Below, piece by piece: positions 1 to 32,000 of a stretch of 32,000 nucleotides of DNA (position 1 is the first letter of the stretch; each line of letters starts with the position of its first letter). The stretch comes from Cupriavidus necator (GTDB lineage: Bacteria > Pseudomonadota > Gammaproteobacteria > Burkholderiales > Burkholderiaceae). The stretch spans positions 2,640,001 through 2,672,000 of the forward strand of contig NZ_CP066019.1 in assembly GCF_016127575.1 (NCBI RefSeq). Reading direction: 5' to 3'. The translations under genes and the position numbers were made by a program. The notes under the pieces were generated by a model. The model was not told the origin of the DNA, made no database searches, and saw nothing but the letters and a program-made list of their open reading frames with translations.

Positions 1-162
1 CGACAGCGACAGCAGCTTGTTGGGGTTGGTCAGGCTCTGGAAGCGCTCCACCGAGATAAAGCCGTCGATGGCCTCCAGCTGCGGGCGCAGGTGCGCGGCG
101 ATATCGAGGTAGTTGTCCTGCCGGCCCGGCGCGGGCTCGACTTCGAAGATGACTGCGATCAT
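1..162 (-). CDS. ABM/Dabb-fold (antibiotic-biosynthesis-monooxygenase-like) protein, N-terminal part only; the 3' end lies outside the window
   Basis: My own minus-strand translation from the ATG at 162-160 gives MIAVIFEVEPAPGRQDNYLDIAAHLRPQLEAIDGFISVERFQSLTNPNKLLSLS. This resembles ABM-domain N-termini. AGGAG lies 5 nt upstream, and the start is 27 nt downstream of the P450 stop. It is absent from the ORF track because it is truncated. Confidence 0.55.
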   Translation of the reverse strand, partial: MIAVIFEVEPAPGRQDNYLDIAAHLRPQLEAIDGFISVERFQSLTNPNKLLSLS

Positions 163-189
163 GTTGTCTCCTGGGGGCAATGGCGGGAA

Positions 190-1314
190 TCAAAGGAAAT
201 GCGGAATGCGTGCGTTCAGCGACGGACGATAGCGGAATGCCTGCGCCAGCGCGGCCGGGTCGGCCCCACGCGCACGCAGCGCCGCCACCGTGGCGGCAGC
301 CAGCGCCTGCGCCAGGCGGTCGCCGGGACAGGCATGGCGGCCGTGGCCGAAGGTCCATGGCCGTTCGCTGGCCGCGGCACCACTGCACGACGCCGCGGCC
401 AGCAGCACCAGCACCGCGTCGCCGGCCTTGACGGCGTGGCCGCACAGTTGCGCATCGGCGGCCAGGAAGCGCCGCGTATTCTGCACCGGCGGATCCTCCC
501 GGGCGACCCGCGCCACCACGGCATCGAGCGGCAGCCCTGACTGCGTCGTGTCGCGACCCAGCCGCAGCAGCGTATTCCCGGCCAGCGCCGCGGTGGCTTC
601 GCAGGCTTGCACCAGCAGGCCGATGATGTTGGCGGCGACCGCCTGCGCGTCGATGCCGGCGGCACGGGCTGCCTGCCGCAGCGCCGGCAGCGGCCCTGCG
701 CCGTCCGCCGCATCGGCAAGCCAGTGCCCCAGCCATTGAGCGGCCTCGGCGCCTGCGCGCACGGCCGGTGCATCGGCCAATGGCGACTGCGCGCCGGCGA
801 AGGCCGCAACCCGTTGTGCGGCTTCGGCCGCGCTGCTGCCTTCGTTGGCAACCGGCAGGCCAAGCAGGTCGGCGACCGTGACGACCGGCAGCGTGAACAG
901 CCAGCGATTGATGCACTCGCCGGACATGGCGGCCCAGGACGCTTCGCCGGCATCGAGCACCGCCGCCAGCACCGTTGCGCGCTGCGCCGCGGCGGCCGGG
1001 TCGATACCCGCCAGCATCGGCATCAGCAGGGCCTTGAGCGGCGCGTGCGCGGCGCCGTCGTTCATCCGGACCAACCGGCCGAACAGCTCGCCGGCGGCGG
1101 TGCCGGCCAGCGCGGGCGGCACCGGCTGTGCGGGCGGCCGCACGCGGCAGTCGGAGTGGGCAAGCACGTCGGCCACTTCCTGCGGGCCGGCGGCAACCCA
1201 CAGGCCAAGGCGGTCATCGCGGAAGAATGGCTGGCTGGCGGCCAGCTCCCGGTAGTACGGGTACGGGTCGGGATGGGTGACGGCGCTGAGCGGATCGATA
1301 TCGGTATCGGGCAT
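190..1314 (-). CDS. Cytochrome P450 (short, 374 aa)
   Basis: Heme-thiolate loop FGHGRHACPG (FxxGxxxCxG) near the C-terminus. I-helix-like LLVQACEATAA. DPPV turn after the K-helix region. High GC3 coding frame. Confidence 0.85.
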   Translation of the reverse strand: MPDTDIDPLSAVTHPDPYPYYRELAASQPFFRDDRLGLWVAAGPQEVADVLAHSDCRVRPPAQPVPPALAGTAAGELFGRLVRMNDGAAHAPLKALLMPMLAGIDPAAAAQRATVLAAVLDAGEASWAAMSGECINRWLFTLPVVTVADLLGLPVANEGSSAAEAAQRVAAFAGAQSPLADAPAVRAGAEAAQWLGHWLADAADGAGPLPALRQAARAAGIDAQAVAANIIGLLVQACEATAALAGNTLLRLGRDTTQSGLPLDAVVARVAREDPPVQNTRRFLAADAQLCGHAVKAGDAVLVLLAAASCSGAAASERPWTFGHGRHACPGDRLAQALAAATVAALRARGADPAALAQAFRYRPSLNARIPHFL

Positions 1315-1411
1315 GGCGGCACAGTGGATGGAAGTGCTGAGTCCTTGCAGCGAACCCAGCGCCCGGGGGCGGGCGGACAGTCACATCATGCCGCCGCGGC
1401 GCAGGCCGAAG

Positions 1412-1429
1412 GTTCATGGTGACATGAAC
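1412..1429. promoter_or_regulatory. Perfect 7-bp inverted repeat GTTCATG-N4-CATGAAC between the czcA stop and the P450 start; candidate operator or weak hairpin
   Basis: Read directly at 1412-1418 and 1423-1429. There is no U-tract, so it is not a convincing intrinsic terminator. It lies about 100 nt upstream of the P450 start. Confidence 0.2.
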
Positions 1430-1469
1430 TATCGAATGAAGTGACGCAACGCCGCCACACCCTGGGACT

Positions 1470-4400
1470 TCACGCATCCATTCGCGCCAGCTCCCCTTCC
1501 CCTTGCGCCGCTTCCGTCGCCGGCTCGTCGTTCCGGTGCGCCAGCCGGTACAGCACCGGCAACACCAGCAAGGTCAGCGCCGTCGACGACAGGATGCCGC
1601 CGATGACGACCGTCGCCAGCGGACGCTGCACCTCGGCACCCGTGCCCGTGGCCAGGGCCATCGGCACGAAACCAAGCGACGCAACCAGCGCGGTCATCAG
1701 CACCGGCCTCAGCCGCGTCAACGCCCCATCGCGGATCGCCGCATCCAGCCCATGGCCTTCCTCGCGCAGCGAGCGGATAAACGACAGCATCACCAGCCCG
1801 TTGAGCACCGCCACGCCGCACAGCGCGATAAAGCCCACCGCCGCCGAGATCGACAGCGGAATGCCGCGCAGCCATAGCGCCAGGATGCCGCCGGTCAGCG
1901 CGAACGGGATGCCGGTGAAGACCAGCAGGCCGTCCTTGACGTTGCCGAACATGGCGAACAGCAGCACGAACACCAGCCCCAGCGCCAACGGCACCACCAC
2001 GCGCAGCCGCGCGGTGGCGGACTGCAGCTGCTCGAAGGTGCCGCCCCAGCTGGTCCAGTAGCCCGCCGGGATCTGCACGCGCGCGCGGATGGCGGCCTCG
2101 GCCTCGGGCACGAAGCTGCCGATATCGCGCCCGCGCACATTGGCGCTGACCACGATGCGGCGCTTGCCGTTCTCGCGCGAGACCTGGTTGGGGCCCGGTG
2201 CGATATCCACGCTGGCGACTTCGCTCAGAGGGATATAGCTGGTGCGCGCTGCGGCTTCCTTCGGCAGCGGCACCGGCAGGCGCCGCAGCGCTTCCACGTC
2301 CTCGCGCACGGCATCGGGCAGGCGCACCACGATGTCGAAGCGCCGGTCGCCGCTGAAGAAGGTGCCAGACACCTTGCCACCGATGCCGATCGCCACCGCA
2401 TCCTGGATATCGCTCAGGTTCAGGCCATAGCGCGCCGCCTTGTTGCGGTCGATCTGGACTGTCAGCATCGGCAGGCCGGTGGTCTGTTCGACCCTCACCT
2501 CGGCCGCGCCGGGGATGCCCTGCAGCACCGCCGCGATGCGATTGGCGGTCTGCTCCAGCACGGCGTTGTCGTCGCCGAACACCTTGACCGCCACGTCGGA
2601 GCGCACGCCCGAGATCAGCTCGTTAAAGCGCAGCTGGATCGGTTGCGAGAATTCATAGTTGTTGCCCGGCAGCTTGCCCACCTCATCGCGGATCGCGGCG
2701 ATCAGCTGGTCGCGCGTGCGGCGCGGCTCGGGCCATTGCGACATGGGCTTGAGCATGATGTAGCCGTCGGAGATATTCGGCGGCATCGGGTCGGAGGCGA
2801 TCTCCGCGGTGCCGGTGCGCGCAAAGATGCGCTCGATCTCCGGGAACCTGGCCTTCAGCGCGGTTTCCACCTGCTGCTGCATCGCCACGGATTGCGTCAG
2901 GCTGGTGCCGGGGATGCGCAAGGCCTGGATCGCCAGGTCGCCTTCATTCAGGCTGGGCACGAACTCGCTGCCCAGCCGCGTGGCAATGGCCAGGCACAAT
3001 GCCACCGCCACGCCGGCAAACGTCAGCACCACTGGCGTCGCGGCCAGCGAGCGCTCCAGCAGCACCGCGTAGCGGCGGCGTGCCCAGGCCATCAGCCGGT
3101 TCTCGCGCTCAGCCACGCGGTTGCCGATAAACTGCGCCACCGCGGCCGGCACGAAGGTCACCGACAGCACCATCGCGCCCAGCAACGCCAGCACCACGGT
3201 GAAGGCCATCGGGTGGAACATCTTGCCCTCAACCCCGGTCAGCGCAAAGATCGGCAGGTACACCACCATGATGATCAGCTGGCCGTACAGCAGCGGCCGG
3301 CGCGCCTCGCGCGCCGCGGCAAAGACTTCATGCAGGCGTTCGCTGCGCGTGAGGGGATGGCCGTGGCGCTCCTGCGCATGCGCCAGCCGGCGCACGCAGT
3401 TCTCGACGATCACCACCGCGCCGTCGACGATGATGCCGAAGTCCAGCGCGCCCAGGCTCATCAGGTTGGCGCTGATGCGGTAGTGCACCATGCCCGTGAA
3501 GGTGAACAGCATCGACAGCGGGATCACCAGCGCGGTGATCAGCGCCGCGCGCAGGTTGCCCAGGAACAGGAACAGGATGGCGATCACCAGCACCGCGCCT
3601 TCCAGCAGGTTCTTCTTGACCGTGGCAATGGCCTTGTCGACCAGCGTGGTGCGGTCGTACACCGTGACCGCCTGCACGCCCTTGGACAGCGTGCGGTTGA
3701 TCTCGGCCATCTTGCGGTCCACCGCCTGCGAGACCGTGCGGCTGTTCTCGCCGATCAGCATGAACACGGTGCCCAGCACCACCTCGCGGCCGTTCTCGGT
3801 GGCCGCGCCGGTGCGCAGCTCGCCGCCGGTCTGCACGGTGGCCACGTCACGCACGCGGATCGGCAGGCCCTGCGCGGTGCCGACGATCACGTCGCGGATA
3901 TCCTCAAGCGAGCGCACCTGCCCCGGCACGCGCACCAGGTACTGCTCGCCGCGGCGCTCGATATAGCCGGCGCCGACGTTGTCGTTGTTCTTCTCCAGCG
4001 CGCTCACCACGTCGGCCAGCGACAACCCGTACGACGCCATGCGCTCCAGGCTGGGCGCGACCACATAGGCGCGTGCATGGCCGCCGATGGCATTGACCTC
4101 GGTCACGCCGGGCACGTTGCGCAGCTGCGGGCGGATCACCCAGTCCTGGATCTCGCGCAGGTCCGACAGCGTATACGGCGTGCCGTCCGGCTTGCGCGCA
4201 CCGGGGTCGGCCTCGACCGTCCACAGGTAGATCTCGCCCAGCCCGGTCGAGATCGGCCCCATCGCAGGCGTGATGCCGGCGGGCAGCTTGTCGCGCGCTT
4301 CCTGGATGCGCTGGTTGACCAGCTGGCGCGCAAAGTGGATACCGGTGCCGTCGCGGAAGATCACCGTCACCTGCGACAGCCCGTAGCGCGACAGCGAGCG

Positions 4401-4646
4401 GGTCTGCTCCAGCCCGGGCAGGCCCGCCATCGCGGTCTCGACCGGATAGGTGATGCGCTGCTCGGTCTCCAGCGGCGAATAGCCCGGCGCGGCGGTGTTG
4501 ATCTGCACCTGCACGTTGGTGATATCGGGCACCGCGTCGATCGGCAGCCGGGTGTAGCTGTACAGGCCCAGCGCGGCCATGCCCAGCACTGCCAGCAGGA
4601 CCAGCCAGCGTTGCTCGATGGCAAAGCGGATCAGGCGTTCAAACAT
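1470..4646 (-). CDS. czcA: Heavy-metal efflux RND inner-membrane pump, CzcA/CnrA/NccA family (HME-RND)
   Basis: The N-terminus MFERLIRFAIEQRWLVLLAVLGMAALGLYSYTRLPIDAVPDITNVQVQINTAAPGYSPLETEQR is close to my recollection of Cupriavidus CzcA. Size is about 1058 aa with 12-TM RND architecture. I chose the start at 4646 (GGGAGG 6 nt upstream) rather than the ORF-track 4670, based on the homologous N-terminus. Confidence 0.93.
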   Translation of the reverse strand: MFERLIRFAIEQRWLVLLAVLGMAALGLYSYTRLPIDAVPDITNVQVQINTAAPGYSPLETEQRITYPVETAMAGLPGLEQTRSLSRYGLSQVTVIFRDGTGIHFARQLVNQRIQEARDKLPAGITPAMGPISTGLGEIYLWTVEADPGARKPDGTPYTLSDLREIQDWVIRPQLRNVPGVTEVNAIGGHARAYVVAPSLERMASYGLSLADVVSALEKNNDNVGAGYIERRGEQYLVRVPGQVRSLEDIRDVIVGTAQGLPIRVRDVATVQTGGELRTGAATENGREVVLGTVFMLIGENSRTVSQAVDRKMAEINRTLSKGVQAVTVYDRTTLVDKAIATVKKNLLEGAVLVIAILFLFLGNLRAALITALVIPLSMLFTFTGMVHYRISANLMSLGALDFGIIVDGAVVIVENCVRRLAHAQERHGHPLTRSERLHEVFAAAREARRPLLYGQLIIMVVYLPIFALTGVEGKMFHPMAFTVVLALLGAMVLSVTFVPAAVAQFIGNRVAERENRLMAWARRRYAVLLERSLAATPVVLTFAGVAVALCLAIATRLGSEFVPSLNEGDLAIQALRIPGTSLTQSVAMQQQVETALKARFPEIERIFARTGTAEIASDPMPPNISDGYIMLKPMSQWPEPRRTRDQLIAAIRDEVGKLPGNNYEFSQPIQLRFNELISGVRSDVAVKVFGDDNAVLEQTANRIAAVLQGIPGAAEVRVEQTTGLPMLTVQIDRNKAARYGLNLSDIQDAVAIGIGGKVSGTFFSGDRRFDIVVRLPDAVREDVEALRRLPVPLPKEAAARTSYIPLSEVASVDIAPGPNQVSRENGKRRIVVSANVRGRDIGSFVPEAEAAIRARVQIPAGYWTSWGGTFEQLQSATARLRVVVPLALGLVFVLLFAMFGNVKDGLLVFTGIPFALTGGILALWLRGIPLSISAAVGFIALCGVAVLNGLVMLSFIRSLREEGHGLDAAIRDGALTRLRPVLMTALVASLGFVPMALATGTGAEVQRPLATVVIGGILSSTALTLLVLPVLYRLAHRNDEPATEAAQGEGELARMDA

Positions 4647-4659
4647 GCGTGCCTCCCGC

Positions 4660-5934
4660 TCAGTGCTCATGCCCGGCGCTGGCTTTGCCCAGCTCGGACT
4701 TGAGGATGAAGCTGTTGGCCGCGGCGTAGCCCGCGCCGGCCTGCAGGCCCTCTGTCACCTCCACCAGCTTGCCGCCAGCGCGCCCGGTCTTGACCGGCTG
4801 CACCGCAAACCCGCCCGGCACGGTGATGAACACCACGCTCTGGCCGTCGACCTGCTGCACCGCGTCGGCCGTCACCGTCACCGTCACCGGCACCTGCGCC
4901 GGCGCGCCCAGCACACTGACCGTGACGAACAACCCCGGGCGCCACGCCATGCCGGGATTGGCCAGCGTCACGCGCGCCTTGGCCGTGCGCGTCTGCTCGC
5001 CCAGCAGCGCGCCGACGTAGGACACCTTGCCCTCGGCCTGCGTGTCCGAGGCGCTCGAGCGCACCGTGACCGCTTCGCCCACACGCACCTGGTGCAGGTC
5101 GCGCGCGGACACCACGAACTCCGCCCACACCGAGCTCAGGTCGGAGACCGTGAAGACGCTGGTGGCTTCCTGGACCGCTTCGCCCAGCGCCAGGTGCTTC
5201 TCGACCACGATGCCGTCGAACGGGGCACGCAGCGCAAACTGGTTCAGGCTGCCGCCCTTGCCCGCGCTGTTCTCCGTGGCGCCAATCGCGGTCAGCTTCT
5301 GGCGCGCGTTCTGCACCGCGATCTGCGCTTCCTCAAGCGCCGTGCGGGCCTGCTGGTAATCCTGCTCGGCGGAGATCTTCTCCTGCCACAGCGTCTTCTC
5401 GCGCGCATAGGTGGCACGCGCCAGCCCCTCGCGCTTCTGCGCCGCCAGCAGCTCGCTGCGCTGCTCGGCCAGCGTCGTGCTGGCGAGCAGCGCCAGCACT
5501 TCGCCCTTGCGCACCTGCTGGCCAAGGTTAGCCGGCACCGCCTGCGCCACGCCCGCCACGCGCGGCACCACGTGCGCGGTGCGGTCTTCATTGAAGCGGA
5601 TCTCGCCGGGGAAATCGACGCTGCTGCGCAGCGGCGCCGCGGCGGCGGTGGCGATGCCGATGCCGGCCTGCTGGATCTGCGCGGGCGTCAGCGCGATCAG
5701 GTGCGGCTTGCCTTCGGCTTCCGGCTTCGCCGCGGGAGCGCTGGCGTCAGCGTGCGCGGCCGCATTGTCTCCTTCGTTGCCATGTTCGTGCTCGTCGCCA
5801 TGCTCGGCTTGCCCGTGCCCGGCCTCGCCGGTGGCGCTGCCGCCCTTGCCGGTGGACAGGATCGCCGCGCCGCCCAGCAGCCCCGCGACCAGGATGGCCA
5901 CCACGGCGGCCCGTTGTTGCTTGCTCATTGCCAT
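4660..5934 (-). CDS. czcB: Efflux RND periplasmic adaptor (membrane fusion protein), CzcB-like, with a His-rich N-terminal segment
   Basis: MAMSKQQRAAVVAILVAGLLGGAAIL anchor or signal, then the His/Glu/Asp-rich stretch GEAGHGQAEHGDEHEHGNEGDNAAAHADAS, then HlyD-like coiled-coil and beta-barrel sequence. It sits between OMF and RND genes. The start is trimmed to 5934 because the ORF-track N-terminal extension overlaps czcC in another frame. Confidence 0.88.
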   Translation of the reverse strand: MAMSKQQRAAVVAILVAGLLGGAAILSTGKGGSATGEAGHGQAEHGDEHEHGNEGDNAAAHADASAPAAKPEAEGKPHLIALTPAQIQQAGIGIATAAAAPLRSSVDFPGEIRFNEDRTAHVVPRVAGVAQAVPANLGQQVRKGEVLALLASTTLAEQRSELLAAQKREGLARATYAREKTLWQEKISAEQDYQQARTALEEAQIAVQNARQKLTAIGATENSAGKGGSLNQFALRAPFDGIVVEKHLALGEAVQEATSVFTVSDLSSVWAEFVVSARDLHQVRVGEAVTVRSSASDTQAEGKVSYVGALLGEQTRTAKARVTLANPGMAWRPGLFVTVSVLGAPAQVPVTVTVTADAVQQVDGQSVVFITVPGGFAVQPVKTGRAGGKLVEVTEGLQAGAGYAAANSFILKSELGKASAGHEH

Positions 5935-5950
5935 GTCTGCAGCTTCCGTA

Positions 5951-7222
5951 TCAGTGTCCGAGGATGCGGTCGATGCTGGCCGCCGCGTCATAGGTGCGGG
6001 CCAGCACGTCCAGGTAGCGAATGCGCGCCCGGAACAGCGTGCGCTGGGCATCCAGCACATCGAGGAAATTGAATTTGCCGGCCTCGAACCCGCGCGAGGC
6101 GGCGGCATAGGCCTGCTCCGCCGCGGGCAGCACCGAGGCCTGCAGCGTCTGCGCCGCGGCGCGCGATACCGACAGCTGCGTCGACGCCTGCTGCAGCTCA
6201 CCCGCCAGGCGGATGCGCGTGGCCGCGTGCGTGTCCTGAGCCTTGTCGGCCCGGCGCAATGCGGCGTAGAGGTTGCCCTGGTTGCGGTCAAACAGCGGCA
6301 GCGGGATCGCCACGCCCAGCACGGCCATACCGCGGTTGGCCTCGTTGTCGCGCTTGGCGCCCAGGCTCACGGTCACGTCGGGGTACTGGCGGCTGCGCGC
6401 CACGGCGACTTCAGCGCGGCTGCGCTCGGCCACGAGGCGGCTTGCCGCCAGCTGCGGCGAGTCTTCCAGCGCCGCTTGCAGCGCTGCCGGCGCGGGGCGC
6501 GAGGGCAGTGCGTCAAGGTCACCCTGCGCCTGCGCAAAGTGCGGTACGGCATTGCCCCACAGCGCGGCCAGCGACTGCCGTGCGGATTGCAGCGCGCCGG
6601 TGGCCTCGGCCAGTTCCAGCTCGGCATTGGCCTGCTCGACCCTCGCGCGCGTTTCTTCCAGCGGCGCGACCTTGCCGGCGGCCACGCGCCGCCCGGCCGC
6701 CGCGGCCGCCTTGCTGGCGATGCCGACCGAGCCTTCGGCGAGCTTGACGCGCTCCTGCGCCACCAGCACGCCAAAGAAGCGTGCGATCACCGCGGCGCGC
6801 AGCTCGGCGCGAGCGCCGCCCAGCTCGGCCTGTGCCAGTTCGCGCCCGCGCTCGGCCACGCCGATGCGCGCGGCGCGCTTGCCGCCGAGTTCGATCGGCA
6901 GGTTGATCTGGCCGGTGGTGGAGCGCGTGGCCTTGCGCGTGTCTTCCATCGACACGGCCAGTTCGGGATTGGGCAGCACGCGCGCCTGCGTGACATCGCC
7001 CTCGGTGGCGTCAAGCTCCTTGCCCGCCGCGGACAACGTGAAGCTGCCGGCTTCGGCCAGCGCCAGCGCGGCGTCGAGCGTCAGCGTGCCGGCAGGCTCT
7101 TGCCCCGGCGCCGGCGAGGATGCCGATGGCTGCGCCATGGCAGGGGGCGGCGTCTGCGCGACGCCATGGATCGGGCTGGAGAGAACGGCCGCCAGCCCAA
7201 GCGGCAGCAAAAGTCTTCGCAT
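5951..7222 (-). CDS. czcC: Outer-membrane efflux factor, CzcC/TolC family
   Basis: Signal peptide MRRLLLPLGLAAVLSSPIHGVAQ. Two OEP-type repeats rich in Ala/Leu/Gln/Arg coiled-coil. It occupies the first position of a CBA efflux operon. Confidence 0.88.
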   Translation of the reverse strand: MRRLLLPLGLAAVLSSPIHGVAQTPPPAMAQPSASSPAPGQEPAGTLTLDAALALAEAGSFTLSAAGKELDATEGDVTQARVLPNPELAVSMEDTRKATRSTTGQINLPIELGGKRAARIGVAERGRELAQAELGGARAELRAAVIARFFGVLVAQERVKLAEGSVGIASKAAAAAGRRVAAGKVAPLEETRARVEQANAELELAEATGALQSARQSLAALWGNAVPHFAQAQGDLDALPSRPAPAALQAALEDSPQLAASRLVAERSRAEVAVARSRQYPDVTVSLGAKRDNEANRGMAVLGVAIPLPLFDRNQGNLYAALRRADKAQDTHAATRIRLAGELQQASTQLSVSRAAAQTLQASVLPAAEQAYAAASRGFEAGKFNFLDVLDAQRTLFRARIRYLDVLARTYDAAASIDRILGH

Positions 7223-7255
7223 CGAATTGCACCAGGAAAGAAACCGGGAGAATTC

Positions 7256-7317
7256 GGCGAGACGCCTGACGTCAGGAAATCAGGGAGATCAGGAAAGCGT
7301 GGAAGCGTCGTCTCGCC
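7256..7317 (-). other. Structured intercistronic region between the czcI-like gene and czcC
   Basis: A 9-bp stem GGCGAGACG (7256-7264) pairs with CGTCTCGCC (7309-7317). It encloses a perfect 12-bp palindrome CCTGACGTCAGG (7265-7276) and three TCAGG(A/G)A units at 9-nt spacing (about 7272-7298). Confidence 0.3.
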
Positions 7318-7319
7318 GG

Positions 7320-7694
7320 CTAGGCAAGACGCGGCCACTGCGGACGGTCGGGCGCCCGCGCACTGTGCGAAGAGAAGCTGGGCTGCGGCGCCGGTGGCAC
7401 CAGTTCCACCCGGCGCATGGCGTGCACGTCGGGCGCGTCGGCCCGTGCAAACGGCAGCGAAGCGATATGGCAGACGCCGCAGTCGGGATCGGGCAGGCCG
7501 AGCTTGGCCTTGTCCTGCGCCCTCTGCGCGGGCTGGTCCTGCTTGCCGCTGTCGGCCTTGTGCTGGTGCTCGTGGTGCCCGAAATGGGCCTTGGCCGAAG
7601 CCGCCACCTCATGCCGGCAATACGCAGCGGCTCCCGCCCAGGCGAACTGGAGCGGCAGGACGAGCGCAAGAAGGATGAGGATGAGCCGTTGCAT
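7320..7694 (-). CDS. Small secreted His/Cys-containing protein, CzcI-like (DUF2946-like), first gene of the efflux operon
   Basis: Signal peptide MQRLILILLALVLPLQFAWA. Motifs AAYCRHE, HFGHHEHQHK and DCGVCH. It sits immediately upstream of czcCBA, as czcI does in Cupriavidus czc loci. The family assignment is from memory only. Confidence 0.55.
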   Translation of the reverse strand: MQRLILILLALVLPLQFAWAGAAAYCRHEVAASAKAHFGHHEHQHKADSGKQDQPAQRAQDKAKLGLPDPDCGVCHIASLPFARADAPDVHAMRRVELVPPAPQPSFSSHSARAPDRPQWPRLA

Positions 7695-7794
7695 AGGGGA
7701 AGTGGCAGCTGCCCTGGCCGCCGAGCATCAGGCGCCGGGGAAGTGCAGCGAGCCGCAAGTTTAACCGAGCCGCACCGGGCATTCCGGCGACGGG

Positions 7795-7825
7795 GTCATT
7801 ACATTTGCGTCATGCCACGGGTCAT
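7795..7825. promoter_or_regulatory. Three direct GTCAT repeats in the divergent promoter region between the czcI-like gene and the plus-strand gene; candidate regulator binding sites
   Basis: GTCAT occurs at 7795, 7809 and 7821 within GTCATTACATTTGCGTCATGCCACGGGTCATTTCC. An AT-rich tract (TTAATTCAATTTTTTTGAATAA, about 7840-7862) lies next to it. Confidence 0.2.
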
Positions 7826-7979
7826 TTCCGCCCTCGCCCATTAATTCAATTTTTTTGAATAACTTGTCCGGCAACTGACCTGCTTCCGTATCGATGGCGC
7901 TCCTATAGTTCTGTACATGAACGGCACGCACACAACGCAAAGCCTTCTGACAAATTCAACGAGCTTAAGGAGAACCATC

Positions 7980-8324
7980 ATGACCAAGACCACCCGCCTC
8001 GCTACCGCCCTGCTCCTGTCGCTGGCCGCCCTGGGCGCCGCGCAAGCCGCCACCGCCGCCGAACAAGTGCCCGGCGACAAGTACGGCTACAGCTTCCGCA
8101 GCACCGTGCCCGGCGACAAGTATGGTTATGAGTTCCGCAGCCATGATGTGTTCACGGAAGGCGCCCGCGTCGGCAAGGCCGATCCGTTTGTCGACGGCGC
8201 ACGCACGCTGGCCGGGCTGGACCGCAGCGGCGTGTCGGCCGCCCCAGCGCGCAGCTTCGACACCTATTCCGAAGGTAGCCGTGCCGGCAAGTTCGATCCC
8301 TATGGGGAAGGCGCGCGCGCCTGA
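7980..8324 (+). CDS. Small secreted repeat protein of unknown function (114 aa)
   Basis: AAGGAG 7 nt upstream of the ATG at 7980. Signal peptide MTKTTRLATALLLSLAALGAAQA. Tandem VPGDKYGY(S/E)FRS units, then four (F/Y)xxG(A/S)R units including GKxDP(F/Y). I judged the ORF-track start at 7917 to be an upstream extension. Confidence 0.7.
   Translation: MTKTTRLATALLLSLAALGAAQAATAAEQVPGDKYGYSFRSTVPGDKYGYEFRSHDVFTEGARVGKADPFVDGARTLAGLDRSGVSAAPARSFDTYSEGSRAGKFDPYGEGARA
8066..8143 (+). repeat. 39-bp tandem duplication inside the secreted-protein gene
   Basis: GTGCCCGGCGACAAGTACGGCTACAGCTTCCGCAGCACC (8066-8104) is followed by GTGCCCGGCGACAAGTATGGTTATGAGTTCCGCAGCCAT (8105-8143). Confidence 0.9.
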
Positions 8325-8349
8325 GCGATACCGGCACCCGGCCAGCAAG

Positions 8350-8376
8350 AAGGCCAGCGAATCCGCTGGCCTTTTG
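8350..8376. terminator. Bidirectional rho-independent terminator between the convergent genes
   Basis: Stem AAGGCCAGCG (8350-8359), loop AATC, stem CGCTGGCCTT (8364-8373). This is followed by TTTTG on the plus strand and TTCTTG on the minus strand. Confidence 0.75.
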
Positions 8377-8583
8377 TCATTCGTCGCGCCCCAGCCTGTG
8401 CATGGCCTCGCGCAGGGTCCGCATCTGGGCGCTGAAGCTGGTGCAGGCGTCGCAGATCGCCAGGTGGGAGCGCATGCGCAGCCGCTCGCCCCATGACAGC
8501 GGCCGGTCCAGGCCCTTCATGGTGAGGTGGTGGATCTCTTCGCAGTTCGGCAGCAGGCGGCGGGAAGGGCGGGAATCTGGCAT
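8377..8583 (-). CDS. Small soluble zinc-binding anti-sigma factor (ZAS, zf-HC2 type), 68 aa
   Basis: The motif C14-x25-H40-LAI-C-DA-C gives the canonical H-x3-C-x2-C. There is no hydrophobic TM segment. It lies 42 nt downstream of the ECF sigma gene. Confidence 0.75.
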   Translation of the reverse strand: MPDSRPSRRLLPNCEEIHHLTMKGLDRPLSWGERLRMRSHLAICDACTSFSAQMRTLREAMHRLGRDE

Positions 8584-8625
8584 GTTGCTCAGTGGCTTAT
8601 CCGTTGCATGGGCGGGGGGCCGGGA

Positions 8626-9219
8626 TCAACCGGCCTTGCCGGGCCGGCCGCGCTGGCCGAACCAGTGCAGTTCCAGGCATTCGCGCAGGCGCATGCGGGC
8701 GCGGTACAGCATCGCCCAGGCATTGGTCGCGCTGATCTGCAAATGCTGACAGATTTCTTCGGTGTCCAGCTCCAGCCACTCGCGCATCATGAAGATCCGG
8801 CCGGTGCGCTCCGGCAGGCGGTCAACGCACAGCTGCAGGATCTCGAAGAACTCGCGGCGCTCAAAGGCGCGTTCCGGGTTGCCCCAGTCGGATGGCGGGT
8901 CCTGGTAGTGGCCGTTGCGCGTGAACAGCGCGTCGAAGGCATCGTCGTCGGATTGCCGCTGGCCTTCGGCATCGGTGGCCAGCGCCAGCCTGACCTCACG
9001 CTTGCCGCTGCGCAGGGTGTCGATGATCTTGTGCTTGAGGATACCAACCAGGTAGGTGCGCAGCGTTGACTGGCCGGCGAAGCGCTCAGGGTGCTCCAGC
9101 GCCGCCAGCAGTGTTTCCGAGACGGCATCCTCGGCCAGTGCCTGGTCGCGCAGCTGCAGGCGGGCAAAGCGCAGCAGGTAGGGGCGTATGGCCTGGAGTT
9201 CGGCGGGGTCGAGACTCAT
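8626..9219 (-). CDS. ECF-type sigma-70 family RNA polymerase sigma factor
   Basis: Region 2 is LLRFARLQLRDQALAEDAVSETLLAALE. Region 4 is LPERTGRIFMMREWLELDTEEICQHLQISATNAWAMLYRARMRLRECL. The start is set to MSLDPAEL at 9219. The longer ORF-track start at 9558 overlaps the upstream gene. Confidence 0.88.
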   Translation of the reverse strand: MSLDPAELQAIRPYLLRFARLQLRDQALAEDAVSETLLAALEHPERFAGQSTLRTYLVGILKHKIIDTLRSGKREVRLALATDAEGQRQSDDDAFDALFTRNGHYQDPPSDWGNPERAFERREFFEILQLCVDRLPERTGRIFMMREWLELDTEEICQHLQISATNAWAMLYRARMRLRECLELHWFGQRGRPGKAG

Positions 9220-9305
9220 CGGGGATCGGGGCGCGGTTGCCTGGACGGATGGCCCATGATACCCGCGCCTTACCCGATCCCGTGGGATTGCCCGCCGACC
9301 GCGCG

Positions 9306-10469
9306 TCAGCGCCCGCCGGCGATACGCATCGGTCGGCCATTGGGGTCTCTCAGGAATTCGTTCGCGGTATAGCGATGCTCCTGCTTTTCGCCCATGACGA
9401 ATACATACAGGTTGACGCTCGCCCAACTGCAGGCGAGCCCTTCGCTGGCAAGCACGCTGAGGCAGTTGTGCAGGTTTTCCCGCGTGGGCTTGTAGTGGCC
9501 GCTGTTGTTGTCGATCACGCGCAGCGAGCCATTCCTGATGGTCAGCGTACCTGCGCAAATAACATCATTGCCCGCGTTGAACGACGAGTGGTTGAAGAAC
9601 ATGGCGTCATCCAGCGGATCTGCATCTTTAATGAACAAGGAGCCGTACTTGTCCATCGCATAGGCTGTCACCTTGACCGCATGTGTCGTGATGCGCTGGT
9701 TATTTACGTCGTACAGAAGTCCGTCGTCTCCGACGATCGCCATATACCGCATGCGTTCGCTCTTTGTCAGATAGTTGACATCGCCTGTGACAAGGTTCTC
9801 CCGACCGATGGCATCGAGCAGCTGAAAATCCTCCAGCGTCAGTGCGTGCACATCTTTGCTGGCAATCGCCTCGGCCTCTGCGCGCCGTTGCGGGTTGGCC
9901 GGCATCATCTGCGAGAGATTCTTGTGCGTCAGATGGACACCGCTGCCCGAGATCGCCTGGACCTTGCCCGACTGGAGATAGGACAGACGCTCGTTCTGAT
10001 AGTCCGCGCCCATCGGCCTGAGTTCGCGCACGTAGGGCGAGCGGTCACCGTGGTTGACACCGGAACCGAGCACCAGCAGCTTGCGCCGGTCGAATTTCAT
10101 CCGCCCGCGCAAGTCCGGGGTGAGAATACCCAGCTGGGTCAGGCGCGCATAGAGTTCCTGCAACGCTTCGCTGCCGAGATTCGTGATTGCACGACGGCGC
10201 GTGACGAACAGAGCATTGATCTTTTCAGCGCCGCCAACCAAGCCCTGACGGCTTTCCGGCTTGCCGCGCTTGAGCTTCAGCCAGCCGATGCACGCCGTCA
10301 CGATCGCGTTCAGGCTGGCGATCTCCCGCCGTGCGTCCCGTGCGCCGTTCATCTCTCGCCAATAGTCTTCCAGCGCGCAATCGACCGCGCGGATATTGCT
10401 GCCACGTGCCAGGAACTTCCAGTCCCTGGCGGTGGCGGCGATGAACGTCTGGTATTGGGTCCTCAGCAT
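9306..10469 (-). CDS. Hypothetical protein (about 387 aa) in a low-GC patch at the tssA end of the T6SS cluster; family not recognised
   Basis: Continuous ORF with GGGGAG 7 nt upstream of the ATG at 10469 (the alternative GTG at 10490 is used by the ORF track). Hand-counted 60-nt windows give about 50-58% GC, against about 68% in flanking genes. No signal peptide or TM segment. The C-terminal block is FFNHSSFNAGNDVICAGTLTIRNGSLRVIDNNSGHYKPT. Confidence 0.7.
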   Translation of the reverse strand: MLRTQYQTFIAATARDWKFLARGSNIRAVDCALEDYWREMNGARDARREIASLNAIVTACIGWLKLKRGKPESRQGLVGGAEKINALFVTRRRAITNLGSEALQELYARLTQLGILTPDLRGRMKFDRRKLLVLGSGVNHGDRSPYVRELRPMGADYQNERLSYLQSGKVQAISGSGVHLTHKNLSQMMPANPQRRAEAEAIASKDVHALTLEDFQLLDAIGRENLVTGDVNYLTKSERMRYMAIVGDDGLLYDVNNQRITTHAVKVTAYAMDKYGSLFIKDADPLDDAMFFNHSSFNAGNDVICAGTLTIRNGSLRVIDNNSGHYKPTRENLHNCLSVLASEGLACSWASVNLYVFVMGEKQEHRYTANEFLRDPNGRPMRIAGGR

Positions 10470-10529
10470 GTTCCAGCTCCCCTTGTCCACTTGATGTCAG
10501 AAAATGCCCGGGCTCGGATGCCGTGCCAG

Positions 10530-11627
10530 CTAGTTGTCCAGCAGCGCCAGATACCGCCCGATATCCCCGTCCTCACGCAGGATGTCCTGCATCAGATCCG
10601 CCAGTGGCATCTGCCCCCAGCGCACCGCGCGCCGCAGCAGGTATGGCGTGGGGCTGTGCGGCTCATGGCGCGCCAGGTAGTCGGCCACATCCCGGATCAG
10701 CTGGTAGGCATGCGCACGGTCCTCGATGCGGCCGTGCGCCAGCATGGCGGTCTGCCCCGGCCCCGCGGCGGGCAAGACCGGCATCGGCTCGGGATCGTCC
10801 ACGGGATCGTTGTTACCGGCCGGCCCCGTGGCGGCGGGTTCGCCACGGTGAGCGCTGCCTGCTTCGTCCCCGCGCAGCGCCGCCACCGCCCGCACCAGCC
10901 GCGCCAGCGTGTCGGTTACGCGCGCCAGGCTCGGCGCTTGCGCCCCCAGCAGCGCGTCGATGCGCCGGTCAAACCCAGCCCATTCGGCGCTGGCGCCGTG
11001 CAGGTCGCGCCACAACGCATCCAATCGGGCCCGGTCGGGCGCGTGATGCGCGCGCTGCAGCAGCGCCTCGCGGCCCAGGCTGTCGTAGTCATCGACCGGC
11101 GCCAGGCTGCGTTCCCACAGGTCCAGCGTGATGTGCAGGGGTTTCTCGTCGGCCAGCGACAACAGCGGGACATGCAGCGCCAGCACCGCTGGCAAGGTCT
11201 CGTTGAGCCATGCGATCGGGGCGCAGCGTGCCTCCGCATCGCCGGCTTCCATGCGCGGCCAGGCGCTTTCCCAATACGCGTCCGCCAACGCCCCCAGCAA
11301 GCGCACCCCGGCGCAAAAGCCGGCCGCGCCGTGCAGATGGATCCACGCCTCGCACAGCCATGCCGCCAGCTGGAAGTCCTTGCTGCGCGTGGCCAGCGCC
11401 TCGCTGGCGAGCGCGGCCACGCGTTTCCAGTCAGCCTTGACCAGCGGGCGCTCCCATTCCCGCATCGGCAAGGACTCGTCGTCGTGCTGGCGCGCTTCGG
11501 CGATGGCGCGATAGACCGCGTCGTAGCGCAGCGAAGCGCCCGCGGGATCGTCGCCCGGCACCGGCGCAAGCAGTGCCTGCGCGTCCGGGATGCGGTCTTG
11601 CGTTGGCGTCGTCATAGGTTGGTCCAT
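10530..11627 (-). CDS. tssA: Type VI secretion protein TssA (ImpA N-terminal domain family)
   Basis: ImpA_N signature: PAGASLRYDAVYRAIAEARQHDDE and WERPLVKADWKRV. TssA-type C-terminus: HEPHSPTPYLLRRAVRWGQMPLADLM. An alternative start at 11615 forms an ATGA overlap with the tssM stop. Confidence 0.9.
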   Translation of the reverse strand: MDQPMTTPTQDRIPDAQALLAPVPGDDPAGASLRYDAVYRAIAEARQHDDESLPMREWERPLVKADWKRVAALASEALATRSKDFQLAAWLCEAWIHLHGAAGFCAGVRLLGALADAYWESAWPRMEAGDAEARCAPIAWLNETLPAVLALHVPLLSLADEKPLHITLDLWERSLAPVDDYDSLGREALLQRAHHAPDRARLDALWRDLHGASAEWAGFDRRIDALLGAQAPSLARVTDTLARLVRAVAALRGDEAGSAHRGEPAATGPAGNNDPVDDPEPMPVLPAAGPGQTAMLAHGRIEDRAHAYQLIRDVADYLARHEPHSPTPYLLRRAVRWGQMPLADLMQDILREDGDIGRYLALLDN

Positions 11628-14600
11628 TCAGGAGCCCGGGTGGGAAAGCTTTGCGGCCACGGCAGCGGCATCTTCCTGCCCGCGGCCGTCAGCACCAGAC
11701 GCAGGAACACACGGCCGCGCACCGGCCTGGGCGCCGCCGTGAAATCCGGCGCGGCGCTGCCCAGCGGAAAGTCGAAGCGCAGCAGTTGCGCCGTGCTGTC
11801 GGCGCGCCCGCCCGGATCCGCGATGCGATGGCGCGCAATGAACGACAGCAGCGACCACGGGTCGGCAAAGCGCCAGGTCATGGTCTTGCCGTCGGCGGCC
11901 AGCGCGCGCTGTTCGGCGTCAGGCAACGCGACCATCGGTGAGTCCTTGGCAAAGCGCAGCGTCAGCGTCACCGGACTGCCGTAGTCCCAGTGCAGCGAGC
12001 GCGGCGCATCGCGCATCGACAGGCTCTGCGCGCCGATCGTCAGGGTCCAGTCGATGATCTGGTTGCCGGCCAGTTCCGCGCCGCGGTTGACGCGGAACTC
12101 CGCGCTCACGTCATAGCCCGCGGGCGCGCCCTCCTCGACCGGATACAGTGGCGCGAGCAGGGTCCTGACCTGGTCGAAGCTGTCGATGAACTGGTGCACC
12201 GGCACGCCGGACGCGATATTCCTGAGCGGCCCGTCGCCACGCGCGGCCCGGTACGTCGCCGAGAGCGGTTCATAGCGCTTGAGCACCCGGCCAAGCTCGG
12301 CATAGTCCGCCGTGCGCACCTCGCCGGCGTTGGCGGCGCCGCCAAACGGCGCGCGCCCGGCCAGCCGTTCATTGAACGTGGCCGAGAACCCGTCCCACTG
12401 CCGCTGCAGGTCGGCAAAATAGCCTTGCGCACAGCGCGCGAGCAGGCCGTCGTACAGGCGCACGTGCAGCGCGGCAAAGTAGTCATCCCCGCCGGCAGGC
12501 CGCGCCGCAAAGCGCGCCAGGCACACGCCCTGGCCGGACTCGGCCGCCGCGGCCTGCACGAACTGCTCCAGCATCAGCAGCCGGCTGTTCGGGTTCTTGA
12601 GCCGATAGCGTTCCAGATCGCGGTTCAGCGCCTGCCAGCGCAATGCCAGGCCGGAGCCGGCGTCGGCGGGCGAGAGCGCGGCAAGATACACCGCGGCCTC
12701 GCGGCCCAGGGCCTGCGCACGCGCCGACTGCTGGTCCAGGTACGGCCCCAGCGCCGCCGCGTCGTTCAGCCCGAACGCCGTCAGCAGCGGCGAGCGCGGC
12801 GCACGGGCCCCGTCGCCGGCGCTGCCCTGCCGGATCGCGTACAGCTCGGACTGCTGCAGCAGCTCGTCCACCGCGCGCAGCCGTGCCAGCGCATCGCGCG
12901 AAACCAGCGCATCGAGGTCATCCACGCGCGACATGGCATGCATCTCGCCCAGCATGGTCTTGATGCGCGCGATTCGGCCCAGTGCAGCCTCGAAGCCGGC
13001 GCTGCCGCCATCGGCCTGCAGCGGCGCCATGATTGCCGCGGTCGCGACCTGGTCGGTCACCAGCCGCGCAAACTGCTGGTCCACGCTTTGCGCAATCGCA
13101 TCGCGCCAGGGGCCTGGCAGGCCCGTCAGCCCCTCGTCAAGAAAGCGCTTGCGCATGTCGCCCAGGGCGATGGCCTGGTCAAGCTGCTGGCGATCCCACA
13201 GCACCGCCGACCCGGCCGGCACCGACGGCAGCGCCAGGTCGCGCGGCGGCGCCATGAACGGCTGGTTCAGCAGGGCGGCGAGCCGGTCGCGCAAGGCCAG
13301 CCGCTCGGGCGTGACCACGAAGCGGCCGTCCTTGTCCTGCCACGCGATCCCGCTGTCGGGTCCGCTGAAGCGCTGCGCCAGCTCGCCGGTGAAGGCCTGG
13401 AAGCCGCTTTCAGCGCGTGCGCGCGCGGCTGCCACCAGGTCTTCGCCGAGCAGCCGGTTCTGCGCGGCCTGCGCCAGCGTGCGCGCGTAGACGGTGCCCG
13501 CGGCGAACTGGGGCTGCCTGATCCAGCCGCCCTTGCCGGACGCCAGCAGTTCCTGCTGCGTGCCGATCGCCGCGACAATGCCGCGGTAGTCGGCCAGGAC
13601 CCGGTTGACGCCACTGCCGGCATTGGCCCCGCCGGCCAGTTCATCGAGGCTGGACCTGACGGCGCGCTCGGCCACCAGCAGCGGGTTGTTGTTGAAAAGC
13701 CGCTCGTCGAGCTGGCGCGCGCCCTTGTCGAAGGTGCAGCGCAAGGGCGGCACCAGCGCGGTCAGTGCCCTGCCGCCGGTTGCCAGGCTTGCGGCACCAC
13801 GCCCCTTGCCAGGGTCGCGCTGGAAATACGGCAGGCTGCCCGAGACCTCGCCCTGCAACTCCGCCCCCAGCGCATAGCGCACCACCAGCCGCAGCGCATC
13901 GGCGTTGGCAGGCTGCGGCGTTTCCAGCCGGTGCAGCGCTTGCAGCGCAGCGTCGAACTGGTCGACCGCGGCAACGTACTGCTGCAGCGCGCGCATCTCC
14001 GGCATGTCTTCCAGCGCCAGGCTGCGTGGCGGCAGGGCCTCGCCCCGTGCGCCCGGCGGCGCCAGGCAGCTGTCGCCGATGATCAGCTGGCCGGTGCTCG
14101 GGTCGCGCCCCACGCCTGTCAGCGTGTCGACGCGTGCCAGCAGTTCGCGATCGATGGTGTCGAGCGCGATCTCGCCGAAGGCGCGCTGGAAGCGATCGTG
14201 CACGCGCCCGTCCAGGTCGTCGATAAAGGCCCACGAGCCCGGCATGAACCAGGACGAGACCGACTGCGCGCTCAGGCGCTGGTTCATCGCGATCAGCCCC
14301 AGCGCCTGGCGCCGGTACCAGTCCGGCGGCAGGTCCTGGCCGCGCTGCGCGGCCAGCGCGCGCTGCTGCGCGCCGGCACGCAGTTCGCCAAGCGCGGCCA
14401 GCAGTTCGGCATGGCGATGTCCCATCTGCCATGCCGCGACCAGCAGTCCCCCGGCCCACGCGCACAGCACGGCCATGCCGCCCCAGCGCAGCGCTCGGTG
14501 CACCAGCGGCCGCGCCAGCTGCTGCGAGCGCGATGGCCGCGTCAGCCCGTACTCCAGGAAGATCTTCTTCTCGAACAGGTCGCGCAGGAACGCCGGTTGC

Positions 14601-15730
14601 CGCATCAGCTCGTTGAGCAGGTCGGCGGACGAGCTGGCGCTGGCTGCCGGCGCCAGCTCCGGCGCGTGCGCATCCTCTGGCGCCAGTGCGTCAGGCTGCG
14701 CCGCACGCAGGCGCGGCGCGGCGAAGGCGGGTGCATGCGCCGCCAGCTCGCCGCTGTCGCCGGTCAGGTAGACGCCGCGCAGATAGAAGGGCTCGTGATA
14801 GGCGCTGGGCCGCAGCAGTTCGTCGACATAGCGCGTGAGCTGCCCGCGCATGGCTTCGATGCGCGCCGGCAGCAGCAGCGACTGGCAGGCATCCACCTCC
14901 TGCGCCCCTATCGCCAGCAGCTCGGCCACACCGTCCGACACCGCGCGCACCACGCCCGACATGGCCGCATCGATCCAGCCCGACTGGTAGGTGGCCGACA
15001 GGTCGTACGGCGAGGACCAGCCCAGCATGCCGGCGCGCATCGGCTCTGGCAGCGCGCGCGCAAAGTGCGCGAAGCCCGGCAGCGACTCACAGCCCGTCAC
15101 CACCACATAGACCGCGAAACGCACCGCAAAGCGGTTCTGCGCCAGCCATAGCCGCCGGTGGGCCAGCTTGGCCCGGCGCACCAGCTCAAGCTGTGCGTCG
15201 GTGTCGTCGGCCAGCAGCATCGCCGCCGGCACCGTCACCACCACGCTGTCGAAGGGCCGTTGCGGGCGATAGCCGCGGCACAGGCCGAGGAACTCGTCCC
15301 AGGGCTTTTCATCGGTATCGTCGTCAGGCGAGCCCAGATAGGCCGCATTGATGTCGATGACCACGCCGCGGTCAAAGAAGTGCCATGAAATACCCTGCGT
15401 GGCGGCCGCATTGGCAGCGTCGGAGCCCAGCACGCTGGCCACGCCGGACTGAGCGATCGGCAGCGGCCGCGCATCCTCGCCCTCATTCAGGACCAGGATC
15501 CACGGAATGTTGTAGCGCTCGGCGCGCGAGGCGATATTGCCCTCGACCAGCTCGATCGCCTGGCGGAACGCGGTGCGCAGCGAATCGGTGCGCAGGCGCA
15601 CGATCTTGCGCTCGGCCGCCGGCTTGGCGCGGGCCCGCTGCGCAGCGAAATACAGCACCGCGCCGAGCACGGCCAGCGCCACCAGCGTCAGCACGCCGAT
15701 CGAAATCAGAAACAGGTTGCTGGTCAGCAT
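11612..15730 (-). CDS. tssM: Type VI secretion membrane subunit TssM (IcmF family), 1372 aa, P-loop degenerate
   Basis: N-terminal TM segment, cytoplasmic domain, second TM (ALRWGGMAVLCAWAGGLLVAAW), then a long periplasmic IcmF-related region. It follows tssL. The Walker A position reads IPWILVLNEGEDARPLP. Confidence 0.9.
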   Translation of the reverse strand: MLTSNLFLISIGVLTLVALAVLGAVLYFAAQRARAKPAAERKIVRLRTDSLRTAFRQAIELVEGNIASRAERYNIPWILVLNEGEDARPLPIAQSGVASVLGSDAANAAATQGISWHFFDRGVVIDINAAYLGSPDDDTDEKPWDEFLGLCRGYRPQRPFDSVVVTVPAAMLLADDTDAQLELVRRAKLAHRRLWLAQNRFAVRFAVYVVVTGCESLPGFAHFARALPEPMRAGMLGWSSPYDLSATYQSGWIDAAMSGVVRAVSDGVAELLAIGAQEVDACQSLLLPARIEAMRGQLTRYVDELLRPSAYHEPFYLRGVYLTGDSGELAAHAPAFAAPRLRAAQPDALAPEDAHAPELAPAASASSSADLLNELMRQPAFLRDLFEKKIFLEYGLTRPSRSQQLARPLVHRALRWGGMAVLCAWAGGLLVAAWQMGHRHAELLAALGELRAGAQQRALAAQRGQDLPPDWYRRQALGLIAMNQRLSAQSVSSWFMPGSWAFIDDLDGRVHDRFQRAFGEIALDTIDRELLARVDTLTGVGRDPSTGQLIIGDSCLAPPGARGEALPPRSLALEDMPEMRALQQYVAAVDQFDAALQALHRLETPQPANADALRLVVRYALGAELQGEVSGSLPYFQRDPGKGRGAASLATGGRALTALVPPLRCTFDKGARQLDERLFNNNPLLVAERAVRSSLDELAGGANAGSGVNRVLADYRGIVAAIGTQQELLASGKGGWIRQPQFAAGTVYARTLAQAAQNRLLGEDLVAAARARAESGFQAFTGELAQRFSGPDSGIAWQDKDGRFVVTPERLALRDRLAALLNQPFMAPPRDLALPSVPAGSAVLWDRQQLDQAIALGDMRKRFLDEGLTGLPGPWRDAIAQSVDQQFARLVTDQVATAAIMAPLQADGGSAGFEAALGRIARIKTMLGEMHAMSRVDDLDALVSRDALARLRAVDELLQQSELYAIRQGSAGDGARAPRSPLLTAFGLNDAAALGPYLDQQSARAQALGREAAVYLAALSPADAGSGLALRWQALNRDLERYRLKNPNSRLLMLEQFVQAAAAESGQGVCLARFAARPAGGDDYFAALHVRLYDGLLARCAQGYFADLQRQWDGFSATFNERLAGRAPFGGAANAGEVRTADYAELGRVLKRYEPLSATYRAARGDGPLRNIASGVPVHQFIDSFDQVRTLLAPLYPVEEGAPAGYDVSAEFRVNRGAELAGNQIIDWTLTIGAQSLSMRDAPRSLHWDYGSPVTLTLRFAKDSPMVALPDAEQRALAADGKTMTWRFADPWSLLSFIARHRIADPGGRADSTAQLLRFDFPLGSAAPDFTAAPRPVRGRVFLRLVLTAAGRKMPLPWPQSFPTRAPEWTNL

Positions 15731-15767
15731 GCGCCTGCCCCCCGGGCGCGGATGGGCTGCCGGCGCG

Positions 15768-16520
15768 TCATGGCGTGCCTCCGGCCACGGTGTCGGCCCG
15801 CAGCGCTTCGCGCACCGGCCAGGATTGCCACAGCCACGTCACCTCGGACAGCGCCAGCAGGGTGGCCAGGCCCAGCAGGAACACCACGGTCCAGCGCGTC
15901 AGCGTGGGCAGCTTGCGCGGCGCGATATGCGAGAGCGTGTGGGCGTACGCGGATTCGCTGAGCACGCGCTCGCGTCCGCCCAGGTCTGGCCGGCGTTGGT
16001 AGATGAACTCATACAGTTCCTCGCGCAGACTGCGCAGCCGCGCTTCGGCATCGGCGCCGCGAAAGCGCCCCTGGAAACCAAGCCCGAGCGTGAACAGGTA
16101 CAGCCGTGCCAGGTTGCGGCGCGACGGCTCGCGGTCCAGCAGCAGCTGCTCGATACGGCGAAACACCTGGTCGCCTGCCACGTTGGTGCGGAACAGCGTC
16201 GATTCGAGCAGATGCCCATGCCACGCGGCGCGGCCGGCCCAATCGGCGTTCAGCAGGATTTCATCGGCGAGCACCGCCTTCAGGTAGCGGGCATCGGCCA
16301 CGTCCTCCATCTCGAAGCGCGAGCTGTCGCGCCGCGATTGCAGGGTCTGCACTTCCAGCAGGTTCAGCAGCTGGCGGTTCATGCCTTGCGCGGCAGCTTC
16401 GCCGCTGAGGTCGGGTTGTTCGGAGAACCGCTCCTGCAGCTTGACGAGTTCATCCAGGAACGCCCGGAACTGCCCGGTGGCAAGATCGTCTTCCTCGGTT
16501 TCCGGTCGGTAGCGCGCCAT
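15768..16520 (-). CDS. tssL: Type VI secretion membrane subunit TssL (DotU family), no OmpA-like extension
   Basis: DotU-like core: ARYLKAVLADEILLN, LLESTLFRTNVAGDQVFRRIEQLL and LYLFTLGLGFQGRF. C-terminal TM is WTVVFLLGLATLLAL. Confidence 0.88.
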   Translation of the reverse strand: MARYRPETEEDDLATGQFRAFLDELVKLQERFSEQPDLSGEAAAQGMNRQLLNLLEVQTLQSRRDSSRFEMEDVADARYLKAVLADEILLNADWAGRAAWHGHLLESTLFRTNVAGDQVFRRIEQLLLDREPSRRNLARLYLFTLGLGFQGRFRGADAEARLRSLREELYEFIYQRRPDLGGRERVLSESAYAHTLSHIAPRKLPTLTRWTVVFLLGLATLLALSEVTWLWQSWPVREALRADTVAGGTP

Positions 16521-16546
16521 AGTCTGTTTGCCTTGATAGTCTGCCG

Positions 16547-17875
16547 TCAGCCCTTGACGAACAGCAGCATTTCCTGCGGCCGCTGCACGCTGGCGCCTTC
16601 ATTGGGATTGCCGATCACCATCGCCTCGTTGGCATGGACCAGCGCGGGATCGGCTTCGATCTCGAACAACAGGTAACCCGAGCCGGAACGCACCCCAAGG
16701 TCCTCGGCATGCTCGACCACACGGCGCACCGCGCCCAGCACGCGCCGCGTGCGCAGCGACGGGTAGACCGACTGCGAGCCCACCACAGCGCCCGACATCC
16801 AGGCCAGCAGGTCGCGCTCTGACTGCCCGCGCAGGCCCACCACCAGGCGCTCGCCGATCCAGTCCGGCTGCAGCACGATGTCGAACGCGCCGTGGCGGAA
16901 CTCGAACTTGTGCTCGCGGTACTCTTCGCTGACCTCGGCCAGGGTCTCGCGCAGCGCGCGCAGCAGCGGCGTGAACACGGCCATGGGGTCGGCGTGTTCA
17001 TAGTCGTCCGGCACCGGCGGCAGGCCGCCCGGCTTGAGCAGGCTGAGCGACCCCAGCACCGAGGCCAGCGCCAGGTAGAGTGCAAGCGGGTGCAGATGCG
17101 GCGTGCGCAACACCGCCTCCAGCAGCGGCAGCGCGGTCACCAGGCTGCGCAAGCGGTCCTTCAGTTCCAGCTGGGTCAGGCGGTCGTCCGCCCGGGATGA
17201 CGGGATCGCGGTCTGCTTGGCCACGAACGCGGCCTTGCCGCGCAGCTGGGCCACCAGCGACGCCACCGCCGTCCACAGCGCGCTGCCGCGTGCCACCTCC
17301 AGCAACGGCGGCAGGCGGTCGCCGAGCCGCACGATCTCGTTGTCCTTGTAGACCGCGCCCAGGCACAGCGACACATGGAGCGGCGACGGCCTGGCGCCGG
17401 CATCGAGTGCCAGGCTTGGCAGCAGGCGCGGAATGTCGGCGGGCGGCGCTTCGGACACCTCATCCTCCACCGGGGCGCCCGCCACCGAGCGGAACCGCCG
17501 CACCTGCCCGTCCTTGCGGTTTGCGGCCGCCACCGGCAGGGTCAGGTAAAGCGCCAGCATGCCGCCGGCAAGCGCGTCGGCAAACGGCTCGAGCGCCAGC
17601 TCCAGCGGCGGCTGGCGGGCATCGTCGCGCGCGTAGGACACGGCAGTGCCGTCCGGCATGATGGCTTCGAGCTGCAGCACGCGCACCACGCCCGCCGGCA
17701 GCAGCCCGGCGTCGAACTCCAGCCGGCGCACGCCCCAGCCAAACGGTGCGGCCGCGAGTGTCTGCCACGCCACCAGCGAATCGAGCCGCCCGGCCAGCAG
17801 CTGGAGATGCTGGGGCGCCAGCAGCATGCCCTCATGCCATTCAACCCGATCGACCGGCAGCGCGCGCTCAGACAT
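16547..17875 (-). CDS. tssK: Type VI secretion baseplate subunit TssK
   Basis: The N-terminus VEWHEGMLLAPQHLQ matches the TssK hallmark (W.EGM.L.PQH.Q). Size is 442 aa. It sits between tssJ and tssL. Confidence 0.9.
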   Translation of the reverse strand: MSERALPVDRVEWHEGMLLAPQHLQLLAGRLDSLVAWQTLAAAPFGWGVRRLEFDAGLLPAGVVRVLQLEAIMPDGTAVSYARDDARQPPLELALEPFADALAGGMLALYLTLPVAAANRKDGQVRRFRSVAGAPVEDEVSEAPPADIPRLLPSLALDAGARPSPLHVSLCLGAVYKDNEIVRLGDRLPPLLEVARGSALWTAVASLVAQLRGKAAFVAKQTAIPSSRADDRLTQLELKDRLRSLVTALPLLEAVLRTPHLHPLALYLALASVLGSLSLLKPGGLPPVPDDYEHADPMAVFTPLLRALRETLAEVSEEYREHKFEFRHGAFDIVLQPDWIGERLVVGLRGQSERDLLAWMSGAVVGSQSVYPSLRTRRVLGAVRRVVEHAEDLGVRSGSGYLLFEIEADPALVHANEAMVIGNPNEGASVQRPQEMLLFVKG

Positions 17876-17920
17876 GGGGGGCTCCCGGGCCGTACGCGGC
17901 CGTGGCAGGAAAAACCAGGT

Positions 17921-18424
17921 TCATTTGGTCACAAGCACGGTAAAGGCGGCGCTGTCGAGCTGCACGGCAAGCGTGCCGTTGAATTGCTCGACGCGGGCGC
18001 GATGCGCGCCCGGCGCCTGGTAGTTGGCGAACACATAGGCCGCGGCGACGCGCGGCCCCTCCAGGTCTTCGGCCGGCACGTCCAGCCGCTGGCCGGGCAC
18101 CAGTTCCCAGCTGCGATAACGCAGCCCGCTCGGATAGGTGCTGCCCAGGTCGCTGCGCCCGGCAAACCACTTGGCCGCGGGCAGGTCCGCCAGCCGGGCC
18201 TGCAGGGCCTCGTCGCTGACCAGCACCACGTCGACGGCCACCGGGCTGTTGCCGTTGGCATCCGCCGCCGCCGTCAGCGTGACTTGCTTCCATTTGACCT
18301 TGTCCCCCTTGAAGCCCAGCCATGAAGAGGCCGCGCAGCCCCCGAGCAGGCCAGCGAGCGCAGCCGCCGCCAGCAGCGTGCCGGCGCGGCGCAGGGATAA
18401 GAGATGCACGGGCGTCGTCATCAT
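17921..18424 (-). CDS. tssJ: Type VI secretion lipoprotein TssJ
   Basis: Lipobox LLGGC after a signal peptide. SciN-like ADANGNSPVAVDVVLVSDEALQARL. AAGGAG lies 4-7 nt upstream of the ATGATG at 18424/18421. The ORF track starts further upstream at 18457. Confidence 0.85.
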   Translation of the reverse strand: MMTTPVHLLSLRRAGTLLAAAALAGLLGGCAASSWLGFKGDKVKWKQVTLTAAADANGNSPVAVDVVLVSDEALQARLADLPAAKWFAGRSDLGSTYPSGLRYRSWELVPGQRLDVPAEDLEGPRVAAAYVFANYQAPGAHRARVEQFNGTLAVQLDSAAFTVLVTK

Positions 18425-18453
18425 CAGACTCCTTCGTGGTTGCGGATGCGGCA

Positions 18454-19908
18454 TCATTTCGCACCCACCCCGATGCCCATCAGCACGATCAGCAGACCGG
18501 CCAGCAGCGCGCAGGCGCTGGCCAGCGCCAGTTGCGCGCGCGTCAGCACCAGCCGCACCGCCGCGGCCTGTGCGGCGGGCAGCCGTGGGCCCGGCACGTG
18601 CGCGCGCCCATCCGCGCCCTCCATCCGCTGCGCCGCGACGCGTTCCATCGGCAGGCCCACCGACACCAGCGCAATCACCGCGCAGGTGCAGACCAGGCTC
18701 AAGGCATTGCGCGGCCCATCGCAGATCGGGTCGATCGCCAGCAGCAGCACTGCGGCTGCCTCAGCCGGCAACTGCAGCACCGACAGCGCAACGCCCGCAT
18801 AGGCGATCGTTCCCAGGCCGCCCTGCCCCGCCGAGAGCCAGGCCGCGATGGTGGCGGCCATCGCGATCCATGCCACGTCGCCGGCGCCCACGGGGCGCCC
18901 GTACAGGTTGGCGACGAACACCGTGGCCAGCGCGAAGTACAGCGCCGAGCCCCCGCGCACGAACACCGCGCCCAGGGGCACCACCAGCTCCACCAGCCCG
19001 CGCGGAAAACCCAGCCGCGCGCTCATGGCCTCGATTGTGTGCGGGATCGGCGCGGTGGCGCTGCCTGAGGCCAGGCCGACCAGCATGGAGCCATTCAGCT
19101 CGGTCACCACCTGCGAGAACGGCAGCCGCGCGCAGGCGGCAATCGCGGCCGCGGCCACGCCGCTGAGCAGCAGGCAGAGCATCAGGAACGTGACCAGCAC
19201 CCCGGCCATCGCGCCCATGGTGGCGCGGTCGGCATGCATCGACAGATGGGCCGCAAGCCCGAATGCCAGCACCGGGATCAGCAAGTTGGCGTGGGCGATG
19301 ATCTGCTCGAAGGTGCGGTAGATCCCTTCGAACACATTGCTCAGCATGCCGGTCTGCTCGCGCGACAGCGCTGCGAAGGCAAGCCCGAACAGCAGCGCCC
19401 CGGTGAGCACGCCCAGCGTCTGGCCATGCGCCAGTGCGCGGTAGAAGTTGTCGGGAATGATGTTCCCGAGCGCGTGCGGCAGCTTGTCCGTATTGGCCTC
19501 TGCCTTGCCATGCAGGTCCACGCGCACCTCGCCGCCATCGGCCACGCCGCTGAGGATCAGCGCGCCAAGCTTTTCGCTGGCCTGTGCAGGGAGTTCCGCG
19601 CCCGGCGCGGTCAGCAGCCCCGCCAGCGCGCCGGCCAGCGCGCACACCCCCACCACCCCGGCAGCCGTGCCGAAGATGGCGCCGAAACGCGCCCCGGCGC
19701 GCGGCAGCGCCAGCACCTGGCGCAGGCCGAAGAAGGTGGCCACCACCAGCAGCGGCACCGCGGCCATGTTCACCACCGACAGGTAGAGCTGTCCGACCAG
19801 CCAGGCGAAGCGGCCCAGCGGCCCGGCCACGGTGCCGGCGAGCGCGCCCGCCACCAGGCACAAGAGCAGCCCGGGCACGCTGTGCGAGAGCCAGTTCAGG
19901 GCTTTCAT
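18454..19908 (-). CDS. Dicarboxylate/amino-acid:cation symporter (DAACS/SDF) family transporter, divergent, with an extra C-terminal hydrophobic tail
   Basis: Aligns by eye to the GltPh core: SGSATAPIP (SSSGTLP), VVPLGAVFVRGGSALYFALATVFVAN, and IDPICDGPRN (DxxxDxxR). The start at 19908 forms an ATGA overlap with the racemase stop. I judged the ORF-track N-terminal extension to 20364 spurious. Confidence 0.8.
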   Translation of the reverse strand: MKALNWLSHSVPGLLLCLVAGALAGTVAGPLGRFAWLVGQLYLSVVNMAAVPLLVVATFFGLRQVLALPRAGARFGAIFGTAAGVVGVCALAGALAGLLTAPGAELPAQASEKLGALILSGVADGGEVRVDLHGKAEANTDKLPHALGNIIPDNFYRALAHGQTLGVLTGALLFGLAFAALSREQTGMLSNVFEGIYRTFEQIIAHANLLIPVLAFGLAAHLSMHADRATMGAMAGVLVTFLMLCLLLSGVAAAAIAACARLPFSQVVTELNGSMLVGLASGSATAPIPHTIEAMSARLGFPRGLVELVVPLGAVFVRGGSALYFALATVFVANLYGRPVGAGDVAWIAMAATIAAWLSAGQGGLGTIAYAGVALSVLQLPAEAAAVLLLAIDPICDGPRNALSLVCTCAVIALVSVGLPMERVAAQRMEGADGRAHVPGPRLPAAQAAAVRLVLTRAQLALASACALLAGLLIVLMGIGVGAK

Positions 19909-20627
19909 GCGGCCTTGTTCCAGCCGCGCGCCAGCGCGAACGCCACCGTCGCCCGTGCCAGCTCGTTGGTGCTGTCGACCAGCATGAGCGGCGGCGCGGC
20001 CAGGCCGCGCGCCGCCACCGGGATTTCCGTGCAGCCCATGATCGCGGCGCCGACGCCGAGCGCCGCGATCCGCGCCAGCGCGCTGCCAAGCGCCTCGCCG
20101 GCCTGGTCCAGGGCGCCGGCCTTGACCGCCCGGATGCAGGCATCGACCTGCAGCTGCACCGGCTCCGGCGGCACCACCGCCGCGATCCCGCGCGCGTCGA
20201 GCGCTGCCTGGTAGATGCCGGAGGCCAGCGCACCGCGCGTGGCCAGGATGGCCACGCTGCCGGTATCGGCAGGCAAGGCCGCCACGCAGATCCGCGCGAT
20301 ATGCAGGATCGGCGCCGCGCTGTGCGCGCTCAGTTGCGCATACCAGTGGTGCGAGGTATTGCACGGGATCACCACCAGCCCCACCTGGTTGCGGTTGAGC
20401 AGCTCGATGCCGCGCAGCAGGTAGGGCAGCGGCAAGGCATCGCCAGCCAGGATCGAGCGCGAGCGGTCAGGAGTCTGCGGCAGGTGCGCCACCACCATCG
20501 GCAGGTGGTCCTGGTCACGCACGGCATCGGTAAGCCGAACCACGCGATCGAGAAAATCCACTGTCGCCAGCGGCCCCATGCCGCCCAGCACCCCGATCAT
20601 GGTCATGCCAGTACTTCCGTTGTTCAT
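19905..20627 (-). CDS. Aspartate racemase (Asp/Glu/hydantoin racemase family)
   Basis: IGVLGGMGPLATVDF, and both catalytic-Cys motifs: VIPCNTSHHW and IMGCTEIPV. Size is about 240 aa. An alternative start is at 20606. Confidence 0.85.
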   Translation of the reverse strand: MNNGSTGMTMIGVLGGMGPLATVDFLDRVVRLTDAVRDQDHLPMVVAHLPQTPDRSRSILAGDALPLPYLLRGIELLNRNQVGLVVIPCNTSHHWYAQLSAHSAAPILHIARICVAALPADTGSVAILATRGALASGIYQAALDARGIAAVVPPEPVQLQVDACIRAVKAGALDQAGEALGSALARIAALGVGAAIMGCTEIPVAARGLAAPPLMLVDSTNELARATVAFALARGWNKAA

Positions 20628-20638
20628 ATGAGCCGACC

Positions 20639-21973
20639 CTAAAGCTTCAGCGGCCGCGGGCAGATCACCGACACCGCCGCGGTATTGCCGACCACCAGGA
20701 TCAGCGTGCGCAGCATGTCGCAGACCGGGTCGACGGCAAGGAAGAGAATGAATGCGGCCTCGAATGGCAGGCCAAGATAGGCACAGGTCATGCCGACCAG
20801 CGAAACGATCACCAGGCCCGTCATGCCGGCCGAAGCAAAGCCCGCCAGCACCGAGGCCAGCAGCACCGTGGCGATATCGACCAGGCCCAGCGGATGGCCG
20901 TACAGCTGCGCGATGAACAGCGTGGCGCAGACGTAATAGACCATCGGCCCCACGCGCAGCAGCGAGATCGCCAGCGGCACCAGCAGTTCCACGCGCACCC
21001 GGGCAAAGCCGAGCCGGTCGACCAGGCACTCGATCATGCTGGGCATGCAGGCCGCGCTGTTGCGCGTGGCCAGCGCCAGCGCAAATGGTGAGCGCAGCGC
21101 GTCCAGCGTGGCGCCCAGGCTCTGGCTGGAGCGCTTCCAGATGATCCCGACGGCCAGTGCCAGCAGCAGCACCGACGCGATAGAGAACGCCAGCACGAAC
21201 TGCATCATCGCCTGCAGCGGCTCCAGTCCGGACTTGCCCAGCTGCGCCGCGCTCATGCAGAACAGGATCACGGGCAGCGGATAGCTGAGCCAGTGCATCA
21301 GCTTCTGGCAGGCGTGGTAGACCGTTTCCAGCGACAGGCTCAGCCCGATGGAAATGCGCTCGGGCACGCGCCCCACGGCCAGGCCGAACATCAGCGCGAA
21401 CACCAGGGCCTTGAGGGCGTCGCCGTTGGCGAGCGCGGCAAAGATATTGGTCGGGATCAGGCTGGTCAGGACTTCGGACAGGCTCAGCGACTTCTCCTGG
21501 ATATCCTCGCCGTAGAGGTTCATCACCGTATCGCTGGACGTGGCATCGCTGCCCACCATCGCGCCGAAGGTCTCCATGGTGGCGCTCGACAGGTTGCTGC
21601 CCGGGCGCATCACGATCAGCACCAGTGCCGACACCAGCGCCACCAACAGCGACGCGCCGACAAACACCGTCACCACGCGGATCATCAGCCGCGAGGCCCC
21701 ACCATCGCGGAACAGCCGCTGCAGGCTGAAGATCACCGCCGACACCATGAACGGCAGCGTGGTCATCTTGAGCAGGTCCACGTAGACATCGCCCACCACG
21801 CCCAGGTGCCGGGCCAGCGCGGGCCAGAGCAGCCCGGTGGCGCCGCCCAGCGCCAGGCTGCCGATCACCACCCACGGATTGAGGGCAATGGCGTAGAGCT
21901 TGCCGGCATCCAGCTTCATGGACGCGGCGCGCTGTGCCTGGGCCGCGCCCGGCTTCATGGCGGGCGCGCTCAT
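20639..21973 (-). CDS. Dicarboxylate/amino-acid:cation symporter (DAACS/SDF) family transporter, divergent
   Basis: [26 protein letters not shown] aligns to GltPh [43 protein letters not shown] matches IDAILDMGRTMVNVTGD. The start forms an ATGA overlap with the upstream binding-protein stop. Confidence 0.82.
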   Translation of the reverse strand: [444 protein letters not shown]

Positions 21974-22941
21974 CGCGTGGCCGCCTGCAGCACGTCCGCC
22001 ACCTCGAGCCGCTTGGGCCGCTCGGCGAGGAACTGGTTGACAAAGCCCAGCAGCGCCGGCGCCGACACGTTGACGGCGATGCCCAGCGTGTCCTCAAGAT
22101 CCTGCAGCGTCACCACGCGCAGGCGCAGCGCAGCGGTCGGATCCGCCTTGAGCACGCGCTTGACCTCGAACTCGTCGCGGTACACCGCGGCGACGCGGCC
22201 GTCGTTCAGCGCCTTCAGGGCTTCATCCCAGGTTGGATAAGCCGTGACGTAGGCCTTGGGAAAATTGTTCACCACATACTCCGAGTACGACGAATTTCCG
22301 ACCACGCCAATCGAGCTGTCATAGGCGCGGATCACCTCCGGCACCGGCCGGCCGCGTGCCATCTGAGCGAACTTGACGCGATTGAGCAGCAGCGCGCGGT
22401 TCAGCCGCAGGTAAGGTGTGCTGAAGCTGATGATCTGCATGCGCGGCAGCGTGCGCGACAGCTTGCTGATGGCCACGTCGGCCTGTCCCTGCGCCAGCAG
22501 CTTGACCACCCCGTCGAAGGTGGTGGCGTCGCGGTTGAAGCGCACCCGCACGTTGAGCTTGCGCGCAAGCTCGCGCGCGAGGTCGATATCGAGCCCGCTC
22601 AGCTCGCCGTTGCGCTCCTGGAAGAACGGGGGCTGGTCCACCTTCAGCACCGCGACCACCAGTTCGCCGCGGCTGGCGATGCGGGCGAACTCCGGCGCCA
22701 TCAGGCGTCCGTCAGGCATCAACACCAGTCCGTTCGGTGTGGAGACTGGCGCAGGGGCGCCTTCCGGCAACCCGCCCTGCGCGGCAAACGATGCCGCCGG
22801 GTGGGCCGGTGCCGGCGTGTAGGTGGCCTGCGCATGGCCAGCGGCCGGCAGGGCAAGCGCGGCGCCCGCGAGGGCGCGCGCCAGCCAGCGCCACGCGCGT
22901 GTTGCCGCGCGGCGGGAATCAGGGACGGGAGTCAGCGACAT
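21970..22941 (-). CDS. Periplasmic solute-binding protein, family 3 (polar amino-acid binding type), with a long Ala/Pro-rich linker
   Basis: Signal peptide with the Tat-like DSRRAATRAW and cleavage near GHA-QA. SBP_bac_3 core: LVVAVLKVDQPPFFQERNGELSGLDIDLARELARKLNVRV, GQADVAISKLSRTLPR and FSTPYL. The start is set to 22941. Confidence 0.8.
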   Translation of the reverse strand: MSLTPVPDSRRAATRAWRWLARALAGAALALPAAGHAQATYTPAPAHPAASFAAQGGLPEGAPAPVSTPNGLVLMPDGRLMAPEFARIASRGELVVAVLKVDQPPFFQERNGELSGLDIDLARELARKLNVRVRFNRDATTFDGVVKLLAQGQADVAISKLSRTLPRMQIISFSTPYLRLNRALLLNRVKFAQMARGRPVPEVIRAYDSSIGVVGNSSYSEYVVNNFPKAYVTAYPTWDEALKALNDGRVAAVYRDEFEVKRVLKADPTAALRLRVVTLQDLEDTLGIAVNVSAPALLGFVNQFLAERPKRLEVADVLQAATR

Positions 22942-22961
22942 GGCGTCAAACGGTTCATGTT

Positions 22962-23240
22962 TCAGGGAGTCGAGGGCGCGCCTGGAGCCGCGGCAAGGCC
23001 AACGGCAATGGCGGGCGCCTGGGTGGCGGCGGGCAGCGTGGCAGTGGCCGGGGCCGCGGGCGCCACGGCCATGGGTGCGGTGTCCGCACGCTGGAGTACG
23101 CCAGGCCGTCCCAGGCGGGCGCCGATCTCCACGCCCATCAGGAACAACAGCGCACACAGCAGCACCGCGCAGGTCACGGCGATTGTCACCATGCGCGAGC
23201 TCATCGAGAATACGTAGGTCATGCTTGCCTCGGCGGTCAT
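22962..23240 (-). CDS. Small single-pass membrane protein with an Ala/Pro-rich tail (86-92 aa), unknown function
   Basis: The ATG at 23240 overlaps the TGA of the DUF4280 gene (TGATG). TM segment is MVTIAVTCAVLLCALLFLMGVEIG. GC3-rich frame. The stop is 20 nt before the binding-protein start. Confidence 0.55.
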   Translation of the reverse strand: MTAEASMTYVFSMSSRMVTIAVTCAVLLCALLFLMGVEIGARLGRPGVLQRADTAPMAVAPAAPATATLPAATQAPAIAVGLAAAPGAPSTP

Positions 23241-23626
23241 CAGGGGGTCATCACGGTGGCCTGCGCCGGCGCGACGATCTGGATCACGCCGCCCCATGCG
23301 CACATCAGTTTCGAGCTGTCCTGCAGCGCCGGCGCGCCGCCGATCTGCACGGTCGGCGCGCCCGGCAGCCACGGCGCCGACGTCGCCGGCACGCAGGGCA
23401 TCGGTGTCAGCACGCCCTGCGCCGCGGCGGTGGCCGCGGCCACCTGCGGGTTGCCCAGGCAGTTGCACATGCCGAAGGGCGGGATGTTCACCATCGGCAG
23501 GTGGTCCATCACGCTGGCCGCACCGGTGCCGGCCAGCACGCGGCCCAGCGGCAGCACGACCAGGCTGGACGGCGCCAGCCCGAAGCTGCACTGCATGGTC
23601 GCGCCCATGGTGACCTGCAAGGCCAT
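23240..23626 (-). CDS. PAAR-like DUF4280 domain protein (128 aa, no extension domain)
   Basis: MQCSFG, VNIPPFGMCN, PMPCVPATSAPW, APALQDSSKLMCAWGGVIQI match the DUF4280 Cys pattern. GAGGGG lies 7 nt upstream. The start is 2 nt after the MORN-protein stop. Confidence 0.85.
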   Translation of the reverse strand: MALQVTMGATMQCSFGLAPSSLVVLPLGRVLAGTGAASVMDHLPMVNIPPFGMCNCLGNPQVAAATAAAQGVLTPMPCVPATSAPWLPGAPTVQIGGAPALQDSSKLMCAWGGVIQIVAPAQATVMTP

Positions 23627-23628
23627 GG

Positions 23629-24333
23629 CTAACCCCTCAGCCAGCGTTCGAGACGCTGTGCAAAGCCGGCGGGCACTGCCGCGCCCTCCTCGCCATCGGC
23701 GGGTGCGATCGCCTGCCAGTCGCCGCGGGGATTGCCGTCGGCGTAGCTGCGCACGGCGATGACCTCGCCTTCCGGGTCGAACCTGCGCGCCATGCCGTGC
23801 AGCAGGTCGTTGCGGTACGGCAGCGACTGCGCCAGCGTGCCGCCGGCGCCGTACTCACGGGTCTCGCCCTCGAGCCTGCCGGCGCGGTAGCGGCTGCGGC
23901 GCACCACCGCGCCCTCATGCGCATAGACGGCCTCGTCCTCGAGCCGGCCCTGCCGGTAGACGCAGCGCGCGGTCACCTCGCCGGACGGCGCGTAGCACAC
24001 GCTCTCTCCCGCGAGCTGCCCGTCGGCGTACAGCTGGCGCGTCTCCAGCCGGCCGTTGCGGTAGGTGGCGCTGGTGCCGTGCAGGCGGCCGCCGGCATAA
24101 TGCGCTTCGTATTCGAGGCTGCCATCGGCGGCATAGGCACGCAGCAGCCCCGCCAGTTCGCCATGTTCGTATTCGGCATCCAGGCGCAGCGAGCCATCCG
24201 GATGGAAGCACTCGAACCTGCCGTGGGGGCGCCCGCCGGCCAGCGGCACGCGCGACACCAGGCGGCCATCGCCGTCATAAGCTTCGGCCATGGCGGGTCC
24301 TGGATCGGGCGGCGTCGGGGCAGCTAAAGTCAT
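23629..24333 (-). CDS. MORN-variant (YwqK/COG2849-type) repeat protein, 7-8 repeats of about 23 aa
   Basis: Repeats of the form G-x-L/P-H/A/E-G-x5-Y-x3-G-x-L: GRPHGRFECFHPDGSLRLDAEYEH, GELAGLLRAYAADGSLEYEAHYAG, GRLHGTSATYRNGRLETRQLYAD and so on. The start is 16 nt after the vgrG stop, with an alternative start at 24291. Confidence 0.8.
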   Translation of the reverse strand: MTLAAPTPPDPGPAMAEAYDGDGRLVSRVPLAGGRPHGRFECFHPDGSLRLDAEYEHGELAGLLRAYAADGSLEYEAHYAGGRLHGTSATYRNGRLETRQLYADGQLAGESVCYAPSGEVTARCVYRQGRLEDEAVYAHEGAVVRRSRYRAGRLEGETREYGAGGTLAQSLPYRNDLLHGMARRFDPEGEVIAVRSYADGNPRGDWQAIAPADGEEGAAVPAGFAQRLERWLRG

Positions 24334-24349
24334 GGCTCTGTTCCGCGGC

Positions 24350-26251
24350 TCAGTTCAGTTTCACCAGGGCGCCCTTGAGCTCGAGCATGCCGCCGCTTTC
24401 CACCGTCTGCGCGGCCGACGCCTTCTGCCGGACCATCATGGCTTCGTTGCTCAGGGTGGTACCGGCCTTGCTGCTCAACGTGGTGCCGGCCTCGCACTGC
24501 AGCGAGGTTCCCGCCTTGAACGCGATCGATCCACCGACCTCGATCACCAGGTTGCCGGCCACCGTGAGCTTGTAGTTGCCGCCAACGTCGTGCGCAAACG
24601 CCGCGCCGCTGGTGTGGGTCTCGTCGCCGTCCGCCTTGACCTGGCGCGTGCCGCTCACCTTGTGTGTTTCATTGCCGGACCGCACTTCGAGCGCAAGGTC
24701 GCCGGCCTTGACCAGGTGCGATTCGCCGCCCGCCTCCACCATGGTGGACAAGGTGTCTGCCACCGAAACCGTCATGGCGCGCTGGGCGCGCAGGAACAGC
24801 TCCTCGGCACCAGCCTTGTCTTCCATGCGCAGCTCATTGCCGGCCGACCCGCCCTTCGATGCGCGCGAACGGATCACGCTCTGCGTCTGCATGGCGGGCA
24901 GCGGCACCGGTACGCCGGACTGGCCGTTGTAGACGCTGCCGGTCACCAGCGGCCGGTCCGGGTCGCCATCGACATAGCTGACCACCACCTCCTGCCCCAT
25001 GCGCGGCAGGAACAGGTGGCCCCAGCCGGCGCCGGCCCAGGCCTGCGCCACGCGGACCCAGCATGAGCTGTCCTGGTTGGCGCCGGGCGCACGGTCCCAG
25101 TGGAACTTCAGCTTGATACGGCCATGCGCATCGGTCCAGATCTCTTCGCCCTGGGACCCGGCCACGGTCGCGGTGTGCGTGCCGGCGACCAGCGGCCGCG
25201 GCGTGCTGAGCGGCGCGCGGAATGGCACCGACAGCGGCAACACCGACACGGTATTGCCATAGGCATCACCGCTCCAGGCATGCTCCACCGCGCGCACCAC
25301 GTAGGCGATATCGAGCGCGGGATCGACGTGGCCGTGCAGCGTGAAGCGGATGCCCGCGGCCAGGTGGTGGCACGCGCTCTCGCCCATGCCCGTCTGCGCC
25401 TGGGCCTGCTGCGCGCCGGCCCGGATCGCGGCCTTGCGGCTGGCGTCGGCGGCATCCTTGTGCCGGCCGGGAAACACGTACTGCTGCGCCACCGGCGCCG
25501 CGCCGGCCTGGGCGGTGCCCTGCGAGGTCCGGGCCTGCAGGTAGTCGTAGTCGGCCAGAACCTGCGTCGCGGCGCCAAGCTGGCGCGCCATGCCGAAGGC
25601 GAGCATCCGTGCCGCGCCGGCCTGCGGGCGCTCCATGTCGTGCATCGCCAGGTCGGCGCAGTGCGCGCCGGGCGGGTGGGCCGACGGGCTGTCGGCCAGC
25701 ACCATGGTGTGCGCGCCGTCCGCGAACGTGAAGAAGTAGAAGATGCCTTCCTCCTCCATCAGCCGCGAGATGAAGTCGAACGGGCTTTCGTCGTACTGCA
25801 CACAGTACTCGCGCATCGGGTAGCGCGTTTCCGTGATGCGGGCCTCGAACGCCACGTCGAAGGACTGCAGCACGCGGCGGATGATCTGCGGCGCGGACAG
25901 GTTCTGGTAGATGGCGCGGTCGCGCCCGAGGGTCAGCAGCCACAGCCGCGGCGCCAGTTCCGCGGTGTAGAAGCCATGGTTGTGGTCGGCGCCGGCGTGG
26001 GCAAAGCGCGTGACGATGCCGTTCAGGTAGCGGGGCGCGCCGCCCGGGTGCTGCAGCGTGACGGTGAGGCGCTGGCCCACGATGCGGCCCGCGTCGAGCG
26101 CCTTGTCCGCCGAGCGCATGCGCAGGCTGAAGCGGAACAGCTCGGACAGCGCCTCGCGCCCGGCAAAGCCGTCGAGCAGCAGCACGTCGCCGCCAAACGG
26201 CGTGGCCAGGGTCGCGAAGCTGCCGGCCTGGGTGGCCTGTGTCGGGATCAT
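24350..26251 (-). CDS. vgrG: Type VI secretion spike protein VgrG (633 aa, no C-terminal effector extension)
   Basis: LSELFRFSLRMRS at the N-terminus. gp27/gp5 core with PRMGQEVVVSYVDGDPDRPLVTGSVYNG. C-terminal beta-helix repeats end in LELKGALVKLN. Confidence 0.92.
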   Translation of the reverse strand: MIPTQATQAGSFATLATPFGGDVLLLDGFAGREALSELFRFSLRMRSADKALDAGRIVGQRLTVTLQHPGGAPRYLNGIVTRFAHAGADHNHGFYTAELAPRLWLLTLGRDRAIYQNLSAPQIIRRVLQSFDVAFEARITETRYPMREYCVQYDESPFDFISRLMEEEGIFYFFTFADGAHTMVLADSPSAHPPGAHCADLAMHDMERPQAGAARMLAFGMARQLGAATQVLADYDYLQARTSQGTAQAGAAPVAQQYVFPGRHKDAADASRKAAIRAGAQQAQAQTGMGESACHHLAAGIRFTLHGHVDPALDIAYVVRAVEHAWSGDAYGNTVSVLPLSVPFRAPLSTPRPLVAGTHTATVAGSQGEEIWTDAHGRIKLKFHWDRAPGANQDSSCWVRVAQAWAGAGWGHLFLPRMGQEVVVSYVDGDPDRPLVTGSVYNGQSGVPVPLPAMQTQSVIRSRASKGGSAGNELRMEDKAGAEELFLRAQRAMTVSVADTLSTMVEAGGESHLVKAGDLALEVRSGNETHKVSGTRQVKADGDETHTSGAAFAHDVGGNYKLTVAGNLVIEVGGSIAFKAGTSLQCEAGTTLSSKAGTTLSNEAMMVRQKASAAQTVESGGMLELKGALVKLN

Positions 26252-26254
26252 GCG

Positions 26255-28975
26255 TCAGCACCCCGCTTGCGGCAGGAAGCGGAACGCCACCCCGCCGCCG
26301 GTGTCGAGCGAGAGATGCACGCCGCCGAACGGCTCCGAGATCGACAGCTGCTCCAGCACGCGCCGCGCCAGTTCCGGCAGCACCGACTGGGTCAGGATAT
26401 GGTCGACATTGCGCGCGCCGCTGTCGACCTCGGTGCAGCGCTGCGTGATCGCCTGCGCCAGCGCCTCGTCCCAGCTCAGGCGCGCGTTGTGGTTGCGCGC
26501 AAAGCGCTGCGCCAGCCGCGCCAGCTTGAGGTCGACGATATTGCGGATCTGCGCATCGCCCAGGTGGTAGTACGGCACCAGCACCAGGCGCGCCAGGAAC
26601 GCCGGGCTGAACTGCCTGAGCAGCGCCGGGCGCAGCTTCTCGACCAGTTCCTGCGGCGGCGGGCGCCGGCCGCCGCGCGAGGCCTCGGTGATCACGTCCT
26701 GCGCCGCGTTCGAGGTCAGCAGGATCACCGTGTTGCGGAAATCGATCGGCACGCCTTCGCCGTCTTCCATCACGCCCTTGTCGAAGACCTGGAAGAACAG
26801 CTCCAGCACGTCGGGATGCGCCTTCTCCATCTCGTCGAGCAGCACCACGCTGTACGGGCGGCGGCGCACCGCCTCGGTCAGCACGCCACCCCGGCCGTAA
26901 CCGACATAGCCCGGCGGCGCGCCCTTCAGGCCCGACACGCTGTGGGCCTCCTGGAACTCCGACATGTTGACCGTGATCATGTTGCGTTCGCCGCCGTAGA
27001 GCAGGTCGGCCAGCGCATGCGCGGTCTCGGTCTTGCCGACGCCGCTCGGGCCGACCAGCAGGAACACGCCGACCGGCTTGCCCGGGTCATCGAGATCGGC
27101 GCGGAACGTGCGGATGCGGCGCGCGATCGCGTCGAGGGCCTCGTCCTGGCCCACCACGCGCTCGCCGAGCTTGTCCTGGAGGTACAGCACCGTGTGCAGT
27201 TCGTCGGCCAGCATGCGGCCGACCGGGACACCGGTCCATCCCGAAATGACCTCGGCCACTGCGGCCGAGTCCACGCATACCGGCACCATCGGCTCATCGT
27301 TCTGCACCGCCTCCAGGCCTTTTTCCAGGCGCGCGAGACTGGCGCCAAGCGACTCCGCGCTGTCGGCGTTGTCGTCGTCCTCATGCCTCGCCACACCGTC
27401 GGCACCGGCCTCGGCCTGGCTCTCCTTCTCGAGGAACGCCGCGATCCGGCGGCGCCAGGCCAGGATTTCCTCGACGGCCAGCTTCTCGGTGGCGAGCTTG
27501 TCGCTGAGCCGCGCGTGCTGCGCCCGGGCTTCGTCGCGCTGGCGCGTGACGGCAGCGATTTCGTCGGCGCGCCCGGTGCCGGTGGCCGCCTCATGGCGCA
27601 GGATGCGCAGCTGGTTCTCGGCGCTTTCGATCGAGCGCCCAAGCGCTTCGATCGCCTCGGGCACGCCGCTCTGCGCGGCCGCCACGCGGGCGCAGGCGGT
27701 GTCGAGCACGCTGATGGCCTTGTCGGGCAACTGCCGGCCCGAGACATAGCGGTGCGAAAGCTTGACCGCGTCGCGCACGGCGTCGTCGAGGATCTCCACG
27801 CCGTGGTGCGCTTCAAGCTTGCGCACCATGCCGCGCAGCATGTCCACGGCCGCGGCCTCGGCCGGCTCGTCCACCTTGACGATCTGGAAGCGGCGCGCGA
27901 GCGCTGGGTCGCGCTCGATGTACTTCTTGTACTCGGCCCAGGTGGTCGCGGCAATGGTGCGCAACTCGCCGCGCGCCAGCGCGGGCTTGAGCAGGTTGGC
28001 GGCATCGCCCTGCCCTTCGCTGCCGCCGGCGCCAATCAGCTGGTGCGCTTCGTCGATAAACAGGATCACCGGCACCGGCGAGGCCGCCACCTCGGCGATC
28101 ACGGACTTGAGCCGGTTCTCGAACTCGCCCTTGACGCCGGCGCCGGCCTGCAGCAACGCCAGGTCCAGCGAGCGCACCGACACTTGGCGCAGCGCCGGCG
28201 GCACGTCGCCGGAGACGATGCGCTGGGCAAAGCCTTCGACCACCGCGGTCTTGCCCACGCCGGCCTCGCCGGTCAGGATCGGGTTGTTCTGGCGGCGGCG
28301 CAGCAGCACATCGATCAGTTGCCGGATTTCACTGTCGCGCCCGCGCACCGGATCGATCGCTCCGGCTCGCGCCAGCGCCGTCAGGTCGACAGTGAACTGC
28401 TCCAGCGCCGATGCCTGCCCGCTGCCGGGTCCGCGCTGCGGCATGCCGAACGCTGGCGTGGCCGCCGCTGCCGGGATTGCATCGGTTCCGGGCCCGCCGC
28501 CAACGGCGGATGCCCCCAGCAGCGCGGGCAGGGCCTCGCGCAGCGCCGCACGCGGAATCCGCAGCAGCGCCGGCGCCGATTCCAGCAGCATGCCGCGCAG
28601 GCTTTCCACCTCCAGCAGTGCCAGCAGCAGCGTGCCGGCGCGCACTTGCTGCTCGCCGAGCAGCATCGAACTGAGCAGCCAGGCCTCCTGGAACAGCGGC
28701 GAGAAGTTAGGCGACAGCGCCGGCGTGCGGCCGTTGCCGCGCTTGAAGCCGTCGATCGCCTTCTGCAGCTGCGACACCACCTGCGCGGGCGCCAGGTCGA
28801 AGTGCGCGAGGATCGCCTGCAGGTCCGTGGCGCCGCCTTCCAGCAATTGCAGCAGCAGGTGCTCGACGTCGACGCTGTAGTGCGTCTGCCGGACGCAAAG
28901 CTGGGCGGCCTGCTCCATCGCGTGCCGGCACTCGGGATTGAGGCGGCTGAGCAGCGTGCGGATATCGATGTCCAT
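26255..28975 (-). CDS. tssH: Type VI secretion AAA+ ATPase TssH (ClpV)
   Basis: Clp N-domain. Two Walker A motifs, GEAGVGKTA and GPSGVGKTE. ClpB-like middle region. 906 aa, located between tssG and vgrG. Confidence 0.93.
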   Translation of the reverse strand: MDIDIRTLLSRLNPECRHAMEQAAQLCVRQTHYSVDVEHLLLQLLEGGATDLQAILAHFDLAPAQVVSQLQKAIDGFKRGNGRTPALSPNFSPLFQEAWLLSSMLLGEQQVRAGTLLLALLEVESLRGMLLESAPALLRIPRAALREALPALLGASAVGGGPGTDAIPAAAATPAFGMPQRGPGSGQASALEQFTVDLTALARAGAIDPVRGRDSEIRQLIDVLLRRRQNNPILTGEAGVGKTAVVEGFAQRIVSGDVPPALRQVSVRSLDLALLQAGAGVKGEFENRLKSVIAEVAASPVPVILFIDEAHQLIGAGGSEGQGDAANLLKPALARGELRTIAATTWAEYKKYIERDPALARRFQIVKVDEPAEAAAVDMLRGMVRKLEAHHGVEILDDAVRDAVKLSHRYVSGRQLPDKAISVLDTACARVAAAQSGVPEAIEALGRSIESAENQLRILRHEAATGTGRADEIAAVTRQRDEARAQHARLSDKLATEKLAVEEILAWRRRIAAFLEKESQAEAGADGVARHEDDDNADSAESLGASLARLEKGLEAVQNDEPMVPVCVDSAAVAEVISGWTGVPVGRMLADELHTVLYLQDKLGERVVGQDEALDAIARRIRTFRADLDDPGKPVGVFLLVGPSGVGKTETAHALADLLYGGERNMITVNMSEFQEAHSVSGLKGAPPGYVGYGRGGVLTEAVRRRPYSVVLLDEMEKAHPDVLELFFQVFDKGVMEDGEGVPIDFRNTVILLTSNAAQDVITEASRGGRRPPPQELVEKLRPALLRQFSPAFLARLVLVPYYHLGDAQIRNIVDLKLARLAQRFARNHNARLSWDEALAQAITQRCTEVDSGARNVDHILTQSVLPELARRVLEQLSISEPFGGVHLSLDTGGGVAFRFLPQAGC

Positions 28976-28986
28976 GTTTGTGCCGG

Positions 28987-30033
28987 TCAGGATGCGTGCG
29001 CTCGCAACGCCAGTTGCACCGGCGCGGGCCGTGCCTGGGCGCCGCCGGCCAGCCAGGCGGTCCAGCCCAGGCGCGCACCGAGCCCCAGCCCCGCGGGCTG
29101 GCGCGTGCCGAGATGGAGCGCGAGCCGCACATCGAGCGGTTGCGGCACATAGGCGCGCACCAGCGCCGCGACCAGCGCGTGGTCGCGCCCGCCGGGCAGC
29201 AAGGCCCGCAGGCGCTCGGCTCCGGGCACCTGCACATCAAGCCGGATGCCGGCGGCCTGGTCCCAGGTGCGCCGCCCCAGCACCGCACCGCCGCCGAGCG
29301 TGATACCCCCGGCTGCACCGCGTCCGCCGAGCCGCACGGCATCGCTGGCTTCAACCGGCAGCCAGCCGCCGAGACACTGCGTCCCGCTCACGCCCAGGCC
29401 GAGACGGTCCCCCAGCATGGCCAGCAACCCCGCCATCGAACGCGGCGCCGCGCCCAGCAGCCCGGCATGGCGCAGCCACGGCGCCGCGCCGGCGGGTGCA
29501 TTGGCGGTTGAGGGCCCACGCTGCAAGCCGAGGTTGCTGAGCGCATCCAGGCACGCCGCCAGCGTGCCGCCGGTCGGGCGCTGGCCGCCCAGTGCGGGCG
29601 AGTGCTTGCGCCGGCCGCGATACAGGAAGGACAGGAAGCGGTGATTGAAGCTGTCGAGCAGGTCGCCCATCGCGGGGTCGCGCGCGGCGCGGCGTTCGAG
29701 CAGCATCTCGGTGTATGCGAGCGGCAGCGGCCCGCCTGCCCCCGCCAGCGACATCACGGGCGTCGTCAGCGTGAACGGGCGCCCGCCCCGGCCAGCGCCT
29801 TCAGCGGACGCGTGCACCGCGCCGATGTCGCGCGGCTGGAAGGCCAGCGAGACCAGTCCGCGCAGGCGCACCGCCTCCCCGGCGCCATTGCCGCGGCCGA
29901 CCGGCTGAGCCCCCGGCACCGCGCGTTCGATCAGGCTGATGGCCTGGAACAGGTCGAAGCCGGCCGGGTTGGACGCCAGGCGGTCGATCAAAGCAGCTGC
30001 TGGCTGCCCGTCATCGCGGGCCATTGCTTCCAT
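28987..30033 (-). CDS. tssG: Type VI secretion baseplate subunit TssG
   Basis: N-terminal FDLFQAISLIER motif typical of TssG. 348 aa. The start overlaps the tssF 3' end, with an alternative start at 30024. Confidence 0.88.
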   Translation of the reverse strand: MEAMARDDGQPAAALIDRLASNPAGFDLFQAISLIERAVPGAQPVGRGNGAGEAVRLRGLVSLAFQPRDIGAVHASAEGAGRGGRPFTLTTPVMSLAGAGGPLPLAYTEMLLERRAARDPAMGDLLDSFNHRFLSFLYRGRRKHSPALGGQRPTGGTLAACLDALSNLGLQRGPSTANAPAGAAPWLRHAGLLGAAPRSMAGLLAMLGDRLGLGVSGTQCLGGWLPVEASDAVRLGGRGAAGGITLGGGAVLGRRTWDQAAGIRLDVQVPGAERLRALLPGGRDHALVAALVRAYVPQPLDVRLALHLGTRQPAGLGLGARLGWTAWLAGGAQARPAPVQLALRAHAS

Positions 30034-31763
30034 ATCTCGTCTCCGCGGCGCACGACCAGCCGCACGAAGGAATTGACTGAGGCATACAGCGCAAGGAAGC
30101 GCGCCAGCACCGCTCCCAGCAGCAGCGGCGAGCCGCCGACAAAGGCATCGGGATCGAACTCGATCGAGACCTCGGTGCCACGGCAGTAGCCGCGCCAGGC
30201 CTCGGTGCCCACGTGCGCGGCCGCGCCGCGCGCGCGCACGCTGCGGATGCCCCGCACCTGGTCCTGCTGGCGGTGGCCGTCGCCCGCGAACAGCCGCAGC
30301 ATCTGCTGCACCTCATGGCGCCCGGTGCCACCGCCGGCCAGGGTGCCGTGGTGCAGCGTCAGCAGCGAGATCAGCGGCCACAAGGTCTCGCTGCCCATGG
30401 GCGGATTGCGCTGCACGGTCGGCTCATAGAGGCAGCGCACCTGCGCGTACTGCGACACATCCTCCAGCACCATGCGCGCACCCACCGGCACCTGCTCCGC
30501 GAGCCGGCGATTGGTGCACAGCACGTTGGCGTACGCCACGGGTGCCGCCGGCAGGCGCTGCACGTTGCCCGCATCGATGAAGCTGAGATACATGTCGGTG
30601 CCGGACAGGTTGGCCCGCAAGGTCGGCTCGCGGCGCGCGTGCCAGAACAGCTCGCCTTCGGCCGGGTCGTCGGTGGCCGCCGCGAACGGCGGCACCGCCA
30701 GCGAGCGGTCGCTGGCCGGATCCGACAGCACCACCGACCGGATCGAATGGATCTCGGTCATCGCCTCGCGGCGCTGGTCTGCCACCAGCCGGTACTCATA
30801 GTGCCGGTGGTCGATCATGATGGGCTCGCTGGTCTGCGAGAACAGGTTGATCGCCGGCACGCAGCCAAGCCGGAACATGCCGGCATGCAGCCGGCCCAGC
30901 CCGGGTGCGCTGCGCTGCAGGCGCAGCACCACGTCGCAGCTGCGGCCCTTGCCGAGCCGGCCGGCGGGCAGGTCCAGGTCGAAGAAGTGAAACTTGCGCG
31001 CGAAGGCGAAATACTCCTGCATCAGCCCGTAGGCCGGCTGCGCATGCGGCGGCTGCGGCAGCACGTTCTCGCCGGGGCCGTAGCCGGCCTCGCGCCACGC
31101 GCTGGCGGGCAGCCACGCCGGCGGGCCATCTGGCGGCTCGACGCTGACGCCGGCCACGCTGGTGACCAGCAGTTCATACAACGGCACGGTCACCATCCAG
31201 TCGCCGTGCAGATGGATGCGCAGCGTTCCCAGTTCGAGCTCGGAGAAATCGACGCCGTCGGCGCATTCAAGCGTCAGCCGCAGGCCGTTGTCATCGGTCA
31301 TGCGCGCGTGCGTGACCGCCAGCGGCCACAGCGTCGTGTCCCACGCCGTGCGAAAGCGGCACATCTCGCCGCCCTCGGTGCATGCATGCAGGCCGGTGTG
31401 GCGCGGCACGGCGTAGCCGGCGGTCACCTTGCCCTGGGCCGCGTCGAGATCGAACTGCACCACCGTCATCGACGGCACCGGCTGCACCAGCGACGGGCAC
31501 ACGTTCTCCAGCAGCGCCGCGGCAACTTGCGGGAACACCTGGTCCAGGTCGCGATGCACGCGCGCCGCCAGATAGGCGGTGGCTTCGATCAGGCGCTCGG
31601 TATGCGGGTCGAGCGATTCGGTGCCATGCAGCGCAATGCGCGCGGCCACGTTGGGATAGCGCTCGGCAAACGCGGCGCCTTCCGTGCGCAGGTAGGCAAG
31701 CTCGCGCTTGTAGTACGGCAGGATGCCGCCGTCGCCGGCACCGTCTGCGATGCCCTCAGCCAT
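29988..31763 (-). CDS. tssF: Type VI secretion baseplate subunit TssF
   Basis: ILPYYKRELAYLRTEGAAFAERYPNVAARI is the hallmark TssF N-terminus. 591 aa. There is an 8-nt overlap with the tssE stop. Confidence 0.92.
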   Translation of the reverse strand: MAEGIADGAGDGGILPYYKRELAYLRTEGAAFAERYPNVAARIALHGTESLDPHTERLIEATAYLAARVHRDLDQVFPQVAAALLENVCPSLVQPVPSMTVVQFDLDAAQGKVTAGYAVPRHTGLHACTEGGEMCRFRTAWDTTLWPLAVTHARMTDDNGLRLTLECADGVDFSELELGTLRIHLHGDWMVTVPLYELLVTSVAGVSVEPPDGPPAWLPASAWREAGYGPGENVLPQPPHAQPAYGLMQEYFAFARKFHFFDLDLPAGRLGKGRSCDVVLRLQRSAPGLGRLHAGMFRLGCVPAINLFSQTSEPIMIDHRHYEYRLVADQRREAMTEIHSIRSVVLSDPASDRSLAVPPFAAATDDPAEGELFWHARREPTLRANLSGTDMYLSFIDAGNVQRLPAAPVAYANVLCTNRRLAEQVPVGARMVLEDVSQYAQVRCLYEPTVQRNPPMGSETLWPLISLLTLHHGTLAGGGTGRHEVQQMLRLFAGDGHRQQDQVRGIRSVRARGAAAHVGTEAWRGYCRGTEVSIEFDPDAFVGGSPLLLGAVLARFLALYASVNSFVRLVVRRGDEIWKQWPAMTGSQQLL

Positions 31764-32000
31764 GATCGCCCCAGCGCGGGTCAGCGGCCTGGCCTGCCGC
31801 GGCGAGCTCGAACGCCACGCGCACCGGCGCGGCGCCCAGCGGCAACTCGCCGTCGATCACCAGGACCGGGCGCGGGGTGTCGCGCTCGGCAAAGCGTACG
31901 CGCGCCTGGCGCAGGCGCGGCTCGAACATCGCGATCGCATGCGCAACCAGCGCCGCAATCGCGTCGCAGTCCGGCACCGACTGGAACGAGCGGAAGGAGA
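31756..32000 (-). CDS. tssE: Type VI secretion baseplate subunit TssE (gp25-like), C-terminal part; the 5' end lies outside the window
   Basis: The frame is open to the window edge (SFRSFQSVPDCDAIAALVAHAIAMFEPRLRQARV), a GPW/gp25-type sequence directly upstream of tssF. Confidence 0.8.
   Translation of the reverse strand, partial: SFRSFQSVPDCDAIAALVAHAIAMFEPRLRQARVRFAERDTPRPVLVIDGELPLGAAPVRVAFELAAAGQAADPRWGDHG

Follow-up and report, generated by a model that had tools for sequence, protein, structure and literature searches.

Tox-EDA39C is an alpha+beta domain with the signature 'H, Sx[HS]Y' that was described in a 2012 survey (Zhang, de Souza, Anantharaman, Iyer and Aravind 2012, Biol Direct 7:18; PMC3482391). 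In that survey the domain forms the C-termini of polymorphic toxins that occur with RHS repeats and HINT domains and are exported via the T5SS, T6SS or T7SS, and it is also present in effectors of Wolbachia, Rickettsia-like bacteria and Legionella; the phyla represented include Acidobacteria, Gemmatimonadetes, Planctomycetes, Bacteroidetes and Actinobacteria (PMC3482391). Tox-EDA39C was predicted to be a metal-independent, RNase-A-like phosphodiesterase that cleaves RNA with two histidines, Imm-SuFu immunity proteins were reported with some of its members, and the C-termini of EDA39-type eukaryotic proteins (plants, fungi, Dictyostelium, stramenopiles) were reported to be homologous to it (PMC3482391). 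A supplementary table from 2024 by one of the 2012 authors gives the function of the domain as 'unknown function'. No laboratory study of Tox-EDA39C was found, and the 2012 survey was the only paper searched that names the domain in its text.

Ntox43 of the Pseudomonas aeruginosa protein RhsT has two conserved histidines and a predicted metal-independent RNase-like mechanism, and the absence of an adjacent immunity gene was read as use against eukaryotic hosts (PMC3482391). TeoL, a T6SS1 effector of Cupriavidus necator JMP134, binds LPS on outer-membrane vesicles; it is a non-bactericidal T6SS cargo protein that lacks an immunity protein, and its gene lies inside the T6SS cluster downstream of vgrG1 (PMC8776902).

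The subject of this analysis is the last gene of a T6SS cluster in C. necator, which encodes a protein of 387 residues; coordinates refer to the window, the whole 32-kb stretch of DNA that was analysed. The protein has two domains and is of a cytoplasmic type, and the most likely role for it, with a probability of about 0.6, is that of a cargo effector of the T6SS beside it. It shares with Ntox43 of RhsT two conserved histidines, a predicted RNase-like mechanism and a missing immunity gene, whereas its domain is of another family and is encoded by a free-standing gene at the edge of a T6SS cluster rather than carried as an Rhs tip. With TeoL it has in common the genus, the lack of an immunity gene and a location in a T6SS cluster, but its gene follows tssA and its toxin domain is enzyme-like. 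The post-vgrG position, which in JMP134 holds the TeoL gene, is occupied here by a gene for a MORN-repeat protein (23629-24333, reverse strand; Pfam scan). Identity of the 387-aa ORF with TeoL was considered and rejected, given the location of teoL downstream of vgrG1 and not after tssA.

The gene and its place in the T6SS cluster

The coding sequence extends over 9306..10469 on the reverse strand, as taken from the ORF list, with its stop codon at 9306-9308 and an ATG start codon at 10469. An in-frame GTG at 10490 would yield a protein of 394 residues. The 387-residue form is the correct one because the Shine-Dalgarno-like sequence AAGGGGAG (10477-10484, reverse strand; read from the sequence with a coordinate check) precedes the ATG by 7 nt and all close homologues begin with 'ML..QY'. 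P0001, annotated as 'hypothetical protein [Cupriavidus necator]', is 100% identical to the protein.

Directly upstream lies tssA (10530..11627, reverse strand; TIGR03363 E = 1.1e-74, ImpA_N). An earlier note on this DNA had placed the ORF 60 nt from tssA, and this spacing is exact, with the tssA stop codon at 10530-10532. The remainder of the cluster in the window, assigned by Pfam scans, occupies 11612..31763 on the reverse strand and includes tssM, tssL, tssK, an ORF of 178 aa, vgrG, clpV, tssG and tssF, as well as two SDF symporters, a solute-binding protein and the MORN protein. The cluster is ordered from tssF to tssA, and the 387-aa ORF is its terminal gene. Directly downstream are genes for an ECF sigma factor (8626-9219, reverse strand; ATG at 9219, 86 nt past the ORF stop) and a zf-HC2 anti-sigma factor (8377-8583, reverse strand), a pair that is not conserved beside orthologues of the ORF. 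No terminator-like site was detected between the ORF and the ECF sigma gene. Given the short gap to tssA, the ribosome-binding site of the ORF itself and the lack of a detected terminator, the ORF is probably co-transcribed with tssM-tssA.

Adaptor and delivery markers of T6SS cargo (PAAR, VgrG or Hcp fusions, MIX/FIX/RIX, DUF4123, DUF1795, DUF2169 and Eag) were found neither in the protein nor in the products of the window genes. The lack of PAAR, MIX, DUF4123 and Eag in the protein and its neighbours counts against the effector reading.

Domain architecture and structure models

The earlier note had described the protein as having neither a signal peptide nor a transmembrane segment, and the maximum Kyte-Doolittle mean over 19 residues (1.19) bears this out; the pI is 9.35. 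Searches of Pfam and NCBIfam gave no match, the sole Pfam line being a sub-threshold chance hit to CysS_C, and sequence searches of the PDB with the single protein, a full-family profile and a domain profile returned nothing meaningful.

DSSP assignment of the model divides the protein into an all-helical N-terminal domain (residues 1-225; 9795..10469, reverse strand) and a C-terminal alpha+beta domain similar to Tox-EDA39C (residues 226-387, with a core of roughly 231-345; 9309..9794, reverse strand). The AF2 models of the full-length protein (pLDDT 91.8, pTM 0.89) and of the C-terminal domain alone (pLDDT 89.2) are both of high score, and in the former the N-terminal domain is predicted to pack against the toxin domain. 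Completion of the active site, substrate binding and loading are possible functions of the N-terminal domain. Four of its residues, R91, Y157, E160 and R161, are invariant, and an IQ calmodulin-binding motif was looked for in it without success. The 184 proteins matched by an HMM of the N-terminal domain are 157-473 aa long and include no giant, Rhs, Tc, Umb, Wolbachia or Legionella protein; as judged from these searches, the helical domain is specific to a family of stand-alone proteins of about 370 aa.

AF2 predicts seven to eight strands and four short helices in the C-terminal domain, and the minimal domain has only about 95-120 residues and 4-5 strands. Foldseek searches of 350,542 PDB chains with the full-length and domain models gave nothing at E <= 0.001, and the best matches were unrelated and at chance level (E 0.15-0.3, TM <= 0.24; for example blasticidin deaminase and NanoRNase A). 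These chance-level matches lend no support to ART, papain-like, 2H-phosphoesterase, BECR-RNase and LAS-metallopeptidase folds, and Foldseek likewise revealed no similarity between the domain model and solved RNase folds. Among viral structures (BFVD), two unnamed viral proteins were matched, one of them significantly (G8DGH9, E = 5e-4), a match that gives no clue to function. That the fold has no PDB neighbour and that the RNase chemistry is a prediction from 2012 both count against the effector reading.

The C-terminal domain fits Tox-EDA39C by published signature, fold class and distribution, an assignment made by sequence comparison that supplies the family which the earlier note had not recognised. 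The signature 'H, Sx[HS]Y' corresponds here to H294 and S323-G-H325-Y326, and the published phyla, secretion contexts and endosymbiont hosts all recur independently among the homologues collected in this analysis. The protein differs from described Tox-EDA39C proteins in that it is a stand-alone protein of 387 aa with a family-specific helical domain of 225 residues and has neither a repeat carrier nor an immunity gene; furthermore, the domain is absent from the copies of Pfam and NCBIfam that were searched.

Conserved residues and predicted chemistry

The family is most strongly conserved in the block YAMDKYG...FFNHSSFNAG..VICAG...IDNNSGHYKP, which the earlier note had singled out and which the protein does contain. 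Percentages given below refer to 255 homologous domain instances. The first element, D273-K-Y275-G276 (YAMDxYG; 9642..9653, reverse strand), forms the turn of the first beta-hairpin, and its D273 (88%) and G276 (94%) are conserved. The second, N293-H294-S295-S296 (9582..9593, reverse strand), contains the first predicted catalytic histidine, H294 (99%), and has serine or threonine at position 296 in 90%. The third, S323-G324-H325-Y326-K327-P328 (9486..9503, reverse strand), corresponds to 'Sx[HS]Y' and is conserved at S (97%), G (98%), H (96%), Y (100%) and P (95%). The conserved core is thus H294 and S323-G-H325-Y326-x-P328, along with D273, R239, N321 and several glycines; H294, S323, H325 and Y326 are all invariant in an alignment of 40 family sequences. 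A serine nucleophile at S295 or S296 was rejected, given Ile-Asp, His-Ser-Thr and other residues at this site in toxin-tip subclades, as was a catalytic cysteine at C305, which is conserved in 65% of instances.

In the model, strands 303-312 and 315-320 would form one beta-hairpin, the base of which would be flanked by H294 and H325; the two histidines should therefore lie close to each other and form the catalytic centre. The sole published prediction for such a centre is RNase-A-like, metal-independent cleavage of RNA by two histidines, and the protein may act in this way.

The earlier note had picked out the histidine of NHSS and the tyrosine of SGHY, and these are indeed the two most conserved positions of the domain. 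It had also compared them with the histidine and tyrosine of H-Y-E ADP-ribosyltransferases, a class that includes diphtheria toxin, ExoA and the PARPs and in which H294 and Y326 would bind NAD+. The spacing of 32 residues between the histidine and the tyrosine resembles that in diphtheria toxin and PARP1, and ART domains are found elsewhere in TcC tips and in one giant homologue; a conserved histidine and tyrosine about 32 residues apart are insufficient by themselves for membership of the class, however. Neither model has an ART fold by Foldseek (E >= 0.15, TM <= 0.24), no Pfam ART family or other ART HMM matches, and no position beyond 328 in the 255 instances has an acidic residue or glutamine conserved at 60% or more, so that the catalytic Glu, Asp or Gln that should follow the tyrosine is missing. 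Moreover, the minimal domain is small, and a second invariant histidine, H325, stands next to the tyrosine, which is not an ART feature. The analogy is not supported by these comparisons, and an ADP-ribosyltransferase of the H-Y-E class is highly improbable.

It is possible, though rather unlikely, that the protein is an H...SGHY enzyme of novel fold and non-RNase chemistry with an active site completed by R91, Y157, E160 and R161, and that as a T6SS effector it is anti-eukaryotic or non-bactericidal in some other way. No immunity protein would be needed by such an enzyme because it would act only on a substrate or cofactor specific to the target cell.

Distribution of the C-terminal domain

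The C-terminal 150 residues or so recur in other proteins, giving the 255 domain instances, and subclades of the domain find one another in reciprocal HMM searches. Rhs, TcB/TcC-like and ALF/PT-HINT (umbrella-type) toxins carry the domain at their very C-terminal end, and giant proteins of T7SS, T9SS and haemagglutinin types contain multi-copy arrays of it. Architectures include WXG100-RHS-domain in Amycolatopsis, eight ALF repeats with PT-HINT and the domain in Streptomyces, SpvB-TcdB-RHS-domain in an alphaproteobacterium, and ankyrin repeats followed by the domain in Ca. Bandiella. Fil_haemagg, Gln_amidase and ART are partner domains, and WXG100_2 and T9SS sorting domains co-occur with it; in Saccharothrix, a WXG100_2 gene is accompanied by the toxin gene and a small ORF. 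As many as six intact domain copies are found in one T9SS protein, which would not be expected of a simple toxin tip and counts against the effector reading. Accessions of the Streptomyces ALF/PT-HINT tips had no match to named families in the umbrella-toxin supplementary tables.

Intracellular bacteria that carry the domain are Wolbachia (9 loci), Ca. Mesenet, Rickettsiales MAGs, Ca. Bandiella and Legionellales, the last including Legionella brunensis, L. drozanskii and L. qingyii. A scan of IMG/VR found matches in two giant-virus MAG contigs. The best 120 matches of a profile search aimed at plant EDA39 were all bacterial or unnamed proteins, and the matches in giant-virus contigs and in BFVD are at most indirect hints at a relationship with eukaryotic EDA39-type proteins.

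Immunity genes

The earlier note had reported no adjacent ORF of a size suited to an immunity protein, and this was confirmed, the next gene being that of the ECF sigma factor. The missing immunity gene counts against an antibacterial role, for which it is unusual. In that role the immunity protein would be encoded elsewhere, would be too small or atypical to be recognised, or would be replaced by autoinhibition through the protein's own N-terminal domain. In the wider family, a conserved immunity-like ORF of 125-147 aa lies directly past the Streptomyces-type and alphaproteobacterial tips, and small downstream ORFs are found in actinobacterial T7SS-type cassettes. The immunity-like ORF of the Streptomyces type is unannotated and differs from the SUFU type, and in the few loci compared, ORFs downstream of members from Polyangiales, Halobacteriovoraceae, Amycolatopsis, Saccharothrix and Nocardia likewise had no SUFU-type match. 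Umbrella toxins act on bacteria (PMC11062931), and together with the immunity-like gene of the Streptomyces-type subclade this indicates that the domain can harm bacteria. At the C. necator locus, however, the next gene is 86 nt away, homologues of the Streptomyces-type immunity ORF are absent from the window and from every other locus checked, and around 26 full-length members of the stand-alone family no neighbour is conserved outside the T6SS synteny of Burkholderiaceae. An antibacterial effector with a hidden immunity function is accordingly doubtful.

The target of the putative cargo effector may instead sit outside the producer, for example in a eukaryotic cell, a speculation prompted by the missing immunity gene and by relatives among endosymbiont effectors and Tc-type toxins. 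Alternatively, and equally speculatively, the enzyme could be inactive until it meets a factor of the target cell.

Linkage to T6SS and inheritance

T6SS core genes lie within 10 kb of 10 of the 71 genome loci, and homologues in or beside T6SS clusters represent at least six lineages and four or more cluster positions. The arrangement of tssA followed by the ORF is kept in another Cupriavidus genome and in four Paraburkholderia genomes. The Polaromonas homologue is upstream of tssB-tssC-hcp, that of Inquilinus has clpV on one side and vgrG on the other, and that of an uncultured gammaproteobacterium follows clpV and adjoins genes for an anthrax-EF/ExoY-type cyclase and a lipase-like protein; in Thiocystis and Binataceae the homologues adjoin tssK/tssL or tssA. 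Non-T6SS settings are common among the full-length homologues, examples being housekeeping genes in Fibrella and a mobile island in a planctomycete.

The GC content of the ORF is 0.598 (0.60, 0.43 and 0.77 at the three codon positions), as compared with 0.66-0.75 overall and 0.82-0.92 at third positions in 17 neighbouring genes. Windows of 1164 nt over the 32 kb have a mean GC of 0.698 (sd 0.027), with the ORF about 3.9 sd lower, and the lowest of them (0.593) starts at 9351, within the ORF. Hand counts over 60-nt windows in the earlier note, most of them about 50-58%, were roughly right for the 3' half (0.52-0.62) and too low for the 5' half, the actual range being 0.52-0.72; the final 40 nt of the ORF have a GC of 0.72. 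Horizontal acquisition had been suggested on this ground, and for a recent event the suggestion finds no support in the synteny, the core-like conservation or the composition of orthologues. The ORF is conserved at 86% in the Cupriavidus orthologue (tssA 78%, tssM 91%) and at 64-67% in Paraburkholderia (tssA 50-55%, tssM 62%). A GC deficit of about 7-12 points is found in all Cupriavidus and Paraburkholderia orthologues and in Polaromonas, which makes low GC a lasting trait of the gene rather than a mark of recent arrival; the trait results in part from amino-acid composition (GC1 0.60).

Sequence conservation of this kind, with orthologues that are not polymorphic, counts against the effector reading, as do the many full-length homologues in non-T6SS contexts. 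The protein might not be exported at all, and could be either a cytoplasmic enzyme with an accessory or regulatory task that accompanies the T6SS lineage or an enzyme of general cell function, comparable to the non-toxic plant EDA39. Conservation resembling that of T6SS core genes, the lack of both an immunity gene and a delivery marker, the homologues unlinked to secretion systems and the confinement of the N-terminal domain to stand-alone proteins all agree with such a role, and EDA39 is listed as a partner of a calmodulin (CaM5). Eukaryotic proteins of the EDA39 type, moreover, are reported to have the same domain (PMC3482391). Against this stand the toxin position of the domain in Rhs, TcB/TcC-like and umbrella-type toxins, the immunity-like gene of one subclade, and the linkage to T6SS, which recurs in unrelated lineages at varied places in the cluster, as is typical of cargo. 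A non-exported enzyme is therefore considered unlikely.

Implications

The proposal of the earlier note that the protein is an effector is upheld to the extent that it is a good T6SS-effector candidate, with a toxin-type domain as its C-terminal third and linkage of homologues to T6SS in at least six lineages. The gene that ends the C. necator cluster probably codes for a secreted effector that belongs to a known kind and has a predicted RNase chemistry. If the novel-chemistry reading were true, one mechanism would join T6SS cargo, the tips of umbrella, Rhs and Tc toxins, and effectors of Wolbachia and Legionella, and proteins of giant viruses and the EDA39 family of plants would share it too. 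Cupriavidus necator is a genetically tractable model bacterium. Its member of this widely distributed predicted toxin domain, being single-copy, immunity-less and T6SS-linked, is a convenient test system, and it would add another immunity-less effector to the genus in which TeoL is already known.

Genomic context of the ORF

The earlier note had placed a 387-aa ORF 60 nt after the tssA stop on the same strand, and the ORF list bears this out: the ORF occupies 9306-10469 on the minus strand and begins exactly 60 nt past the stop codon of tssA (10530-11627, minus strand), which was identified by a match to TIGR03363 (E = 1e-74). The ATG start of the ORF has AAGGGGAG 7 nt upstream. Located upstream on the same strand are tssM, tssL, tssK, a 178-aa ORF, two SDF (sodium:dicarboxylate symporter) genes and a gene for a solute-binding protein, followed further along by a MORN-repeat protein gene, vgrG, clpV, tssG and tssF. 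On the downstream side the T6SS cluster ends at the ORF, after which come genes for an ECF sigma factor of the NF009173/PRK12520 type and its zf-HC2 anti-sigma factor (8377-9219, minus strand) and then a CusCBA-like RND efflux system. The ECF sigma factor gene starts 86 nt past the ORF stop; no terminator was detected in this gap, and there is no space for an immunity gene beside the ORF, where the earlier note had seen no small ORF that could be one. The protein has neither a hydrophobic segment nor a signal peptide, in keeping with the lack of a signal peptide and TM segment noted previously. An identical protein (100%) in C. necator is labeled 'hypothetical protein'.

Neither in Cupriavidus sp. 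NPDC089707 nor in Paraburkholderia was the ECF/anti-sigma pair found beside the orthologue. A 135-aa ORF (7917-8324, plus strand) is flanked by the anti-sigma gene and by a DUF2946-like gene upstream of a CusCBA-type efflux operon; its N-terminus resembles a signal peptide, it contains internal repeats (PGDKYGY.FRS twice, GK.DP..EGAR-like three times), and it gave no match in a Pfam search. Downstream of the RND efflux pump is a 374-aa ORF (190-1314, minus strand; no Pfam match at E <= 1e-4) which may not be a real gene, given the high-GC sequence.

Composition and linkage to the T6SS

The ORF is compositionally odd, with GC of 0.598 and GC3 of 0.765 against 0.66-0.75 and 0.82-0.92 for all of the neighboring genes, and the minimum-GC 1164-nt window of the 32 kb falls within it, ~3.9 sd under the mean. 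Horizontal acquisition had been suggested from this composition, but the comparison with other genomes does not support a recent one. The tssA-ORF order is kept in Cupriavidus sp. NPDC089707 (identities of 86% for the ORF, 78% for tssA and 91% for tssM) and in four Paraburkholderia genomes (64-67%, 50-55% and 62%, respectively), so that the ORF has identities comparable with those of core T6SS genes, and all of the Cupriavidus and Paraburkholderia orthologues, as well as Polaromonas, share its GC deficit with respect to the cluster. Based on this synteny, the core-like identities and the shared GC deficit, the ORF is an old and stable part of this T6SS lineage rather than a recent import.

In unrelated T6SS clusters, relatives occupy other positions: before tssB in Polaromonas, between clpV and vgrG in Inquilinus, near tssK/tssL in Thiocystis, beside tssA in a Binataceae MAG, and after clpV in an uncultured gammaproteobacterium, where the relative adjoins genes for an anthrax-EF/ExoY-type cyclase and a lipase-like protein. 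Examination of homologue neighborhoods, a check proposed in the earlier note, gave a divided answer: 10 of 71 loci were T6SS-linked in an insensitive tblastn test (chance <1% by rough estimate), but there are further full-length homologues that stand as orphans amid housekeeping genes or within mobile islands. Also against the link, the ORF of the window does not come with a delivery marker, an adaptor or an immunity gene.

The locus in the uncultured gammaproteobacterium (L032, 8301-12276) is an apparent effector island after the T6SS cluster, encoding the protein with the nucleotidyl cyclase domain, an H...SGHY-domain protein of 230 aa, another protein that matches Tox-SHH weakly, and the lipase-like protein. 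Within the C. necator cluster, the two SDF genes and the family-3 solute-binding protein gene (18454-23157, minus strand), the latter encoding a glutamate-receptor-like ligand-binding domain, lie between vgrG/MORN and tssK. The first SDF gene is found at the corresponding position in Cupriavidus sp. NPDC089707 (87% identity) and the four Paraburkholderia genomes (~63%), and the insertion is therefore conserved in this T6SS lineage. Directly downstream of vgrG is the gene for the 234-aa MORN-repeat protein (23629-24333, minus strand), the same position as that of the gene for the LPS-binding effector TeoL (Reut_A1725) of T6SS1 in C. necator JMP134 (PMC8776902), a likeness that is positional.

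A C-terminal domain common to polymorphic toxins

The protein had no match in Pfam, NCBIfam or PDB sequences. A word-indexed search gave 58 homologue clusters, every one 'hypothetical' and mostly 340-420 aa, from Cupriavidus, Paraburkholderia, Polaromonas, Cytophagales/Fibrella, Gemmatimonadaceae, Planctomycetes, Acidobacteria and others, and an exhaustive phmmer search gave 2172 representatives (E <= 1e-3). Invariant residues in the C-terminal part of the family alignment (D273, Y275, G276, N293-H294-S295-S296, G300, V303, A306-G307, G314, N321 and S323-G324-H325-Y326) concentrate in the motif block that the earlier note had quoted, and the N-terminal domain has four (R91, Y157, E160 and R161). 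Profile searches found the N-terminal helical domain confined to stand-alone proteins of 157-473 aa and never in carrier-borne versions. Among the phmmer matches, residues ~226-366 alone align within very large proteins, often repeatedly; such matches identify the C-terminal domain as a polymorphic-toxin module, which supports the earlier proposal of an orphan effector candidate that lacks an immunity gene.

Its partners include filamentous-haemagglutinin repeats, a glutamine-deamidase toxin domain and an ADP-ribosyltransferase at the C-terminus, and the domain also occurs with a WXG100-like T7SS leader and in actinobacterial T7SS-type cassettes. It forms the extreme C-terminus of an Amycolatopsis WXG100-RHS protein, an alphaproteobacterial SpvB-TcdB-RHS (Tc-toxin-like) protein, a Bacteroidota DUF6443 protein, and Streptomyces and Kitasatospora proteins in which it comes after eight ALF repeats plus a pretoxin-HINT domain, an arrangement known from UmbC umbrella toxins (PMC11062931). 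Proteins with the domain are encoded by at least nine Wolbachia assemblies, Ca. Mesenet, Rickettsiales MAGs, Ca. Bandiella (fused to ankyrin repeats), three Legionella species and predatory Bacteriovoracaceae. In the homologue P0114 (4667 aa), which terminates in a T9SS sorting domain, six copies that look intact are spaced ~480 aa apart. Three to six tandemly spaced domains are present in the giant proteins P0114, P0113, P0112, P0121, P0120, P0096, P0147, P0182 and P0188; in P0147 and P0188 some copies have lost the SGHY motif (e.g. GGEY).

The profile of the window family matched the Streptomyces-type tips at 1e-15 to 1e-18, and a profile from those tips alone matched the window protein at 1.6e-8 and the giant proteins at ~1e-12 (small-database E-values throughout); at the level of sequence profiles, homology with the toxin-tip subclades holds in both search directions. 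Directly 3' of the Streptomyces-type tips and the alphaproteobacterial Tc-like tip, which belongs to the same subclade as the Streptomyces/Kitasatospora ALF/PT-HINT tips, is a conserved 125-147-aa ORF with no Pfam match, a candidate cognate immunity protein. Tip and ORF together look like a cross-phylum toxin-immunity cassette that has no Pfam family. The ORF is helical with a C-terminal 'WEDRDLFPSL'-like motif, and is found at ~10200-10640 in homologue loci L058, L061, L064, L066, L068 and L071 and at 4391-4834 in L065; an ORF of the same type follows a tip-bearing protein in L070 (10199-10576).

Assignment to Tox-EDA39C

The family, not recognized in the earlier note, fits Tox-EDA39C, an alpha+beta toxin domain with a conserved 'H, Sx[HS]Y' signature defined by Zhang et al. 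in 2012 (PMC3482391), and that signature corresponds to H294 and S323-G324-H325-Y326. Tox-EDA39C occurs in polymorphic toxins with HINT and RHS exported by T2SS, T5SS, T6SS and T7SS, in likely effectors of Wolbachia, Ehrlichia, Odyssella, Rickettsia, Legionella and Amoebophilus, in Acidobacteria, Actinobacteria, Proteobacteria, Bacteroidetes, Gemmatimonadetes, Planctomycetes and other phyla, and at the C-terminus of eukaryotic proteins, the type case being plant EDA39 (PMC3482391). All testable published features agree with the independent observations made here; the eukaryotic EDA39 homology lies outside that set, and the best 120 matches of the profile search were unnamed or bacterial proteins only. 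The Tox-EDA39C family has been known since 2012 through comparative genomics, and the window protein is best placed in it as a new member that stands alone and is linked to a T6SS. In the literature searched, no experimental work on Tox-EDA39C was found and the name appeared in the main text of PMC3482391 only.

The domain is also encoded by large DNA viruses, judging from structural matches in BFVD to the unnamed viral proteins G8DGH9 (E = 5e-4, TM 0.54) and E5EQ39 (E = 2e-2) and from sequence relatives in IMG/VR on two giant-virus MAG (GVMAG) contigs, L079 and L087.

Predicted fold and chemistry

The importance attached earlier to the His and Tyr residues is supported by their conservation over 255 domain instances: Y326 (100%), H294 and G314 (99%), G324 (98%), S323 and G307 (97%), H325 and G300 (96%), P328 (95%), S295 and Ser or Thr at position 296 (90%), D273 (88%), N321 (86%) and R239 (84%). 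The analogy with ADP-ribosyltransferases (ARTs) that had been drawn from the H...Y spacing fared less well, since no acidic residue is conserved past Y326 in these instances. The AlphaFold2 model built on the family alignment is a single globule predicted with confidence (pLDDT 91.8, pTM 0.89), in which residues 1-225 are all-helical and the C-terminal part is alpha+beta; a separate model of residues 226-387 was likewise confident (pLDDT 89.2). The Foldseek comparison suggested in the earlier note was run with both models and found nothing significant in the PDB (best E 0.15-0.3, TM <= 0.24), and because of this an ART fold is unsupported, as are solved RNase, peptidase and deaminase folds.

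In the models, H294 is 9 residues ahead of a long beta-hairpin (strands 303-312 and 315-320), and S323-H325-Y326 come just past it. Flanking one hairpin, the two elements would both be at its base and, judging from this topology, are probably adjacent. As a working model, acid-base catalysis at a two-histidine centre is the most likely, and would be helped by S323, Y326, D273, N321 and R239. RNase-A-like RNA cleavage, the published guess for Tox-EDA39C (PMC3482391), is a rather doubtful prediction of the chemistry. In the stand-alone family, the tightly packed N-terminal domain, with its invariant Arg, Tyr and Glu-Arg, may aid substrate binding or catalysis.

While the finding would be unsurprising to a specialist in polymorphic toxins, it offers a tractable bacterial system for assigning function to a domain that occurs in toxins belonging to many secretion systems, in endosymbiont effectors and, as reported, in plant EDA39 proteins.

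Follow-up and report, generated by a model that had tools for sequence, protein, structure and literature searches.

The closest described system is the T6SS-b of Paraburkholderia phymatum STM815 (Bphy_5978-5997), in which Hug et al. described the present gene arrangement in 2021 (PMC8356804). The arrangement is thus already known, which the preliminary description of this DNA had overlooked, and with an identical gene order and no structural difference the locus studied here is the same system in another host. In that description the binding protein is labelled 'amino acid ABC transporter' and the racemase 'Asp/Glu racemase'. Cupriavidus necator H16 is named there among 15 strains carrying the T6SS-b cluster, and P. 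monticola JC2948, another of the 15, is one of the related loci compared below (L010). The earlier work tested promoter activity on carbon sources only; the racemase, the link between binding protein and carrier, and the carrier motifs were not addressed. We add to it the conservation of the slot, co-divergence with the core, the origin from a gene trio, the carrier subfamily, fusions of binding protein and carrier, a CuyB-like racemase score, and co-movement in RNA-seq.

Parts of the arrangement have counterparts elsewhere. As here, TRAP, TTT and the TAXI-GltS system of Bordetella pertussis have a binding-protein gene translationally coupled to an elevator-type secondary carrier, with fusions of the two in other organisms and no ABC components (PMC12344293). 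In Bilophila wadsworthia, which has an SDF transporter with CuyB and CuyA, a DAACS-family carrier likewise adjoins a PF01177 two-cysteine racemase for an acidic amino acid (PMC11193023). The link between D-amino acids and T6SS warfare to which the preliminary description had appealed is real: in Acinetobacter baumannii, where D-lysine is tied to peptidoglycan editing and Tse4 potentiation, a released, racemase-derived D-amino acid can protect the producer and boost a T6SS effector (PMC7439305; bioRxiv 10.1101/2021.03.04.433973). That precedent concerns the basic D-Lys, whereas an acidic amino acid is predicted here, and its genes are neither embedded in a T6SS operon nor accompanied by an SBP/DAACS module. 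The racemases presumably also differ in class.

The window, by which we mean the whole stretch of 32,000 nt analyzed, lies on chromosome 2 of C. necator H16. On its minus strand is a four-gene cassette in the order SBP_bac_3, SDF1, two-Cys racemase and SDF2, flanked on one side by vgrG, MORN, DUF4280 and a small transmembrane (TM) gene and on the other by tssJKLMA:

26255..31763, minus strand: upstream core genes ClpV/TssH (26255-28975), TssG (28987-30033) and TssF (29988-31763)
23240..26251, minus strand: upstream flank, by Pfam VgrG (24350-26251), a MORN_2/YwqK-like protein (23629-24333) and a DUF4280 PAAR-like protein (23240-23626)
22962..23222, minus strand: small single-pass membrane protein, 86 aa, no Pfam match
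21970..22941, minus strand: periplasmic family-3 amino-acid-binding protein (SBP), 323 aa (PF00497, 1e-19; PF10613)
20639..21973, minus strand: SDF1, atypical DAACS carrier, 444 aa (PF00375, 3e-59, 201 bits)
19905..20627, minus strand: PLP-independent two-cysteine racemase of the Asp-racemase/CuyB type, 240 aa (PF01177, 1e-36)
18454..19908, minus strand: SDF2, second atypical DAACS carrier, 484 aa (PF00375, 2e-46, 159 bits)
17921..18424, minus strand: lipoprotein, 167 aa, presumed divergent TssJ (lipobox and position after SDF2)
10530..17875, minus strand: downstream flank, by Pfam TssK (16547-17875), TssL/DotU (15768-16520), TssM (11612-15730) and TssA (10530-11627)

This layout reproduces the T6SS-b order (vgrG, MORN/YwqK, DUF4280, small hypothetical, cassette, tssJ-K-L-M-A). 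The coordinates, gene order, overlaps and gaps given in the preliminary description all hold on rereading the window, as do its identifications of the flanking T6SS genes, by Pfam except for tssJ. ATGA overlaps join the SBP to SDF1 (21970-21973) and the racemase to SDF2 (19905-19908), and 20 nt separate the small TM gene from the SBP gene. The gap between SDF1 and the racemase (20628-20638) is 11 nt; a racemase start at Met8 (20606; 233 aa), probably the true one in view of homologs of 233 aa, would widen it to 32 nt. The small TM gene also occurs in a Robbsia cluster without the module (L022) and is a T6SS component outside the cassette; the order of VgrG, MORN_2 and DUF4280 is kept across all related loci.

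On the other flank, 29 nt lie between SDF2 and the start of the lipoprotein gene (18424), which is preceded by the ribosome-binding site GAAGGAG. The name tssJ given to this gene is an assignment by position and lipobox only: the gene is invariably right ahead of tssK and the lipobox Cys30 is invariant among orthologs. The window protein has no Pfam match, and only 3 of 11 orthologs show faint matches to the TssJ family PF12790 (E of about 0.06). Its AF2 model (pLDDT 52.6) is too poor for a fold test, and the Foldseek matches are meaningless.

The architecture is consistent with a single transcript. No promoter-like or terminator-like sites were seen at the module boundaries in the window sequence; the four terminator-like matches all fall within coding sequence and do not exceed the number in shuffled sequences (2.3±1.7). 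In P. phymatum RNA-seq, the four cassette orthologs change expression together with the T6SS-b genes (Bphy_5989-5992, -1.9 to -2.8; tssH, -2.5; vgrG, -2.1; tssK, -1.6). The T6SS-b reportedly depends on sigma54 when nitrogen is limiting (Lardi 2020, cited in PMC8356804), and its promoter responded most strongly to citrate, with no induction by aspartate or glutamate (Hug et al. 2021, PMC8356804). GC content is 0.694 in the module (GC3, 0.86 to 0.91) and 0.707 in the T6SS core.

At least 31 loci, spanning 8 genera in 3 families, have the cassette in the same slot, between vgrG and tssJ. Of 23 TssK-seeded species loci, 20 have the slot filled, as do Rhodoferax, P. saeva, Achromobacter, Trinickia, Pararobbsia and two metagenome contigs. 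The clusters with the module form a monophyletic group (bootstrap 100, falling to 77 with locus L036 included), to which the module-less clusters of Robbsia and Janthinobacterium are sister. Distances for core and module are tightly correlated (Mantel r=0.987, slope 1.0), and module dN/dS (0.05 to 0.44) is like that of the core, with SDF1 the most constrained module gene (0.05 to 0.15). The preliminary statement that the module does not look like a recent insertion is strongly confirmed by this constancy of position throughout a monophyletic T6SS-b clade and by co-divergence with the core. The four genes are best explained as an accessory cassette that is conserved within the T6SS-b (SecReT6 family i4a) operon.

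Free-standing SBP-SDF-racemase trios occur without a T6SS in B. ambifaria, where a LysR regulator adjoins, in B. dolosa and in metagenomes, so the chemistry of the trio is autonomous. The deep free trios branch outside all T6SS-linked trios. All T6SS-linked copies include SDF2, and none of the free trios has it; its homologs are confined to genera that carry T6SS-b, and all contexts checked lie within T6SS-b. The origin of the cassette is best explained by a free-standing trio that was captured once and then inherited with the secretion genes.

Both carriers belong to the DAACS/SDF family by HMM match and by full-length alignment to 9bgz, GltTk and GltPh, a homology to the GltPh/GltTk/EAAT-type carriers that includes HP1, HP2 and TM7-8. 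Both conserve the residues that contact the substrate in these carriers, D394 (amino group) and R397 (side-chain acid), whereas NMDGT and the Na1/Na3 ligands N310, D312, N401 and D405 are replaced. In the alignment, SDF1 has LRVGP for NMDGT, with Arg at the position of GltPh M311 and D312 lost, together with N401 to L and D405 to N; T398 is also kept. SDF2 has VRGGS, again with Arg at M311, and N401 to S and D405 to T. It carries in addition a C-terminal hydrophobic helix (...LIVLMGIGVGAK), present in all orthologs. Among the best 150 representatives of the SDF1 subfamily, 123 have Arg in place of M311, and the subfamily has lost D312, N401 and D405 while keeping D394 and R397. By alignment, both carriers are thus assigned to a large DAACS subfamily that appears to lack the NMDGT/Na+-site residues; H+ is one possible coupling partner among others.

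The SBP consists of a Sec/Tat-type signal peptide with an RR n-region, an Ala/Pro-rich linker and an SBP_bac_3 domain. It keeps the alpha-amino-acid triad (S158/S161/T163, R166 and D255), and all 36 family members compared share K159, R136, R187, R204 and R254. A role as the receptor of an ABC-type amino-acid importer was considered and rejected: the identified genes of the window and of the related loci include no adjacent ABC permease or ATPase gene. SDF1 starts within a few nucleotides of the SBP stop codon in nearly all 37 loci, including trios at 32 to 47% identity.

Fusions of SBP_bac_3 and SDF account for 7 of the best 150 SDF1 representatives. Two (P0206 and P0259) have an N-terminal SBP, in the order signal peptide, SBP, TM anchor and SDF, and their SBP halves share 37% and 35% identity, respectively, with the window protein. 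In the other five (P0162, P0172, P0192, P0221 and P0229) the SBP-like domain is C-terminal with no TM linker and would be cytoplasmic, a location more in line with regulation than with substrate delivery. The conserved coupling and the fused homologs argue for a binding-protein-dependent DAACS transporter made up of SBP and SDF1, and they confirm and strengthen the preliminary remark on how unusual it is to pair an SBP with DAACS carriers. The literature library searched yielded no description of a DAACS carrier that depends on an SBP. Compared with TRAP, TTT and TAXI-GltS, the binding protein of this predicted transporter is of the SBP_bac_3 type rather than DctP, TAXI or TctC, and its carrier is DAACS rather than DctQM, TctAB or GltS.

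The racemase scores 127 bits against PF01177 (gathering cutoff, 31). Its PCNTSH (C89) and GCTE (C199) motifs align with the catalytic C82/C194 of P. horikoshii AspR (1JFL), and R55 and K169 align with R48 and K164 of that enzyme; all four residues are invariant in 28 homologs. From the 2DX7 work we take R48 and K164 to hold the side-chain carboxylate, and R55 and K169 would supply the same function as in a P. horikoshii-type aspartate racemase. The protein exceeds the cutoff of the NCBIfam equivalog model NF052483 for CuyB (212.4 bits; cutoff, 190), scores 135 bits against TIGR00035, and, like each of the 28 family members, has the CuyB model as its best match. The preliminary identification of the genes therefore stands, including a racemase with both Cys motifs, but 'aspartate' is a family label only and not certain. 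Racemase R55/K169 and CuyB score, SBP triad and basic residues, carrier D394/R397 and the pairing of SDF with CuyB in Bilophila (PMC11193023) together suggest a cassette substrate that is an acidic alpha-amino acid, Asp- or cysteate-like.

The Bilophila cuy cluster, which also pairs an SDF transporter with CuyB, is catabolic in context, in contrast to the T6SS operon here (PMC11193023). The present loci differ from it in their periplasmic SBP and second carrier, in carriers without NMDGT, and in the lack of CuyA (D-cysteate sulfo-lyase, PF00291 PALP family) and RidA in the window and the gene tables of related loci.

Our preferred reading, which we hold tentatively and at somewhat less than an even chance, is SBP-assisted import of an acidic amino acid, racemization and SDF2-mediated release by a cassette captured once and inherited with T6SS-b. 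The periplasmic SBP would capture an Asp- or cysteate-like amino acid and pass it to SDF1, a DAACS elevator carrier with Arg replacing canonical Na+-site residues, the two together acting as a binding-protein-dependent importer. The cytoplasmic two-cysteine racemase would interconvert the L and D forms, and SDF2, likewise cation-site-less but lacking a binding protein and extended by a C-terminal helix, would allow the opposite enantiomer to exit or to equilibrate over the inner membrane. Transcription of the cassette together with the T6SS-b genes would mean that stereo-conversion runs at all times when the weapon is made. That SDF1 depends on the SBP, that SDF2 works outward and that T6SS function benefits are parts that we infer, and the coupling of D/L racemization to T6SS firing, immunity or sensing put forward in the preliminary description is likewise no more than a possibility. 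A racemase alone yields at best a 1:1 mixture of enantiomers, so net flux would need a sink.

The free trios resemble ordinary uptake and conversion operons, down to the LysR neighbor in B. ambifaria, and with the catabolic Bilophila pair (PMC11193023), the reported sigma54 dependence when nitrogen is limiting (Lardi 2020, cited in PMC8356804) and the suitability of a high-affinity SBP for scavenging they point toward nutrient salvage only. Both carriers would then import, for example one per enantiomer or affinity range, the racemase would make scavenged D-Asp, D-Glu or cysteate usable, and siting in the T6SS-b operon would raise uptake when neighbors lyse or nitrogen is scarce. We consider this rather unlikely, as it offers no reason for an SBP-less second carrier in every T6SS-linked copy and in no free trio, and no CuyA, D-amino-acid dehydrogenase or aspartase gene was found in the window or any fetched locus. 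Another candidate is a passenger operon with its own metabolic use that rides the T6SS-b promoter and adds nothing to secretion, immunity or regulation. The T6SS-independent trios of the B. cepacia complex and other sources and the promoter's indifference to aspartate and glutamate (PMC8356804) are in keeping with it, and purifying selection says that the proteins are useful, not that the T6SS is served. A pure passenger should be lost or relocated more often, however, and the absence of a single loss in at least 31 clusters from 8 genera, down to about 50% TssK identity, the restriction of SDF2 to the T6SS-b context and the 1:1 divergence rate of module and core make this distinctly unlikely.

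Hug et al. raised the idea of a sensor (PMC8356804), in which the SBP and the DAACS-like proteins would act as a transceptor, sensing an amino acid or dicarboxylate in the periplasm and adjusting T6SS-b assembly at the post-translational level. Three SDF1 relatives have dCache_1 and an adenylate/guanylate cyclase domain fused to them, five carry the probably cytoplasmic SBP-like domain, the carriers have lost canonical ion-coupling residues, and SDF2 abuts the membrane-complex genes tssJ-L-M. Yet the racemase has no obvious sensor role, the substrate-site residues D394 and R397 persist along with both hairpins, as they do in functional carriers, SDF1 and SDF2 lack an output domain, and free trios have no T6SS to regulate; we regard a sensor as improbable. 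We give next to no credence to a VgrG-linked effector/immunity set, for which the position downstream of vgrG and a PAAR-like gene, the usual cargo site, is the sole argument: these are four housekeeping-type transporter and enzyme families with intact active-site or binding motifs, the SBP bears a Sec/Tat-type signal peptide, and the trio also occurs without any T6SS.

Some of these observations also weigh against import, racemization and SDF2-mediated release: the B. cepacia-complex trio lives without a T6SS, its chemistry not needing the weapon; the T6SS-b promoter is unresponsive to aspartate and glutamate (PMC8356804); the SBP-like domain of five of the seven fusions fits a regulatory rather than a delivery role; and the outward direction of SDF2 is presumed, with a sink needed for net racemase flux.

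In its most specific form, which we consider unlikely, the reading of import, racemization and release would make the binding-protein-dependent, cation-site-less DAACS transporter, so far uncharacterized, together with the racemase and the T6SS-b-specific SDF2, an 'L in, D out' shuttle. Whenever T6SS-b is on, such a shuttle would deliver an acidic D-amino acid, either D-Asp or D-cysteate, into the periplasm or the cell's surroundings, protecting the wall of the producer or potentiating an effector. If this is true, a metabolite arm would be hard-wired into a secretion-system operon.

The window corresponds to Cupriavidus necator H16 chromosome 2 (AM260480.1, about 2.72-2.75 Mb, reversed). It carries a single long minus-strand array that runs from TssF, TssG and ClpV through a VgrG block to the cassette, and from there through a lipoprotein gene to TssK, TssL, TssM and TssA. 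The genes in and around the cassette are as follows.

24350-26251, minus strand: VgrG, upstream of the cassette
23629-24333, minus strand: MORN_2/YwqK-like protein
23240-23626, minus strand: DUF4280 PAAR-like protein
22962-23222, minus strand: 86-aa membrane protein, next upstream of the SBP gene
21970-22941, minus strand: SBP_bac_3 protein (SBP)
20639-21973, minus strand: SDF1, an SDF/DAACS carrier
19905-20627, minus strand: racemase (PF01177), probable start Met8 (20606)
18454-19908, minus strand: SDF2, a second SDF/DAACS carrier
17921-18424, minus strand: lipoprotein, presumed TssJ, followed by TssK, TssL, TssM and TssA

On re-reading of the window, the layout in the preliminary description was confirmed as a whole and every gene junction proved correct: ATGA overlaps at 21970-21973 and 19905-19908, an 11-nt gap at 20628-20638, and spacings of 20 nt upstream and 29 nt downstream of the cassette. 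Since homologues of the racemase are 233 aa long, its start is probably Met8, in which case the gap becomes 32 nt. The GC content of the module also matches that of the T6SS genes, as had been claimed (module, 0.694; core, 0.707; module GC3, 0.86-0.91). The gene before tssK had been called tssJ. This name rests on its position and lipobox: a profile of 11 orthologues found no match among PDB sequences, Pfam matches of the orthologues to PF12790 (TssJ) are faint only, and the single-sequence AF2 model is poor (pLDDT 52.6), with meaningless Foldseek matches. We refer to it as the presumed TssJ.

The VgrG of this cluster is short and the PAAR-like protein is a bare DUF4280 (23240-26251, minus strand). 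No toxin domain is recognizable between vgrG and tssJ in the window, so effectors are presumably encoded elsewhere. Directly after tssA lies a 394-aa open reading frame (9306-10490, minus strand) of markedly lower GC (0.598; GC3, 0.77) with no meaningful Pfam match; its conservation stops at the closest Cupriavidus locus (L003, 85%), which places it outside T6SS-b. Next comes an ECF-type sigma factor (Sigma70_r2/r4_2; 8626-9558, minus strand), and a CusCBA/Czc-like RND efflux operon (1470-7222, minus strand; OEP, HlyD_D23 and ACR_tran, 1183 bits) flanks the T6SS cluster.

The cassette arrangement has been known since 2021, H16 included, and the bare observation is no discovery. Hug et al. (PMC8356804) described the same post-vgrG order in T6SS-b of Paraburkholderia phymatum (SecReT6 family i4a), listing a YwqK antitoxin, a PAAR-like protein, a hypothetical protein, an "amino acid ABC transporter," a sodium:dicarboxylate symporter, an aspartate/glutamate racemase and a second symporter. 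They termed the symporters "intriguing" and listed 15 strains that share the cluster, one of them C. necator H16. Their experiments were limited to promoter-gfp activity on carbon sources, which was highest on citrate and was not induced by aspartate or glutamate (PMC8356804). We found no later follow-up on the four genes, and literature searches pairing aspartate racemase with T6SS returned incidental co-mentions only. The Cupriavidus T6SS papers found deal with T6SS1 and do not mention the cassette-bearing cluster.

What the present analysis adds at this level is how deeply, and in what pattern, the cassette is conserved. A scan seeded with TssK, in which each species was represented by one genome, gave 23 loci, which were compared with the window proteins by tblastn. 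SBP, SDF1, racemase and SDF2 occupy the same slot in 20 of them, from Cupriavidus, Caballeronia, Paraburkholderia and Variovorax (TssK, 66-96% identical). The remaining three (one Janthinobacterium MAG and two Robbsia clusters) are cassette-free, and there DUF4280 or the small membrane-protein gene directly abuts the lipoprotein gene. Janthinobacterium sp. 1-2014MBL is reported to have retained the two carriers while lacking a racemase. Racemase and SDF2 homologues led to the same layout in Rhodoferax, P. saeva, Achromobacter, Trinickia, Pararobbsia and two metagenome contigs. In loci sampled by pattern-seeded scans, the slot was verified in at least 31 loci of 8 genera and 3 families, the opposite of absence from related T6SS clusters. 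A search of a plasmid collection returned one match, an unannotated Cupriavidus sp. P-10 megaplasmid. In Variovorax sp. UC74_104 (locus L016, 7986-9929), the SDF2 frame continues for 647 aa and reaches the lipoprotein gene region; a frameshift, a gene fusion or an error in the sequence could account for this.

In neighbor-joining trees of VgrG, DUF4280, TssK and TssL, built on tblastn-derived segments, the module-bearing clusters are monophyletic (bootstrap 100; 77 once the divergent contig L036 is added), with the module-less Robbsia and Janthinobacterium clusters as their sister. Pairwise distances of module and core are tightly correlated (Mantel r = 0.987; slope, 1.01; 0/2000 permutations as high). 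Values of dN/dS span 0.05-0.44 in the module and 0.03-0.44 in the core, with dS partly saturated at this GC3, and the constraint on SDF1 equals that on TssK and TssL. On the strength of this co-divergence and of the GC and GC3 match, we reject a recent horizontal insertion.

A scan of the window found no sigma70-like promoters or intrinsic terminators at the cassette gene boundaries, and none at the ends of the module, in keeping with the single transcript first proposed. A search for the sigma54 consensus gave fewer matches than shuffled sequence; the operon promoter is outside the window. In P. phymatum RNA-seq data (supplementary table of PMC10991261), the four cassette orthologues change along with their T6SS-b neighbors: SBP (Bphy_5989), -2.41; SDF (Bphy_5990), -2.76; racemase (Bphy_5991), -1.89; SDF (Bphy_5992), -2.36; tssH, -2.49; vgrG, -2.09; tssK, -1.59; and the DotU gene, -4.12. 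This shows co-regulation of the cassette with T6SS-b in the P. phymatum orthologue and is no proof for H16.

An SBP-SDF-racemase operon also stands free of any T6SS and without SDF2. In B. ambifaria and B. dolosa, such a free trio lies beside ahpCF and not far from a LysR regulator; others occur in several metagenome contigs at identities down to 32-36%. In a concatenated neighbor-joining tree of SBP, SDF1 and racemase, the deep free trios fall outside all T6SS-linked copies, and the trio of the B. cepacia complex is nested within the T6SS-linked clade (bootstrap 99). SDF2-type carriers form only 214 clusters, from T6SS-b-bearing genera; none of the 120 listed is from the B. cepacia complex, and the genes lie inside T6SS-b in every context checked. 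The simplest history is that the free trio came first and was captured once into T6SS-b, with SDF2 present thereafter, and that it was released again without SDF2 in the B. cepacia complex. This derivation and the T6SS-restricted SDF2 are new in this analysis.

The free trios have varied neighbors. In the B. cepacia complex loci L026 (4793-8702) and L111 (5714-9702), the trio is beside and divergent from ahpC-ahpF (peroxide defense). Locus L035 has an efflux system, a CGGC protein, a methyltransferase and LysR. In L038, the trio (7840-10717, 4-nt overlaps) lies within a class II lanthipeptide cluster (1555-14577) with a C39-peptidase ABC exporter, a second ABC protein, a Peripla_BP_6 protein and, on the opposite strand, LanM; after T6SS-b, this makes a second antagonism locus to harbor the trio, in a single instance. 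Six low-GC (0.37-0.40) metagenome contigs (L046, L047, L051, L053, L063 and L099) carry a distant trio (for example, L051, 7266-10714) in which an extra gene for a membrane protein of ~200 aa, with no Pfam match, separates carrier and racemase and the carrier motif is TVNRIGS.

Over their full length, SDF1 and SDF2 align with GltPh/GltTk-type transporters. Retained in both are D394, which contacts the substrate amino group, and R397, which contacts its side-chain acid. In contrast to GltPh and GltTk, the NMDGT position reads LRVGP in SDF1 and VRGGS in SDF2, with Arg at the M311 position, and N401 and D405 are replaced in both carriers. By alignment, all of the Na1/Na3 ligands (N310, D312, N401 and D405) are therefore lost. 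SDF2 has an extra C-terminal hydrophobic helix (...LIVLMGIGVGA(K/R); 18454-18700, minus strand), conserved in all orthologues and lacking in SDF1 and canonical DAACS proteins, which would place its C terminus in the periplasm. An exhaustive HMMER search with SDF1 gave 320 representative clusters at E ≤ 1e-30; among the best 150 of these 320, Arg occupies the M311 position in 123 and D312 is present in almost none. These alignments delineate a large Arg-for-NMDGT carrier subfamily that is new here. Three SDF1 relatives of ~1150-1200 aa (P0181, P0209 and P0234) are fused to dCache_1 and an adenylate/guanylate cyclase domain, which suggests that some members act as transceptors.

The SBP has a signal peptide, retains amino-acid-SBP features (alpha-carboxylate Arg R166, alpha-ammonium Asp D255 and the Ser/Thr motif), and has several invariant basic residues. 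No ABC genes lie near its gene. In nearly all of 37 loci, a start codon falls no more than a few nucleotides from the stop of the preceding gene, and 7 of the best 150 SDF1-related representatives are SBP_bac_3 fusions. P0206 and P0259 begin with a signal peptide, followed by SBP, a transmembrane anchor and SDF, and their SBP halves resemble the window SBP (37% identity, E = 3e-50, and 35%, E = 4e-39, respectively). In P0162, P0172, P0192, P0221 and P0229, the SBP_bac_3-like domain is C-terminal with no hydrophobic or transmembrane linker; it would therefore be cytoplasmic, which is odd for a "periplasmic" binding fold. Gene coupling and fusions argue that the SBP works with SDF1, the same kind of evidence on which partnership was claimed for the TAXI-GltS system (PMC12344293). 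The SBP-DAACS fusions are new in this analysis, and searches of the library turned up no SBP-dependent DAACS carrier. Taken together, fusions, translational coupling and the Arg-for-NMDGT subfamily suggest that the glutamate-transporter family includes a binding-protein-dependent branch.

Both catalytic cysteines noted in the racemase are present. The residues aligned to R48 and K164 of P. horikoshii AspR are invariant among 28 relatives. The "aspartate" specificity is less secure, as the CuyB cysteate-racemase model (NCBIfam) is the best match for the window racemase (212 bits; cut-off, 190) and for all 28 relatives tested, which makes "acidic alpha-amino acid" the safer term. The characterized CuyB of Bilophila likewise adjoins an SDF transporter gene (PMC11193023). 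Its partner CuyA is absent from the window. Free-trio neighbors (B. cepacia complex, L038 and L035) include no consistent catabolic partner, and we therefore make no substrate call. Because cysteine can be oxidized to cysteate, the trio beside ahpC-ahpF may hint at the substrate or may be coincidence.

How might these parts work together? The SBP would capture substrate in the periplasm, SDF1, a carrier without canonical cation sites, would import it in an SBP-dependent manner, the racemase would act in the cytoplasm, and the other enantiomer would pass through SDF2, an SBP-less carrier of the same type. We favor this import-racemize-release shuttle tentatively, at somewhat short of even odds; passage of the other enantiomer through SDF2 and any benefit to the T6SS are what we infer. 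That the cassette has a T6SS-related role is supported by its retention in every cluster of the clade examined, its 1:1 divergence rate with the core and the occurrence of SDF2 in T6SS-b alone among contexts checked. Against it, the trio functions elsewhere without a T6SS, and neither aspartate nor glutamate induces the T6SS-b promoter (PMC8356804). The interpretation in the preliminary description is partly supported; racemization and trafficking may serve the T6SS.

Pure nutrient salvage is the next possibility, though on balance we doubt it. That the cassette is a passenger on the T6SS-b operon is less probable still, being hard to square with retention in the whole T6SS lineage across three families and with an SDF2 seen nowhere else. 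A sensor is improbable, and we rejected an effector/immunity set as scarcely credible for these four genes.

The shuttle and its alternatives can be put to experiment, since C. necator H16 is open to genetic manipulation. Retention of the cassette throughout the lineage and the T6SS-restricted SDF2 add to the appeal of such follow-up, although the system is no fresh discovery. A binding-protein-dependent DAACS branch would bear on how transporters work even if it has nothing to do with the T6SS. Should the cassette supply the envelope with a D-amino acid, D-amino-acid chemistry would have been enlisted for T6SS warfare independently a second time, after Acinetobacter.

Follow-up and report, generated by a model that had tools for sequence, protein, structure and literature searches.

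What cargo does a type VI secretion spike carry when the genes directly behind vgrG encode no recognisable toxin? We addressed this question in a stretch of 32,000 nucleotides from Cupriavidus necator (hereafter the window), which holds most of one type VI secretion (T6SS) cluster on the minus strand. An earlier note on this DNA had described a MORN-repeat protein, a DUF4280 protein and a small membrane protein behind vgrG, and had proposed that the MORN-repeat protein is a non-enzymatic binding effector, a new adaptor or an orphan immunity protein. Our results indicated that this slot most probably holds a vesicle-tethering effector of the TseF/TeoL family, and not a new type of cargo or an orphan antitoxin.

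Architecture of the slot behind vgrG

The features on which the analysis rests are the following, given in the direction of the cluster and with positions of the window:

29988-31763, minus strand: TssF
28987-30033, minus strand: TssG
26255-28975, minus strand: ClpV
24350-26251, minus strand: VgrG, 633 aa, ortholog of VgrG1 (Reut_A1726)
23629-24333, minus strand: MORN protein (MORN_2), 234 aa, assigned as the TeoL ortholog
23240-23626, minus strand: DUF4280 (PF14107) PAAR-like cap, 128 aa, positional equivalent of Reut_A1724 and Bphy_5987
23228-23231, minus strand: GAGG, a Shine-Dalgarno-like site read from the sequence; the conserved ATG of the small ORF lies 5 nt downstream
22962-23222, minus strand: small single-pass membrane protein with a conserved start, most likely 86 aa
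21970-22941, minus strand: family-3 solute-binding protein (SBP)
20639-21973, minus strand: first SDF symporter
19905-20642, minus strand: ORF between the two SDF symporters, at the place of an Asp/Glu racemase in related loci
18454-19908, minus strand: second SDF symporter
17868-18464, minus strand: 198-aa ORF
after the 198-aa ORF in cluster order, minus strand: TssK, TssL, TssM and TssA
9306-10490: 394-aa candidate effector ORF, on the tssA side of the cluster

The placement of vgrG, the MORN gene, the DUF4280 gene and the small protein gene between clpV and tssJ/tssK is that of the T6SS-b type. Upstream of tssB, the best match to a Fur box is weak (12 of 19 positions).

We searched the products of the slot against Pfam and NCBIfam. 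VgrG contains Phage_GPD (314.9 bits), Phage_base_V and Gp5_trimer_C, matches TIGR03361 with 545 bits and ends at the gp5-like needle, in agreement with its earlier description as a VgrG devoid of an effector extension. The DUF4280 protein matches PF14107 over profile positions 1-109 with 117.6 bits against a cut-off of 26.3; this full-length match leaves it a bare domain with no extension, as had been claimed. It is the only DUF4280 protein that a family search found in the whole genome, the same search of 14 control genomes gave no match, and its counterparts in related loci have 128-129 aa and 60-93% identity. With IglG and the DUF4280 PAAR-like family (Rigard et al., PLoS Pathog 2016, PMC5014421) it has the domain in common, which we read as a spike cap; unlike IglG, it has no N-terminal extension, and at 46.6 bits on the IglG model (cut-off 200) it is not an IglG equivalog.

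The MORN protein matches MORN_2 (PF07661) with 43.7 bits (E 1.4e-11) against a gathering cut-off of 29.6. Divided by eye, residues 16-204 contain eight repeats of 23-24 aa, consistent with the seven to eight MORN-variant repeats counted before; then come a variable linker and, at the C-terminus, a conserved helix ending in QRLERWLRG. The earlier note had proposed a fold search, which we carried out on an AlphaFold2 model built from an eight-sequence alignment (mean pLDDT 89, 17 strands, a low-confidence linker and a helix at 223-233). The top Foldseek matches were the MORN1 crystal structures 6t68, 6t6q and 6t4d (E 4e-7); MORN1 of Trypanosoma, Toxoplasma and Plasmodium was followed in the ranking by junctophilins and single-layer beta-sheet OspA variants. 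The protein is thus predicted to fold as a pure MORN array. The helix is kept even in homologues of 161-218 aa (SRLTRLLRGD, SLLQRLFTGDA), which makes it a candidate docking element.

The claim that no toxin is recognisable here holds: neither Pfam nor NCBIfam returned an enzyme-like domain in the MORN, DUF4280 or small membrane protein, and the structure search of the AlphaFold2 model found no catalytic fold in the MORN protein. A toxin hidden on the opposite strand was also considered and rejected, as the plus-strand ORFs over 22737-24327 are unsupported shadow frames of the kind typical at 72% G+C.

The MORN protein and its known relatives

TeoL is a T6SS1 effector of Cupriavidus necator/pinatubonensis JMP134 (Li et al., ISME J 2021/2022, PMC8776902), and the earlier note had raised a possible correspondence with it. 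The TeoL paper assigns teoL to Reut_A1725, vgrG1 to A1726, clpV1 to A1727, tssM1 to A1715 and hcp1 to A1731, in a T6SS1 cluster that spans A1713-A1733. If TssM is taken as 1715 and the genes of the window are counted from there, the MORN gene is 1725, and the locus tags of tssM1, teoL, vgrG1 and clpV1 match the window gene for gene. The order of the 21-gene cluster is identical, and teoL occupies the same slot, between vgrG1 and the DUF4280 gene.

The protein itself is left undescribed in that paper, so we located it through the primer table of PMC8776902. A homologue of the small membrane protein led us to a Cupriavidus contig (L041, GCA_903797845.1), on which teoL-1F, 1R, 2F, 2R and R, vgrG1-F, and clpV1-F and R all match with 0 mismatches, the vgrG1 primer falling in the orthologous gene. 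The deletion arms measured on this contig (833 bp and 774 bp) equal the lengths stated in the paper. The printed teoL-F primer is one C short of the contig sequence, which is why an exact 40-mer composed from two teoL primers had no match. The teoL primers flank a 238-aa MORN_2 ORF immediately 3' of vgrG1 (L041:4886-5602). In the comparison with published Cupriavidus effectors, which had also been proposed, the window MORN protein aligned with this primer-defined TeoL at 52% identity over 231 aa (E 2e-75), about 48% of the residues being different, and both proteins have eight repeats and the terminus RLERW(V/L)RG. The primer-bracketed ORF and the identity over the full length, together with the synteny, identify the window MORN gene as the TeoL ortholog. 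The trio behind vgrG therefore matches a characterised effector module, the outcome that the earlier note had named as speaking against its reading.

TeoL scores 28.7 bits on MORN_2, just below the cut-off of 29.6, and this may be why its MORN nature is missing from PMC8776902, which mentions neither MORN repeats nor PAAR nor DUF4280. According to the same paper, TeoL is released in a tssM1-dependent manner, binds LPS via the O-antigen with a Kd of 0.58 uM, and contacts the TonB-dependent receptors CubA and CstR; through its contacts with LPS and receptor it tethers outer-membrane vesicles to the cell, with iron uptake as the outcome. A second paper ties the TeoL system to survival of oxidative stress.

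The MORN protein is also related to TseF (PA2374), a non-toxic effector of the Pseudomonas aeruginosa H3-T6SS that supports iron uptake by recruiting vesicles (Lin et al., Nat Commun 2017, PMC5379069). TseF contains MORN motifs and its gene adjoins vgrG3; its homologues mostly adjoin a VgrG gene with PAAR genes near, and GST-TseF pulls down VgrG3 (PMC5379069). We recovered the tseF sequence from a metagenome contig by means of the primers of PMC5379069. BLASTP aligned it with the window MORN protein at 33% identity over 141 aa (E 2e-16), a match that falls in repeat units and for which several alignment registers are possible, and hhalign of a TeoL-type alignment against TseF gave a probability of 98.9%, with TseF residues 24-164 paired with the last six repeats. 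Like the window, the tseF locus has a MORN_2-repeat protein adjoining vgrG and a DUF4280 gene alongside. It differs in that TseF has 178 aa, about six repeats and a C-terminus ending in ...RWRWWWTRLAEP, and in that the DUF4280 and MORN genes are transcribed towards each other; near tseF, the short metagenome contig showed no gene for a small membrane protein. Homology and synteny place TseF, TeoL and the window MORN protein in one family. A profile search of 1.84 billion representatives gave no clean size for the TeoL-type group, because MORN proteins of 800-1100 aa dominate it; proteins of the TeoL type (220-255 aa) make up about 25 of the best 150 matches.

In Bacillus subtilis, YwqK pairs with YwqJ to form the toxin-antitoxin module YwqJK. 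MORN_2 repeats are common to YwqK and the window protein, and they are the origin of the name under which databases list its homologues, "YwqK family antitoxin", a name also used in PMC8356804. Taken at face value, the name would make the MORN protein an orphan immunity protein or antitoxin against a toxin encoded elsewhere, for instance the 394-aa candidate effector at 9306-10490. We regard this as highly improbable. The label tracks the generic MORN_2 repeat; by context and description the window protein departs from YwqK in lying in a T6SS operon, in having VgrG and DUF4280 as neighbours with no adjacent toxin gene in Pfam or NCBIfam, and in having a secreted ortholog, TeoL. Moreover, a homologue of the 394-aa ORF is absent from five genomes that carry the module, so the MORN protein and this ORF are not a pair. 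The "YwqK antitoxin" label thus reflects repeat similarity and not orthology. Our literature search found no paper containing both "TeoL" and "YwqK".

Conservation of the four-gene unit

The sequence vgrG, "YwqK family antitoxin", PAAR-like, hypothetical protein is the published layout of the Paraburkholderia phymatum STM815 T6SS-b (Hug et al., Front Plant Sci 2021, PMC8356804), from which we also take over the subtype name i4a. There, Bphy_5985-5988 are laid out as in the window and are likewise followed by SBP, SDF, racemase and SDF; C. pinatubonensis JMP134, C. necator H16 and C. necator NH9 are named as T6SS-b carriers. That paper names the P. phymatum genes only, draws no link to TeoL or TseF and does not comment on the hypothetical protein. 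A MORN protein sandwiched between the spike and its cap had seemed odd in the earlier note; it is the standard layout in the TseF/TeoL family and in T6SS-b (PMC8356804).

In each of the 17 further betaproteobacterial loci that we checked, VgrG, the MORN protein, DUF4280 and the small membrane protein formed one invariant unit. The order TssG, ClpV, VgrG, MORN, DUF4280, small membrane protein, SBP, SDF, racemase, SDF, TssJ-like, TssK recurs in four other Cupriavidus genomes, in Paraburkholderia lycopersici, P. fungorum, other genomes and metagenome contigs, and in two genomes from further afield in the order, including Massilia forsythiae. In four related Cupriavidus genomes the gene between the second SDF and TssK has about 170 aa. 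The Ramlibacter albus cluster has one symporter and no racemase. Three of the 17 loci are reduced clusters (L027, L028 and L040, the last a betaproteobacterial MAG contig) without the whole amino-acid transport cassette. They retain the four genes of the unit, the MORN protein being shortened to 161-218 aa, and a lipoprotein-like gene and TssK come directly after the gene of the small single-pass protein. A search of genome contigs for related loci with one protein as the query gave no match.

Within the genus, MORN orthologs are present in 4 of 77 other genomes, with 84, 77, 56 and 55% identity, and a fifth genome has a weak partial match (E 1e-4). When the cluster was compared with that of a JMP134-like genome (G027), identity was 54% for MORN, 70% for VgrG, 73% for DUF4280, 79% for TssK, 83% for SDF and 84% for ClpV. 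The MORN protein is the least conserved, fastest-evolving gene of the cluster, as would be expected if it recognises variable ligands on surfaces. Two blocks of it, VVRRSRYRAGxLEGETR and LLHGxxRRF, are conserved.

The small membrane protein had been described as a single-pass protein of about 90 aa with an Ala/Pro-rich tail, and its gene as starting in a TGATG overlap with the DUF4280 gene. The membrane helix and the tail were confirmed; the start was not. The overlap exists (ATG 23240) and would give 92 aa, but 14 homologues begin at a conserved MTYVFSM or equivalent, which corresponds to ATG 23222 in the window, and gene callers give 86 aa in close relatives. The protein therefore most likely starts at ATG 23222 and has 86 aa, with a gap of 17 nt to the DUF4280 gene. 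The first two intergenic distances of the slot, 16 nt between VgrG and MORN and 2 nt between MORN and DUF4280, are exactly as given before.

The conserved start and an N-terminal [YF]x[FL]S[ML]TxxR motif hold in 15 loci; the motif is followed by the membrane helix, GxExG and a tail with 54% Ala+Pro. Across the alignment R10, L25, G30 and G34 never vary; the tail shows no sequence conservation. A profile search gathered at least 133 clusters, all from Betaproteobacteria and all annotated as hypothetical, and we found no family or structure that explains the protein. We considered that it could form part of the transport cassette and discarded this reading, since it persists after DUF4280 where the cassette is absent (L027, L028, L040). 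This retention assigns the small protein to the spike module, of which, judged by its conservation, it is a fixed fourth member.

The constancy of the unit also bears on another reading, in which the MORN protein works chiefly inside the cell, as an adaptor or chaperone through which the VgrG-DUF4280 tip stays competent for assembly, and any secretion is incidental. MORN and DUF4280 adjoin VgrG in every locus examined, including the reduced clusters with shorter arrays; the C-terminal helix motif is kept in the short homologues, and DUF2169 provides a precedent for DUF4150 (PIPY) tips (PMC11883445). As a main role, this is hard to reconcile with the presence of TeoL and TseF in supernatants, with their action from outside, and with the restoration of phenotypes by added protein or vesicles. 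In addition, the DUF4280 and MORN genes are not co-transcribed in P. aeruginosa or in one further genome (G194), where they are convergent. We consider it improbable that assembly is the main role. The idea of a new adaptor loses its novelty, given that TseF binds VgrG3 directly (PMC5379069), and an adaptor function may still be a second role of the protein.

Proposed function of the spike cargo

We propose, with a probability of roughly 0.75, that the module is the spike-tip cargo of a T6SS-b/i4a-type system (T6SS1 of JMP134) and that the MORN protein is a non-toxic vesicle tether of the TeoL type. The trimeric spike would be made of VgrG, with the bare DUF4280 protein as its cap. The MORN protein would travel as a non-toxic passenger, probably on the spike by direct contact, as TseF does with VgrG3, and would be set free outside the cell after firing; this mode of loading is what we infer from the TseF precedent. 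Its elongated single-layer beta-sheet would then bind an envelope ligand on outer-membrane vesicles (the LPS O-antigen for TeoL), and the vesicles would be bridged to TonB-dependent outer-membrane receptors of the producer for the capture of cargo such as iron. At about 52% identity, the window protein would be expected to keep the activities of TeoL, namely secretion, LPS binding and receptor binding. If the cargo is a non-toxic effector of this type, the lack of a toxin or immunity gene in the slot is as expected. Among the roles suggested in the earlier note, TeoL orthology and TseF homology favour the non-enzymatic binding effector.

The most serious uncertainty concerns the ligand. The protein could be a tether of the same TseF/TeoL type that recognises another ligand (a vesicle lipid, a signal molecule or a polysaccharide) and uses other receptors in this strain. 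Within the family such a change has precedent: TseF binds PQS and uses FptA and OprF (PMC5379069), whereas TeoL binds LPS and uses CubA and CstR. Divergence of the MORN protein outpaces that of the neighbouring genes, and no close CstR-like ortholog was found in this genome, the best match to the probable cstR gene of a relative (G051) having 34% identity, which is the level of a paralog; primers for cubA had no match in the relatives searched (G027 and G051). On the other hand, the genus is shared with the TeoL host, the alignment is full-length, the eight repeats are alike and the two conserved blocks are retained. We consider a change of ligand unlikely, and the TeoL-type tether remains our preferred reading.

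The absence of a toxin is explained by what has already been published: TseF was described in 2017, and TeoL and the layout of T6SS-b followed in 2021. What is new here is the origin of the YwqK label, the invariant four-gene unit and the corrected start of the small protein. The widespread annotation "YwqK family antitoxin" beside vgrG is misleading and can be replaced, and TeoL, the T6SS-b "YwqK" gene and TseF can be handled as one family.

As for the fourth member of the unit, we suggest only tentatively that the small membrane protein could be an unrecognised accessory of this T6SS lineage with its [YF]x[FL]S[ML]TxxR motif on the cytoplasmic side, needed at the spike tip for loading or releasing the non-toxic MORN protein, whose conserved C-terminal helix might serve as the docking element.

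Optional and variable genes of the cluster

Comparison of the clusters at L027, L028, L038, L039 and L040 identified the transport cassette, which comprises a solute-binding protein (SBP), a racemase and two SDF symporters, as an optional insert within the T6SS cluster. The cassette and two ORFs of the cluster lie in the window as follows:

9306-10490, 394-aa ORF at the tssA end of the cluster
17868-18464, 198-aa ORF directly upstream of tssK
18454-22941, SBP, SDF, racemase, SDF cassette, flanked by the gene for the small membrane protein and by the TssJ-like gene

Three reduced clusters (L027, L028 and L040) are devoid of the cassette, while the Ramlibacter cluster carries one symporter and the Massilia cluster two, both with the racemase absent.

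The 198-aa ORF gave no match in Pfam. It is probably a divergent TssJ, since the ORFs at the corresponding position of L027 and L028 carry lipoprotein-type signal sequences (…LASC and …LQGC). The 394-aa ORF had no Pfam match at E < 0.001 either, and homologues were absent from five further genomes with this T6SS module, among them the JMP134-like one. This ORF looks like strain-specific cargo.

Arrangement and tail of the module genes

The MORN and DUF4280 genes converge in the P. aeruginosa-type locus (L062:1-1400) and in genome G194 (L029:2166-2558), whereas in the T6SS-b lineage the two are co-directional and separated by a gap of only 2-4 nt. In the JMP134-like genome G027, the small membrane protein (L007:6161-6450) has a short tandem repeat (EVATEVATEVAT) in its tail, which shows that this region evolves by slippage with little sequence constraint.

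Iron regulation and published primers

Iron regulation of the window's T6SS copy is not evident from the sequence, because the tssB promoter region contains a single Fur-box-like site (L020:3327-3345, upstream of tssB and outside the window), which matches 12 of 19 consensus positions.

The teoL-F primers, as printed in the supplement of PMC8776902, contain five C where the matching Cupriavidus genome (GCA_903797845.1; L041:4886-4909, start of the TeoL gene) has six. A typing slip in the table probably accounts for the missing C, given that all the remaining primers match the genome exactly.
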